56,095 bases of DNA from Betaproteobacteria bacterium (GCA_043782425.1 JAYWAM010000331.1:1-56095), one strand, 5' to 3'; counted from the first letter of the stretch, positions 1 through 56,095 are shown. The notes: generated from the sequence alone by a model not told the origin. Made by a program: numbers and translations.

Positions 1-27
1 CCATTCGTAACGGTGCGCAAGCGCACC

Positions 28-897
28 CTACAACACCGCGGCGTATTGCAATGCGATACCGAAAAAAATCGCTGCGCCTATCCAGTTGTTGTGCAGGAAG
101 GCCTTGAAGCAAGCTTCGCGTGAACGCGCGCGTATCATGAGGTAGTGGCGGTAGGCTAGCCCGGCGGCAAGCACGAGAGTGGCGAAGTAGATACTAGAAA
201 AGGCGAGACGCCATCCGAGCGCGGCCAAAAGACCCAGCATGATCGCGTAGCAAAGCATCACCGCCAGAACGTCAAAGCGGCCAAACAGCAAGGCGCTGCT
301 GTTGATGCCTATCCTGATGTCGTCATCGCGATCAACCATGGCGTATTCGGTGTCGTAGGCGATGGTCCAGAATACGTTTGCCAGCAGCAGCCACCAGGCG
401 ATGGCGGAGACAGCACCAGTTGTCGCAGCAAAAGCCATAGGAATACCAAAGCCGAAGGCGATGCCCAGATAGGCCTGCGGCATTGCGAAAAAGCGTTTGG
501 TGTAGGGATAGCTTGCCGCCAGAAGCAGCGCAGCAAAGGAAAGATACAGCGCCAGAGTGTTGAGAAAAAGCACCACCAGAACCAAGGCCATGAAGCACAA
601 TACAGCGGCCACCATGAGCGCCTCCCAGGGCGCGATGTGACGCGCCGCAAGCGGGCGCTCGCGCGTGCGCTTCACTTTATCGTCAAAGTCGCGGTCGGCG
701 TAATCGTTGATGGCGCAACCGGCCGAGCGCATCAGCGCCGTGCCGAGTATAAACACCGCAACGATTATCGGGTCCGGCCTGCCGTTCGCTGCAATCCACA
801 AGCCCCACAGCGTCGGCCACAGCAGCAGCAGGATGCCGATGGGGCGGTGCAGGCGCACCAACAGGGCGTATTGGGTGAGGCGTTCAGTCAATGTCAT
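28..897 (-). CDS. ubiA: 4-hydroxybenzoate polyprenyltransferase
   Basis: 289-aa polytopic membrane ORF with the UbiA-family Asp-rich motif (NDYADRDFDDKVKRT). It overlaps the upstream ubiC-like ORF by 14 nt. Confidence 0.9.
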   Translation of the reverse strand: MTLTERLTQYALLVRLHRPIGILLLLWPTLWGLWIAANGRPDPIIVAVFILGTALMRSAGCAINDYADRDFDDKVKRTRERPLAARHIAPWEALMVAAVLCFMALVLVVLFLNTLALYLSFAALLLAASYPYTKRFFAMPQAYLGIAFGFGIPMAFAATTGAVSAIAWWLLLANVFWTIAYDTEYAMVDRDDDIRIGINSSALLFGRFDVLAVMLCYAIMLGLLAALGWRLAFSSIYFATLVLAAGLAYRHYLMIRARSREACFKAFLHNNWIGAAIFFGIALQYAAVL

Positions 898-1501
898 GGC
901 GCGCCTTGTCGCCTGGCAGCAGCAATATCCCCGGCAAAAAAACTTCCGTCACCAGCAAGCGCCTGCCGCGCAGCAGGAATACCGAGCGCCGCGCCCATAA
1001 CGTCCGTGGCAAAGCGCCGCAAAGCTCGTACGCGTGCCGGTAGAGCGGGTGCCGCTTATCAATTTTTTTGAACTCTATGGGCAATCGCGCAATGCGCGCA
1101 TCGGCGAACAACATGGCGGCCAGCGGGCGCGTTCCCAATCCTTTTAATGCGCGCCAGGCGCCATAAAGATCGCGCCGCGCCGCTAGGCTGTGGGCAAACA
1201 CCAGCGGCGTAGCGCCATTCCACAGGATCACTTCGCGCACCAGCGCCTGCTGCTTGAAGCGCAGCCCAAGCTCGGGCAATTCGTCGATGTTGCCGACGCG
1301 ATAGCGCTGCATGAGACGTGTCAGGTGAAAACCCGTTTGTGTTTGCGTATCTGGTTGAGAATTGGCGCTAGTGCTGCGGCAGCGCGCAATAATGCGCGCG
1401 GTGAGCGAGCCGCGCCAGGTGAGCCAGCTACGCAACGCATGCGGCTGGCTGGGCGGAACAGCGCGCCAGGCGGCGCGATTGGTGAGTTTCTTTTCTTTCA
1501 T
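884..1501 (-). CDS. ubiC: probable chorismate pyruvate-lyase
   Basis: 205-aa ORF wedged between recG (4-nt ATGA overlap) and ubiA (14-nt overlap). Its size and its position directly upstream of ubiA fit UbiC. The assignment rests on position and weak sequence recall only. Confidence 0.55.
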   Translation of the reverse strand: MKEKKLTNRAAWRAVPPSQPHALRSWLTWRGSLTARIIARCRSTSANSQPDTQTQTGFHLTRLMQRYRVGNIDELPELGLRFKQQALVREVILWNGATPLVFAHSLAARRDLYGAWRALKGLGTRPLAAMLFADARIARLPIEFKKIDKRHPLYRHAYELCGALPRTLWARRSVFLLRGRRLLVTEVFLPGILLLPGDKARHDID

Positions 1502-3657
1502 GCTTTGAGAAAATGTTGTTTATCGCCGATCCAGCGGTGCAGGTGATTTTCCACCACCGGCGATTTGGCTTCGATGAGCTGCTCTGCAACGCCGCGCGCC
1601 GCCTCAAGCAGCGCAGCATCGCGTTCAATGTCGGCGAAGCGCAGCAGCGCCATGCCCGATTGGCGGCTACCGAGAAATTCCCCCGGACCGCGCAATTGTA
1701 AATCCAGGCGCGCAATTTCAAACCCGTCGTGGTTTTCGTAGATTGCCTTGAGGCGCGCGCGCGCCGTTTGGCCGAGCGGATTCTGATAGAGCAGGATGCA
1801 GGTGCTGTGCAACGCGCCGCGACCGACACGGCCGCGCAACTGGTGCAGTTGCGCCAGCCCCATGCGTTCGGCGTTTTCGATCACCATGAGTGACGCATTG
1901 GCCACATCCACGCCGACTTCGATCACAGTGGTGGCCACCAACAACTGGATTTCGCCTGCCTTGAAGCGCGCCATGACGGCAGCTTTTTCCACGCCCTTCA
2001 TGCGTCCGTGCACCAGACCGACGACCAGCTCGGGAAAAGTTGCGGTCAATGTGTCGAAGGTATCCATGGCGGTCTGTAATTGCAGCTTTTCCGATTCTTC
2101 GATCAGCGGACACACCCAGTAGGCTTGCGCGCCCTCGGCGCAGGCGGCGCGTATGCGTTGCAGCACCTCATCGCGGCGCGCGTCGGACACCAACTTGGTG
2201 GCGATCGGCAAGCGCCCGGGCGGCAGCTCGTCAATCAGCGAAACATCGAGGTCAGCGAAATAACTCATCGACAGCGTGCGCGGAATCGGCGTGGCGCTCA
2301 TCATGAGCTGATGCGGCTCTTGCTTGGCTTTGTGGCGTAGCGCCAGGCGCTGGCCGACGCCGAAGCGGTGCTGCTCGTCGATGATGGAAAGCCCGAGCTT
2401 GCTAAATTCAACATCTTCCTGAAACAGCGCGTGTGTGCCGATCACCAACTGCGCGCTGCCGTCGGCGATTTTTTGTTTCGCCTCGCGCCGCTCCTTGGCC
2501 TTCTGGCTGCCGGTGAGCCAGCCGCTGTCTATGCCCAGCGGCACGAGCAGATCGTTAATTTTGCGGAAATGTTGTTCCGCCAGCAATTCCGTCGGCGCCA
2601 TGAGGGCGACCTGGTAGCCGTTCTCGATAGCCTGCAATGCGGCGAGCGCCGCGACGATGGTTTTGCCGCTGCCTACGTCGCCTTGTAGCAGGCGCTGCAT
2701 GGGATGCGGCTGCGCGAGATCGGCGCTGATTTCGGCAAAGGCGCGATGCTGCGCGTGCGTCAAAGAAAAGGGCAGCGACTTGATGAGCGCGTGCGTGAGT
2801 TTTTTCCCGGCGTGTAGCGGCGCCGCCGTCTTGTTACTGCGCGCCTGGCGCGCCAGACGCATGGCGAGCTGCTGCGCCAGAAGCTCATCGAATTTGAGGC
2901 GCTGCCAGGCAGGATGGCTTCCCTCCGACAGACTGGACAGCGAGGCATCGGGCGGCGGATTGTGCAACGTCTTGACGCTATCGGCAAAGCTGCCGAGCCG
3001 TAACGGTGATAAAACGCTTGCGGGCAGCGTGTCTGTCATCATGCCGCGCGCTACGGCGTGCGTCAGTGCGCGCTCAATCAAACCACGCAGTTGCGCTTGC
3101 GACAATCCTGCGGTGGTGGGATACACCGGCGTCATCGCCTCGGGAACCGGCGCATCCTGGCTCACCAGGTGATAGCGCGGATGCACCATTTCTGCGCCAA
3201 AGAAACCCGCCTTCACCTCGCCAAACAAACGCAGACGTTTACCGGGAGCGAGCTGTTTTACCTGGCTCATGTAGAAATTAATAAAGCGCAAATACAGCAG
3301 TTCGCCGCTGGCAAGCTCCTTGCACTTCACCACCAGTTGGCGGCGCGGACGGTAGGTGACTTCGCTGTGCTCTATTTCAACCTCGACTTGCGCGGCAATG
3401 CCTGGCCGACAGTCCGTCAGCGCGGTGATGCGCGTTTCGTCCTCATAACGCAGCGGTAGATGCAAAATGAGATCGAACTCGCGCGCAATGCCCAGGCGCA
3501 CAAGTTTTTCGGCCAGCGCAGGCGAAGCGAATGTTTCCGCGCCGCGCTTTGCGGGGGCTGTGGCTGTGACTGGACTGTTTACTTTTGTGGAAGACAAACC
3601 GGGAGCGCCAGAAGTGGATAGCGTGATTCTAATCGCTGCGGCGGGAAAACTCCGCAA
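1498..3657 (-). CDS. recG: ATP-dependent DNA helicase RecG
   Basis: 719-aa ORF with Walker A GDVGSGKT, a DEQH box (IIDEQHRFGV) and helicase motif VI (QLHQLRGRVGRG). The first ~40 aa may be an over-extension, so the true start is uncertain. Confidence 0.92.
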   Translation of the reverse strand: MRSFPAAAIRITLSTSGAPGLSSTKVNSPVTATAPAKRGAETFASPALAEKLVRLGIAREFDLILHLPLRYEDETRITALTDCRPGIAAQVEVEIEHSEVTYRPRRQLVVKCKELASGELLYLRFINFYMSQVKQLAPGKRLRLFGEVKAGFFGAEMVHPRYHLVSQDAPVPEAMTPVYPTTAGLSQAQLRGLIERALTHAVARGMMTDTLPASVLSPLRLGSFADSVKTLHNPPPDASLSSLSEGSHPAWQRLKFDELLAQQLAMRLARQARSNKTAAPLHAGKKLTHALIKSLPFSLTHAQHRAFAEISADLAQPHPMQRLLQGDVGSGKTIVAALAALQAIENGYQVALMAPTELLAEQHFRKINDLLVPLGIDSGWLTGSQKAKERREAKQKIADGSAQLVIGTHALFQEDVEFSKLGLSIIDEQHRFGVGQRLALRHKAKQEPHQLMMSATPIPRTLSMSYFADLDVSLIDELPPGRLPIATKLVSDARRDEVLQRIRAACAEGAQAYWVCPLIEESEKLQLQTAMDTFDTLTATFPELVVGLVHGRMKGVEKAAVMARFKAGEIQLLVATTVIEVGVDVANASLMVIENAERMGLAQLHQLRGRVGRGALHSTCILLYQNPLGQTARARLKAIYENHDGFEIARLDLQLRGPGEFLGSRQSGMALLRFADIERDAALLEAARGVAEQLIEAKSPVVENHLHRWIGDKQHFLKA

Positions 3658-3672
3658 ATCCCCTATTGCCCA

Positions 3673-4056
3673 CTAATCTTGCGTCAGCACCATGATGGCA
3701 TCCATCTCCACCTGCGCACCGCGCGGCAAGGCTGCCACACCGACTGCGGCGCGCGCCGGAAACGGCGTCTGAAAATACGTCGCCATGATTTCGTTCACCT
3801 TGGCAAAATGCGCCAGGTCGGTCAAAAAAACATTGAGCTTGACCACATCGTCCAAACTACCGCCTGCGGCGTGCGCCACGGCGGCCAGGTTGTCGAACAC
3901 GCGCGTGATCTGCGCTTCCATACCTTCGACCAATTGCATGGTGCGCGGATCAAGTGGAATCTGTCCCGACAAATAAACGGTATCGCCCACTTTCACGGCT
4001 TGCGAATAGCTGCCGATGGCGGCGGGTGCATCGGGCGTGGAAATAATGGATTTCAT
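3673..4056 (-). CDS. ridA: RidA/YjgF-family reactive-intermediate deaminase
   Basis: 127-aa ORF with typical YjgF/RidA sequence ([23 protein letters not shown]...). It has a 4-nt overlap with the upstream spoT stop. Confidence 0.85.
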
Positions 4057-6350
4057 ATGTGCCTGTTGTGCGGCGTGGCGCTACCGCCCTTGACGCGCGC
4101 AATGCGCACCACTTCCGGCAGGCGACGCAACAGGCGCAGGATGTTGGCCAGGTGCATGCGATTTTTCACTTCGAGCGTGAATTGCAAATCGGTATAGGTA
4201 ATTTCGCCCTCATGCTTGTCGTTCATCTGGATATGTTCGATATTGGATTCGGCGCTGGCGATTTCCGCCGCCAGCTTGGCGAGCACGCCACGCTTGTCGC
4301 TGACGGTGATTTTGATGGCGACGCTGAATAGATGATCGAGGTTGGGATCCCACTGCACATCAACCCACTTTCCCGGATCAAATTTAAAAGGATGAATAGT
4401 CGGGCAGTCGTGCGTGTGGATAATCAGTCCCGAGCCCTTGTTGATCTGGGCGATGATAGGATCGCCGGGTATCGGCCGACAACATGGCGCAAACTGTATC
4501 GCCATGCCCTCGGAGCCGCGGATGGTGATGGCTTCGCGCGGGCGGTGTTCGCCGTTATCGCTATCACTCACCGAGAACAGTTTGCGCGCTACCACCAGTG
4601 CGAGGCGTGTGCCTAGACCGATCTCGGCCAGCACTTCTTCCTTGCTCTTGGAATTGTCGCCCTTGAGCATGCGCTGCCAATGCACCTTACTAATGGAATG
4701 CGGATCGAAATCGAGCGAATGCACAGCCTGTATAAGCAGCAGTTCGCCCAACTCCACCGATTCCTGGAAGTGCATGTTTTTCAGGTAATGGCGGATATGT
4801 GAGCGCGCGCGACCGGTGGTGGCGTATGAAAGCCATGCCGAATTGGGACGGCCTTCGGGCGCGGTGATGATTTCGACGCGATCACCATTTCTGAGGCGCG
4901 TGCCGAGCGGCACTGACTCGTCGTTGACCTTGGCGCCCACCGCGTGATTGCCGATGTCGGAGTGCACCGAGTAAGCGTAATCAATCGGCGTGGCGCCTTT
5001 GGGCAGCGCAAATATTTTGCCCTTGGGTGAAAACAGATATACCTGATCGGGAAACAGATCGACTTTGATGTGTTCGAGAAACTCCATTGCGTCGCCGCTT
5101 TCCGACTGGATTTCCAGCAAGGATTGCAGCCATTGATGGGTTTTCTGCTGCATCTCGCTGATTTTTCCTTCGCCATTGGCTTCGGAGGATTTGTACAGCC
5201 AGTGCGATGCCACGCCGGCTTCGGCGATTTTGTGCATGTCGGTGGTGCGAATCTGTAGCTCTATGGGCGTGCCGAAAGGGCCGAACAGGGCGGTGTGCAG
5301 CGATTGGTAGCCATTGGGTTTGGGAATAGCGATGTAATCTTTGAACTTGCCGGGGAAAGGCTTGTACAGCGTGTGTAATGCGCCGAGCGCGAGGTAGCAC
5401 GAGACGACATCCTTGACGATAATGCGAAAGCCGTAAATATCGAGCACCTCGGAAAAAGTCAGCGATTTCTCCTGCATTTTTTTGTAAATCGAGGAGAGGT
5501 GTTTTTCACGCCCGCTGACGCTGCTCTCAATTTTGAATTCGGCGAGACGCGCATTGATCGCGTCGAGAATTTTTTTCAGCACTTCGCGGCGGTTGCCGCG
5601 CGCTGACTTGACGGCTTTTTCCAGTACCTTGAAACGGTTCGGATGCAGGTATTTGAAGCCTAAGTCTTCCAGCTCGTAGTACAGGCTGTTGAGCCCGAGC
5701 CGGTTGGCGATAGGCGAATAAATCTCCAGCGTTTCCTTGGCGATGCGCTCCTGTTTTTCCGGGCGCACGGCATCCAGAGTGCGCATGTTGTGCAGGCGGT
5801 CGGCCAGCTTGATGAGAATGACGCGCACATCGCGCGCCATGGCGAGCAGCATTTTGCGGAAGTTTTCCGCCTGCGCCTGCTCAATGGTTTCAAATTGCAG
5901 TCTGTCGATTTTCGATACGCCATCGACCAGCGCCGCAACCGCCTTGCCGAATTGCTGGCTGATTTCGCCCTTGGTGGTGGGCGTATCTTCCACCACGTCA
6001 TGCAGCAACGCAGCGATCAGCGCAGTCGCATCGAGATGCCAGGCGGCGAGAATTTTGGCGACGGCGAGCGGGTGCGTGATGTACGCTTCACCGCTGATGC
6101 GCAACTGGCCCTGGTGCGCGGTTTCGGCAACGGCAAAAGCCATCGCCACACGTTCAACGTCTTCAGGCTTGAGGTAGGTGGCGAGCAGTTTACCGAGCGC
6201 ATCGAAGCTGGGTTTGCCTGCACCTTCAGCACCATCTGCCAGAGCAGCAGGCGCGGGAGAATTATCAGTAGAGCGCGCAACCAGGCCAGCGTGCGCCGTG
6301 CCGAATGGGATTTTGGCGAGTTTGTCGTGCGAAGGTTGCAGGCTCGCCAT
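4053..6350 (-). CDS. spoT: bifunctional (p)ppGpp synthetase/hydrolase (RSH family)
   Basis: 765-aa ORF with an intact HD hydrolase motif (LLHDVVEDT) and a RelA/SpoT synthetase region ([18 protein letters not shown]), plus TGS-like and C-terminal ACT-like regions. It lies directly downstream of rpoZ, as in the classical spo operon. Confidence 0.92.
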
Positions 6351-6370
6351 AACCCATCAGTCTCATTTTT

Positions 6371-6592
6371 TTACAGCGGCTCGGCAGGCGGTGGGATTTG
6401 CGTGAGGATTTCCACGCCGATTCTGCCCGATGCGATTTCGCGCAACGCGACGACGCAGGGTTTGTCTCTACCCGCGTCCAGCGTCGGTGTGGCGCCGAGC
6501 GCGAGCTGGCGCGCGCGCGTGGTCGCCACCAGGGTAAGCTCAAAGCGGTTGGGAATTCGTTTAACGCAATCGTCAACAGTAATGCGTGCCAT
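6371..6592 (-). CDS. rpoZ: RNA polymerase omega subunit
   Basis: The ORF track gives 6371..6646. The conserved N-terminus [30 protein letters not shown] begins at the ATG at 6592, which is preceded by AAGGCAG. Confidence 0.85.
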
Positions 6593-6785
6593 AGCTGCCT
6601 TAACTTGGATGAAAAAAACCGGTGGATGGCCCTCATTATACCCCACCCAATGCTAACTTGCTGTTTTGCGGCGTTTTTTATCAATGCGGGGCGAAGGTGC
6701 TGCCTTGCGGCGGACAGATTGAGGCCAGAAAGCGCTTGGGGATGCAGTCAATTTGCCTAAGCCGGACGAGCCGGAACTAAAAACG

Positions 6786-6862
6786 ATTCTCGCGCCAAGA
6801 CGCAAAGAAAAACAAAAAACGGAGTTGATTTTCTTTGCGCCTTTGCGTCTTGGCGCGAGAAT
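6786..6862. repeat. REP-like palindromic element / possible partial terminator in the gmk-rpoZ spacer
   Basis: Perfect 22-nt inverted repeat ATTCTCGCGCCAAGACGCAAAG (6786-6807) / CTTTGCGTCTTGGCGCGAGAAT (6841-6862). On the transcribed minus strand the stem is followed by CGTTTTTAG. The overlapping track ORFs (6653..6937, 6753..7259) are translations of the palindrome. Confidence 0.6.
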
Positions 6863-6899
6863 TCTTCTCACAAATTTCGAAGATTTATCTGATAAGAGA

Positions 6900-7508
6900 C
6901 TAAACGAACTTGGAAATGATGTCGGCCTGGCGCACAAGCTGGCGTGCGCGCGTGAGGCGTGCGGCTTGCACTATGGCGCGCAGGTCGCGCAACGCGGTCG
7001 CAAAGTCGTCGTTCACAACGATGAAATCGGCCTCGGAAATATGCTGCATCTCCTGACGCGCCCCGGCGATACGACGCGCAATGACGTCTGGCGCATCTTT
7101 GCCGCGCGCAGTGAGGCGTTGTTCCAATGTCGCAAAGGACGGCGGCATAATGAAAATATCCACCATATCGGGGAAAATTCTGCGCACTTGGGTGGCGCCT
7201 TGCCAATCGATCTCCAGCAGAACGTCATCGCCCGCCGCGCGCGCCGTCGTAATCCATGACTTGGAGGTGCCGTATAAATTGCCGTAAACCTCGGCGTGTT
7301 CAAGGAACTCGTCTTGCGCCAGTAGCGCCTCGAACTCGCTGCGGCTTACGAATTGATAGTCGCGCCCATTGACTTCCCCGCTACGCGGCGCGCGTGTCGT
7401 ATACGACACCGACAGGCGGATTTGCGGCTCCTCCTTGAGCAGCGCCTCAACCAGGCTGGTTTTCCCGGCGCCCGAGGGAGCAACGATGGCGTATAGATTT
7501 CCGCTCAT
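6900..7508 (-). CDS. gmk: guanylate kinase
   Basis: 202-aa ORF with P-loop APSGAGKTSL and typical Gmk sequence (SVSYTTRAPRSGEVNGRDYQFVS). Confidence 0.93.
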   Translation of the reverse strand: MSGNLYAIVAPSGAGKTSLVEALLKEEPQIRLSVSYTTRAPRSGEVNGRDYQFVSRSEFEALLAQDEFLEHAEVYGNLYGTSKSWITTARAAGDDVLLEIDWQGATQVRRIFPDMVDIFIMPPSFATLEQRLTARGKDAPDVIARRIAGARQEMQHISEADFIVVNDDFATALRDLRAIVQAARLTRARQLVRQADIISKFV

Positions 7509-7523
7509 GACATTTCCACAACG

Positions 7524-8387
7524 CTACTCGATGTTCTGTATCTGCTCGCGCATCTGCTCAATCAGCACTTTCAGCTCTACCGCTAACTTCGATAAATCGG
7601 TGGTCACCGATTTCGAGCCTAGGGTGTTGGCTTCGCGGTTCAGTTCCTGCATGAGAAAATCGAGGCGCTTGCCCGCTGCGCCACCCTGTTTGAGGACGCG
7701 GCGCACTTCCTGGATATGCGCGCTTAAGCGGTTAAGTTCTTCGGCCACATCGATGCGCGCGGCAAACAGCACCACTTCCTGGCGGATACGATCATCGGCA
7801 GGGGCCTGTAGCGCCTCGCTCAAGCGCGCGCTGAGCTTTTCCTGAAAGGCTGCCACCGCAGCGGGAATCAGCGGCGTGGCTTGTTTTACAATGGCTTCTA
7901 TCCCGGTGAGGCGTTCACCTATCATCACGGCGAGTTTCTCGCCTTCGCGCAAGCGCGTGGCGTCCAGATCTGCCAGCGCTTCCTTCAGCATGGCGAGCAG
8001 TGCTTCGCGCATGGCCTCTGGTGGCGTCTGGTGTTCCGCCATCACGCCGGGGGCATGCAGCACCTCCCAAACCGAAAGCGGGCGGCTATCGGGAAAGCGC
8101 TTTGGCACCAGCGCCGCCGACTGCGCCAGGCCATCCAGCGCGGCCGCATCCGGGGCGCTGAGGGTGTTAGTGGCGACACTGTTGAAAGAAACGCGGCAAT
8201 CGACCTTGCCACGCGCCAGCCGGGACGCTATGGTTTCGCGCAACGCTCCCTCAAGGGTGCGCAGGTCATCGGGAAGGCGGCATTGAAACTCGAGAAAACG
8301 GTGATTGACCGAGCGTAGCTCTAGCGCCAGGCGACCGCCGGGCACTTCGCGGTTCACCAGGGCAAAACCGGTCATACTTGCAATCAT
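7524..8387 (-). CDS. yicC: YicC-family stress-induced protein
   Basis: 287-aa ORF with the YicC-like N-terminus (MTGFA...) and C-terminal signature (LIEQMREQIQNIE). Confidence 0.85.
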   Translation of the reverse strand: MIASMTGFALVNREVPGGRLALELRSVNHRFLEFQCRLPDDLRTLEGALRETIASRLARGKVDCRVSFNSVATNTLSAPDAAALDGLAQSAALVPKRFPDSRPLSVWEVLHAPGVMAEHQTPPEAMREALLAMLKEALADLDATRLREGEKLAVMIGERLTGIEAIVKQATPLIPAAVAAFQEKLSARLSEALQAPADDRIRQEVVLFAARIDVAEELNRLSAHIQEVRRVLKQGGAAGKRLDFLMQELNREANTLGSKSVTTDLSKLAVELKVLIEQMREQIQNIE

Positions 8388-8485
8388 GGATTAAAGGCTG
8401 CTTTACAAGGGGTTGGTAACACACGACAATTCGCTGTCGATTATAACTCAAGGCTCCAGCTCTCCCAGACTACTGACTGCTATAG

Positions 8486-9430
8486 ATGGCATCGCAACAA
8501 AACCACCCCTTGCCGGAAGGCTACATGCTGCAAACCTACCGCATCGAAAGACTGCTGTCATCGGGCGGGTTTTCTATCGTCTATCTGGCGCAAGATGAAA
8601 ATGAAACGCCGGTGGCGATCAAGGAGTATCTGCCGAGCTCTCTGGCGCTGCGTTCAGAGGGAGCGGAAGTCAAGGTCATTTCGGAAGAGAATCTGGCGGT
8701 GTTCCGCCACGGGCTGAAGTGTTTTTTTGAAGAGGGCCGTTCGCTGGCGACCATTTCGCACCCTAATGTGGTGCGTGTGGAAAACTTCTTCCGCGCCAAT
8801 GAAACTGTCTACATGGTGATGCAGTACGTGCGCGGGCGCACGCTACAGTTTCATATTCATCGCCATCGCCAGGAGTTCAGCGAAAGTTTTATCCGCCGCC
8901 TGTTCACCCATCTGTTGAATGGTCTGCGTGAAGTGCACGCCAAGAAACTGCTGCACCTCGATATCAAGCCGGCTAATATTTACATCACCATGGAAAGCAA
9001 GCCGGTGCTGCTGGATTTCGGCGCGGCGCGCCAGGCGTTGTCGCAGGATCACATGAAGCTGCGGCCTATGTATACCGCAGGCTACGCCGCGCCTGAACAG
9101 TATCGCAATGCCGATGGCATGGGGCCGTGGACCGATATTTACAGCGTTGGCGCGACGATGTATACCTGCATCTGCGGCACCTACCCCATGCCGGCCAACG
9201 AGCGCGCAAAGGACGACCAACTGGCGCCGCTCAAATCATTGGTCAAGCAAAGCTACTCGGAAGACTTGTACCGCATTATCGATTGGTGCTTGCAACTCGA
9301 TCATCTGCAACGCCCGCAGACTGCTTTCGAGTTGCAAAAAGCTCTCAATCAGGAGCCGCCGCAGGACTACCAGGCAGAAAGTTCCTTCGCCGGACGCATC
9401 AGACAAACCCTTACCAGAAAACTTTTCTAG
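8486..9430 (+). CDS. Hanks-type Ser/Thr protein kinase (kinase domain only)
   Basis: 314-aa ORF with catalytic loop HLDIKPANIY, DFGAAR and YAAPEQ. No TM segment or sensor domain is visible. Confidence 0.85.
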   Translation: MASQQNHPLPEGYMLQTYRIERLLSSGGFSIVYLAQDENETPVAIKEYLPSSLALRSEGAEVKVISEENLAVFRHGLKCFFEEGRSLATISHPNVVRVENFFRANETVYMVMQYVRGRTLQFHIHRHRQEFSESFIRRLFTHLLNGLREVHAKKLLHLDIKPANIYITMESKPVLLDFGAARQALSQDHMKLRPMYTAGYAAPEQYRNADGMGPWTDIYSVGATMYTCICGTYPMPANERAKDDQLAPLKSLVKQSYSEDLYRIIDWCLQLDHLQRPQTAFELQKALNQEPPQDYQAESSFAGRIRQTLTRKLF

Positions 9431-9438
9431 GTTAAACC

Positions 9439-10341
9439 ATGCGCTTTACTATCTACCAGGACAGCCATATCGGCGGACGCAAAGTCAACCAGGACCGGCT
9501 CGCTTACTCCTACAGCAAGGACGTGTTGCTGCTGGTGATCGCCGATGGCATGGGTGGTCATGCGCGCGGCGAAATCGCCGCCGAGATCACCGTCAATACC
9601 ATCACTCATCGTTTCCAGCAGGAAGCGCGCAGCACTTTGCGCAAGCCGCTGGAGTTTCTTAATGCCGCTTTCAATGCTGCGCACCGCGCCATCCTGGCGT
9701 TTGCCGATGAACACGACATGCTCGAATGTCCGCGCACGACCTGCGTGGCGTGTGTGATACAGGACGGCAAGGCGTGGTGGGCGCATTCCGGCGATTCACG
9801 CCTGTACATTCTGCGCAAAGGCAAGCTCGCCGTGACCACGCTCGATCACTCGCGCGTACAGCAGCTCATAGATGCCGGCATGATCACGCGCGAAGCGGCA
9901 GAGACCCACCCTGACCGCAACAAGATCTATAACTGCCTGGGCGGAGTGTTGCTGCCCGAGGTCACGCTATCTGACGAGTGGGTGCTCGAAGTCGGCGACA
10001 ATATCGTGCTGTCCACTGACGGTTTCTGGACGCAGATCCCCGCCCCCCAGCTTGCTGCCAAGCTGCAGAGTGAAAATATCCTCGCCTTGATGCCCACATT
10101 GCTTGTGGAAGCCGAAAAGCGCGCCGGCAGCGAAGCCGACAATCTGTCCGTCGTCGCCCTTACCTGGGAAAAGCAGGAGGAGAGCGATGTCGCCACGCAG
10201 ACTGTGACTTCCACGGTTCCCATGGATGGCTTTCACACGCAGACCAACATGGGCGACGCGCCGCACGAGTCGGTGTCGGACGAAGAAATCGAGCGCGCTA
10301 TCGCCGAAATTCAGCACGCCATCAAAAAAGTCACCAAGTAG
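9439..10341 (+). CDS. PP2C-family Ser/Thr phosphatase
   Basis: 300-aa ORF with ADGMGGH, LSTDGFW and ADNLSVVAL metal-binding motifs. It starts 9 nt after the kinase stop. Confidence 0.85.
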   Translation: MRFTIYQDSHIGGRKVNQDRLAYSYSKDVLLLVIADGMGGHARGEIAAEITVNTITHRFQQEARSTLRKPLEFLNAAFNAAHRAILAFADEHDMLECPRTTCVACVIQDGKAWWAHSGDSRLYILRKGKLAVTTLDHSRVQQLIDAGMITREAAETHPDRNKIYNCLGGVLLPEVTLSDEWVLEVGDNIVLSTDGFWTQIPAPQLAAKLQSENILALMPTLLVEAEKRAGSEADNLSVVALTWEKQEESDVATQTVTSTVPMDGFHTQTNMGDAPHESVSDEEIERAIAEIQHAIKKVTK

Positions 10342-10368
10342 CCCCGCTTACACTTTATCGAGTAAAAC

Positions 10369-11100
10369 ATGACACGTCACGACGGCCGTAACCCAGACCA
10401 GATGCGCCCGGTGCGCATAACGCGCAATTACACCAAGCATGCCGAAGGCGCGGTGTTGATTGAGTTCGGCGATACCAAGGTGTTGTGCACCGCAAGCGTG
10501 GAAGAGCGCCTGCCGCCGCACAAGAAAGGCAGCGGCGAAGGCTGGGTGACGGCGGAATACGGCATGTTGCCGCGCTCGACCAATACGCGCACTGATCGCG
10601 AAGCGGCGCGCGGCAAGCAGACCGGCCGCACACAGGAGATTCAACGCCTGATTGGCCGCTCGATGCGCGCCGTGGTCAATTTGAAGTTGTTAGGCGAGCG
10701 CCAGATCGTCATCGACTGCGACGTGATTCAGGCTGATGGCGGCACGCGCACTGCCGCCATCAGCGGCGCTTATGTGGCGTTGCAAGACGCGATAAAGGTG
10801 TTGATGAAAAAAGGCTTGGTCAAACAATCGCCGATACGCAATGCCGTTGCCGCGATTTCAGTGGGCATCCACAAGGGCGCCGCCTTGCTTGATCTCAATT
10901 ACATCGAAGATTCAAGCTGTGAAACCGATATGAATGTGGTGATGACCGGCAGCGGGCACTTTGTGGAAGTGCAGGGTACCGCCGAAGGCGCAGCCTTCTC
11001 GCGCGCGGAAATGGGCGCCTTGCTCGATCTGGCGAGCGTCGGCATTCAGCAACTGGTGCAGAAGCAGAAAGAGGCGTTGAGTGTGGAGTTAGGCGCCTAG
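10369..11100 (+). CDS. rph: ribonuclease PH
   Basis: 243-aa ORF with the typical RNase PH N-terminus ([44 protein letters not shown]). Confidence 0.93.
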
Positions 11101-11207
11101 TAAGCGGGGAGCGGGCTATTTCCTTTATAATTCGTCACTTTATCTAAAGCGAACCTGGGGCCAATAGTCCCCATCTGCTCCCGGTTCGCCCTACCCGCAA
11201 AGCTCCC

Positions 11208-13952
11208 ATGCTAGACAACTTTCTGAAGAAAATTTTCGGCAGCCGCAACGACCGCCTGCTCAAGCAGTATGGCAAAGTGGTGCAGCAAATCAATGCGCTT
11301 GAGCCTGTCACGCAAAAACTCAGCGACGCCGAGCTAAGCGCCAAAACCGGTGAATTCAAGGAGCGCCTGCAAAAAGGTGAAAGTCTGGATGACCTCCTGC
11401 CCGAGGCGTTTGCCGTGGTGCGCGAGGCTTCGGTGCGCGTGCTGGGGATGCGCCATTTCGATGTGCAGATGATAGGCGGCATCGCGCTGCATCAAGGCAA
11501 GATACCGGAAATGCGCACCGGTGAAGGTAAAACCCTGGCCGCCACGTTACCCTCCTACCTGAATGCCCTGACTGGCAATGGCGTGCATATCATCACGGTT
11601 AACGATTACCTGGCGAACCGCGATGCAGAGTGGATGGGCCGCATACACACCTTCCTCGGCCTGAGCGTCGGCGTCAACCTGTCGCACATGGCGCACCCTG
11701 ACAAGCAGAAGGCGTTCAGCGCGGACATCACTTACGGCACCAACAACGAATTCGGCTTCGACTACCTGCGCGACAACATGGTGACGCAGGTGTCGGAACG
11801 CGTCATGCGCAGCCTCAATTACGCCATCGTCGATGAAGTCGATTCGATTCTCATCGATGAGGCGCGCACGCCACTTATCATTTCCGGCCAGGCTGAAGAC
11901 TCGACGGCGATGTACCAGAAAATCAATACGCTGGTGCCGCACCTTATCAAGCAGGAGGAAGAAGAAGGCGCGGGAGATTTCTGGGTCGATCTGAAAATGC
12001 ATACGGTTACGCTTTCGGAACAAGGTCACGAGCACGCCGAAGCGCTGATGGAGCAGGCCGAACTGATACCGCCTAACAGCACCTTGTACGATCCGTCGAA
12101 CATCATGCTCATGCATCATCTTTATGCGGCGGTGCGCGCCCACAGCCTGTATCACAAGGATCAGCACTATGTGGTGACTAACGGCGAGGTGGTGATCGTT
12201 GACGAGCACACCGGGCGCATGATGGCGGGACGGCGCTGGTCCGATGGCTTGCACCAGGCAGTTGAAGCCAAGGAAAACGTACACATTCAAAACGAATCGC
12301 AGACTCTCGCCTCTATCACCTTCCAGAATTTTTTCCGTCTCTACAAAAAGCTGGCCGGCATGACCGGCACGGCCGATACCGAAGCCTTTGAGTTCCAGAC
12401 CATCTACGGCCTTGAGACGGTTCTCATCCCGACCAATCAGCCAATGGTGCGCAAGGATATGAATGATCAGGTTTTCCTGACCGCCAAAGAAAAAGACAAC
12501 GCTGTCATTCAGAATATCAAGGAATGCTTCGCCCGCGGCCAGCCGGTGTTGGTCGGCACCACCTCCATTGAGGCTTCGGAATTGCTCTCCGCGCTACTCG
12601 ACAAGCAGAGCATGTCGCACCAGGTGTTGAATGCCAAGCAGCACGCGCGCGAGGCGGAAATCATCACCCAGGCGGGGCGGCCGAAGATGATTACCATCGC
12701 CACCAATATGGCGGGCCGCGGCACCGACATCGTGCTGGGCGGCAATCCCGATCCCGAGATTCAGTCGGTCAAGAAAGACGACACGCTGGATGAAAGCGCA
12801 AAAGAACGCCGCATCGCCGCCATCCGTGAGAACTGGCAAAAGCTGCATAACGAAGTCGTCGCCTCAGGCGGCCTGCATATTATCGGTTCCGAGCGCCATG
12901 AATCGCGCCGTATCGACAACCAGTTGCGCGGACGCTCGGGCCGCCAGGGTGATCCGGGTTCTTCGCGCTTCTATCTTTCCTTTGAAGATCCGCTGCTGAA
13001 AATTTTTGCCGCCGATCGCATCAAAGCCATTATGCAGCGCCTCAAACTGCCCGAAGGCGAAGCCATCGAGGCCGGCATGGTGTCGCGCTCGATTGAAAAT
13101 GCGCAGCGCAAAGTCGAAGCGCGCAACTTTGATATTCGCAAGCAACTTCTTGAGTATGACGACGTCGCCAACGACCAGCGCAAGGTGATCTACCAGCAAC
13201 GTAACGAATTGCTTGAGTCTGAGGACATTTCCGACACCATACGCGTCATGCGCTCCGACGTGCTGGGGCAAACTACGCAGACTTTTGTGCCGCCTGAAAG
13301 TGTTGAGGAACAGTGGGATGTTGAAGGTCTGGCGCGCAGCCTCGAAGCCGATTTCGCGCTCAAGGCGCCGCTACAGGAGTGGCTCAAAAGCGATAGCGAG
13401 CTCGATTCGGAAAAAATGGCAGCGCGCATTGTCACCCTGGCAGACCAGGACTACGCGGCGAAATTTGCAGTGGTGGAAAAGTCTTTGCTGCACCAGTACG
13501 AGCGTTCCGTGATGTTGCAAAGCATCGATTCGCATTGGCGCGAACATCTTGCCGCGCTCGATTATCTGCGCCAGGGGATTCATTTACGCGGATACGCTGC
13601 CAAGCAACCCAAGCAGGAATACAAGCGCGAAGCGTTTGAACTTTTTGGCGGCTTGCTCGATGCCGTCAAACGCCAGGTGACACAACTGTTGATGAATGTA
13701 CAAGTGCGCAGCCAGGAAGAAGTTGCGGCTGCCGAAAAAGCTGCCGAAGAAGCGGCTGCCGCCGTGAAAAATCTACGCTACGATCACCCCAACCCCGATG
13801 TAGAAAGCGCGTCGGGTGAGGCGGGCGAAGCTGCGCCGCCAGCCGAAGCGCCGCAACCCTACCTGCGCTCTAGCGAAAAAATCGGCAGAAACGACCCGTG
13901 TTGGTGTGGATCAGGAAAAAAATTCAAGCATTGTCACGGCAAGTTGAACTGA
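11208..13952 (+). CDS. secA: preprotein translocase ATPase SecA
   Basis: 914-aa ORF with Walker [14 protein letters not shown]-like [21 protein letters not shown] and a C-terminal zinc finger [15 protein letters not shown]. Confidence 0.97.
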
Positions 13953-14056
13953 CCTGCTGAAATGATTGCGACATCCAGTTGTTCTTGCTTTGTAATAGCC
14001 AAACGAAACTTTATTTTCCACTCGGCATGCTTACTAATTGCGCTGTCGATATCCAT
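13934..14056 (-). pseudogene. truncated CZB (chemoreceptor zinc-binding)-like domain remnant
   Basis: The minus-strand ORF reads MDIDSAISKHAEWKIKFRLAITKQEQLDVAIIS, which resembles the N-terminal helix of CZB domains. It lacks the following Cys/His zinc-ligand region. The frame runs into the antisense of the last secA codons and stops. Confidence 0.35.
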
Positions 14057-14157
14057 GTTGCTCTCCTTGTGCTCATGAGTTTTAGCCTTGCCCCAATGCT
14101 GTTCCCAAAGAAAAATTTCCGTTGCCAAAGTAATTTTCTAACGATCCCTTATGTCAT

Positions 14158-14190
14158 AAACAACCCCGCGGTCTTGCCGCGGGGTTGTTT
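14158..14190. terminator. bidirectional rho-independent terminator
   Basis: 14-bp perfect stem AAACAACCCCGCGG (14158-14171) / CCGCGGGGTTGTTT (14177-14190) with loop TCTTG. The arms end in T-rich runs in both orientations. It lies 65 nt downstream of the minus-strand DUF1641 gene. Confidence 0.65.
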
Positions 14191-14254
14191 ATTTAAGGGT
14201 GAACTAAGAGGGGTTGATGACGAGGTGAAGAAATGCCGGCCGGGATGAAGAAGA

Positions 14255-14869
14255 TCACGGTGCGCGCGATATGCAACTTTGCTGCATGCGCTTGCCGACA
14301 TCCAGGGCAAAATGGATGAACTTCATGTTTTCCGGATCGCGCAACAAGCGCAGCATTTCAAATATGCCAGTTCCGCTTGCGGGTTGATCCCTGGAAGCCC
14401 GCGATGCTGCCTGCAAACAGTGCATGGCGTCACCAAAGAGTTCCAGACTCTCGACCAGCTGGGGCAGGCGGTTGGCCAGCCTGTCGAGCGCTCCCGAAGC
14501 GTTCAGTTCTTCAAGCACTTCGACAAGCCGTACCACGCCGCTGCGGCTGAGACGATCCGCGATGGAGACGGCTTCGCCTATGGTTTCGGCAAAGCGTCCA
14601 ACCATGTCGTCGGTGACCGCGTCTTCGGCGGCCGCCAAGACGCGCGCATAGCCGACGAGGCGCTCAAGGTCGCCATTATTGATTAATTGAGCGATCGCCG
14701 GTATGGCATTCGCTGCGCCGCTGCGGTTGAAACGGTCTAGAAGTTCCATGGTCTGGCTTGCGCTTTCAGAAAGCCTCGCCACCATGTCGTCGGTTACCGA
14801 GTCGTGCGCAGCCTGGACGACCCTGTCGATTTCGTGGCGCATTTGCGCCGCCTGTTCTTGTTCGCTCAT
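14255..14869 (-). CDS. DUF1641-like protein
   Basis: 204-aa ORF with an internal duplication (VTDDMVARLSE... / VTDDMVGRFAE...). It lies immediately downstream of the SQR-like flavoprotein, the usual DUF1641 partner context. Confidence 0.7.
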   Translation of the reverse strand: MSEQEQAAQMRHEIDRVVQAAHDSVTDDMVARLSESASQTMELLDRFNRSGAANAIPAIAQLINNGDLERLVGYARVLAAAEDAVTDDMVGRFAETIGEAVSIADRLSRSGVVRLVEVLEELNASGALDRLANRLPQLVESLELFGDAMHCLQAASRASRDQPASGTGIFEMLRLLRDPENMKFIHFALDVGKRMQQSCISRAP

Positions 14870-14880
14870 GTCATTCTCCT

Positions 14881-16014
14881 TTACAGCAACCCGCGCGCCG
14901 AAAGCCAGTACATCTTGTTGTAGGCCAGCTTGAACCAGTGTACGCCGCGCGTGGGCGCTTTGGGGTCAGGCGGCTGGGTATAGTTGAACATCGCGTAGGA
15001 CGCACGATCCGACCCCGCCTGGATGAAGCAGAATACTTTGCCGTCGTATTTTCGTACCGGGGAACCGAGTTTCACCATCGCGGCGATGTTCTCGCCAACC
15101 ACCTCGGCCTCGAAGTGCGCAGTCGAACCGGCCTTGCTGATCGGGATGTTGGTGGTGTCGCCCAGCACAAAGACGTTGTCGCGCCCCTCCATGTTCAGGT
15201 TGTAACGATCAGTGGGGATCCAGCCGTTCTGACCGAGCTTATTTTTCTCGATGACTTCCATGCCCTTGTGCGCCGGGATCGAAATCAGCATATCGTAGTT
15301 GACCTGGCTGCCTTCTTCGCTGATGAGCAGGCGCTTGTCGCCATCGACTTGTTTCAGGTTGAACAAGGTCTCGTAGGTGATGCCAAGCCGGTCCATCTCG
15401 GGCGCCGCCCACTTCGCGACGTTTTCCAGCGTATGCACGCGCCCGACCGGATAGGTGTAGTGGATTTTCACCTTGTCGCCAAGACCGCGTTCCTTGAAAT
15501 AATCGTGCAGCATGAAGGTGATTTCGAGCGGCGCCATCGGGCACTTGTGCGGAACGCCCATGGCGATCACGATCTTGCCTTCCTTGAAATCGCGCAGGCG
15601 TTTGAACATCTTGACCGCGGTCTCCTCGGTATAGAAGAACTCGGCGTTTTCTGCCAGCCCGGGAATCGCCTCGGGCCACATTCTGGAACCGGTGGCAATG
15701 GCAAGCATGTCGTAGCCGTGAATTTTTCCACTCTTGGTCTTGACCTGATTCTTGTCGAGCATGAACTCCTCGACCGGGTCGACATGGAATTCGATGCCGG
15801 ATTCAAGCAGACTTGCCTGGTCGCGATATAGTTCGTCGGGCATCATCTTTCCGACCGCCACATACAGCAAACCAGGCAGGTACGCGTGCTTGTCCGATGC
15901 GGAGAGCATAGTGATTTTCACTTTTCCGCTCTTGACTTCAGGCTTCAAACGGCGTGCCAGATTGTTGGCCAGAATGGTGCCGCCCATCCCGCCCCCGACG
16001 ACTAGAATTTTCAT
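14881..16014 (-). CDS. FAD-dependent pyridine nucleotide-disulfide oxidoreductase (sulfide:quinone reductase-like)
   Basis: 377-aa ORF with an N-terminal Rossmann motif (KILVVGGGMGGT). Its operon context is TusA, DsrE-like and DUF1641 genes. Confidence 0.75.
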   Translation of the reverse strand: MKILVVGGGMGGTILANNLARRLKPEVKSGKVKITMLSASDKHAYLPGLLYVAVGKMMPDELYRDQASLLESGIEFHVDPVEEFMLDKNQVKTKSGKIHGYDMLAIATGSRMWPEAIPGLAENAEFFYTEETAVKMFKRLRDFKEGKIVIAMGVPHKCPMAPLEITFMLHDYFKERGLGDKVKIHYTYPVGRVHTLENVAKWAAPEMDRLGITYETLFNLKQVDGDKRLLISEEGSQVNYDMLISIPAHKGMEVIEKNKLGQNGWIPTDRYNLNMEGRDNVFVLGDTTNIPISKAGSTAHFEAEVVGENIAAMVKLGSPVRKYDGKVFCFIQAGSDRASYAMFNYTQPPDPKAPTRGVHWFKLAYNKMYWLSARGLL

Positions 16015-16050
16015 GTCTGCTCTCCTTGGCGTTGAGAATGTATCAACTGT

Positions 16051-16296
16051 TTATTTAGTCCTGCGAACCAGCACGTGCCAAACCCCTGCCTCTTCGCTCG
16101 TTTCGATATGCTCATGGCCGACCTTGTTGATCCACTGCGGAATCTCTCCGGCCGAACCACGGTCGGTGGACAGGATTTCGATTTCATCGCCCACCTGCAC
16201 CATTTTCATGGCGGCGATCAGTTCCATGAGCGGCCCAGGGCAGAAGCTGCCGCGCGCATCGATTATTTTACGTTCCATGACATCACTCCGCGACAC
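16051..16296 (-). CDS. TusA-family sulfur carrier protein
   Basis: 81-aa ORF with the diagnostic DARGSFCPGPLM (Cys-Pro-x-Pro) motif. Confidence 0.85.
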   Translation of the reverse strand: MSRSDVMERKIIDARGSFCPGPLMELIAAMKMVQVGDEIEILSTDRGSAGEIPQWINKVGHEHIETSEEAGVWHVLVRRTK

Positions 16297-16299
16297 GAC

Positions 16300-16704
16300 T
16301 CAAAAAGTCCAGACCTGACCGTCCGAGGCCAGACCCAAAAACATGGTCAGTCCCATGGGTTCGCCAATATACTCCTCCAGATCCTCCTGTTTCAGCTCAA
16401 GCACATCCATGGCCATCGAGCAGGGAGCAATCCTGGCATCGCCCAGCGCGACCGCTTGCTGAAACAGCACCTTGAAGGGCGGAACGTTCTTCTGCTCCAT
16501 CAGTTCGCCCATCGGGCCTTCGGCTGGTGCCTCGCCGCTTGCCCCTTTCTTGAAATGGGCCAGAGCATTCATCGACAGGAAAACCAGCACCTCGTGGCCG
16601 CTGACGGCGCCGACCGAAGCGATCATGGCCGCCATCTGCAATTGTTCGCGTTTATCGGAAAGTACTACGATGCTGATTTTTTTTGAGCTCATGGGTTGTT
16701 TCAA
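16300..16704 (-). CDS. DsrE/DsrF-like sulfur relay family protein
   Basis: 134-aa ORF with a DsrE-like layout (KISIVVLSDK..., conserved Cys in IAPCSMAMD). It ends 3 nt upstream of the tusA-like start. Confidence 0.7.
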   Translation of the reverse strand: MKQPMSSKKISIVVLSDKREQLQMAAMIASVGAVSGHEVLVFLSMNALAHFKKGASGEAPAEGPMGELMEQKNVPPFKVLFQQAVALGDARIAPCSMAMDVLELKQEDLEEYIGEPMGLTMFLGLASDGQVWTF

Positions 16705-16819
16705 ACCGTGATGTGCGCTGCTGCTATATTGCGGGAATCCGACATTGCCATGCCGGTTATGGCATATTCAAGCCGGATTCAAGCCGATAATGTAAATATA
16801 GACCAAAAAGTAAGGTTGT

Positions 16820-16839
16820 TGTGATAAAGATTTGTCACA
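16820..16839. promoter_or_regulatory. 20-bp imperfect palindrome upstream of the dsrE-like operon
   Basis: TGTGATAAAGATTTGTCACA matches its own reverse complement at 16 of 20 positions. It lies ~115 bp upstream of the dsrE-like start. The TGTGA/TCACA half sites are spaced by 10 nt, which is not classical CRP spacing. Confidence 0.25.
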
Positions 16840-16891
16840 TTCCTGCGCGGAATTCGACGCATGGCTGATACGGCGCCGGACGCCATGTTAG

Positions 16892-17121
16892 CGCACCTCA
16901 CCCGCCTGTAGGCGATACGCGGAAGCGGCGCGCACCTATGCCGATCTGGCCGCGCAGTCTCGCTATCTGTCTGCGGTCGATTTCTTTCTCTATTACCTTT
17001 ACGTACCCAAGGATTTTCCCAAGCGCGATGCCGAAATGCTGCGCATCTACCCGACCCTGGTGAAGATACTCCCTGCAACGGCGATAGAAATGGTGGGGAT
17101 GGCGCTTGAAACGGGGTCATA
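16892..17121 (+). pseudogene. orphan C-terminal coding fragment (unidentified family)
   Basis: An open plus-strand frame without a usable start reads ...RRYAEAARTYADLAAQSRYLSAVDFFLYYLYVPKDFPKRDAEMLRIYPTLVKILPATAIEMVGMALETGS*. The sequence is protein-like, and its stop lies inside the first GGGGTCA repeat. Confidence 0.25.
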
Positions 17122-17178
17122 AACGAAAACGCAAAACGAAACGGGGTCAAAACGGGGTCAAAAACGGAAACGGGGTCA
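17108..17178 (+). repeat. array of four direct (G)AAACGGGGTCA repeats
   Basis: CGGGGTCA starts at 17112, 17142, 17153 and 17171 (spacings 30, 11 and 18 nt), embedded in AAACG-rich filler. Confidence 0.8.
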
Positions 17179-17203
17179 GGCTTGCAAAATTGCATTACTT
17201 GGC

Positions 17204-17236
17204 AAACTTGAGGTCACAAATTGCGACCTCAAGTTT
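17204..17236. repeat. perfect 12-bp-stem palindrome
   Basis: AAACTTGAGGTC (17204-17215) / GACCTCAAGTTT (17225-17236) with a 9-nt loop. No convincing U-tract follows on either strand, so it is more operator-like or recombination-site-like than a terminator. Confidence 0.6.
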
Positions 17237-17306
17237 TAAGGTCTCCAAAGAGGTCAGGCACGCATTAAATTCACGCTGTCTGTCGTGCAGTTGCTTGAAG
17301 CTATAT

Positions 17307-17510
17307 TTAAAGAGAGAAGTTCTCCCCCACGCCCGCTGATCGCGGGCGTTGTTGTTTTGGGCTGTTCAAGTGTTCGCGATAATCACCAGCGCCTCGGCCC
17401 CCGCGACGATGCGCATCATCACCGGATACGATCAAGTCCGCGTGGACCGCGAGCGCACAGACGAGCACCGTATCGTGCATCTCCATCACGGCGCGCTGCT
17501 TATTCCATTT
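17307..17510 (-). pseudogene. remnant of a PIN-domain toxin (C-terminal third only)
   Basis: The minus-strand frame reads ...MHDTVLVCALAVHADLIVSGDDAH. This matches the conserved C-terminal D-x-x-[FL]-L-x-C-A-x-A-x-x-A-D-x-[IL]-V-[ST]-G-D block of PIN_3-type toxins. The N-terminal two thirds are absent, and the frame opens right after a TGA 75 nt downstream of the TonB-receptor stop. Confidence 0.4.
17329..17358 (+). terminator. rho-independent terminator (plus strand)
   Basis: Stem ACGCCCGC (17329-17336) / GCGGGCGT (17342-17349) with loop TGATC, followed by TGTTGTTTT. Confidence 0.5.
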
Positions 17511-17587
17511 TCAAATCAAAAAGCTGTAAGTTGGTCAGAACTTCGCCGAGCGCTCGTCGCGATCGGAGCGGTAGGAAATTCTTCCAA

Positions 17588-19444
17588 TCAGTGCGCCTCA
17601 AATTTCACGCTCAGGAACAGCATGCGCCCTGCGGTGTTGTACCCCTGGGCAAGCTCATATTTCTTGTCGGCGAGGTTGCTGCCTGACAACGCCACACTCC
17701 ACTGTTTATTGATCGTGTAGCGTACCTGGGCGTGGATCAATCCGTAGCCGCCCATGCGCGATCCTGCTGCTTCGGCGGCAGAATCGAAACGTGCGCCACT
17801 GCCCGCCAGGGTGGTGGAAGCCTCCCAGGCGCCCCAGGTTCTTGTCAGCGACAGGCTGCCGAAGGATTTGGCGCGGCCTTGCAGTTGCTTGCCGCTGTCA
17901 TCATCGCGCGGGCGCTGGTGCGTGGCTTTGACATGCACTTCCAAGCCCAGCAAGGTGGTGTCAAAACCCAGCTCCAGGCCACGAATACGCGCGCGGTGAA
18001 TATTGATTAGCGGCGAGCCGCCTATCAGGTCTTCGATTGTTTGATCGAATCCGACTATGCTGGCAGCAAGTGCACCAGCACTGTAGCGCACACCGACTTC
18101 GGCGCTTTTGGAACGTTCCGGTAGTAGATTGGGATTGCCAGCGGGCGCAGAAAACGCATTGGCGGGGGCGTAAAGCTCGTTGAAACTTGGTGCACGGAAT
18201 GCCCGTCCGCCGCGCGCATAGACAAGCAGAGCTGGACTAAAATACCAGCCATAGGAAGCGCTGCCGCTATTGTGGCTGCTGAATTGGTCTTCCGTGTGGT
18301 TTCCCACATCACGGCGCAGGTTAAACTCAATTTGCTGCGCGTCGATTTTCTCGATATAACCGGCAAATAACGCGCGTGTCTCGCGGCGTGATTTTTCGTA
18401 AGGCGCGCTGCCGAAAACCCGTTCATTGCGCACGTCAACGCCGGCCATCATGTTGCCGCTGAAAGTCTTGAACTCGTTCAGCCAGGTGAGCTGATCCTGT
18501 CGTGTCTTGAATTGCGCGCTACTGACGCCTTCGATAATCTGATCGTCGCTTGCTCTCCCTATTGTCAGACGGCTTTGCCAACCGGGGCTGAACTCGTTGT
18601 TCGAGTTAAGTTGATAGCCCGACAAGGTCTGGCGATTGAGATCGTTGCTGTCCGCGCCGGAATCGAAGCGCGTACGCCCGCGGCTGTAAAACGCCGACAC
18701 TGCCAGGGTTTCGCCATTACGGAAAGTATGGGCGAGGCGAAAATTGCCGTGCTCGTTGCGATACGGGTCGCGGTCGGGGTTGTAAAAGAGTTGTGCCGCC
18801 GGGTTGGTCGCGCTAGCAGCGTTGCTTTCACGGTAGCCGACATGAAACGTGGCGCTGGTTGCGCTTTCGCTGGTTGAAAAACCGGTTGCGATGTCGCGCG
18901 TTTGCTGGCTTCCGGCGCCAGCGTTGGCATAAAACAAGGGTGTAGCGCTGGCGCGCGTGAAAATCTGGATCACACCGCCTATGGCGTCAGAGCCATACAA
19001 ACCGGATAACGGCCCCTTGACGATCTCAATACGTTCAATAATCGCCAGCGGGATATTCTCCAGTGCGCTCGTGCCGCGCGCAGCCGACCCGACCCGCAGT
19101 CCATCGACCAGCACCAGCGTGTGCCTGCTTTCAGCAGCGCGCATGAACACGCTGGCAGGCTGGCCCGCGCCGCCTGCGCCGCGGATTTCCAGCGCAGCGC
19201 GCGCCTGTAGCAATTCGACCAGGCTCATGCCATCGCTGCGTTCAATTTCCTCGCGCGTAATGACGCTGGCCTGAGTCAGCGACTGCGCCAGCGGTTGCGC
19301 GCTGCGCGTAGCAGTAAAAAGCAGGGTTTCCCCAGTTGCAGAGGTCTGCGCGATCGCAATTGAAGGCGCGGAGGATGACACAACGCCAATCACTATGGAG
19401 GGCAGCGCACCGAGCAGCAGCGCTGGGATTTGTTTCAATTTCAT
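17588..19444 (-). CDS. TonB-dependent outer-membrane receptor
   Basis: It has a signal peptide (MKLKQIPALLLGAL...AQT), a TonB-box-like ETLLFTATR and a plug motif IERIEIVKGPLSGLYGSDAIGGVIQIFT, followed by a long beta-barrel. The start is placed at the ATG at 19444, which is preceded by AGGAA; the track ORF extends to 19480. Confidence 0.9.
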   Translation of the reverse strand: MKLKQIPALLLGALPSIVIGVVSSSAPSIAIAQTSATGETLLFTATRSAQPLAQSLTQASVITREEIERSDGMSLVELLQARAALEIRGAGGAGQPASVFMRAAESRHTLVLVDGLRVGSAARGTSALENIPLAIIERIEIVKGPLSGLYGSDAIGGVIQIFTRASATPLFYANAGAGSQQTRDIATGFSTSESATSATFHVGYRESNAASATNPAAQLFYNPDRDPYRNEHGNFRLAHTFRNGETLAVSAFYSRGRTRFDSGADSNDLNRQTLSGYQLNSNNEFSPGWQSRLTIGRASDDQIIEGVSSAQFKTRQDQLTWLNEFKTFSGNMMAGVDVRNERVFGSAPYEKSRRETRALFAGYIEKIDAQQIEFNLRRDVGNHTEDQFSSHNSGSASYGWYFSPALLVYARGGRAFRAPSFNELYAPANAFSAPAGNPNLLPERSKSAEVGVRYSAGALAASIVGFDQTIEDLIGGSPLINIHRARIRGLELGFDTTLLGLEVHVKATHQRPRDDDSGKQLQGRAKSFGSLSLTRTWGAWEASTTLAGSGARFDSAAEAAGSRMGGYGLIHAQVRYTINKQWSVALSGSNLADKKYELAQGYNTAGRMLFLSVKFEAH

Positions 19445-19681
19445 CGTAGTTTCCTGTTGGCGGCGTACGCCCCCGCGCATCAGATGCTAAAGAGTCGCGC
19501 GCCCATAAGCAAATTGGCTCGTTGACGATGTGGGAAATACCTTCAAAAACAAGTGTTACTCGTGCAGCTTTGATTATCTGTCAAGTATGTGTATGCTCGA
19601 CTCAGTCAGCGCGCAATGCACTCTCAATCTATAGGCCAGGCGCACTGCTTACCACACAACACAAAGCAATATTATTCCTGT

Positions 19682-20568
19682 ATGGCCTCTCCCATCTTTG
19701 TCATCGGCAGAAACCGATCAGGTACCAAATGGCTGTCAAACATCATCGCCAGTCACCATGATGTTGCCGCCGTGCAACATGAAGAACACTTCGGCATATT
19801 GGAAGCCACCGATGTTTTTCTCAACATGCCTATCCTGTTTGGCGATCTTTCCATAGCGGAAAACTATATGGGATTTCTCGATTGTTTTTCGCAAACGGAT
19901 TTTTTAGACTGACCGGGCTGGAAAAAAGTTTTTTCTATGCGTTTAAGCAGCCAGATTATTTCACTTTCTTTCGCGCAATGATGGACCAGTACGCCGCAAA
20001 GGAAGGGAAAAAATATTGGGTGCAGAAGAGCGGAATAATGTCACTGGGCAGCCTTCATCAGCATTTTGCCGATGCAAAATTTATAATCATCACGCGTGAC
20101 ATGGTCGAAAATATTAAATCCACCATTGCACTGGGCAGGCTTTTGGAAGGGCAGCACTATAAGAAAAATCTGTTTAGGTTGCAGTTGAAATATTTCACCG
20201 ATAGGGTGCAAATAAAAAACTTCGCAATCAAATCCAATGTTTCCGTTATCCGTTATGAAGACCTGGTAAACGACAGAACTTCCGTCACCAGGAAGTTGTG
20301 CGAATTTCTTGATCTGGCTTTTGATGCGGCAATGGAAAAAGACTATTTTAGTAGAAATTCAAGTTTCGGCGGCGCAGTGGGTAACAAACTTCCGCTTAAT
20401 AGAGATGAAATTTTGACAAAATCGGATGCGCTGAAAATGAAGCTATATTGTGCTTTCTTAAATGCTTTACCAAGGCCAATATACGATGGTATTGATTTGC
20501 TGCACAAAAAAATTTTCAGAAAAAGTTTTTCCTCGCGCAGCAACAAAGGCTTCTTTCTTTCCGCTTAA
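19682..20568 (+). pseudogene. sulfotransferase, frame-disrupted at a T6 tract
   Basis: The N-terminal part (19682-19912) carries a PAPS 5'-phosphosulfate-loop-like motif, FVIGRNRSGTKWLSN. The rest (track ORF 19882..20568) continues in another frame with FFRLTGL...KFIIITRDMVENIKS. The two frames meet at TTTTTT 19900-19905. The gene is conspicuously AT-rich. Confidence 0.75.
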
Positions 20569-20628
20569 TGCGAAAAGATCTGGATTGGTAACATAGGACC
20601 GTGTACGCACCGCCAAATCGGAATAACC

Positions 20629-21914
20629 ATGTCTGAGGTTGTCGCAATAGTCGGATTGGGTTACGTCGGACTTCCCCTTGCCGTTGAATTTGGCAAGCGC
20701 TACGAAACTATCGGCTACGATTTGTCCGAAGAAAAGGTCGCCCATTACAAAAGCCGCCGCGACCCAAGCGGCGAGGTGTCCTGCGTAGATCTGCAAGCCG
20801 CGACGCGGCTCAGCTTCGGCACGGATCCCGCCGCCATCGCCAAGGCGGATTTCATCATCGTCGCCGTTCCAATGCCTATAGATCAGGCGCATATCCCCGA
20901 TTTTTCTCCGCTCGCAAGCGCGAGCGCCACCGTCGCCAGGCACATGAAAAAGGGCGTTATCGTCATTTTTGAATCGACGGTTTACCCCGGCGCTACCGAA
21001 GAGATTTGCATCCCCTGCTGGAGCAGCACTCTGGAATGAAATGGCAGCGAGATTTCCATGTCGGCTATTCACCCGAGCGCGTTAATCCGGGCGACAAGGA
21101 ACGCACCATCAGCAAAATCATCAAGGTGGTTTCTGCCGATGACGGCCCTACGCTGGATAAAGTGGCCGGGCTCTACGCATCGGTCATTAACGCGGGGGTA
21201 TATCGGACCAGCTCGATCAAAGTGGCCGAAGCCGCCAAGGTGATCGAAAATACGCAGCGCGATTTGAATATCGCCCTCATGAATGAACTTGCCCTGATAT
21301 TTGAAAAGATCGGCATCGACACTCTGGAAGTGCTACAGGCGGCGGGCACCAAGTGGAACTTTCTGCCTTTCCGACCTGGCCTGGTGGGCGGGCACTGCAT
21401 CGGCGTTGATCCCTACTACCTGACCCACAAGGCGGAAAGGCTGGGCTATCACCCGCAAGTCATTTTGGCAGGCAGACGCATCAACGACGGCATGGCGGCA
21501 TACGTGGCGCAACAGACCGTGAAGCGTTTGACCCATGGCGGCGGAGCGGTGAAGGGCGCAAAAGTCATCGTGCTGGGCTTGACGTTCAAGGAAAACTGCC
21601 CCGATATTCGCAACTCAAAAGTAGCCGACCTGATAAGGGAATTGCAGGATTTCGGCTGCCAGGTAGCGGTGCACGATCCCATTGCCGACCCTTCTCAAGC
21701 CAAACACGAATATGACATTACGCTCCAGCCGTGGGACAAGCTTCCCGGCGATGCCGACGCCATAGTCGCAGCGGTTGCGCACCAGGATTATCTCAACATG
21801 GCTTTGCCCGAGCTGCTGGGGAAACTCAAGAAAAACGGCCTGTTCGTGGACGTGAAGTGCGTCCATGACGCTGCGGCCATACGCGCAACGGGACGCAGAC
21901 TTTGGCGGCTATAG
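20629..21914 (+). pseudogene. UDP-sugar / nucleotide-sugar 6-dehydrogenase (TviB/WbpA-like), frame-disrupted at a C4 tract
   Basis: It has an N-terminal Rossmann motif VAIVGLGYVGLPLA, then FESTVYPGATEEICIP in frame A. Frame B reads LLEQHSGMKWQRDFHVGYSPERVNPGD plus the catalytic-Cys block GLVGGHCIGVDPYYL. The junction is at CCCC 21012-21015. Confidence 0.8.
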
Positions 21915-22009
21915 ATCAGGCGCGGATCATGACACTGAAAGTAGACGCGCTTGCTGCCACAGCGCTGATCTTCGTGCCGTACTTTTTCACTAAGACCAGA
22001 TAGCGCGCG

Positions 22010-23921
22010 ATGTGTGGCATTACAGGTATATACAACTTTACAGGGGGCCAAGATAAGCGGTCATTGCAGGCCACGCTAGACGCCATGACCGACACGTTGA
22101 CGCATCGTGGCCCGGATTCCCGGGGCACGTGGATCGATGGGGAAAGAGGCGTGGGTCTCGGCCACCGGCGGCTCGCCATCCGCGACCTTTCGCGCAGCGG
22201 CAATCAACCCATGGTGTCGGCGTCTCAACGTTATGTGATTATTTACAATGGCGAAGTTTATTCGCACCAGGAGATCAGCCTCGATCTGGAGAAATGTGGC
22301 CGACGCATGCGCGGCACATCCGATACCGAAGTCATTCTGGAAGCCTGCGCCCAATGGGGCGTCGAGCCGACCGTAAAACGCTTGATAGGCATGTTTGCTT
22401 TTGCGCTGTACGACCGCAAGGAACACGAGCTCTATCTAGTGCGCGACAGGCTGGGCATCAAGCCGCTCTATTGGGGGCTGTTTAATGGCCAGTTGATTTT
22501 TGGTTCGGAACTGAAAGCGTTGCGCGTAGCGAAAATCTGGGTGCCGCAACTTGATCGCAATGCGCTCGCCGCATTCCATCTACCAAGGCGTGCAGAAACT
22601 CGAGCCGGGATGCATGTTGCGCCTAGGCAGGCAAGGCGCGCCGCAAATAACAAAATTCTGGGATTTGCGCGCTATTGCCGAGAGTGGCAGCCGTGCTCCT
22701 TTGCAAGGTTCCGATGACGAACTCCTTGACCCGCTTGATGACCTGCTGCGCGACGCAGTGCAGCGTCGCCTGGTGGCCGACGTGCCGCTGGGTTCGCTGT
22801 TGTCGGGCGGCGTCGATTCTTCGCTGGTTACCGCGCTCATGGCGGAGCAGAGCGAGCACCCTGTCAATACGTTTTCCATCGGCTTTGCGGAAAAAGCATT
22901 CGACGAAGCGCCTTACGCGCGCGCGATTGCCCAGCATCTCGGCACGCAGCATACGGAATTGTATGTCGAGCCTGGGCATGCGCTGGATCTCGTTGAAAAA
23001 CTGCCTTACTGGTATGACGAACCTTTTGCCGATTCATCGCAGATTGCGACTGCGCTGGTGTGCGAGCTGACCAGAAAGCACGTCAGCGTGGTGCTTACCG
23101 GGGATGGCGGAGATGAATTGTTTGCCGGCTACAACCGCTATACTCTCGGCCTTGGCCTGTGGGATAAGGCCAACGTCGTACCCTTGGCGCTACGCAAAAT
23201 GGCGGCGCATGTTTTACTTTCGCAGCCGTACACCAGGCTCGACCGGCTTGGCAAGTGCATTCCGCAGCGCTGGCGTCCTGCACAGCCAGGCATGAAAATG
23301 CACAAATTCGCCAACGCCATTTTGCTTGATGATGCCGATTCCCGGAACCGCTTCATGCTCAGCCATTGGCAAGAGCCTGACGCTATTGTTAGCGGCGCAC
23401 ATGAACCTAAGGGCATCTTGTGGGATGAGTCCGTGAAGAATTCCATCCCCAACTTACTCGACCGCATGCAGTTTCTCGACAGCGTCACCTACCTTCCCGA
23501 TGACATTCTCACCAAAGTGGACCGCGCCAGCATGTGTGTCGGCCTGGAGGCGCGCGTGCCGTTGCTCGATCATCGCGTTGTTGAGCTGGCCTGGAACATG
23601 CCGCGCCGCATGAAACTACGCGGGAGCCAGCGCAAATGGGCGTTGCGCCAACTGCTGTACAAACGCGTCCCGCGCCACTTGATTGATCGCCCTAAAATGG
23701 GCTTCGCAGTCCCGTTCGATCAGTGGCTACGCGGGCCGTTGCGCGAATGGGCGGATAATCTTCTTGGCGAACAACGTTTGGAACGGCAGGGTTTGTTTGC
23801 GGTCGCTCCCATCCGGGAGCGCTGGCACGCACATCTTAACGGCGCCAATTGGGGCTACCCGCTTTGGAACGTGCTGATGGCGCAGGCGTGGATAGACGCC
23901 AATCCCGAGGTGAAGCTGTGA
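22010..23921 (+). pseudogene. asparagine synthase (glutamine-hydrolysing, AsnB-like amidotransferase), frame-disrupted
   Basis: It has an Ntn-amidotransferase start MCGITG and, in the second frame, a PP-loop LLSGGVDSSLV. The frame changes around 22562-22583, where ALAAF (frame A) and SPHSIYQGV (frame B) are read from the same nucleotides. Confidence 0.75.
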
Positions 23922-23951
23922 ATTTGCTTACATCACCGATCCGCATGCTCT

Positions 23952-25139
23952 ATGCCCGCCGGGAGCGGTTTGTGCGCTACGGCGCAGATTGATATTGTGG
24001 TCGCGTCAAGAATTCTTTATGTCATCGGCAGCCTCGAGCTCGGCGGAACCGAGTCGCAAATGGTCATGCTCATGCGGCAATTGAAGCGGCGCGATTACTG
24101 CTGCGAATTATTCGCGCTACAGGCCAAAGGGCCATTCAGGGAGATTTTGCAGCGCGACGGCATCACCATTCACGACGGGGGATACCAAGCCAGTGCACAT
24201 AAAGCGCTAAAGACTTTTTTGCTGCTGCGCGCGCAACTGCGCCTGTGGCGGCTGGCGCTGCGCATGCAGCCCGATGTGTTGCACACTTATCTGCCCTTGG
24301 CCAATTTCATGGGCGCCCTGGCAGGACGCGCCGCTAGCGTGAAAAAAATCATCACCAGCCGGCGCGCGCTGGGCACATATCAGGATCGTCACCCCTATGC
24401 GAAACCGCTGTATCGAATCGCCAATGCGCTGAGCGATTGCGTGACGGTCAATTCCGCAGCGGTGCGACAAGATGTGATTTCCCGCGATGGCATGGCGCGC
24501 GAAAAACTGGTGCTGATTAGAAATGGCCTCGATCTCAGCCGCTTCGCGCACAGCGGATCTGACAGAGGGGCGTTAAGAGCAAACCTGCAACTGGGCAGCA
24601 ATGAAATCGGGATTATCAAGGTGGGCAATTTAATCCCTTACAAGGGGCACGCTGATTTGATAACCGCCTTCAAAAAAGTCATTGACGAGAATCGCAACGT
24701 AAGATTGTTTCTAGTAGGCGAAGACCGTGGCATACAAAATGACCTGGAACGCCTGGCTGCCAGCTTGGGCGTTTCCGATCGCGTGCATTTTCTTGGTCGA
24801 AGAAACGATGTGCCTTTGCTGCTCATGGCCATGGATCTCTATGTCATGGCCTCACATGAAGAGGGTTTCTCCAATGCCCTGCTTGAGGCGATGGCCGCGG
24901 GGCTCCCTATCGTCGCCACAGATGTCGGCGGAAACCGGGAAGCGTTGGGTGATGGTGTGGCGGGCATACTCGTGCCGCCGCACGCTGCGCTAGCGCTGGC
25001 GCTGGCTATCAATACACTCCTTGCCGATGAGGCGCAACGTGCGCGCTTGGCTGCCCAGGCAAAAGCGCGCGCTTTACAATATAACGTTGCGGCAATGGTC
25101 GATGCCCACATCGCGCTCTACGCGGGCAATTGCGCATGA
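23952..25139 (+). CDS. GT4-family (GT-B) glycosyltransferase
   Basis: It has ILYVIGSLELGGTE near the N-terminus and an EX7E region (SHEEGFSNALLEAMAAGLPIVATDVGG). The true start may be the in-frame GTG at 23997. Confidence 0.85.
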   Translation: MPAGSGLCATAQIDIVVASRILYVIGSLELGGTESQMVMLMRQLKRRDYCCELFALQAKGPFREILQRDGITIHDGGYQASAHKALKTFLLLRAQLRLWRLALRMQPDVLHTYLPLANFMGALAGRAASVKKIITSRRALGTYQDRHPYAKPLYRIANALSDCVTVNSAAVRQDVISRDGMAREKLVLIRNGLDLSRFAHSGSDRGALRANLQLGSNEIGIIKVGNLIPYKGHADLITAFKKVIDENRNVRLFLVGEDRGIQNDLERLAASLGVSDRVHFLGRRNDVPLLLMAMDLYVMASHEEGFSNALLEAMAAGLPIVATDVGGNREALGDGVAGILVPPHAALALALAINTLLADEAQRARLAAQAKARALQYNVAAMVDAHIALYAGNCA

Positions 25140-25170
25140 TTTTCTCTTGGCGCACGCACGGAGACGTCGG

Positions 25171-26277
25171 GTGAACATTCTCCACCTCACCGAGGCGCTG
25201 GGAGGCGGGGTGGCGCATTCCATTTCCCAATTAGCGCGCATTCAGTCGGCAAACGGTTTCGATGTCACGGTTGCGCATTCCATTAGGCCGGATACACCTG
25301 ATGCGCAAAAACTTGCGCAGCTTTTTCCTGCGCCTATCGAACGCCGGATTATTCCCATGGTGACTGCGGTTTCTCCGCTCGCGGATGTCCGCTCCATTTT
25401 TGAAATCGCGCGCTTGTTGCGCGTGCTTAAGCCGGATGTCGTGCACCTTCATTCATCCAAGGCTGGCGTGCTGGGCCGCATGGCGGCGGTATTCACCGGG
25501 TATGGACGCAAGACTTTCTACTCGCCGCGTGGATTCGCTTTCCTGCGGCAGGATGTTTCCCCGACAAAACGCAGGCTGTATTTATTTTTCGAGTCGATGG
25601 CGGCAAAATTGGGCGGGACTTTGATTGCTTGCTCGAATTCCGAAGGCAAGTTTGCGCGTCAAGAAGTGCGTCATGCCAATGTGGTGGTGGTTGACAACGC
25701 CGTAGAGGTGGAAAGCATCCCCCCGGCCCAGGGCAGCGCATGCGGTACGATACTCGTTGTGACATCCGGTCGCGTTTGCTACCCGAAGGCGCCGTGGCGT
25801 TTCCGCGAGCTTGCGCGCGCACTGAAAGACGAGGCGCTCGAGTTTGTCTGGATCGGATCCGGAAATCTGGTACACGAACTGGCGTTTCCCGCGCATGAAC
25901 AGATGAACTTGACCATAACGGGATGGCTTGAGCGTGATAGTGTGATGCGGGAATTGGCGCGCTCGGACATTTATGTTCAGACCTCGTTGTGGGAGGGCAT
26001 GCCGCTTTCCTTGATTGAGGCCCAGGTGGCGGGATTGCCTGCTGTGGTTAGCGATGCGCCGGGTTGTCGCGATATCGTGGTCGATGGCGTGACGGGCTAC
26101 GTTTGCAAGGATGCTGCGGAAATGAAAGAAAAAATGCAACGCCTGATCCATGATCGCGCATTACGAGACAGTATGGGAAAAGAAGCCAGAGCGCAGGGAC
26201 TGGTGCGCTTTGCCACCGCCAGGATGCATAGAGAAATGACCCAGGCTTATTTGGGAAACAGGGGAAGCCCGCTATGA
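25171..26277 (+). CDS. GT4-family (GT-B) glycosyltransferase
   Basis: The start is set at the GTG at 25171 (VNILHLTEALGGGV), which is preceded by GGAGA; the track ORF 25021.. overlaps the previous gene. EX7E region: SLWEGMPLSLIEAQVAGLPAVVSD. Confidence 0.85.
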   Translation: MNILHLTEALGGGVAHSISQLARIQSANGFDVTVAHSIRPDTPDAQKLAQLFPAPIERRIIPMVTAVSPLADVRSIFEIARLLRVLKPDVVHLHSSKAGVLGRMAAVFTGYGRKTFYSPRGFAFLRQDVSPTKRRLYLFFESMAAKLGGTLIACSNSEGKFARQEVRHANVVVVDNAVEVESIPPAQGSACGTILVVTSGRVCYPKAPWRFRELARALKDEALEFVWIGSGNLVHELAFPAHEQMNLTITGWLERDSVMRELARSDIYVQTSLWEGMPLSLIEAQVAGLPAVVSDAPGCRDIVVDGVTGYVCKDAAEMKEKMQRLIHDRALRDSMGKEARAQGLVRFATARMHREMTQAYLGNRGSPL

Positions 26278-27683
26278 CCTCGCGCAGCTTGCTCAAGGAA
26301 AATGCCGGGCTGCTGGAAATTGTCCAGCGCCTGCTTGATCCTATTTTGGTGGTGGCGTGTGGCGCTGCGCTTTACGCCGTCCAGTTCGAGAGCTGGGACT
26401 TACCGCGCAATTATGTGTTTTTGTTAATTAGCGGATTTCTGCTTTGTCTCGTTGTGTTTCCGTTTTTCAACCTTTATCGTCCGCAGCGCGGCGCGAGTCT
26501 GTGGCTGGAAACACAGGCCCTGGCGAGCGCATGGGCGCTTCAGTTCGCAGGACTGATCGTGGTGTTGTTCGCCACCAAGACCAGTACCGATTATTCCCGG
26601 CTGTGGATCGGCCAGTGGGCGGTGGCGGGATTTATAACCTTGATCGTTTTTCGCTTGTTGTTGCGCGGCGGCTTGCGACTTTTTCGTCGCCAAGGGTTCA
26701 ATCTCCGCTCTGTCGCCATAGCCGGCGCAGGCGACTTGGGGCGCGACGTGGCGCGCAGGCTGGCCGACGCACCGTGGACGGGGCTCAAGGTCGTGGGTTT
26801 TTACGACGACGATGCAGAAAAACAACACCAGACATTCGAGGGCATTGAAGTGCGCGGCGATCTCAACCGCATTCCGCAAGAAGTAATGGCGCTCGGCATC
26901 GATCAGGTTTGGATCGCCCTCCCCTTACAACATGACAAGCCGGTGCAAGCACTGGTGTCGCAGTTGGCGCGTCTGCCGGTGCAGGTGACGTTTGTTCCGG
27001 ACATCTACGGGGTCAAGCTGCTCAATCACTCCATCGCAGAGGTGGCGGGCCTGCCTGTCATCCACTTGATGGAATCGCCATTATCCGGCGTGAAGGGCAT
27101 CGCCAAACTGATAGAGGACAAGATCGTGGCGGGGCTGGTGCTGTTGGCGGCAAGCCCGCTGATGGCGCTTATTATTCTCGGCATCAAGCTGAGTTCTCCC
27201 GGCCCGGTTTTTTTCAGACAGTTGCGCGGCGGCTTGCACGGGGAACGCATCTGGGTGTGGAAATTCCGCACCATGAAACTGCACGACGAGCCTCCAGGAG
27301 AAGTGCCCCAAGCCGTACCCGGTGATGAGCGCGTCACTTCTTTCGGCGCTTTCCTGCGGCGCACGAGCATGGATGAATTGCCGCAGTTTCTTAATGTGTT
27401 ACTGGGCGATATGTCTATCGTGGGCCCGCGCCCGCACGCGGTGGAGCACGACGAATTTTACCGGCGCCAAATCGACGCTTATCTGCTGCGCCATCACGTC
27501 AAGCCGGGCATCACCGGCTGGGCGCAGGTCAACGGTTGGCGCGGAGAAACGGGCGAAATCGAAAAAATGGAAATGCGCGTGAGGCATGATCTGTACTATA
27601 TTAACAACTGGTCGCTATGGTTCGACCTGAGGATTATTTTCATGACGGTTTTTACAATGCTCGTAGGCAAGAATGCGCATTAA
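26274..27683 (+). CDS. polyprenyl-phosphate sugar-1-phosphate transferase (WcaJ/WbaP-type initiating enzyme)
   Basis: 469-aa ORF with N-terminal TM helices, a Rossmann-like VAIAGAGDLG and a C-terminal bacterial sugar transferase domain (PGITGWAQVNGWRGE). It has an ATGA overlap with the upstream GT. Confidence 0.9.
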   Translation: MTSRSLLKENAGLLEIVQRLLDPILVVACGAALYAVQFESWDLPRNYVFLLISGFLLCLVVFPFFNLYRPQRGASLWLETQALASAWALQFAGLIVVLFATKTSTDYSRLWIGQWAVAGFITLIVFRLLLRGGLRLFRRQGFNLRSVAIAGAGDLGRDVARRLADAPWTGLKVVGFYDDDAEKQHQTFEGIEVRGDLNRIPQEVMALGIDQVWIALPLQHDKPVQALVSQLARLPVQVTFVPDIYGVKLLNHSIAEVAGLPVIHLMESPLSGVKGIAKLIEDKIVAGLVLLAASPLMALIILGIKLSSPGPVFFRQLRGGLHGERIWVWKFRTMKLHDEPPGEVPQAVPGDERVTSFGAFLRRTSMDELPQFLNVLLGDMSIVGPRPHAVEHDEFYRRQIDAYLLRHHVKPGITGWAQVNGWRGETGEIEKMEMRVRHDLYYINNWSLWFDLRIIFMTVFTMLVGKNAH

Positions 27684-27686
27684 GAG

Positions 27687-28874
27687 ATGACCACAGAAAC
27701 CTCATCAGGCGCGTTCGCCAAACTCATGCGCAAGGCGTGGCTGGCTGCGCCGCTGCTATTCATTGCGAGCGCAGTGATAGTGTCACTGGTTTACCTGCAA
27801 TACAACTTTTCCGGCAAGTGGCTGAGCGGCGTCGCACCCTTGAATTGGGGTGGCAATGCGCTGGCCATAAGCAAGGGACAGGGTTACGCTGGAAAAGACA
27901 AACTGGTCATCGAAGGACTGGAGGGGCAGATTGCCGTAGCTGCACTATCCATGCCGGTTTTCCGCGCGGAAGATTTTGCGATTGTGAACTGGACGGTCAC
28001 CGGCATGACGCCGGGGGTTGAAATGGAATTTTTGTGGCGCACCTCAGAAGAGCGCGTTTTCAAGCGCTCTCTCACCTGGGCAGGAGACGCCATGACGCCA
28101 TTGCAAATGGCCGATGACAAAAACTGGCGCGGCAAGATCGTCGGGCTGGCGCTGGTGGTAAAAGGCAGTCTGGCGCGGCCGCTGACCATTAAGAGCGTTT
28201 CGCTCTTATCTGCGCGCGCGGCTTTGCTCATCACCATCAAACGCTGGTTCATACTTGACGCGTGGCAGGGAACATCGATCAATTTCATGGATGGGGATGC
28301 CGTTGCGCAGGACATCGCGCCTGTTCCGGCTATTGCCGCGATTATCCTGCTGGCGCTCGCCCTGTGTTGGGGCTTGGCCAAATACAAATTTGCGCCACTG
28401 AATATCGCCGTGGTATGGGGTGTGGTGTTTCTTGGCTGGCTGGCGCTCGATGCCCGCTGGCAGACGAATCTGCTGCGGCAACTGGATTTGACGCGACAGC
28501 AGTTTGCCGGCAAATCCTGGGAAGAAAAACATCTTGCCGCTGAAGACGGCGCGCTGTTCGGTTTCATGCAACAGGCCAAGGCGAAGCTGCCCACTGCTGC
28601 GGGTCGTGTTCTGTATTTTTCCGATGACGATTTCCTGCGCGGAAGGGGCGCCTATCATTTGTATCCGCGCAATGTTCTGGCGGGCAACGCTCTACCCAAG
28701 GCGGCGCAGTTCAGGGCGGGAGACATCATTGTGCTGTTCGCGAAAAAAAGCGTGAAATACTACCCTGCGCAGCAGATGCTGGCATGGGATGACCAGTCGC
28801 TACAGGCCGAACTGTTGCTGCTGGCTGCGGGTAACGCTGTGTTTAAGGTAAGTTCCTCAGGAGTTGGAAATTGA
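27687..28874 (+). CDS. membrane protein of unknown function
   Basis: 395-aa ORF with one N-terminal TM, a ~150-aa soluble segment, three or so central TM helices and a soluble C-terminal region. No recognisable motif. It starts 4 nt after the initiating transferase stop. Confidence 0.7.
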   Translation: MTTETSSGAFAKLMRKAWLAAPLLFIASAVIVSLVYLQYNFSGKWLSGVAPLNWGGNALAISKGQGYAGKDKLVIEGLEGQIAVAALSMPVFRAEDFAIVNWTVTGMTPGVEMEFLWRTSEERVFKRSLTWAGDAMTPLQMADDKNWRGKIVGLALVVKGSLARPLTIKSVSLLSARAALLITIKRWFILDAWQGTSINFMDGDAVAQDIAPVPAIAAIILLALALCWGLAKYKFAPLNIAVVWGVVFLGWLALDARWQTNLLRQLDLTRQQFAGKSWEEKHLAAEDGALFGFMQQAKAKLPTAAGRVLYFSDDDFLRGRGAYHLYPRNVLAGNALPKAAQFRAGDIIVLFAKKSVKYYPAQQMLAWDDQSLQAELLLLAAGNAVFKVSSSGVGN

Positions 28875-28930
28875 GGCGACATATATTTCTCGGCTAATGA
28901 TCGAGTATTACAAAAATCATGCGACGCTTT

Positions 28931-29053
28931 CCCACCCTCACCCCTTCCCTCTCCCGCCCAGGCGGGAGAGGGGGATTACGCCCTCGCTCATGCGGCAGGG
29001 GGGGATTACTCCCTCGCCCCCGGAAACGGGGGAGAGGGTCGGGGTGAGGGGGA
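28931..29053. repeat. composite REP-like palindromic element
   Basis: Outer arms are CCCTCACCCC (28935-28944) / GGGGTGAGGG (29041-29050). There are two inner hairpins: CCCTCTCCCGCC/GGCGGGAGAGGG at 28947-28972, and CCCTCGCCCCCG..CGGGGGAGAGGG at 29011-29038 with one mismatch. There is also a direct repeat GGGGGATTAC(G/T)CCCTCGC. Track ORF 28864..29139 is its spurious translation. Confidence 0.75.
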
Positions 29054-29144
29054 TGTTAACCACAGACTGTCTTGTCGATAGGAAACTCGCAATTGAAAAA
29101 AGTAGCGCTTTCGTTGTCGTCCAAGTTACCGACTCCTGAGTAAC

Positions 29145-30509
29145 GTGGAACTACTCGGCTTGCTCGCAGGATTACTTTTGCCCTGGCTACTGGGTGTGGT
29201 GTGGCTGCGCGCGCCGTGGCTCGGCGTCGGCGCAGTAACCTGGCCCACGCTATTGGGATACGGCTATCTGGCGGGTATGTTGGCGACCACTTTACTGATG
29301 CGCCTTCTGGATTTGCTTGGCATGCCCCTTGGGTTTCTCAGCATCGGCGTGGCGTTGTTGGTGTTGATTATCGCCGGGGCATGGCTGGGGCGCAAAACGC
29401 CGCGGAAATGGCTGGCGCTTGGGGCGGATTGGCGCGATTTAGCCGGATGGCGCAAAGCCGCCTACGCGATCCTGTTGTCTGTCATTGTGCTGCGGCTTGT
29501 GGGACTGGGGCTGGAAATTATATGGCGCCCGCTGTTTCCCTGGGACGCCTGGACGCAATGGGCAAGCAAAGCGCGGGTGTGGTATGAACTCGGACACTTG
29601 GCGCCGTTTATCCCCGCTCACGAGTGGCTCGCTGGCAGCGCGGTCGGCGCCTACACCGATTTAGCGCCACATTATCCGCCGGCCATTCCGCTGTTGCAGG
29701 TGTGGATGAGTTACGCCCTCGGTCGCTGGGACGACACGCTGATGAACCTGCCCTGGCTTTTATGTGCGGTCGCCTTGGGGCTGGCGTTTTATGGGCAGGC
29801 GCGCCGCGGGCAAATCGCCCCGCTTCCCGCCCTGATGTTCACCTACTTCCTGTTATCGCTTCCCACACTGGATGTGCATGTGGGCCTGGCAGGGTACGCG
29901 GATTTATTCATGGGAGCGGTGTATGGACTCGCGGCAATGGCTTTTTTCCACTGGGCGCGCACGCGCGATACCTGGCAGGGCGCGATGGCGCTGCTGTTTG
30001 GACTGGGTTGCATTCTGATCAAGCAGCCCGGCATCGGCTGGGCGCTGACTTTTGTCCCGGCGCTATGGGCGGTTTTCATGCCGCGCGCCGGGCTGGCAGG
30101 AACAGCGGCGCTGATAGCCATTGGTGTGGTTGCGTTATTTGCGCTTGGTGAAACAAACATTAACTTGCTTGGCTATCCCCTGCATTTGCGCTTTAGCGCA
30201 GACTGGGGGCCATTCTGGGAAAACATGATGGTGATGGATAACTGGCATCTGCTGTGGTTTATGGCGGCGGCAGCGCTGCTAGTGTCGCGGCGCAAACTGC
30301 TCGCGCGCGTCTACCTGAGTATGACGCTGTTGCTGGTTTCGGCCCTATCTTTCCTTGCGCTGGTGTTCTTTTTCACCCAGGCGCAGGCGTGGGCAAAAGA
30401 TTTCACCACCATCAATCGCGCGCTATTGCATATGGCGCCCATGCTTATGTTCTATGTCATGGTGCTGATGCAGCCTCCTTCTACTGGATTTGATACAGGT
30501 CAAAAGTGA
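29145..30509 (+). CDS. polytopic inner-membrane protein, possibly GT-C-fold (ArnT/PMT_2-like) glycosyltransferase
   Basis: 454-aa ORF (GTG start) with 10 or more hydrophobic segments. A loop containing PWDAWTQWASKA and ...HYPPAIPLLQVW... is reminiscent of GT-C enzymes. The functional call is tentative. Confidence 0.6.
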   Translation: MELLGLLAGLLLPWLLGVVWLRAPWLGVGAVTWPTLLGYGYLAGMLATTLLMRLLDLLGMPLGFLSIGVALLVLIIAGAWLGRKTPRKWLALGADWRDLAGWRKAAYAILLSVIVLRLVGLGLEIIWRPLFPWDAWTQWASKARVWYELGHLAPFIPAHEWLAGSAVGAYTDLAPHYPPAIPLLQVWMSYALGRWDDTLMNLPWLLCAVALGLAFYGQARRGQIAPLPALMFTYFLLSLPTLDVHVGLAGYADLFMGAVYGLAAMAFFHWARTRDTWQGAMALLFGLGCILIKQPGIGWALTFVPALWAVFMPRAGLAGTAALIAIGVVALFALGETNINLLGYPLHLRFSADWGPFWENMMVMDNWHLLWFMAAAALLVSRRKLLARVYLSMTLLLVSALSFLALVFFFTQAQAWAKDFTTINRALLHMAPMLMFYVMVLMQPPSTGFDTGQK

Positions 30510-30614
30510 TTCCCTCTTTAAGCTTAGACTCTTGCTCGAAACCTTCTTTCTGGAACGTTGGGAGGGCATTTTTTTGAGACAACGAGGTAGCGTATTTCCC
30601 AAAGGAGTAGCTAG

Positions 30615-31553
30615 ATGATTACGCAAAGAATCGACGCCATAACCCGGATCCCCGAGAAATACCTGCATAGCGTACTCCCCGCCCCCCGGTCTGTGAAAAT
30701 CGAATTAACATCGCAGTGCAATTACCGCTGCGGATTTTGCGCCCACCGCCTGAGAATGAAAGATCGCGGCGAGATGGATTTTTCTCTTTACCAGCGCCTC
30801 GTTGCTGAAATGGTGGACGCAGGGGTGGAAGAACTGGGCATGTTCTACATCGGCGAATCGTTCATGTGCGAATGGCTTCCAGAAGCCATTGAGTTTGCGA
30901 AAAAACGCGGCATAGATTATGTCTTTCTGACAACCAATGGGTCTCTCGCCACGCCGGAAAAGTTGAGGAAATGCATGGCGGCCGGTCTTGATTCGCTTAA
31001 ATTCTCCATGAACAACTCGGACGAGCAGCAGTTCAAGGAAATCACCAGTGTAAAAACCAAACTCTTCTACGATTCGCTCGCCAACCTTAAGGCTGCAAAA
31101 AAAATCCGCGATGAAGGCGGCTACGGCTGCCGGATATACGCATCGAGTATTCAGTACAACGGCGAACAGCAGGAACGTATGCTCGCCCTGGTTAATGGAA
31201 TTCGTCCTTATGTCGATGAACACTATTGGCTCCCGCTTTACTCCATGGGCAGCCTGGCCACGCAACGTGAGGAAGAGCTGGGTTACCGTCCGATAGCAGG
31301 GAACCAGGGGCGCATTGGCGCGCTACGGGAACCGCTTCCCTGCTGGTCTGCCTTCACTGAAGGGCACATCACCCATAATGGAAAACTTTCTGCCTGCTGT
31401 TTTGATGCAGGTGACCGTTGGGTAATGGCCGACCTGAACCAGGTTTCCTTTATGGAGGGTTGGAACAGCACGCTTTTCACCAACCTTCGCGAGGCGCATC
31501 TGCGCAAAGATGTCACCGGCACAATCTGTGAACAGTGCGTTGCCTACAATTAA
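30615..31553 (+). CDS. radical SAM enzyme with SPASM/twitch-like C-terminal Cys cluster
   Basis: 312-aa ORF with CNYRCGFC (CX3CX2C) near the N-terminus and C-terminal cysteines CWSAF...GKLSACCFDAGD...GTICEQCV. A strong SD (AAAGGAG) lies upstream. Confidence 0.85.
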   Translation: MITQRIDAITRIPEKYLHSVLPAPRSVKIELTSQCNYRCGFCAHRLRMKDRGEMDFSLYQRLVAEMVDAGVEELGMFYIGESFMCEWLPEAIEFAKKRGIDYVFLTTNGSLATPEKLRKCMAAGLDSLKFSMNNSDEQQFKEITSVKTKLFYDSLANLKAAKKIRDEGGYGCRIYASSIQYNGEQQERMLALVNGIRPYVDEHYWLPLYSMGSLATQREEELGYRPIAGNQGRIGALREPLPCWSAFTEGHITHNGKLSACCFDAGDRWVMADLNQVSFMEGWNSTLFTNLREAHLRKDVTGTICEQCVAYN

Positions 31554-31593
31554 GGGGCTGTTCTAGGGAATTGAAACGCCGGACAACTCGGTA

Positions 31594-31678
31594 TGCACTC
31601 GCGTTCGTGCACCCGTTCTTCGGCATATTCACAGGAGATCTATTCGTTGAAATAGGGCCTGCCGACAGCGAAGTACAC
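31594..31678 (-). pseudogene. 3' remnant of a paralogue of the small DxD glycosyltransferase (36761..37444)
   Basis: The minus-strand translation is VYFAVGRPYFNE*ISCEYAEERVHERE, compared with VHFTIGGPYFNETRQCEYAEEWFRERD at the C-terminus of 36761..37444. Nucleotide blocks GCATATTCACA and TTGAAATAGGG are shared, and there is an in-frame stop. Confidence 0.6.
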
Positions 31679-31761
31679 AAAAAAGCCTCTAGTAGACTGC
31701 ATACCGGGTGATGCTAAAATCAGCGCAAAAATCCGCTCGATAAATCGCCATCACTCCCCCG

Positions 31762-33309
31762 ATGAAAATCACTTACATTACTTTTGCCCCCGTGTACCAA
31801 AAGGACGGGGAAATTACTTCAGAGATGGCCTCGGCGCGATACCGCGTCATCTTACCGGCGATTCAGATCTCCCGGCGCGGGCACCAAGTTGAGATTCGCT
31901 CCGTTCCACCATCGGGATGGACCCCTGCTTTGGCAGCGGAGATTACTGCGGATTGCGTTGTGCTTTCCAAGAGTTTTCATGAAAGCAATGAGCTGCTTGT
32001 CGATAATCTCCGTGGACGGGGAATACGCGTATTGCTCGATCTGTGTGACAACCATTTTGAGGATCCGCGACTAGGGCCTCATCTCAAAAAATTGATCTCT
32101 ACCGTCAGCGGCATCATCGCATCAACCGCCAAAATGGCCGAAGTGATCAAAGAGCACACAGGCAAGGACTCAATAGTAATTGGCGACCCTGTAGAGGGTT
32201 CCCGTAGCGAACCGGCATTTGAACCAAGGTTTCCTTTTCTCAAGACACTGTGGTTCGGGCATCCTAGCAACCTGGAAAGTCTCATGAGAATAATTCCGGA
32301 GCTGGAACGGTTTTCTGGCGCCATCCCGATTTCGTTGAAAGTAGTGACCAGCCTGGTTAAAGGCTTAGAGGAAAAACTACAGCGCATCACTCAGAACTGC
32401 GCTGGACGATTGAAAATAGAGCTTGCGCCCTGGAGTATTGAGGCGACCTGGAAAGCGCTTTCAGAAACGAACATCGTACTTATCCCATCCCTGGAAAACG
32501 AGAAAAAATCTGTAAAGAGTCCAAATCGTTTGGTCGAATCTCTTTGGGCGGGACGGTTTGTTGTCGCCCATCCCATTCCCGCATATGGCCTTTTTGATGA
32601 CGCCGCCTGGGTTGGCAACAGCATTACTGAAGGAATTCGCTTTGCCCTGGATAATCCCGAACAGGTCGTCAAGAGGATAACCAAGGGGCAACAGCGGGTG
32701 TCGTCCCATTTGTCCAGCTATCATATTGGGCAACTTTGGCTTCAGACATTTGGAGATATCACGCCACGACCCCTCATGCTCAATCTGGGCTGTGGCGACA
32801 AGATTCTTCCGGAGTATGTCAACGTTGACGTGGTGGAAAGTCGCAAGGGCATGCGACCCGATGTTATCTGCGATCTCCATGACCTCGTACCGTTTGCAGA
32901 TGATTCTGTCGACGAAATTCTTTCAGTGCACGTCGTAGAACATTTTTGGCGCTGGGAAGTTTTCGATATACTGCGCGAATGGGTTCGCGTGCTGAAGCCG
33001 GGCGGTAAAATGGTGCTCGAATGTCCCAATCTCCAATCGGCTTGTGAGACATTTCTTGCCGATCCTGTCACCCATTCACGCGAAGATCAGGCTGGTCGAA
33101 GGACGATGTGGGTTTTTTACGGCGACCCTGCCTGGAAAGACCCTTACATGAATCACCGCTGGGGATATACGGTACAGAGCCTTGGTGAAATTATGATGCG
33201 AGCCGGCCTGGTGAACGTCAGGCAAGAGCCCGCTCAATTCAAACTTCGAGAACCGCGTGATATGCGAGTAACAGGAATTAAACCTGGCGCCGGGAGCACA
33301 CCAAAATGA
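31762..33309 (+). CDS. fusion protein: N-terminal glycosyltransferase-like domain + C-terminal class I SAM methyltransferase
   Basis: 515-aa ORF. The C-terminal ~170 aa carry MTase motif I LNLGCGDKILPEYVNVDV and VLKPGGKMVLECP. The N-terminal ~330 aa end in a GT-B-like KSPNRLVESLWAGRFVVAHPIPAY segment. The GT call is tentative. Confidence 0.75.
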   Translation: MKITYITFAPVYQKDGEITSEMASARYRVILPAIQISRRGHQVEIRSVPPSGWTPALAAEITADCVVLSKSFHESNELLVDNLRGRGIRVLLDLCDNHFEDPRLGPHLKKLISTVSGIIASTAKMAEVIKEHTGKDSIVIGDPVEGSRSEPAFEPRFPFLKTLWFGHPSNLESLMRIIPELERFSGAIPISLKVVTSLVKGLEEKLQRITQNCAGRLKIELAPWSIEATWKALSETNIVLIPSLENEKKSVKSPNRLVESLWAGRFVVAHPIPAYGLFDDAAWVGNSITEGIRFALDNPEQVVKRITKGQQRVSSHLSSYHIGQLWLQTFGDITPRPLMLNLGCGDKILPEYVNVDVVESRKGMRPDVICDLHDLVPFADDSVDEILSVHVVEHFWRWEVFDILREWVRVLKPGGKMVLECPNLQSACETFLADPVTHSREDQAGRRTMWVFYGDPAWKDPYMNHRWGYTVQSLGEIMMRAGLVNVRQEPAQFKLREPRDMRVTGIKPGAGSTPK

Positions 33310-33959
33310 ACCATGAAAGCCGCAATCCGCAGAACATCTGGGATGAATACACGGAATGGTTTCACAGCACCAACGTGTGGAAAGGTATGTCCTATCATGG
33401 GATACGGACGTTAAAATTTCCTTCCGACGCGTGGAACTATCAGGAAATCATTTTCGAGCGGGGCATCGATTTTGTGGTAGAGACCGGCACCCGACACGGC
33501 GGGTCGGCGCTTTTCTTTGCCGACACTCTCAAAGCGCGAAATGCGAGCGGCTTCGTCGTCACCATCGACATAGATTCCGAATCACGACAAGTCGCCGCTC
33601 ACGAAAGTATTCGCTTTTTGCTCGGCGACAGCGGTTCGCCCGAAGCGGTCGCCGTGGTCAGGAAACTGCTGCCCGCGCAGCGCGGGCCGCTGTTTCTCAT
33701 ATTGGATTCGGACCACACCAAAGCACATGTATTAAGAGAGCTCGAAGTATGGGTGCCCTCGTTGCAGCGCGGGGACTATCTTGTGGTCGAGGACACAATT
33801 GTCAACGGTCGCCCCGTACGACCGAATTTCGGACCCGGCCCCTGGGAAGCGATAATGGACTACCGGGAGCACAATCCCGGACAACTATGGCACGATAAAG
33901 CAAGGGAAACCAAGTTCGGAACGACTGCGGCGCCCAACGGCTACTACGTGAAACTGTAA
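33306..33959 (+). CDS. CmcI (cephalosporin hydroxylase)-family O-methyltransferase
   Basis: 217-aa ORF with the typical CmcI sequence WKGMSYHGIRTLKFPSDAWNYQEIIFERGIDFVVETGTRHGGSALFFAD. It has an ATGA overlap with the upstream fusion gene. Confidence 0.8.
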   Translation: MNHESRNPQNIWDEYTEWFHSTNVWKGMSYHGIRTLKFPSDAWNYQEIIFERGIDFVVETGTRHGGSALFFADTLKARNASGFVVTIDIDSESRQVAAHESIRFLLGDSGSPEAVAVVRKLLPAQRGPLFLILDSDHTKAHVLRELEVWVPSLQRGDYLVVEDTIVNGRPVRPNFGPGPWEAIMDYREHNPGQLWHDKARETKFGTTAAPNGYYVKL

Positions 33960-33982
33960 GACGGGACACGCAATAACACGCC

Positions 33983-34678
33983 TTACGACGAAATGCGTTC
34001 CTCAAAATAGGAAGGTCCTTCTGGGGTATCTTTCCGCTGCTGGATCCAGAACTCCCATGCAGGGCCGGGATTACGTTTTGCCGTAGAGCGAATTTTTTCT
34101 TCCCACCAAAGCGCAGGATAGATAGTAATGTGGGCGTTTTCGCCGGAAGGCAGATGTTTCTTTGCCGGGAAACAGGCGACATTTGCAAAGACAAATTTCG
34201 TGGCGTAACGAAAAATCTCGTCAAGGATCCAGTCCATATCTTCTTCCGGGCAATGTTCAAGCACATCGGTCGAAATTACACCGTCAAATTTTCCGCTCGG
34301 CAGATTGCTATGCGGCACATAGCTAGGGTCATAGCAGGAAATCTGTTTCACGCCCCAATATTCTTTGATACTGCCTAACACGCGACCGTCTGCATTTTTA
34401 ATGTTCATCGGGCCGTACTGAAAACCTTTTCCGCATCCATAGTCGAGAATACTCTCAGCGCCATAGCGAATAATCAGCGTTCTGATACTGTCAGCCTGGG
34501 GGATAAGGCTTTGACCGGAAAAGGTATTTTGCGGCGTGATGCCGAGACTCTTTTCTCCCTCGACATGCATGGTCTGGTATTGCTTGATCAGATGATGATA
34601 GCGCGGGCTCGGATTACTGCGGCTGAAACTCACATGATTCTCCAAAGATGAAATTCGCTCCAAAGCACGGCCTGCCAA
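33983..34678 (-). CDS. class I SAM-dependent methyltransferase
   Basis: 231-aa ORF with motif I ILDYGCGKGFQYG and DGVISTDVLEHCPEED. It is the last gene of the long minus-strand operon. Confidence 0.8.
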   Translation of the reverse strand: MAGRALERISSLENHVSFSRSNPSPRYHHLIKQYQTMHVEGEKSLGITPQNTFSGQSLIPQADSIRTLIIRYGAESILDYGCGKGFQYGPMNIKNADGRVLGSIKEYWGVKQISCYDPSYVPHSNLPSGKFDGVISTDVLEHCPEEDMDWILDEIFRYATKFVFANVACFPAKKHLPSGENAHITIYPALWWEEKIRSTAKRNPGPAWEFWIQQRKDTPEGPSYFEERISS

Positions 34679-34711
34679 TCCGGCCTGACAAGAGCAACAA
34701 TATGAATTTTA

Positions 34712-36736
34712 TCATTTGCACAGAGTGGCATAGTGATCGCGCATCAAGTCCGCGTGCAGCTTTTCGGCCATATCGGCCCAACTGCCATCTGTCGCCTGCC
34801 TATAAATCGCGAATCGCGGAAACCACGGCGATCTTTCTGTTCCATACATCCAGCGCCATTCCGGCGGGTGGGGTACAAGCACCTTTGCAATCCTGTTCAC
34901 GCCAGCACGAAGATGCATGTTGGTGTTGCTCACGCCCACATAATCATCTAGCAGCGAAACCAGCGCCAAAGCTTGCTCCATATCCTCGTTAGAGGCAGAA
35001 AGATCAAAAACTGGTTGACCGATAGCAGAGGCCAACCGATCCAGTTCTGTCGGCTGCGGCGCCCTCTGTAGCGAAACAAAGGTCGCGTCCAGATCCTTTA
35101 ATCCTGTTGCCAACGCATTGAGCGGCGCCTCCTTGTGAAGAAGGTTGCGTTGCTTTGATGTAGGCCGGACGCCTGCTCTCCAGGTAAGCCCGATATAAGG
35201 TGGAGGACCAAAATTGCTTAGCAATTGTTTCATGGCCTGACACATCTCAGGTTTGGCGCTAAGAGCAAACGGGGGGGGCGCATTTTCCGCTTCATTGCAC
35301 TGCAAGATAAACGGCAAATCACCGAGTGGGATTTGTACTGAACCCGCCGGAATGGGGTCCTGCAATCCGATCACTGAATCAAACAAACCCGTCCTTTGAA
35401 ACATTTCAGCAAGGCGCGCTTCACCGCAGTAAACCAACGTCGAACACAATTCTCGGACAAGTGGGGCGAAGCGCATAAAAAAAAGAATGTCGCCCAACCC
35501 CTGCTCGGAATGGAGCACGACGACTTTATCAGACAGCGTTTTCAGCTCGATGCGTTGCGGGTATCCAGGCTGTCGTGGCAACACATCGGGATGATGCCCG
35601 TTTCCCTTCCCCCAAACGTATTCCTTCCAGCCCTCCCCCCAGTTTCCCAGCGCAAGTTGCGCGTGGGCAAGATTGGTGTGGGCCTGCCAGAGATCGGGGT
35701 CAAGTTTAATGGCACGGCGGCAATATCCTACTTCCGCCCCAGGTTCGCCGCACTTGCGGAAAATGATTCCCAAGGTCACCTGCGCAATAGCAGAAAAAGG
35801 ATTGAGTCTGATGACTTCAGCGTGATACTTCTTGGCAAGGTCATACATTTTCTCATCATCATAAACAATGCCTAAATTCATAAAGGCTTCGGAATAGTCT
35901 GGCCGGAGTGCGATGGCGCGCTCGAAACACTCGATGGACGCTTTGACATCACCAAGGCGGCACAGCGCAGTTCCCAGATTGTTGCTCGCTTCGGCAAGCT
36001 GTGGATTCAAGCCAAGCGCTTGCCTGAAACTCCGGGCGGCATTTTCGTAATCTTCGTGCTCGAGTAAAAGCATTCCCAGGTTATTGTGCAGTTCGGCCAC
36101 GTCCGGGCTAAGCTCAACCGCCTTGCTCAGCGCTTGAGCAGCCGCAACCAAGTCCCCCTGCTCCTGTAACGCAAGTCCGAGATTGCTGTACGCCGCACCC
36201 AGATCGGGCTTATGGGCAATCGCGGCCTTAAATGCCGCCAGCGCTTCATTGAGCCGTTCTGTACGCTTGAATAGGTTGCCGAGATTGTTGCGCGCTTCGG
36301 CAAATCCCGGTTTAAGCTCGATTGATTTTTGATAATGGTGTTCAGCCTCTGTAAAGCGCTGTAGATGCTGGAACAGCAGTCCCAGGTTGTAGTGAGCTTC
36401 TGCATTTTTTGCGTCGAGCTGAAGCGCCCGCTGGTAGTTCAAAATGGCTTCGTTAGAGCGACCGTGTTCGTGCAAAGCCATTGCCATACTACAGTGGTAC
36501 ACGGCATTATTCGGATTCACATGAATGGCGCGCGCCAGCAGACCAATAGCATCGGGATGCCGCGCGCGATGCGCGATCAGTCCCAATAGATGTAAAGCAT
36601 CAGGGTGATCCGGCTGGACCTGAAGGACACCCCGATAAAGCCTTTCGGCTTCCTGAATGCGACCGGCCTGCTGCTGCTGCAGTCCCTGTTGCAGCGCTGA
36701 AAAAATTTCAGATTGGCTCGTCATTGCCGTCGACAA
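34712..36736 (-). CDS. TPR-repeat protein fused to a GT9 (heptosyltransferase)-like domain
   Basis: 674-aa ORF. The N-terminal ~370 aa consist of tandem 34-aa TPR units (AEAHYNLG..., AEARNNLG..., AELHNNLG...). The C-terminal domain has GLGDILFFMRFAPLV and VGVSNTNMHLRAG, resembling GT9 nucleotide-sugar-binding blocks. It is a paralogue of 37473..39089. Confidence 0.8.
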   Translation of the reverse strand: MSTAMTSQSEIFSALQQGLQQQQAGRIQEAERLYRGVLQVQPDHPDALHLLGLIAHRARHPDAIGLLARAIHVNPNNAVYHCSMAMALHEHGRSNEAILNYQRALQLDAKNAEAHYNLGLLFQHLQRFTEAEHHYQKSIELKPGFAEARNNLGNLFKRTERLNEALAAFKAAIAHKPDLGAAYSNLGLALQEQGDLVAAAQALSKAVELSPDVAELHNNLGMLLLEHEDYENAARSFRQALGLNPQLAEASNNLGTALCRLGDVKASIECFERAIALRPDYSEAFMNLGIVYDDEKMYDLAKKYHAEVIRLNPFSAIAQVTLGIIFRKCGEPGAEVGYCRRAIKLDPDLWQAHTNLAHAQLALGNWGEGWKEYVWGKGNGHHPDVLPRQPGYPQRIELKTLSDKVVVLHSEQGLGDILFFMRFAPLVRELCSTLVYCGEARLAEMFQRTGLFDSVIGLQDPIPAGSVQIPLGDLPFILQCNEAENAPPPFALSAKPEMCQAMKQLLSNFGPPPYIGLTWRAGVRPTSKQRNLLHKEAPLNALATGLKDLDATFVSLQRAPQPTELDRLASAIGQPVFDLSASNEDMEQALALVSLLDDYVGVSNTNMHLRAGVNRIAKVLVPHPPEWRWMYGTERSPWFPRFAIYRQATDGSWADMAEKLHADLMRDHYATLCK

Positions 36737-36760
36737 AGCAGATGGCGACCTGCTCCGCTC

Positions 36761-37444
36761 TTAGCGGTTTTCCGCAACCAACATGGCGTCGCGTTCACGG
36801 AACCACTCTTCTGCATATTCACACTGGCGGGTTTCATTGAAATAGGGTCCGCCGATTGTGAAATGAACCAGTGAAGCATCCCTGCGCGGCGCATCATAGC
36901 CGACCAGGTGATTCCATCCGGAGGGAAGCTCGCCAATCAGCGCATCGTCTGCCAGCCACTTGAACTGATGCAGTTCAAGACCCGTCGCAGCATTTACAAA
37001 ATCAGGCGTGAGGGCGCGGCATTTTGCACAGTTCATTAGCATGACGCTCGACCAGTTCTTTTTCTCATACTTGGTTTGCTGGTAGCCGAGAAACTTCACT
37101 TCTTCCTTCGGTACATGGTTGTGCTTGACCACCTGAACCGCAAAGCGATCATCGCGCAACGCCCATAATCTGGCAATATCGTCCAGTACGAGCATATCGT
37201 TATCCGTAAAAATCGCCCAGCCTTCAAAACCCGCCAGATAAGGAGTGAGAAAACGCGAGAACGAGAATTCCGTGGATTGTAGAGGATTGCGCTCACGCGT
37301 ATAGACCCCCTTCAATTGCGCGAGCATCAGCGGCGTTATCGAGACGGGCAATGAGGATCGAACATTGATGCTATGGGAAAGCACATTGTATGCAACCGCT
37401 TCGCGCGCGTCGTAACCGATATAAATACGAATTGTGTTGCTCAT
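36761..37444 (-). CDS. small glycosyltransferase (GT-A, GT8-like, DxD)
   Basis: 227-aa ORF with IRIYIGYDAREAVAYNV at the N-terminus and a DxD-type motif IFTDNDMLVLDD. Confidence 0.65.
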   Translation of the reverse strand: MSNTIRIYIGYDAREAVAYNVLSHSINVRSSLPVSITPLMLAQLKGVYTRERNPLQSTEFSFSRFLTPYLAGFEGWAIFTDNDMLVLDDIARLWALRDDRFAVQVVKHNHVPKEEVKFLGYQQTKYEKKNWSSVMLMNCAKCRALTPDFVNAATGLELHQFKWLADDALIGELPSGWNHLVGYDAPRRDASLVHFTIGGPYFNETRQCEYAEEWFRERDAMLVAENR

Positions 37445-37472
37445 AGAGGAAGTCTATCTGAAGTAAAAGAAG

Positions 37473-39089
37473 TCACTTTGCGTCGGGCTTAGCCGAAGAT
37501 TCTGACAGCATTTTGCCGAGGTGGGCAAGCGCATTTTGCCAGCCGTCCCGCTGTTGCCGGAAAATCTGCATTTCGGGGTACCACGGCGAAAATTCACCGT
37601 CCCACATCCAGCGCCATTCTGACGGAATCGGCGCCAGGATGCGCGCACAACGGCCGGTGCTGGCACGCAAATGCACGTTGGTATTGCTCACGCTGACGTA
37701 GTCGTCGACCAGCGACATGAGCGCCAGCATATCTTCAAGGTCTTCATTTACGGCCGCTAGATCGTGAACCGGTCGCCGCGTGATCGCAGCAAGCTGTTCA
37801 GTCTCGCCGGCTTTAGGCAAGCGTTGTACCGAAATCAATGTCCCCGGCGCAAAACGCAAAGCCGCTGCAAGCTGGACTAGGGGAATTCCCTTGTAAAGGG
37901 CGTGCTCCATGAGTTTGCTCCCGGCGCGCCAGGTGACCGCCGTATAGGGGGGTGGCCCCAGACGCCCCAAGGTCTCGCATATCCGTTGCACCCGCTCCGG
38001 CTCGGGCATAAGATCAGGTGTCGGCGGGAGCGGATCACCTTCACTCATGCCAAGCAAGCCCGGCAGATCGCCCATCGGTACTCGCGGCAGATCCTCAGGT
38101 GGAGTTTCGTCCATGCCGTAGCAGCGCGTCAGTCCAACCCCGCGCGCAAGCATGGGCGCGAGACGTTGGTCTCCCCAATAGATGAGTTCCACGCCGCGCG
38201 CGGCAAGCAGCGGGACAAAGCGCGCAAAAAATAGCACGTCCCCTACCCCCTGTTCGCCAATAAGCACCAGCGTACGATGGCGCAACAGGGCGGCATCCAG
38301 GTCGGCAGGCAGTGCAGGGATACCACTGATGCCTAGTGGCGCTGCGAGAGGGCGCACACTGCGATATCCATAGGCCCTGAACCCTTCCTTCCATCGGCCC
38401 TGGGCGAGAAGAATATGCGCTCTGCCTTCTTGCGCCAAAGCCAAATCGGGCTTTAACTCCAGCGCTTTTCGATAACAAGCCATCGCGCCTTCATGGTCTG
38501 CATGCGCCGAGAACAACATGTTGCCCAGATTGTGATGTCCGAGGGCAAAACCGGGATTGGTCAGGATAGTCTGTCGGTAGGCTTTGATCGCAGCTTCAGC
38601 CCGTCCCGCTTTGCGCAGCGCATTCCCAAGATTGAAATGCGCTTCGGCAAACTGCGGCATTGCCTCGATTGCCTGGCGATACAGTTCGATTGCGCGTTCT
38701 CCCTCGCCTTGTTCTTCGTGCATCAGCCCAAGGCTGTTCGCTGCCGGAGCAAAGCGCGGATTGAGACCGAGCGCCTGCTCGAAACTGGCGCGTGCACCTT
38801 GCACGTCGCCCAGTTCTTTCAATATCTGGCCGAGGGTGCGGTGATACGCTGCGCGGCCTGGAGCAATTTCCACCGCCTTACGTGCATGCGTTTGCACATC
38901 TTGATGAACGCCGCGTTGTAGCCCTATTGTCGCGAGCAGGTGATGCGCATCGGCATGACGCGGTTCAGCCTGTAGGATGCGCTGGTACAAGCCTTCTGCC
39001 TCTTCTAACCGCCCAGCGCGATGATGTTCCATCGCGTCAGATAACCAGCTCGCAACGGAAGAGACGGGCGCGCTGCTCACTTTTTGCAC
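37473..39089 (-). CDS. TPR-repeat protein fused to a GT9-like domain
   Basis: 538-aa ORF with TPR units in the N-terminal half. The C-terminal half (GVGDVLFFARFVPLL ... VSVSNTNVHLRAS ... EWRWMW) is collinear with the C-terminal half of 34712..36736. Confidence 0.8.
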   Translation of the reverse strand: MQKVSSAPVSSVASWLSDAMEHHRAGRLEEAEGLYQRILQAEPRHADAHHLLATIGLQRGVHQDVQTHARKAVEIAPGRAAYHRTLGQILKELGDVQGARASFEQALGLNPRFAPAANSLGLMHEEQGEGERAIELYRQAIEAMPQFAEAHFNLGNALRKAGRAEAAIKAYRQTILTNPGFALGHHNLGNMLFSAHADHEGAMACYRKALELKPDLALAQEGRAHILLAQGRWKEGFRAYGYRSVRPLAAPLGISGIPALPADLDAALLRHRTLVLIGEQGVGDVLFFARFVPLLAARGVELIYWGDQRLAPMLARGVGLTRCYGMDETPPEDLPRVPMGDLPGLLGMSEGDPLPPTPDLMPEPERVQRICETLGRLGPPPYTAVTWRAGSKLMEHALYKGIPLVQLAAALRFAPGTLISVQRLPKAGETEQLAAITRRPVHDLAAVNEDLEDMLALMSLVDDYVSVSNTNVHLRASTGRCARILAPIPSEWRWMWDGEFSPWYPEMQIFRQQRDGWQNALAHLGKMLSESSAKPDAK

Positions 39090-41287
39090 TTTGCCGCAAA
39101 TTCGCGCGCAAGCGCGTCGTTTAAATCCCGCAACGGCTCATCCTGCCCGAACAGCCGTCCATGCATAGCGCGTATCCTCTGCGACAGTTCTTTTCGAAAA
39201 TCGCTGTCGCGCGCAAGCCGGAGAGCAATGCGCACATAGTCCTGAATATCTTTTGCGATAAGCTCTTCGCAGCCTATCATCTGTAGCATGGCGTAGCTCT
39301 GTCTTCCACGCATGAATTTCCCAGGCAAAGTCACAATCGGTAATCCCACCGCAAGCGCATCGAGGGAAGTGTTGCCACCGGACCAATGCAGCGTATCGAG
39401 CATAGCATCACACAACTGACAGATGCGCAGATATTCCGCATGTGCCACCCTTGGCAGGATCTTGATGCGGCCTGCCGACTGCAATGCGCGCGCCGCAAAT
39501 CCGCCCGCTAGGCGGTTTATAAAGCGCTGTGTCAGCGCGGGATGTTCCGCCGCAAACATAACCAATACCAAATCGGGTGCCGCCTCGAGAATATCGAGAA
39601 GCACCACATCATTGTCAGGGTGAATCTTGAACAGGGATTGTGGCACGAGAAAAAGCAGCTTGTCTTGCGGAAGTTGAAAATCGTCGCGTACTGCTGTTAC
39701 CTGCTCGGTCGGCAGCCGGTAGTTTGTGCCCAACCCTGGGAGCGTGACCAGCTGTTCGACATAGTGATTCGCATGGTCTGCGGGCTCCATCATCGCTGGC
39801 GAAAAAAACACATCGATATTTTCATGCCCGGTGGTGACGGGATGGCCCCAGCCTACACATTGCAATGGCGCCAGCCGCATTGATGCGAGCGGAAACAGAA
39901 GCGGATTCATTCCCTGTTCTGGATAGATGAGAATATCGAGTTTGTCGACCGCAATGGCTGCAGCGATCTTTAACAGCGACTGGTCGGCAACGTTGCGCCA
40001 ATGTGCCGCACTGGACTTAATCCTCGTGGTCAGAGGATCGCTGGCCGCGTTAAGGTGATAAACCCATGCCTCGAATCGATCACCGTCCAGTTGCGTGACC
40101 CAGCTTTCGAAATACCTTCCTGCGGTGCAATCATAGAAATTGTTGCTGGCGAATCCAACACGCAGACGTCGGCCTTTTGCGGGTTGCGCAGCAATCGGAT
40201 TGTAAAATTGCGGCGCGGACTTGCTGAGGATGGATTTGACGACAAGCGCATAGTCGCGTTGAAATGTGAGATCGTTCTTTCCCTGGTAGGCAAGATAAAA
40301 ATTTGCCCAGCCGATTTCGTCCTCCCAAGTGGAAACTAATTTTGCAGCCGGATTGGTGACGCTATCGAGCAGCACTTTAACCCCTGCAATAACGCGCGCT
40401 CTACTCTGCTCAATGTGTGCTCCGTCCCGGTAGATCATCGGTAACACGAGATTTGCGCGTATCTGCGCCCTCAGGCTGTCGGGCTGAATTTGCAGTACGC
40501 AGCGGTATGCGGTGATGGCTGACTCAGCGTCACCTTGCTCCCAAAAGAAATCCGCAACATCACTCCACAGAGCCGCATCGGCTGTTCTTATTTTTAATGC
40601 CGCCTGGAAATGGCGCAGCGCGGCATCGACGTTCTGCCTCTTGCGATAAAGACGCGCAATAATGGCATGAACCTCACCATTTGCAGGCTGCAATTCGACC
40701 GCCCTGCCGTAGTGGATGAGGGCGCCGTCTTCATCTCCCTGTGCAGCCAGCAAAATTCCAAGACCGCGAAGCGCAATCACATTGTCGGGATCGGCTATTA
40801 GTGCCTGGCGCAGTGAACTGACAGCTTCGGGTTTGCGGTCCTGAGCGACCAAAGCTGAAGCGAGATTGGTATACCCGGGTGCGACGCCCGGTCGGATTTT
40901 AATGGCCGCCCTAAATTCTGTTTCCGCTTCGGCAAAGCGGTGTTGATCCATGAGGACGATGCCGAGACTGTTGCGTGCCTGAAAGAGATCAGACTTTGCC
41001 AGAATGGCGCGGCGCAGCGCTCGTTCCGCTTCGGACAGGTTGCCACGGTCTTGCCAGAGCTCGCCCTCCAGTGCATGCGCCGCCGCACGAAACGGGTCCA
41101 ACAGCAGCGTCTGGCGCACGGACTCCATGGCAAAGTCCGTGTTACCCATATGCTGACAGATGCTGGCCATCAGGAACCATGCGTCGCTGCTTTTGGGTGA
41201 GTCACGCAGGACCTGTTGGCAGGTTTCGAATGCTGTTTGAAATTGTGCGCGCTGAAACATCTCGCGCGCGGTGTCTAGCAATGCCAA
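39077..41287 (-). CDS. TPR-repeat protein fused to a GT41 (SPINDLY/O-GlcNAc-transferase-like) domain
   Basis: 736-aa ORF with ~300 aa of TPR repeats. These are followed by the characteristic GT41-type blocks LRVGFASNNF..., DILIYPEQGMNP..., APLQCVGWGHPVTTG..., LDTLHWSGGNTSLDALAVGLPIVTLPG. Confidence 0.85.
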   Translation of the reverse strand: MALLDTAREMFQRAQFQTAFETCQQVLRDSPKSSDAWFLMASICQHMGNTDFAMESVRQTLLLDPFRAAAHALEGELWQDRGNLSEAERALRRAILAKSDLFQARNSLGIVLMDQHRFAEAETEFRAAIKIRPGVAPGYTNLASALVAQDRKPEAVSSLRQALIADPDNVIALRGLGILLAAQGDEDGALIHYGRAVELQPANGEVHAIIARLYRKRQNVDAALRHFQAALKIRTADAALWSDVADFFWEQGDAESAITAYRCVLQIQPDSLRAQIRANLVLPMIYRDGAHIEQSRARVIAGVKVLLDSVTNPAAKLVSTWEDEIGWANFYLAYQGKNDLTFQRDYALVVKSILSKSAPQFYNPIAAQPAKGRRLRVGFASNNFYDCTAGRYFESWVTQLDGDRFEAWVYHLNAASDPLTTRIKSSAAHWRNVADQSLLKIAAAIAVDKLDILIYPEQGMNPLLFPLASMRLAPLQCVGWGHPVTTGHENIDVFFSPAMMEPADHANHYVEQLVTLPGLGTNYRLPTEQVTAVRDDFQLPQDKLLFLVPQSLFKIHPDNDVVLLDILEAAPDLVLVMFAAEHPALTQRFINRLAGGFAARALQSAGRIKILPRVAHAEYLRICQLCDAMLDTLHWSGGNTSLDALAVGLPIVTLPGKFMRGRQSYAMLQMIGCEELIAKDIQDYVRIALRLARDSDFRKELSQRIRAMHGRLFGQDEPLRDLNDALAREFAAKCKK

Positions 41288-41326
41288 GGTTGCCTTTCTA
41301 CCATAGGATATTTTCGCTCCACCGCT

Positions 41327-42244
41327 TCATTGCGGCGGTCGCATGCTGCTGTCGGTCGCAGCCTTTTCAAGTGCATCGAGCATGCCCCACATATGCCACG
41401 CCGATGGCTCTAAACGCACCGCTTCTTCAAGTGATTTTACCGCACGCTCGAATAGCCATGCCTCATTGAATTCAGCTGCCGGTGGCTCAATCCAGATTTC
41501 TCTTTTGCCGTCCGCCGGATCAACCATAGAGCGAAATATCACCAGCGGTACGCGATGCGCCACCGCGAGCCGTACCGCTCCCGTAGGGAAGAGCGCCTTA
41601 GTACCAAGAAGTTGCACGGTTCGGGATTTTACATTCGGCGCGGGGGGCACATCGAACAGTCCGCAGACCGAGACCCCGTTGCGTAATGCAGAGACAAATT
41701 GGCGCGCCGCTCCTCCCGTAAAGTTGAGCCCGCCGCCAATTGCGCGCGCAGTCTCAAAGTTGCGTAGCCTCATGTAAGCGTATAAAACCGGCCTGCCGCG
41801 AAACGCGTTCTTGTCTACCGCTATCGCCACTCCGGCAAACGGGCCTGTCGCATACTGCATGCTGCGCAGGGCGAACATTCCCTCCCCCCAGTGATACGTC
41901 ATGCCGATAAAGGGTTTTTGCCTGGGCCACTCCCCATGTCGGATCAGGCGCTTTTCCAGCCACGCCCGGCTGCGCGTAAGCGAGAGAAAAAGATCGACAT
42001 GATCCATCAGCCGCATAAAACAGTAGCGTGTCAGCCAGTCATCTTCGTCGCGAACGACAAGCCGCGTCTTAGCCACTTCAAGAGCGAAGTGCGCAGCGGC
42101 CGCGTAAAACCATCTGCGACGCGCAATCAAGCGGATCCCTCGAAAGGCAATAGGCCACGGCAGTAGCGACAATACCAACGGCCAGATAAATAGTTCCGCA
42201 GTGTCAAGCCCTGCCGTGCGCCACCACCTCATGAATCGAGCCAT
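41327..42244 (-). CDS. LpxL/HtrB-like lysophospholipid/lipid A acyltransferase family protein
   Basis: 305-aa ORF with an N-terminal TM segment and a TYHWGEGMF block resembling the H(x)4[DE] acyltransferase motif. The assignment is tentative. Confidence 0.5.
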   Translation of the reverse strand: MARFMRWWRTAGLDTAELFIWPLVLSLLPWPIAFRGIRLIARRRWFYAAAAHFALEVAKTRLVVRDEDDWLTRYCFMRLMDHVDLFLSLTRSRAWLEKRLIRHGEWPRQKPFIGMTYHWGEGMFALRSMQYATGPFAGVAIAVDKNAFRGRPVLYAYMRLRNFETARAIGGGLNFTGGAARQFVSALRNGVSVCGLFDVPPAPNVKSRTVQLLGTKALFPTGAVRLAVAHRVPLVIFRSMVDPADGKREIWIEPPAAEFNEAWLFERAVKSLEEAVRLEPSAWHMWGMLDALEKAATDSSMRPPQ

Positions 42245-43443
42245 GCATGCATTATTCTCACCACCCCCAACTCACGCGATCCACCCGTGACGCTGAGCGG
42301 CTTCTCTACCGTGTCCAGCACGCGCAACGCCTCCGGGTCCATCGCGTGTGCGCGAAATACGTAAGCGCCGGGCAGCAAAGGCAACCTGTCAAAGCGCACG
42401 CAAAAAGAAAAACTGTTGTCTCCGTTGTCATGCAGCGATGCGCCATTCACCTCGCTTGAGGTGCCATACACAGACGTTCCATCAATGCGCAAGATGCCAA
42501 GCGCCACGTGCGGGCAGCGCCCGTCGGATGATTTTACACACCCCCGTGCAATTAGATTTGTCTGTTGCAAAATGCTAGAAACTGGTAGACCGGCATCGTC
42601 CAGCAACTCGAATTCGACGACCTGATATCCCGTCGCGCCGGAGAACTCGGCTACCTTTGCCTCGCCTTCCACCTCTCGCTTGGACTTTTCTTCCTGGTAG
42701 GAAAGATATTCGCGCGTGACATCTGCGGCGTTCCCTGAAAGGTGTATGCGCCCCTGATGAATCCAGGCGGCATTTTTACAAAGCTTCTGGATATGGTATA
42801 GCCCGTGCGAGCAAAGCAGCAATGTTCCGCCCCGGTCCAGGTAATCCTGCATCCAGCGTATACATTTTCGCTGGAACGCCTCATCACCTACCGCTAACAC
42901 TTCGTCCGTAATGAGTATGTCTGGGGTGAGCGCGGTCGCAACCGCGAAGCCCAGGCGCACCACCATACCGGACGAGTAGTGCTTGATAGGCTCGTCTATG
43001 TACGAGCCGATATCTGCGAAAGAAATAATGGCGTTGAGCTTGTCATAGGTTTCTTCCCTTGAGAGTCCAATCAAGGCGCTAGCAAGATAGATGTTTTCCC
43101 GTCCGGTGTATTCTGAATGAAATCCGCTGCCCAGTTCAAGCAAAGCGCCTACCCTGCCTTGTACTTTTATTTTTCCCAGCGTCGGCTTGATAACACCCGC
43201 GATAATTTTAAGCAGCGTTGATTTCCCCGCCCCATTTTCACCCACCAGTCCAAAAGACTGGCCGCGGTAAACCTCCAGATTAATGTCCGAGAGCGCCGCA
43301 AAACCCTCCAGCCGCCCCGCCATAAGCAATGTCGCCAGGGTGGCCAGACGACCTTTCCCGCCTGTAACCTGGGGGTAGAGCTTGCTCACGCCGCTCATCT
43401 CAATGAGTGCGCTGCCCCTGCCGGATATTGCCGAATCGGTCAA
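42229..43443 (-). CDS. wzt: polysaccharide ABC transporter ATP-binding protein with C-terminal extension (Wzt-type)
   Basis: It has Walker A GENGAGKST, signature YSSGMVVRL and Walker B ILITDEVLAVGD. About 160 extra C-terminal residues form a beta-rich domain like the Wzt carbohydrate-binding module. The start is placed at the TTG at 43443, which overlaps the wzm TGA and is preceded by GAGGA; the track ORF extends to 43515. Confidence 0.88.
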   Translation of the reverse strand: MTDSAISGRGSALIEMSGVSKLYPQVTGGKGRLATLATLLMAGRLEGFAALSDINLEVYRGQSFGLVGENGAGKSTLLKIIAGVIKPTLGKIKVQGRVGALLELGSGFHSEYTGRENIYLASALIGLSREETYDKLNAIISFADIGSYIDEPIKHYSSGMVVRLGFAVATALTPDILITDEVLAVGDEAFQRKCIRWMQDYLDRGGTLLLCSHGLYHIQKLCKNAAWIHQGRIHLSGNAADVTREYLSYQEEKSKREVEGEAKVAEFSGATGYQVVEFELLDDAGLPVSSILQQTNLIARGCVKSSDGRCPHVALGILRIDGTSVYGTSSEVNGASLHDNGDNSFSFCVRFDRLPLLPGAYVFRAHAMDPEALRVLDTVEKPLSVTGGSRELGVVRIMHAWLDS

Positions 43444-44336
43444 AGAAAATCCTCGAAATGCGGCGCGATCCGCTGAAAAAATAGATTCGCAATAAACAGA
43501 AATATGCCTGTACATATGATGATTACCCAGTCACCTGCGACTGGCGCTGCGCCCCCTAGCAGGGCATCGCGCAAACGCTCAGATACCATGGCAATCGGAT
43601 TCCACAGCACAACACTGCGCAAACTTTCTGGCACGAATGACAGCGGATAAAGAATAGGTGTGACGTAAAATAAAACCATGAAGAAAGGGCCGGTGATATG
43701 TTCAATATCGCGAATAATTACTTGCATTGCGGACAGAATAAAACCCATGCCAATGGCAATAAGGAACAAAGCAAACAGCATAAGAAATGCAAGCACAATG
43801 CCCTGGACCCGAACAGGCTCTCCCGCTAAATATAAGACGGTTAGAACCAGTATATATCCCGCCAGGTGGACAGCAAAAGTGGCGACAACCGTGGCGTAAA
43901 TCAGCAGCTCACGAGGGAAAGCCACCTTTCGAATCAGGCCGGCGTTGGACTGAATCGTCATGATCGAACGCTGTACAGCCTCCTGGAACATCAGCCACGG
44001 CCACAACACCACCGCAAGAAAGGTTATGAATCCGGCCTTACCGATCTCAGGAAACTTGACCTTGAAAATGACGGTAAAAACGAAGTGATAGACAGCCAGC
44101 AAGATAAGCGGCTGTAGTAAGGCCCACCCGAGACCGCTAAAGCTGCCCACATAGCGCGTTTTGATATCGCGCAGGACGAAATTCAGCAGCAACCATCTTG
44201 AAGGCCAGAGTGCTGATACTGGATTGTGGGTCGCTCTCACGGTACGAATCGAATGTTTTAATAGGCGGGAAATTAAAAAATCATGGCCAGTCAGGTACTC
44301 GTGGCATGCAGCATGGCATCGTGCTCGCCGAACCAT
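43440..44336 (-). CDS. wzm: ABC-2 type polysaccharide export permease (Wzm-type)
   Basis: It carries an N-terminal RDIKTRYVGSFSGLGWALLQP signature and six hydrophobic segments. The start is uncertain: no clear SD precedes the ATG at 44336, and an in-frame GTG lies further in. Confidence 0.88.
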   Translation of the reverse strand: MVRRARCHAACHEYLTGHDFLISRLLKHSIRTVRATHNPVSALWPSRWLLLNFVLRDIKTRYVGSFSGLGWALLQPLILLAVYHFVFTVIFKVKFPEIGKAGFITFLAVVLWPWLMFQEAVQRSIMTIQSNAGLIRKVAFPRELLIYATVVATFAVHLAGYILVLTVLYLAGEPVRVQGIVLAFLMLFALFLIAIGMGFILSAMQVIIRDIEHITGPFFMVLFYVTPILYPLSFVPESLRSVVLWNPIAMVSERLRDALLGGAAPVAGDWVIIICTGIFLFIANLFFQRIAPHFEDFL

Positions 44337-44446
44337 TGGGCCACATACTCGCAGTCTATTCTATATGGTATATTCTTAATCTAAAATTCCGCTAACATTG
44401 TCGGGAGAGGCGGGCCATATTCTCTGCAAACTGTTAAGATGTTGCA

Positions 44447-44612
44447 TAGGAGCCTGTCGGACTTAAAGAATCGTAGCGAAAAAATAGCTGAGCGAGAGCA
44501 GAATTTGATTATTTTTTCAGCAATAGTCTTTCCTATTGCTGAAAAAATAAGCGAATTATGGGCCGCTCAGGTATTTTTGCAGCCGATTCCCTTTAAGTCC
44601 GACAGGCTCCTA
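44447..44612. repeat. 166-bp nested imperfect palindrome (MITE-like or structured leader)
   Basis: Perfect 22-nt terminal inverted repeats TAGGAGCCTGTCGGACTTAAAG (44447-44468) / CTTTAAGTCCGACAGGCTCCTA (44591-44612). There is a perfect 18-bp central stem (44509-44526 / 44533-44550) around loop TCTTTC, and the intervening arms are also largely complementary. Track ORF 44439..44639 is its translation. Confidence 0.8.
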
Positions 44613-44638
44613 GTATCTCATTCCCCCCCTATAAGATA

Positions 44639-45562
44639 ATGGCTAATAGCATATTTGTAGTTCATTTCGATATCGTCCAAGGTTGTCAGCTTCTCTGCGT
44701 AGGTTGCCCAAATTCAACCATACGCGCCAAAGTGAGACAAATGCCGGTAGATGACTTTTCCCGTGTGCTCGCTAACATTGATGTCGACAAAATTCATACT
44801 TTGCGGCTTTTTAATTTTGGTGAGGCATTGTTGCATCGTGAGCTATCGAAGATAGTTGCTCGCATACCTGAACAAAAGTGGAAAGTTGCCGTTGTTGAAA
44901 TTTCTACCAATGCGCAACATGTGTATTGGGATGATTTTGAGGACATGCTTAAACTGCAAGTTGTAAATCGCTTAGTGGTTAGTTGCGATGGGAACGGCAC
45001 GCCGGAATCGTATGAGGCCTTAAGGCCGCCAGCCAAATGGGAAAAGCTGATCGAGTTCCTAGAGCGGACACGCACGCTAAGGGATCGCTACTGTCCCTCG
45101 ATGCAGCTTGTGACAAGATCCGTGTGTGATCCAGACCCGCCAGAAAATCGACAGCGCTGGCGTGACGTGCTTGAGCCGCGTGGCTGGAAGCCGGAATTCA
45201 GGCGATGGCAGTATCTTCCGGACTCATCAGAAAACAAAACCGGGCGCAAAATCCAAATGCCTGAAGGCGCGTGTTTTTTTGTGGCGAACCCGACCGACTT
45301 TCCAAAAGCCTGGGATGGCGAAATGAATCTCCTGGGTATTGATATTGATGGTATCGTCAGACCCTGTTGTTTCCATCCAAAGGCAGGTGATTTAGGAAAT
45401 CTCCTTACACAAACCTACTCCCAAGTATTGGCGGGAAGGCAACGTTCTGAATTTATTGTGACCTTGACCAAGGATCGGGCAAGTATGCCGGTATGTTCTT
45501 CGTGTGACGTGGGGCCTATTGGTAATGAGGGTCCTTCTTTTTTTGCTGGAATAGATGGGTAA
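44639..45562 (+). CDS. radical SAM enzyme with SPASM-like C-terminal domain
   Basis: 307-aa ORF with CQLLCVGC (CX3CX2C) at residues 16-23 and a C-terminal RPCCFHPKAGDLGNLL...MPVCSSCDV cluster. Confidence 0.8.
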   Translation: MANSIFVVHFDIVQGCQLLCVGCPNSTIRAKVRQMPVDDFSRVLANIDVDKIHTLRLFNFGEALLHRELSKIVARIPEQKWKVAVVEISTNAQHVYWDDFEDMLKLQVVNRLVVSCDGNGTPESYEALRPPAKWEKLIEFLERTRTLRDRYCPSMQLVTRSVCDPDPPENRQRWRDVLEPRGWKPEFRRWQYLPDSSENKTGRKIQMPEGACFFVANPTDFPKAWDGEMNLLGIDIDGIVRPCCFHPKAGDLGNLLTQTYSQVLAGRQRSEFIVTLTKDRASMPVCSSCDVGPIGNEGPSFFAGIDG

Positions 45563-45566
45563 GCAA

Positions 45567-46592
45567 TTAATTTTTTGCTGAGCTTGCATTCTCCGGCGCA
45601 GGGCCGGGAGCAGGAGCAGCGCCTTTGGGCAGCACACCATATTCAACTTTGAAGCGCAGTTTTTCGATGGCCTCAGGGTTGGGTACGGGTTCCTGTTTAG
45701 TGATCAAATCATTCACCATCAGTTTAACCTGCGCCTCAAGATAATCCCTTGTGGCCGCATCCATAAGGTTGGCTTTGACTTCCTCAAAGGTAAACTGTTT
45801 CGCTGGCTGGCGCGCGCGGAACTGAATAATATGTAGCCCATAGGGTGATTCGACTAACGCACTGATTTCGCCTGGCTTGGTCATGGCAAACGCAGCGTCG
45901 GAAAAGGAGGCAACCATCTTGTCCCGGGTAAAAAATCCGAGGTCGCCCTTGTTGCTGGCGCCACTCTTGTCGTCGGAGTACTGCAGCACAAGTTCATCAA
46001 AGAATTTTTCTCCTGGATTGGCTAGCGCCTTGGCTCGCACTTGTTCAGCTATCTGCCGCGCCCTCTCAAAACCGTTCTGCTTGTAGCCAATTAGAATATG
46101 CGCCACCCGAACCTGCTCTGGCGAGTAGTATTCTTTGGCATTGGCGCGATAAATATCGCGTGCTCGCGCTTCAAGATTGGGAACCTTTACTTTCTTCTTC
46201 AAAGCTTCAAAGTAAAGCGTAGAGAGCTCGCGCTCCGCAGCATAGCGCACCTGGGCCATCACACCAGGATCGCGATCAAAATTCTCGCTGCGTGCAGCTT
46301 CGGCAAGCGTGCGGTTGAGGAAGATACGTTCGAGCATTCCATTTATACGCTCTTCGGTGGAACGCTGCTCTAAACGTTTTTCCGGCGGAGTACGGTTGAG
46401 TTCGGCCTCAAAATCTCCGCGCGTAGCATTGACGGACTTGCCACGGACCAGCGGCAAATCATAGGGAACTTCTTTCAGGCGATCATTAAACTTGATTTCG
46501 CCCGACGCATTATTCTGGGCATACACCATCGTGAGTGTCAATGCACCGAATAAGAAAGAGGCAAAAATTTCTAAAACGACCTTTTTTTTCAT
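45567..46592 (-). CDS. parvulin-type peptidyl-prolyl cis-trans isomerase (SurA/PpiD/EpsD-like), exported
   Basis: The start is set at the ATG at 46592 (MKKKVVLEIFASFLFGALTLTMVYA signal). The PpiC domain reads VRVAHILI...SGASNKGDLGFFTRDKMVASFSDAAFAMTKPGEISALVESPYGLHIIQF. Confidence 0.85.
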   Translation of the reverse strand: MKKKVVLEIFASFLFGALTLTMVYAQNNASGEIKFNDRLKEVPYDLPLVRGKSVNATRGDFEAELNRTPPEKRLEQRSTEERINGMLERIFLNRTLAEAARSENFDRDPGVMAQVRYAAERELSTLYFEALKKKVKVPNLEARARDIYRANAKEYYSPEQVRVAHILIGYKQNGFERARQIAEQVRAKALANPGEKFFDELVLQYSDDKSGASNKGDLGFFTRDKMVASFSDAAFAMTKPGEISALVESPYGLHIIQFRARQPAKQFTFEEVKANLMDAATRDYLEAQVKLMVNDLITKQEPVPNPEAIEKLRFKVEYGVLPKGAAPAPGPAPENASSAKN

Positions 46593-46620
46593 GGTTGTGT
46601 AGCTCATTCGTGGTGATTTA

Positions 46621-46652
46621 CAAAACAAACTCCGCCCTGGGCTAGGGCGGAG
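46621..46652 (-). terminator. rho-independent terminator of the 631-aa repeat-protein gene
   Basis: Stem CTCCGCCCT (46630-46638) / AGGGCGGAG (46644-46652). On the minus strand it is followed by TTTGTTTTG. It lies 34 nt after the TAG stop. Confidence 0.7.
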
Positions 46653-46686
46653 CCTGAGTAACGCATACAGCTCTAAGAATTAAGGC

Positions 46687-48582
46687 CTATGGTTCGCGAT
46701 ACAGATAACGGGCGCACTGGGCTTGGTTACAGGTGTTCGTGTAAGGATCCTCAACCGTTGGACCAGCCGCGTGACGTAGATTCACATACCAGAAACTCTC
46801 ATTACCCAACTGGCCGGCCGGGGCAGGCAAAATACATGCAGACGGACTGTTGGCCTCTATGGAAGCCCGGTACTTCAAGCTGAATTCCCCGTTGAGTGAT
46901 CCAGGATACCCTTGGGTCTGACAGAATCCGGCAGGCGGAGCGTTATGGAACTCGCAGGGATTTGTGGTGAGACTGATCGAGTAGATTGCGTTATTAGATT
47001 CAAAAACATAAACCCTGCCAAAGAGCCCGCTGGCGCCGTAACCTTGCCGCGCTGCACTGAAGAGCTGGGAGTACGTAATGCGGTATGCCCAAGTTTGAGC
47101 AGCATCTTGGTAGCCGTATGCTGCGCTGTTCGTGATTGAGGCGCCAAAGTCCCCGGTAATATCTTTCACAACACAGTTGGGTGGGAGCACGGCGCCAGTA
47201 GCAACCGTCACCGACGTGCTGGCAGGAGAGCTTGACGCGCCATTGCTCGCCGTGACCGAGTAAGCATACGTCCCGGCCGCGATGCTCTTGGAGAAGGCCG
47301 CAGTCACTATGTTTCCTACACCCGAAACAGCGGGGGAACCTGATCCCGTAGTCCAGGAATAGCCCGTCGGCGAATTGGTGCACGACGCGGTGAGCTGGAC
47401 GGTGGTCGCCGTGCCAGCGCTAACCGATGAGGGGCTTGCAGATAGCGTGCACACAGGCGGGGGAACTGCACTCACTGACACCGACGTACTGGCGACCTGG
47501 CTTGCGCCGCCACTGTTGCTCGCCGTGACTGAGTATGCATACGTCCCTACAACGGCTGTCGCGGGGAAGGCAGCAGTTACTGAGTTCCCCGTACCCGTAG
47601 CAGCGGGGGAACCTGATCCATTAGTCCAGGAATAGCTCGTCGGCGAATTGGTGCAAGACGCGGTGAGCGTAACGGTAGTTGCCACGCCAAAGACGACCGA
47701 ACCCGGGTTCGCGGCCACTGTGCACGTCGGCGGAACTTGCGTCACGTTGACCGTGGTGCTAGCAGGTGCGCCAGTACCGCCGGCATTGGTTCCCGCCACG
47801 GTATAGGCGGTGGTTGCGGCTGGCGTGACCGTGCAAGAGGCGCTTGCACTGGAGCAGTTGGCGCCGGTCCAGACATAGGAAGCGGCCGCCGGTGAACAAG
47901 TAGCCGTGAGAGTAGAGCTGCTGCCTGCGGTAACCGTGCTCGGGTTTGCGCTCAGCGTGCATGCGGGTACATTGTTGAAGGTTGCTACAACAGTGCGCGG
48001 GCTAGTCATGGTGAGAACACAGGCGCCAGCTCCACTGCAATCGCCGGCCCAGTTGGAGAACGAGAAGCCTGTAGAAGCGGTGGTCGTGAGCGTGACAATG
48101 GCGCCAAGCGCAAACGGGGCATCGCATGCGCCCCCAGTATTGGTGCAGTTGATGCCTATCGGGCTGCTGGTGACCGTACCGCCCGCGTTAGCAGCGACGT
48201 GTAGCGCGGTTTGCCCAGAGGTTATGGTTGCCGCTTTCCCCGCCACTACAGCACCGCCATTACCGTTAGCTGTAAAGGTGGAAGTGCCGGTTGTGATGGC
48301 AGTGGTGTAATAAATGTCCTGTGTGGTGGGAGTGACAATAAGATTATTGGCAAGAGTGGTAATAGTGGTTACGGGGGATGCGGGGGGGGCGGACGTGACT
48401 ACAGTTTGGAGCCATGTGATGCTGCTGATTGTAGCTGTGCCGCAATCCGCTTTCAGCACCGCCTGGCCGTTGGCAAACACCGTAACGAGCGACACATCGC
48501 ATGCCGCCCAAGCGGAACCGCATGCCGCCAGCCCCAGCATGGTTCGGGCAGCAAGTTTAATCAATTTGTGGGATAAGTTCAT
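46687..48582 (-). CDS. secreted or lipidated Thr/Ser/Ala-rich protein with InlB-B-repeat-like module and three tandem Cys-containing, possibly Ig-like, modules
   Basis: The start is at the ATG at 48582 (MNLSHKLIKLAARTMLGLAACGS), preceded by GAGGA. Either a signal peptide or an L-A-A-C lipobox is possible. One GGTVTSSPIGINC...CDAPF...FSNWAGDCSG..ACVLTM module is present. It is followed by three ~90-aa repeats (PACTLSANPSTV.., PPTCTVAANPGSV.., PPVCTLSASPSSV..) and a Cys-rich ~165-aa C-terminal domain. Confidence 0.85.
   Translation of the reverse strand: MNLSHKLIKLAARTMLGLAACGSAWAACDVSLVTVFANGQAVLKADCGTATISSITWLQTVVTSAPPASPVTTITTLANNLIVTPTTQDIYYTTAITTGTSTFTANGNGGAVVAGKAATITSGQTALHVAANAGGTVTSSPIGINCTNTGGACDAPFALGAIVTLTTTASTGFSFSNWAGDCSGAGACVLTMTSPRTVVATFNNVPACTLSANPSTVTAGSSSTLTATCSPAAASYVWTGANCSSASASCTVTPAATTAYTVAGTNAGGTGAPASTTVNVTQVPPTCTVAANPGSVVFGVATTVTLTASCTNSPTSYSWTNGSGSPAATGTGNSVTAAFPATAVVGTYAYSVTASNSGGASQVASTSVSVSAVPPPVCTLSASPSSVSAGTATTVQLTASCTNSPTGYSWTTGSGSPAVSGVGNIVTAAFSKSIAAGTYAYSVTASNGASSSPASTSVTVATGAVLPPNCVVKDITGDFGASITNSAAYGYQDAAQTWAYRITYSQLFSAARQGYGASGLFGRVYVFESNNAIYSISLTTNPCEFHNAPPAGFCQTQGYPGSLNGEFSLKYRASIEANSPSACILPAPAGQLGNESFWYVNLRHAAGPTVEDPYTNTCNQAQCARYLYREP
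47200..47967 (-). repeat. three tandem ~270-nt coding repeats
   Basis: Repeats 2 and 3 (about 47200-47733) share long near-identical nucleotide runs, e.g. GGAATAGC(C/T)CGTCGGCGAATTGGTGCA(C/A)GACGCGGTGAGC at ~47357 and ~47630. Repeat 1 is more diverged. Confidence 0.85.
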
Positions 48583-48629
48583 GTTCAATCCTCTATGTGG
48601 TGAAACCGCGTTCAAAATATCCGTTTGAT

Positions 48630-48658
48630 ATTGTACGCCGTGAGATTTCTCTATTCAA
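48630..48658 (-). promoter_or_regulatory. sigma70-type promoter candidate for the repeat-protein gene
   Basis: The minus strand reads TTGAAT, then a 17-nt spacer, then TACAAT (-35 at 48653-48658, -10 at 48630-48635), about 48 nt upstream of the ATG. Confidence 0.45.
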
Positions 48659-49124
48659 CGCCATTTTTCTCTTTTAATCAAGAGAATAATGGTGTTTTTT
48701 GATGTCATTTCTATGAAGCGCCCAATTGGCTGCGCGAATCAGTTATGCGCATAGGCTCAAGATTTTGTTGGGAAGGGTGTTATTCAGCTTAGCAAGGGTA
48801 ACAGCGTGAATCAGATAATCAAGCAGGTTTTTCTGTCGCTTGAAAATTAATGCCGCGTTGGAATAAAAAACGTTCAAGGGCTTTTCTCTCACGATGAAGA
48901 TTACACGAGCATAGATTTATCTTGCAAGCAAACCGATGGTCGGCCAGGTATCGCCGATGAATGGCCGGTATCCCCTAGACCGCAAAGTGTAGCCGCGTTG
49001 GAATGCAATTGATACTGCACAATCTGGAACAGTTCGGCCATTGTGTAAAAGAAGCTCCGATCCATCGGCTACATGCTACACCATATCGGGGCATGGACGC
49101 TTAATGCAATGTGCTGCGTATCAT

Positions 49125-49153
49125 AAAAAAAGGGGAGCACGAAGCCCCCCTTT
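49125..49153 (-). terminator. rho-independent terminator of the 501-aa protein gene
   Basis: On the minus strand a GC-rich stem (49132-49138 / 49144-49150, one mismatch, loop 5 nt) is followed by a run of 7 T (complement of A 49125-49131). It lies 40 nt after the TAA stop. Confidence 0.7.
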
Positions 49154-49192
49154 ACACAACAATTGCTTTTGTGATCGTAACGTAATAACGAT

Positions 49193-50698
49193 TTATGGAG
49201 TGTTGATGGTTGTGTTGAACTTATGATTAAAGATACCACCGTAACCTTGTCCTGAGATTATCGCATTGATCGCAGCGAAGCCGACCATAGGCAAACCACG
49301 ATAACGCTGACCAGATGTCAGACCCAGCGCGCCACTTATGCCACCAGAAGCAACGTTAGTGATTACCGGGTCACCCGTTGCGCTGCCGATAACGGTTTGA
49401 CCGGTCTGAGCACCCGTGGGGGTCAGGCTGATCCAGCCTGCGATGTAGTTAGGAGCAACAGGCGAGCCAACACCGTTGGCAGGTAGCGTTATTGAACCAG
49501 CATTGGCCGATGCAAATACGCTCGACGCGACAGCGGTGCCACCGTTAGGCACAATGGTTACAACTGTCGATTCCCAGCACAGGTTGCCCGTTCCTGCTGG
49601 TGCACCTGCTGGCGCCGGAGAGAACACCGCACCTAGCGTCACAGCATATGGCGCTTCTTCGCGATCATAAGCGGCAACGAACACCGGATCGCAGGATTGA
49701 GCGAGTCCAGCAGCACCTGTGAAGTGATTGGCAAACGGAGCCAAAGCCGGAGTAACGCCAACATAAGAGCGTTTGGTCGGCATAGTGATGACCCAGTCGG
49801 TCTTAAAGCCCGATCTAACGTCATATTCGTTATGCACTTGCGAGTGCTGGAATACAGCGGACACGGCATTGATTGGGTTCGTCCATGTGTCGGTCACGAT
49901 CGAAGGAGCTGCGAGCGTGGACTGGAACACCTGCGAAGTTGCCGGAGAAACGCTCGCCAAGCTCGGTGACGTGCTACCCGGCTCAGTATAGAGGGCGGTG
50001 TCAGAGAAGTTAGCCAGCGATACCGGCACATAGGCAAACTCTGTACCCGTCGTGCCGTTGATAATAATGGCATTGCCGGACAAACCACCAGTGGGCTGCT
50101 GAATTGTGATGCCATTAAGCAGCAGAGCAGGCGCCTGAACAACGGCGCAGTTCGCAGGAGTACCGTTCGCACCATGCTTGACTGCAGTAATAACCGCAGC
50201 CAGAGATACAACCCCCATTTCGATTATTTCGACGTAGCCCTCACGCGTACGATCCAAGCCATCGCCACCACGATCAGCCGTGCCGGCCCCCGCTGTCGAT
50301 CCGCCAGTGTAGTACAGATTACTAAAAGCCTGACCAGCGGCAGGAATTGGGGGAGATGTGCAGGAACGATCTGTGGTGGTTAACGTGGCACCAGCGGGGT
50401 CTTGTGCAACGCTACCGGTCCACACGTCGCGCGGCGACAGGAACAAGTTGAAGTCAAGTACCTCAGCACTGTTCTTACCTTCAAGGAAACGCACTTTTAC
50501 GGCTTTAGTTTCGCTAGTGCTGGAGTTGACGACCGACAAGCTGGTTACATAGCCATTGCGTACCGTGTAGTAAGGATAAATTAGGACTTCACCGGTGTTA
50601 TCGGTTCCTAGGTTCACCGCACCCGCTTGCATGGAAGCGGCTGTACCTAGCCCGGTAACCACAGCAACGTAGAGAGACTTTCTTTTAAAAGCGTTCAT
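49193..50698 (-). CDS. secreted protein of unknown family (candidate abundant surface/exported protein)
   Basis: 501-aa ORF with signal peptide MNAFKRKSLYVAVVTGLGTAASMQAGA and a conserved-looking N-terminal block GEVLIYPYYTVRNGYVTSLSVVNSS...AVKVRFLEGKNSAEVLDFNLFLSPRDVWTG. It is Gly/Thr/Ala-rich and has its own AAGGAG SD, promoter candidate and terminator. Confidence 0.85.
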   Translation of the reverse strand: MNAFKRKSLYVAVVTGLGTAASMQAGAVNLGTDNTGEVLIYPYYTVRNGYVTSLSVVNSSTSETKAVKVRFLEGKNSAEVLDFNLFLSPRDVWTGSVAQDPAGATLTTTDRSCTSPPIPAAGQAFSNLYYTGGSTAGAGTADRGGDGLDRTREGYVEIIEMGVVSLAAVITAVKHGANGTPANCAVVQAPALLLNGITIQQPTGGLSGNAIIINGTTGTEFAYVPVSLANFSDTALYTEPGSTSPSLASVSPATSQVFQSTLAAPSIVTDTWTNPINAVSAVFQHSQVHNEYDVRSGFKTDWVITMPTKRSYVGVTPALAPFANHFTGAAGLAQSCDPVFVAAYDREEAPYAVTLGAVFSPAPAGAPAGTGNLCWESTVVTIVPNGGTAVASSVFASANAGSITLPANGVGSPVAPNYIAGWISLTPTGAQTGQTVIGSATGDPVITNVASGGISGALGLTSGQRYRGLPMVGFAAINAIISGQGYGGIFNHKFNTTINTP

Positions 50699-50723
50699 GG
50701 TTTTAGTTACTCCTTCTTAAATT

Positions 50724-50739
50724 TAAAGTGATCACTTTA
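50724..50739. promoter_or_regulatory. perfect 16-bp palindrome in the leader of the 501-aa gene
   Basis: TAAAGTGATCACTTTA lies 26 nt upstream of the ATG, between the promoter candidate and the SD. Confidence 0.4.
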
Positions 50740-50758
50740 GAAGCTACAACGACAGAAT

Positions 50759-50767
50759 TTTATATCA
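50759..50767 (-). promoter_or_regulatory. extended -10 promoter candidate (TGaTATAAA)
   Basis: The minus strand reads TGATATAAA in an AT-rich spacer ~60 nt upstream of the 501-aa gene start. Confidence 0.35.
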
Positions 50768-50830
50768 GGAATTTTCATTTTACAAATCCTTTATTAGGTG
50801 CATTCCCTTCCTCCTCTGAAGAAGCCCTCC

Positions 50831-51241
50831 TTAACCGTTAAAAACAAACCACCAATTTCCAATGTCTTTTACCCAAATTTCCTCAATAACCGTTGTCACC
50901 TCGCCACCTAGACGACGGTCAGAAAACTTAATCTCCAGCTTGACGCTGCACCTATCAGCCTCGCAGTTTGTCGATTGTACCTTAGCTGGCCGCCAGTTGA
51001 GTAAGCGGATTTTACCTTTGTAAAGCGCCAGCGGGTTTGCCACCTTACTGCCGGGACTCAAGAACTCATAAGCCTTGTCGAGATCCTTTGCTACCAACGC
51101 CCGCCAGCGCGCTTCTGCTCTGGCTGAAACCTGACTCTCACTGCTTGCTGCGCCACTTGAAGCAGTACCAGTGTTTGGTGCGATACCGGCACATCCAAAC
51201 AACGACGCAAACACAGCGAGCAACAAAATTTTCTTAAGCAT
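50831..51241 (-). CDS. small lipoprotein (NTF2/SnoaL-like size), possible secretin accessory
   Basis: 136-aa ORF with signal plus lipobox MLKKILLLAVFASLFGC. It lies downstream of the secretin gene. Confidence 0.75.
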   Translation of the reverse strand: MLKKILLLAVFASLFGCAGIAPNTGTASSGAASSESQVSARAEARWRALVAKDLDKAYEFLSPGSKVANPLALYKGKIRLLNWRPAKVQSTNCEADRCSVKLEIKFSDRRLGGEVTTVIEEIWVKDIGNWWFVFNG

Positions 51242-51569
51242 GTTATCGATCTACACGGGATTGTTAATGCGGCGTCAGAAACCGCAACCCCGCGCAATAG
51301 CGTTCTGCACTAGACGAGAGGCTATTAAATTCTTTCCTTCTCGTCAAACAAAATCGAAAGTAATTTACAACAGTGTGTCTTTTTCGCAACAGGGTTTTCT
51401 TGCTTTTCTTGGCCCTTTACTTAAGTCTCATCACCTTCATTCCGCCTGATGCCACACCCAGCTGCAAATGCCCGCACTCGAAATTCAACAACTGCTTGGC
51501 GACTACGGGGAAGGCAGTATACCGCAAGCACGGCTTGAAAACATTTTTTTATCTGGCACTCGCAGAGCA

Positions 51570-53750
51570 TCATTTTTTATCTGCTGCCGGGGGTGTTTCT
51601 TTCTTGGGTTTTGGCAGCAAACTCTCCAGCGCGGGCAGCTTGCGGCGCAGCTCGTTGGTGACGTCCTGCGCCTGCGACGAATTAGCGACGACCTGGGGCG
51701 TTATCACTACCACTAATTCTGTCTTCTTATCGTAGAATTTCTGGACCCCGAATGCGGCGCCGATGACGGGAATTTTCGAGAGCAACGGCACGCCTCCGCC
51801 GCTTGATGTCCGGTCACGACGGATTAGCCCGGCCAAGGCCATAGTTTCACCTGAGTTCACCGTAACAGATGTCTGAAAGCTGCGCGTGCTGACGTTGGGA
51901 TTGCCGCCTGCGCCCAGGTCTGCCGACGGCGAACTAACTTCCTGATTAATTTCCATCGAGACCTGGCCGCTGGCGTTGATTCGCGGCTGAACCGTGAGCA
52001 GCACCCCGGTCTCAAGATACTGAATGGTTTGGAGCACACCGACCGTGGTGCCGGTTGTCTGACTGCCGGTGCTGACCGAAATGCGATCACCGACTTTGAT
52101 GGTGGCTTTTTGATTGTCCTGCACCATGATGCTGGGGGAAGCCAGCACCTGTACCTTGCCGTCGCTGCCAAACGCCCTGAGTATGCCCCTGATGTCTCCA
52201 TTCAGGGTGTTGACAAGCTGCAAACCTGCACCTGCTGCCGGTATAGCGCCTATTGGCGACGCAGGGAGAGCGCCCCCGGCATTCAATGTACCAGTTGTCA
52301 AATTAGGTACCCCATTGCTGGTTCCGTTGCGTGCATTGATGAACCAATCTATGCCGAAACTCAACTGATCCGTCAGCGTAACTTCGGCAATCAGAACCTC
52401 AACCAGCACCTGGCGCGGCACGACATCAAGCTGACGCAACGCCTGCTCAATCTTCGCGTAATCCGATTGCGAAGCGATGATAAGCAACGCGTTGTTGTCC
52501 TTGTCTGCGACCACGCGCACGTCCTTGGATACCGCCACGCCGTCGCCCTGGAACTGCGTGGTTCCAACCGATGCTGCGGGCTGCTGAATTCCAGGTTGTG
52601 CAAATTGTTGCGGTGAACGAATCTCCGCAGGACGCGCGCCGGGCGCGAGTTGCGGGAAGCTCGAGCCGCTCGAGCCCTTGCCACCGAAAATATCCCCGAG
52701 CAACGCGGCAAGACTTTCTGCTTTACCGTTCTTCACCTGATAGACGTGCAGCCCGCCGCCTGAGCTGGTGGTTTGATCGAGGCGGTCGATCCACTTTTTC
52801 GCCTCATCGAGATAGCGCGGCTGCGTCGTAACGATGAGCAGCGCGTTTAAGCGCTCGATGGGAATCACGCGCACGATGCCGTTGAGCGGATTGCCCGCAG
52901 CGCCAAACACCTTGTCAACTTCGGCAACCAGGGTTTTGACATCGGTGCTTTTGATCGGGAATAAACCCACCGACATACCGGCGAGAAAATCAACGTCAAA
53001 AAGATCAATGGTCTCGAGCAGATGCTTGAGCTCGCGCTGACCGCCGGCAAGAATAATCAGGTTGCGCACTTCGTCGGCACGCACCGCACTGCCATCGGTG
53101 GTGAAGGGCACCAGAATGTCTGTCATCGCCTTGGCGCCGATGTATTTGAGCGGCACCACCAGGATGGAAAATCCGCTGGGCAGCGGGGTGGAGGTTCCGC
53201 CAAGCTGCGGCGTCACCGATCCGCGCACTTGCTGGAACGGCAAAATTTTATACATGCCATCTTCGCGCACCAGTGCAAAGCCATTGGTGCGCAACAGCAT
53301 TTCCAGGGTCGGTATCAGATCCTTTTTGGGGATGCCTTTGGTGGTGCGAAACGACACCGTTCCTGTCACCGAGGGATTGACCAGATAAGGCTCGCGCAAA
53401 TAGGTGCTGAGTATGGTTTCGATCACCTGACGAATATCGACGCCTTCAAAGTTCAGCACCACTTCTTCGGGGCCAGGTACCTCGGGCGTGGTTACCGGCG
53501 TCTGCTTGACCATCGCGCCGGTTCCACTAAATATTCTGGCCTCACCCGCAGGCACTGCAGGCGTTGGCTCTTTAGGTGCTGGCGGAGGCGCTGCATACGG
53601 CCCAAACTTAAGCGCAGGCGTCGGCAGTTTGTCCGTTGGCGCGTCCGCTTGCTTGTCTGATTTCTTGTCCGTTCCCTGGATAGAGGCACAGCCGGTCAGA
53701 GCGAGAACAACCAAAGCCGTTAGGCTGTTTAAGAGCAGATTTTTTTTCAT
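51570..53750 (-). CDS. GspD/PulD-family secretin with N-terminal lipobox (lipo-secretin)
   Basis: 726-aa ORF with MKKNLLLNSLTALVVLALTGC (L-T-G-C lipobox), a Pro-rich linker and an N0-type domain (VVLNFEGVDIRQVIETILSTYLREPYLVNPSVTGTVSF). The C-terminal secretin core reads VQVLASPSIMVQDNQKATIKVGD...VPLLSKIPVIGAAFG. Confidence 0.92.
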   Translation of the reverse strand: MKKNLLLNSLTALVVLALTGCASIQGTDKKSDKQADAPTDKLPTPALKFGPYAAPPPAPKEPTPAVPAGEARIFSGTGAMVKQTPVTTPEVPGPEEVVLNFEGVDIRQVIETILSTYLREPYLVNPSVTGTVSFRTTKGIPKKDLIPTLEMLLRTNGFALVREDGMYKILPFQQVRGSVTPQLGGTSTPLPSGFSILVVPLKYIGAKAMTDILVPFTTDGSAVRADEVRNLIILAGGQRELKHLLETIDLFDVDFLAGMSVGLFPIKSTDVKTLVAEVDKVFGAAGNPLNGIVRVIPIERLNALLIVTTQPRYLDEAKKWIDRLDQTTSSGGGLHVYQVKNGKAESLAALLGDIFGGKGSSGSSFPQLAPGARPAEIRSPQQFAQPGIQQPAASVGTTQFQGDGVAVSKDVRVVADKDNNALLIIASQSDYAKIEQALRQLDVVPRQVLVEVLIAEVTLTDQLSFGIDWFINARNGTSNGVPNLTTGTLNAGGALPASPIGAIPAAGAGLQLVNTLNGDIRGILRAFGSDGKVQVLASPSIMVQDNQKATIKVGDRISVSTGSQTTGTTVGVLQTIQYLETGVLLTVQPRINASGQVSMEINQEVSSPSADLGAGGNPNVSTRSFQTSVTVNSGETMALAGLIRRDRTSSGGGVPLLSKIPVIGAAFGVQKFYDKKTELVVVITPQVVANSSQAQDVTNELRRKLPALESLLPKPKKETPPAADKK

Positions 53751-53795
53751 TGAAACATCCTGATTTTTAAATCCTGAGGTTAGGCTGAATGCCGT

Positions 53796-54569
53796 TTATT
53801 TGCTTTGCTGGCCGCGCGCCGCGCGCCGCCGCGCGAGAATTTCTTCGGGGGTGATCTGCGCCGCCGGTTTTGCCGCCGGTTGATTCGTCCCCGGCAGGGG
53901 TGGCGGCATCGGCGCGGGTGGCGACGCCGTAAAAGGCATGACGGGTGACGGCGCCATACCCGGAGAAACGGGTGGCGGGAATCCCGGCTGCGGCAACCCC
54001 GGCTGCGAATAAGTTGGCTGCGGAAAAATGGAACCTGGTTGCGCAGCAGCAGGGGGGCCGCCCTTGGGCGACCCCTGTGTTTTTATGTCCACATCTTCGT
54101 TATCTGCGCCATCCTTGAGCACCACGCGATGCGCCTCAATTTTGTCTACCGTGATGCCGTTGATTTTGTCGCCTTTACGCACCACATGCGTGCGGTTGGT
54201 GGAAACTTCCTTCAACAAGGCGACATCGCCCAAGTCCTTGGTAATGCTCGTCCCCAGCAACACAAACTGCCCCCTAGGCCTCGTGATTACTTCCTTAACC
54301 ACAGGCGCCGGAGGCGTTGGACGGCGCGCCGGAACAAATATCGGACGCGCGGCTGCTTCGGGGAAACCCTGGTCAAGGGCGGGGAGCTTGAAGGCCGGTA
54401 GCAAGCCGGCGTCAGCAACCTTGGCCGGTTCCATATGCTTGGCCGTGACGCCGCCACGAATTGCTTTGCCCCATTCAAGTTCGAGACCTGCGGCAAACAG
54501 CGCCAAAACAATTGCCGCAGCAATCAGGGCAGATAAGGCATAAGGCCCGCGCAGAATAGTTTTTATCAT
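53796..54569 (-). CDS. PilP/GspC-like inner-membrane-anchored secretin-interacting protein
   Basis: 257-aa ORF with an N-terminal TM and a beta-rich core (FVLLGTSITKDLGDVALLKEVSTNRTHVVRKGDKINGITVDKIEAHRVVL) typical of PilP/GspC HR domains. It has a long Pro-rich C-terminal tail and a 4-nt overlap with the upstream gene. Confidence 0.65.
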   Translation of the reverse strand: MIKTILRGPYALSALIAAAIVLALFAAGLELEWGKAIRGGVTAKHMEPAKVADAGLLPAFKLPALDQGFPEAAARPIFVPARRPTPPAPVVKEVITRPRGQFVLLGTSITKDLGDVALLKEVSTNRTHVVRKGDKINGITVDKIEAHRVVLKDGADNEDVDIKTQGSPKGGPPAAAQPGSIFPQPTYSQPGLPQPGFPPPVSPGMAPSPVMPFTASPPAPMPPPLPGTNQPAAKPAAQITPEEILARRRAARGQQSK

Positions 54570-55144
54570 GGCCCCACCAGTGCGAATCCCGATACATCCA
54601 TGGTGATAAACAAAATTTCCGGCTCAGGGCCGGGGGGCGCGCGATAAGCAGAGTGCACGTTGGAGCGCACCACCAAATTATCGGTAAATAAATACGGCTG
54701 CGCGCTTTCGATGGCGTGCAGTATTTTTGTGAATGCCGGAACGCTGGCTGCTATCTGCACATTGACTCCAACCTGACGAAAGCGTCCATCATCCTTGTGA
54801 GGCGAAATCTGCAGGGCGGAAAGGCGCCCGCCATTGCCTTCGATCAGATTTTTTGCTACATCCTGCACTTCAGAGGCGGCCAGCGAGGCGCCGGAGTTTT
54901 TCAAAAAACCTGAGCGCGGATCGCGCGCCTTAACGGCTGCAAGCTTAGCCTCCAGCGCCGCGCGCGTTGCCGCGATGCGCTCATAGCGCGCCAATTTATC
55001 GCTGTACTCTTCAATGTACAAATCGTAATGCCGGTGCAACATATACGCTGGCGCGAAAAAAATACCCAGCACTGCAACGACGGCCAGCACCAGTAAGCCC
55101 ACTGCCAGCGCGCGACTTTGTTTGGGAGTCATCACAAATACCAT
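54566..55144 (-). CDS. GspM-like (subtype b) / PilO-like assembly protein
   Basis: 192-aa bitopic protein with a TM near the N-terminus, a coiled-coil and a ferredoxin-like C-terminal part. Its position between the PilN/GspL-like and PilP/GspC-like genes supports the call. Confidence 0.65.
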   Translation of the reverse strand: MVFVMTPKQSRALAVGLLVLAVVAVLGIFFAPAYMLHRHYDLYIEEYSDKLARYERIAATRAALEAKLAAVKARDPRSGFLKNSGASLAASEVQDVAKNLIEGNGGRLSALQISPHKDDGRFRQVGVNVQIAASVPAFTKILHAIESAQPYLFTDNLVVRSNVHSAYRAPPGPEPEILFITMDVSGFALVGP

Positions 55145-55156
55145 CGCCTCAAATCC

Positions 55157-56095
55157 TCATGGTTTGTTGCCGGGTGCAGGCGTGCCAAAAACGGGTGCGG
55201 CGGGGATAACAGGCCGTCGCGCAATTGCGCCAGATTGCGGGGCGCCTGCCTTCGCGTCGGCGGGATGCGGCGCTGCGCTTGTCGGCGCATTTCCCGGCGC
55301 GCCAGGCGCCACCACAGCGGGAGCAGCAGGCGCGGCCGGGGGCGCGATGCCTGTCGCAGGATTATTCGCTGGGGAAGCCGGGGGCGGCGGCAATTGTAGC
55401 GCTGGCATGGGGGCTACTGCCTGTGACGCGGATGCCGCCGCATCAACTTCAGCGATTAGCACGGGTAACGGCTTTAATTTGACTTCCGCTCCCAGGACAA
55501 AACGTTGCGAGTTGGGCGTCTGGCTTTGCGTGAGCGGCGAGCGGAAGCTGGCATTTTGCAGCGAGCCAGCCTGTTCGATGATTTCAATCAGTTTTGAAGA
55601 CGATGCGGTTTCTCCTGTCAGCACGATTTCACGCACCTTGGCGCCCGACTTTATTTCAAGCACCTGAATCCAGGTGTTATCGGGCAGCACACGCGAAACA
55701 TCCTCGATAAGGCTGAGCGTGGCTGGCTGAGCGTGTTTGCGCGCCAGAATGTAGTTACTCTCCTCAGCGAGCTTCTCAAGCTCCTTGCGCACCGCTTCAG
55801 CGGCTTCTGCTGCGCTTTTCGCTTTGTTCAGCGGGACTAAAAAGGCTATGGCCGCCGCGCGCTTTTGCCAAACCGGAATCACCAACACAACGCCAAGCAA
55901 CAGCAGGAACACACCGACCAGCGCAAAATTGAGAATGCGCACGCGCGAGCCGGCAGGACGCGCCACGCTGCGCTGGCGGAAAAAATTGGGCGCAGGCATG
56001 GCCTGCCCTACATGCTCGGCGGGCAGCACCGCCGCCACTTGCGCGCCGAGCGATTCGACGCGCGCCACCAAAGTATCCAGCGGCAACCTGGGCAT
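55157..56095 (-). CDS. PilN/GspL-C-like assembly protein with Pro/Ala-rich tail
   Basis: 312-aa ORF whose ATG coincides with the window end. It has a single TM (ILNFALVGVFLLLLGVVLVIPVW), a coiled-coil plus PilN-like periplasmic domain, then a ~90-aa Pro/Ala-rich low-complexity tail. Confidence 0.65.
   Translation of the reverse strand: MPRLPLDTLVARVESLGAQVAAVLPAEHVGQAMPAPNFFRQRSVARPAGSRVRILNFALVGVFLLLLGVVLVIPVWQKRAAAIAFLVPLNKAKSAAEAAEAVRKELEKLAEESNYILARKHAQPATLSLIEDVSRVLPDNTWIQVLEIKSGAKVREIVLTGETASSSKLIEIIEQAGSLQNASFRSPLTQSQTPNSQRFVLGAEVKLKPLPVLIAEVDAAASASQAVAPMPALQLPPPPASPANNPATGIAPPAAPAAPAVVAPGAPGNAPTSAAPHPADAKAGAPQSGAIARRPVIPAAPVFGTPAPGNKP

Follow-up and report, generated by a model that had tools for sequence, protein, structure and literature searches.

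An eight-gene Wzm/Wzt operon with TPR-fused glycosyltransferases, a candidate pathway for an envelope glycan made by atypical enzymes

The DNA analysed, a window of 56,095 nucleotides from a Betaproteobacteria bacterium, carries an operon of eight minus-strand genes (44336→33983) in which an ABC transporter of the Wzm/Wzt type is followed by glycosyltransferases fused to TPR arrays, and both the operon and its gene content are confirmed. The operon may encode an ABC-transporter-dependent envelope glycan pathway, the product being an O-antigen-like or a surface-anchoring polysaccharide that is built by atypical transferases, methylated and tied to a T2SS-secreted protein, a reading to which we give an even chance.

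Operon layout and the Wzm/Wzt transporter

A sequence-only reading had proposed genes from wzm to a terminal methyltransferase that overlap or lie less than 40 nt apart, and an ORF check of the window recovered all eight at the same positions and sizes, in the following order:

43440..44336, minus strand: wzm, ABC-2 permease (ORF of 298 aa; PF01061 ABC2_membrane, E 1.6e-14, 54 bits vs cut-off 26.9)
42229..43515, minus strand: wzt, ABC ATPase with C-terminal Wzt_C (ORF of 428 aa; PF00005 ABC_tran, E 1.9e-20)
41327..42244, minus strand: membrane-anchored acyltransferase of the PatA/LpxM/LpxL fold (ORF of 305 aa, called product 301 aa; PF03279)
39077..41287, minus strand: TPR-GT41, OGT-like glycosyltransferase of 736 aa (PF13844 Glyco_transf_41, E 1e-33, 116.9 bits vs cut-off 25)
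37473..39089, minus strand: TPR protein with GT9-like GT-B glycosyltransferase domain (ORF of 538 aa, called product 519 aa; TPR matches only)
36761..37444, minus strand: GT8-like (GT-A, DxD) glycosyltransferase of 227 aa (PF01501 Glyco_transf_8, E 1e-3, 19.2 bits vs cut-off 24.3)
34712..36736, minus strand: second TPR and GT9-like glycosyltransferase, 674 aa, about 10 TPRs (TPR matches and the C-terminal domain common with the 538-aa protein)
33983..34678, minus strand: SAM-methyltransferase-like protein of 231 aa, last gene of the operon (weak Methyltransf_11/23/25 matches, E ~2e-4)

When the longest ORFs are taken the intergenic spacings from wzm to the 231-aa gene are -76, -16, +39, -13, +28, +24 and +33 nt, with gene callers placing the start of the 538-aa ORF 19 codons downstream such that the -13 overlap becomes a gap of about 44 nt. 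The true start of wzm probably lies 30-45 codons downstream, as the Wzm homologues in an alignment with four orthologues are shorter (255-274 vs 298 aa). No strong internal terminator was found within the operon sequence. A 467-kb JGI contig (L001) has the identical gene order, and the operon core was seen again in many diverged loci, which shows that the genes are not together by chance. Between L001 and the window wzm, wzt and the acyltransferase gene are 51%, 55% and 37% identical vs 86-94% for the other genes, a divergence that points to cassette exchange.

Residues 293-408 of Wzt match the carbohydrate-binding domain Wzt_C (PF14524, 32.6 bits vs cut-off 30.4), a domain associated with the export of capped O-polysaccharides, and the Wzt orthologues (381-406 aa) also show a weak Wzt_C match. 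In NCBIfam, Wzt matches TagH and Wzt/RfbE (E 1e-51 to 1e-55, below the equivalog cut-offs), with the match to NodI far weaker (E 3e-23). There are 525 metagenomic relatives of Wzm; conservation was surveyed in a sample of 80 diverse metagenomic loci anchored on Wzm, with denominators that vary by component. The related loci are from soil bacteria.

A priming phosphoglycosyltransferase, genes for nucleotide-sugar synthesis and a WaaL ligase are all lacking from the operon, which counts against an envelope glycan, and no Wzy_C/WaaL match was found in the window, where two membrane proteins (27687-30509) are without assigned family. Genes for the priming enzyme and the ligase are often encoded elsewhere in the genome. 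A WcaJ-type PHPT at 26274-27683 is part of a separate plus-strand EPS cluster nearby.

Transferases and modifying enzymes

By its sequence the 736-aa protein is a genuine member of GT41, and solidly so. About 300 aa of TPR (residues 1-300, multiple TPR families) lie N-terminal to the catalytic domain, the translation shows no evident signal peptide, and the catalytic half matches the solved structures of human OGT (9e-30), Thermobaculum OGT (7e-27), SPINDLY (2e-24), XcOGT (7e-16) and HMW1C (5e-10). Its 'LFKIHP' aligns with the 'LYKIDP' of OGT, a conserved motif that we take to hold the UDP-binding lysine. With a TPR array preceding the GT41 domain in a soluble, cytoplasmic protein it is built like OGT, SPINDLY, XcOGT and HMW1C/NGT, but unlike these characterised enzymes it is encoded within a Wzm/Wzt exporter operon and conserved together with it, a context reported for no characterised GT41 enzyme.

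The 538- and 674-aa proteins have in common a C-terminal domain of about 300 aa (43% identical, E 6e-74) that matches nothing in Pfam or NCBIfam, including PF01075 (E <= 0.01), with PF01075 likewise found in 0/120 homologues. The predicted structure of this domain from the 538-aa protein (pLDDT 91) has as its top Foldseek matches WaaF 1psw (E 1.9e-8, TM 0.59), the GT9 structure 3tov, WaaC and TibC, while the sole match in a profile search of the PDB was 3tov with a non-significant E of 0.86, such that on the model the domain is GT9-like at the fold level only. As in WaaC, WaaF and TibC an N-terminal 'GxGD' and a C-terminal '...HL.A' motif stand at equivalent positions, but unlike in GT9 the domain comes joined to TPR arrays and is sometimes repeated in tandem, single polypeptides with 2-6 copies of the TPR-GT9-like module being found. 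The domain has S-N-T-N in place of what we take to be the D-T-G motif of WaaC, and the donor sugar is therefore probably not ADP-heptose. The family ranges across alpha-, beta- and gammaproteobacteria, where its genes away from a transporter are usually paired with the 227-aa gene and the resulting module usually sits amid housekeeping genes and more than 10 kb from any transporter, another point against an envelope glycan.

The 227-aa transferase carries a 'DND' motif and has 7953 homologues, many with precomputed PF01501 and some labelled 'lipopolysaccharide biosynthesis glycosyltransferase' by JGI. Its gene adjoins TPR-GT9-like genes in 21-30/77 loci and stands directly upstream of wzm in 15/48. 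The enzyme is more conserved than Wzm (median pairwise identity 78% vs 52%) and far more so than is normal for O-antigen transferases, which also speaks against an envelope glycan. GT8-like and GT9-like folds are typical of LPS families and speak for one.

To our knowledge all characterised GT41 enzymes glycosylate proteins, including the closest solved relatives found here (OGT, SPINDLY and HMW1C among them), which is a further point against an envelope glycan, and the solid GT41 membership argues for an alternative that we consider unlikely, in which the operon serves cytoplasmic protein glycosylation. The TPRs would then select proteins, as in OGT and FlmG, and the GT41 and GT9-like enzymes would glycosylate them before export, as HMW1C does on HMW1, with Wzm/Wzt serving another purpose or exporting a separate glycan. 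The presence of the protein heptosyltransferase TibC among the fold matches and the occurrence of TPR-GT9-like and 227-aa modules without any transporter are in keeping with this, but the invariant Wzm/Wzt pair with its carbohydrate-binding domain is left unexplained, and both the 2-6-copy versions and the neighbouring GT2, GT4 and methyltransferase genes resemble what is seen in polysaccharide synthesis. FlmG provides a precedent as a cytoplasmic protein transferase with N-terminal TPR and C-terminal GT-B domains (PMC7591256; bioRxiv 10.1101/2023.12.03.569772). Its distribution is described as narrow (bioRxiv 10.1101/2023.12.03.569772), and it is reported to be confined to Caulobacterales and to be associated with genes for flagellin and for pseudaminic or legionaminic acid, whereas no flagellin, flagellar or nonulosonic-acid genes were found near members of the present family in 77 loci, an absence that also counts against protein glycosylation. 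Membership of the FlmG class was rejected on this context and on the wider taxonomic range.

Beyond the 231-aa protein, whose homologues (43-56% identical) lie beside TPR-GT9-like genes in other genomes, plus-strand genes that converge on the end of the operon encode two further methyltransferases and a Radical SAM/SPASM protein:

30615..31553, plus strand: Radical SAM/SPASM protein, upstream of both methyltransferases (PF04055, PF13186)
31762..33309, plus strand: protein of 515 aa with C-terminal SAM methyltransferase domain (PF08241, E 1e-10)
33306..33959, plus strand: CmcI-type sugar (rhamnosyl) O-methyltransferase, convergent with the operon (PF04989, E 1e-49)

The CmcI-type protein also matches the NCBIfam rhamnosyl O-methyltransferase (E 1.7e-61, below the equivalog cut-off), and in L002, L006, L025, L048 and L075 its gene is accompanied by a TPR-GT9-like gene and by that of the 515-aa methyltransferase. 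The 515-aa methyltransferase co-occurs with TPR-GT9-like genes in 8 loci, and L001 has an orthologue of the Radical SAM/SPASM protein at the same position (94% identical). None of the three methyltransferases in or beside the operon has a coiled coil.

The 305-aa acyltransferase falls below threshold for PF03279 Lip_A_acyltrans (E 0.009, 15.6 bits vs cut-off 22.3), although one 43%-identical homologue has precomputed PF03279. At E <= 0.001 its AlphaFold model (pLDDT 87) is matched in Foldseek by PatA and LpxM and by nothing else (E 1e-7, TM up to 0.63/0.71). It is like PatA, LpxM and LpxL in fold, in an N-terminal membrane-anchoring helix and in an invariant histidine (His114 in the motif 'HWGxG', in 13 homologues), but unlike them it lacks the acidic residue at +5 from the catalytic histidine, a partner for which the invariant Asp194 may substitute. 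The family is small, with 15 hits found only beside this type of wzt, and its presence in 6/29 related loci makes it accessory.

The domain calls of the sequence-only reading (Wzm/Wzt, LpxL-like acyltransferase, TPR-GT41, TPR-GT9-like, small DxD transferase and methyltransferase) all survived, with GT9-like holding at the level of fold only and GT8 and LpxL staying below curated sequence cut-offs.

The acyltransferase bears on the possibility, which we regard as very unlikely, that the exported product is a glycolipid or lipo-oligosaccharide and not a polymer, in which a short oligosaccharide would be acylated by the PatA/LpxM-like enzyme, methylated and exported by the ABC-2 system in a logic like that of Nod-factor synthesis (NodC, NodA, NodS, NodIJ). 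PatA, the best structural match, acylates the sugar of a glycolipid, the acyltransferase gene overlaps wzt, Wzt does match NodI and no polymerase-type GT2 or GT4 is present in the operon of the window. Against this stand the rarity of the acyltransferase in related loci, the far better TagH/Wzt matches of Wzt and its Wzt_C domain.

The conserved neighbourhood

Further minus-strand genes upstream of wzm include the following:

45567..46628, minus strand: parvulin-type PPIase with N-terminal signal or anchor sequence (Rotamase, E 2e-21)
46687..48615, minus strand: Ser/Thr-rich secreted protein with PKD domain (PKD matches; 27% Ser+Thr, 21 Cys)
49193..50698, minus strand: p501, secreted protein of 501 aa, uncharacterised family (N-terminal signal-peptide-like sequence in the translation)
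50831..51241, minus strand: lipoprotein of 136 aa, directly after the secretin (lipobox LFGC in the translation)
51570..53750, minus strand: T2SS secretin GspD (TIGR02517, E 5e-140, above cut-off)

In related loci Wzt follows Wzm in 42/43, and upstream of wzm the PPIase is found in 26/26, though only about 30% identical, the ~500-aa protein in 15/15, the small lipoprotein, possibly a pilotin, in 12/13 and the secretin in 5/7, with the genes beyond the secretin including T2SSM_b and PilN-like proteins (PF10741, PF05137). An association of TPR transferases with wzm/wzt was seen for GT41, a GT41 domain being encoded downstream of wzt in 16/21 loci, but not generally for the GT9-like genes, present with Wzm in only 4/26. 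The conserved core thus runs from the T2SS secretin through the lipoprotein, the ~500-aa secreted protein and the PPIase to Wzm, Wzt and TPR-GT41. The GT9-like genes and the methyltransferases (0/26 in other Wzm-anchored loci, which also weighs against an envelope glycan) are lineage-specific additions, and the operon boundary as originally drawn does not coincide with the evolutionary unit.

The Thr/Ser-rich secreted proteins to which the sequence-only reading had drawn attention divide in the same survey, since p501 is a conserved partner but the PKD protein is variable, its place being taken by fn3 or other proteins in L082 and L086-L088, and most metagenomic loci lack it. No relatives of p501 were found in Pfam, NCBIfam or the PDB, including in a search with a 19-sequence profile. 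As an invariant neighbour, like the PPIase, p501 would be the likeliest substrate if proteins are glycosylated in the cytoplasm, but it is not notably Ser/Thr-rich (19.6% Ser+Thr, 5 N-x-S/T sequons), and conservation is lacking for the PKD protein, the one that is truly rich in Ser and Thr. A PEP-CTERM/exosortase EPS locus, considered for the AsnB, PPIase and TPR genes, was rejected: there was no exosortase or EpsD match in NCBIfam, PrsT matches were at TPR level only (89-107 bits vs cut-off 312) and the secreted proteins have no PEP-CTERM tail.

Among the ORFs that lie downstream of Wzt in related loci, GT2 (10), GT41 (9), GT4/GT1 (8) and methyltransferases (7) are enriched, a mix that is the usual content of O-polysaccharide clusters, and many loci have the block directly beside an LPS-core/msbA cluster of GT9, GT4, MsbA, GT4 and GT9. 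In a Usitatibacter-like lineage a trio of TPR-GT9-like, 515-aa methyltransferase and CmcI genes lies across this cluster from the transporter, which, with the scarcity of GT9-like genes and methyltransferases beside Wzm and the uneven divergence from L001, favours a mosaic of two modules. Here an ancestral wzm-wzt-(acyltransferase)-TPR-GT41 export unit would have received downstream a mobile TPR-GT9-like/227-aa transferase/methyltransferase unit that acts on another acceptor, for example the LPS core, and is merely co-transcribed. We judge this quite improbable, as the position of the 227-aa gene directly upstream of wzm bridges both modules, the genes of the operon are tightly spaced with no strong internal terminator, and all components share one neighbourhood in two diverged lineages.

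Proposed function and comparison with known systems

In the preferred envelope glycan reading the four soluble cytoplasmic transferases (TPR-GT41, two TPR-GT9-like GT-B and the 227-aa GT8-like GT-A) would build a lipid-carrier-linked chain at the inner face of the membrane, with the SAM methyltransferases (231-aa, convergent 515-aa and CmcI-type) decorating or capping it and the PatA/LpxM-like enzyme perhaps O-acylating a sugar in this lineage. The carbohydrate-binding domain of Wzt would recognise the finished chain for export by Wzm/Wzt. The TPR arrays would most likely hold the transferases together or tether them to the transporter, and could act as a scaffold or ruler as coiled coils do in WbdD and WbbB. 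The reading draws on Wzm and a Wzt with Wzt_C above the Pfam threshold, on the conservation of Wzt and GT41 in related loci, on the transferases and methyltransferases enriched downstream of Wzt and the adjoining LPS-core/msbA cluster, on the CmcI-type and two further methyltransferases, and on the likeness of the 2-6-copy polypeptides to multi-module glycan synthases.

The operon is like the E. coli O9a and Klebsiella systems (WbdA, WbdD, Wzm, Wzt) in pairing an ABC-2 permease with an ATPase bearing a C-terminal Wzt_C, in having soluble cytoplasmic transferases in the same operon and in its candidate capping methyltransferases, and the adjacency of the block to LPS core genes in related lineages adds to the likeness to ABC-dependent O-polysaccharide pathways. 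Unlike these systems it has GT41, GT9-like and GT8-like enzymes with TPR fusions in place of GT4, GT2 and GT1 multi-domain polymerases, its locus is without coiled-coil terminator, priming enzyme or ligase, and the block is linked to T2SS, PPIase and a secreted protein. The nearest precedent for a TPR-like element in such a pathway is the glycan terminator ORF7 of Klebsiella pneumoniae O4, an enzyme of an ABC-transporter-dependent O-polysaccharide pathway with a TPR-like helical bundle that its authors describe as unseen among other glycan-terminating enzymes (PMC11231755). In that enzyme, which is a Kdo-transferase from a new family, the bundle is short and is followed by a coiled coil (PMC11231755), whereas the operon has canonical arrays of 6-10 repeats fused to GT41 and GT9-like domains.

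The glycan would be functionally tied to the T2SS-secreted ~500-aa protein and its periplasmic PPIase, and is probably the cell-surface anchor of that protein, as the O-antigen is for the Aeromonas A-layer. In Aeromonas salmonicida the O-antigen cluster has the S-layer gene vapA and a dedicated T2SS lying between its wzm and wzt genes (PMC4483657), a precedent for the envelope glycan reading in that T2SS genes and a secreted protein of about 50 kDa share a wzm/wzt glycan locus. This layout suggests that secreted protein and anchoring glycan are co-inherited. The transferase set is entirely different, p501 has no known family and the T2SS here may be the general one.

A published description of a system with this composition was not found in the literature searched, in agreement with the earlier view that none had been characterised. 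The enzyme set is unusual for a glycan exporter operon, its best-known relatives being enzymes that glycosylate proteins.

Layout and enzymes of the operon

The eight head-to-tail ORFs proposed in the sequence-only reading were borne out. They span 44336-33983 (-), agree in size with that reading and follow the order wzm, wzt, a 305-aa acyltransferase, a 736-aa TPR-GT41 protein, a 538-aa TPR-GT9-like protein, a 227-aa GT8-like transferase, a 674-aa TPR-GT9-like protein and a 231-aa methyltransferase. With the longest ORFs, the junctions 5′ to 3′ through the operon are -76, -16, +39, -13, +28, +24 and +33 nt. The Wzm and Wzt ORFs of the window exceed their orthologues in length, so part of the overlaps is ORF extension, and the called starts lie at codon 20 of the 538-aa ORF (library protein P0001, 519 aa) and at codon 5 of the 305-aa ORF (P0121, 301 aa). 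Even allowing for this extension the genes are tightly packed. A consensus scan found no strong terminator-like hairpin inside the operon on the minus strand, an absence of little weight, and the promoter and terminator matches of the scan were given no weight since they were no commoner than in shuffled sequence. Functional statements rest throughout on sequence, fold and synteny.

Features of the window outside the operon
8486-10341 (+): Ser/Thr protein kinase and PP2C phosphatase pair, between yicC and rph in housekeeping surroundings
19882-30509 (+): separate exopolysaccharide (EPS) cluster with sulfotransferase, sugar dehydrogenase, AsnB, two GT4 and WcaJ-type Und-P glucose phosphotransferase genes
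Plus strand, convergent with the operon: radical SAM/SPASM protein, 515-aa methyltransferase and CmcI-type sugar O-methyltransferase
45567-46628 (-): parvulin peptidyl-prolyl isomerase (PPIase), between the p501 side and wzm
46626-46656 (-): strong terminator-like hairpin with a 13-bp stem, 8 G-C pairs and a T-run, between a variable PKD-domain gene and the PPIase gene
49193-50698 (-): p501, of a ~500-aa secreted protein family
50831-51241 (-): small lipoprotein, beside the T2SS secretin

The window is part of a 61.5-kb metagenome-assembled contig. Its housekeeping proteins are singletons when clustered at 90% identity, and the source is a Gram-negative, probably a beta- or gammaproteobacterium. 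In the EPS cluster the UDP-glucose/GDP-mannose dehydrogenase (20629-21914, +) is carried in two ORFs (136 and 302 aa) that lie in different frames, and the asparagine synthase (22010-23921, +) in a GATase ORF of 235 aa and a synthase ORF of 456 aa with a 167-nt overlap, reflecting either assembly indels or pseudogenes. Since at least two genes of this cluster look frameshifted, small sequence errors are possible in the window. Two membrane proteins of the cluster (395 and 454 aa) had no family match. A PEP-CTERM/exosortase locus, prompted by the AsnB, sugar transferase, PPIase and TPR genes, was rejected with no exosortase, EpsD, above-threshold PrsT or PEP-CTERM tails found.

Wzm is an ABC-2 permease and Wzt an ABC ATPase with a C-terminal match to Wzt_C that exceeds the Pfam threshold, the best NCBIfam matches of Wzt being TagH and Wzt/RfbE. 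The 736-aa protein has a GT41 domain (PF13844, E 1e-33) after approximately 300 residues of TPR, with its catalytic half matching human OGT (E 9e-30), Thermobaculum OGT, SPINDLY, XcOGT and HMW1C. Its motif LFKIHP aligned to LYKIDP of OGT, which carries the UDP-binding lysine, and the gene product is a true member of family GT41.

The 538-aa and 674-aa proteins have 6-10 TPRs and a common C-terminal domain of ~300 aa with 43% identity between them. The label "GT9-like" given to this domain in the sequence-only reading holds for the fold but does not extend to membership of the family. An AlphaFold model built with 38 sequences was confident (pLDDT 91, pTM 0.90) with GT9 heptosyltransferases WaaF, WaaC, 3tov and TibC as its best PDB fold matches (E 1.9e-8 downward, TM about 0.5-0.6). 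However, neither the window proteins nor any of 120 homologues matched Pfam or NCBIfam over the domain, a domain-restricted profile against PDB reached only the GT9 structure 3tov, short of significance (E 0.86), and sequence searches of PDB gave no useful match. Such names as the homologues have are unspecific, for example "tetratricopeptide repeat protein" or "hypothetical protein". The three TPR enzymes show no evident signal peptide in translation.

The 305-aa protein scored under the Lip_A_acyltrans threshold, with PatA and LpxM the sole matches of its predicted structure (pLDDT 87) at E <= 0.001 and one His invariant among 13 homologues, while the 227-aa protein has a weak GT8 match with a DND motif. 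PDB sequence searches with either gave no useful match. The GT9-like and acyltransferase gene products, and probably the GT8-like one, resemble their families in fold but lie under curated sequence thresholds. Methyltransferase matches of the 231-aa protein were weak. The 227-aa protein belongs to a very large family, some members of which are named "lipopolysaccharide biosynthesis glycosyltransferase" by JGI, and an exact-sequence look-up found no identical sequence on record.

Among library proteins P0275-P0424 many of 900-3,100 aa carry 2-6 tandem TPR-GT9-like modules per polypeptide, the longest being 3,114 aa, and such multi-module proteins make up 145 of the 150 top-scoring representatives. 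They were found with a profile from alignment A1, which contained TPR columns, and as a result the A1 searches of PDB and of 1.84 billion proteins were swamped by generic TPR proteins, such that the 1.29 million matches in the latter, mostly of this kind, are not a family size. The two TPR-GT9-like genes of the window (34712-39089), lying either side of the 227-aa transferase gene (36761-37444, -), look like a split multi-module protein.

Conservation seen from the GT9-like domain and the transporter

With one genome taken per GTDB species, 514 relatives of the GT9-like domain were found in alpha-, beta- and gammaproteobacteria including Usitatibacter, Rhodospirillaceae and Thiomargarita, the closest having 47% identity to the window domain. 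Among 77 loci the 227-aa transferase was near the GT9-like gene in 21-30, often directly adjoining. About 15 loci had a homologue of the 231-aa methyltransferase and 8 had the 515-aa methyltransferase, the CmcI-type enzyme also being recurrent. Wzm/Wzt were almost never within 10 kb, and the remaining neighbours were heterogeneous housekeeping genes, so the portable unit pairs the TPR-GT9-like gene with the 227-aa transferase, methyltransferases being optional. The partners of the 227-aa transferase differ by genome, being TPR-GT41 or TPR-GT9-like genes. That the operon is a mosaic of two independent modules is one of the weaker rival explanations.

A metagenome scan with a Wzm alignment gave 80 loci, which are the best-scoring relatives and a non-random sample, with ORFs crudely called as the longest in GC-rich DNA. 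The loci are genuinely diverse, Wzm having a median pairwise identity of 52%, p501 of 45% and the PPIase of 33%, and the 227-aa transferase stands far above these neighbours at 78%.

Partners of wzm in the Wzm-anchored loci (loci with the partner out of those with sufficient flanking sequence)
Upstream of wzm: PPIase in 26/26, p501 homologue in 15/15, 136-aa lipoprotein in 12/13, GspD secretin in 5/7 and, immediately next to wzm, the 227-aa transferase in 15/48
Downstream of wzm: Wzt in 42/43, GT41 catalytic domain in 16/21 and acyltransferase homologue in 6/29
On either side of wzm: GT9-like domain in 4/26 and the three methyltransferases (231-aa, 515-aa and CmcI-type) in 0/26

Three closer relatives, L001 (a 467-kb JGI contig), L082 and L083, keep the order wzm-wzt-acyltransferase-GT41. 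In the more distant loci L086-L088 the block runs from T2SS genes and secretin through a small lipoprotein, a ~500-aa protein, a variable protein, PPIase and 227-aa transferase to wzm and TPR-GT41, with wzt only sometimes present between these last two. The commonest domains downstream of Wzt are GT2, GT41/TPR, GT4/GT1 and methyltransferase, with a convergent LPS-core/msbA cluster next in many loci. In the Usitatibacter-like lineage (L002, L086, L089, L107 and L109) a GT2 gene and 1-2 lysyl-endopeptidase-like secreted proteases lie from TPR-GT41 to LPS-core/msbA, an arrangement kept across several loci.

Within the operon, identity to L001 is 51% for wzm, 55% for wzt and 37% for the acyltransferase (together 41327-44336) but 86-94% for the rest, while wzt (66%) and the acyltransferase (75%) are nearer to L082. 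The operon is mosaic, a pattern suggesting that its transporter cassette was swapped by recombination.

The position of p501 is constant, with the secretin and small lipoprotein, possibly a pilotin, on one side and the PPIase and wzm on the other. The family has a strongly conserved N-terminus (MNTFKRKSLY...GQVLIYPYYTV) and three invariant Cys, with no relative in NCBIfam and none in Pfam or PDB even with a 19-sequence profile. Two radical SAM/SPASM genes of ~310 aa, at 30615-31553 (+) and 44639-45562 (+), bracket the operon; they are unrelated (BLASTP E 25), ruling out paralogues. The former is conserved in L001 (94%), and the latter, found in none of the related loci, breaks the otherwise invariant adjacency of PPIase and wzm.

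Proposed envelope glycan export and possible protein glycosylation

The favoured reading is that the operon encodes an ABC-transporter-dependent envelope glycan pathway, because the Wzm/Wzt pair has a carbohydrate-binding domain, related loci carry GT2, GT4 and methyltransferases, LPS-core genes adjoin and the GT9-like enzyme has multi-module versions. The TPR arrays would then act as scaffolds, the nearest published hint for such a role being the Klebsiella O4 terminator, which has a TPR-like bundle that, according to its authors, other glycan-terminating enzymes had not shown (PMC11231755). By its transporter the operon qualifies as a Wzm/Wzt O-polysaccharide pathway, but unlike these the locus has none of the customary enzyme families, no terminator that can be recognised, and neither priming enzyme nor ligase. 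In Aeromonas salmonicida the S-layer gene vapA and a dedicated T2SS lie between O-antigen wzm and wzt (PMC4483657), an arrangement which the block here resembles in being invariably tied to a T2SS, lipoprotein, p501 and parvulin. A Nod-factor-like lipo-oligosaccharide is a weaker rival as the product.

Cytoplasmic protein glycosylation, with p501 as the obvious candidate substrate, stays a serious rival because known GT41 and FlmG-type enzymes act on proteins. To our knowledge every characterised GT41 enzyme is a protein glycosyltransferase, and the roles of bacterial OGT homologues are largely obscure. FlmG, the flagellin glycosyltransferase of Caulobacterales, is likewise a TPR and GT-B fusion acting as a cytoplasmic protein glycosyltransferase (PMC7591256; bioRxiv 10.1101/2023.12.03.569772). 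On genomic context, membership of the FlmG group was set aside, as the relatives' loci have no flagellar context, with no flagellar genes among the GT9-like neighbours at the 77 loci.

More speculatively, the block may represent a widespread and undescribed surface module of soil proteobacteria, in which p501, secreted by the T2SS and folded by a dedicated parvulin, would be glycosylated with, or tethered to, a glycan that the GT41 and TPR-GT9-like enzymes make and Wzm/Wzt export; this proposal is tentative and we consider it rather unlikely to hold. A full-text literature search turned up no account of Wzm/Wzt loci with GT41 or TPR-GT9 enzymes. If tethering were true, GT41 would gain its first non-protein acceptor in a lipid-linked glycan, while if glycosylation were true, OGT-type cytoplasmic protein glycosylation would be newly coupled to an ABC-2 exporter. 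The GT41 gene kept beside a polysaccharide-type exporter in deeply diverged lineages provides a testable context for one clade of bacterial OGT. Three large uncharacterised families are defined, the GT9-like domain fused to TPRs and lacking a Pfam model, the unusually conserved 227-aa GT8-like transferase and the ~500-aa secreted protein, all tied to a T2SS and PPIase. Should the glycan serve to anchor or modify this last protein, soil bacteria that are abundant yet little studied, Usitatibacter-like betaproteobacteria among them, would have a new envelope-assembly system.
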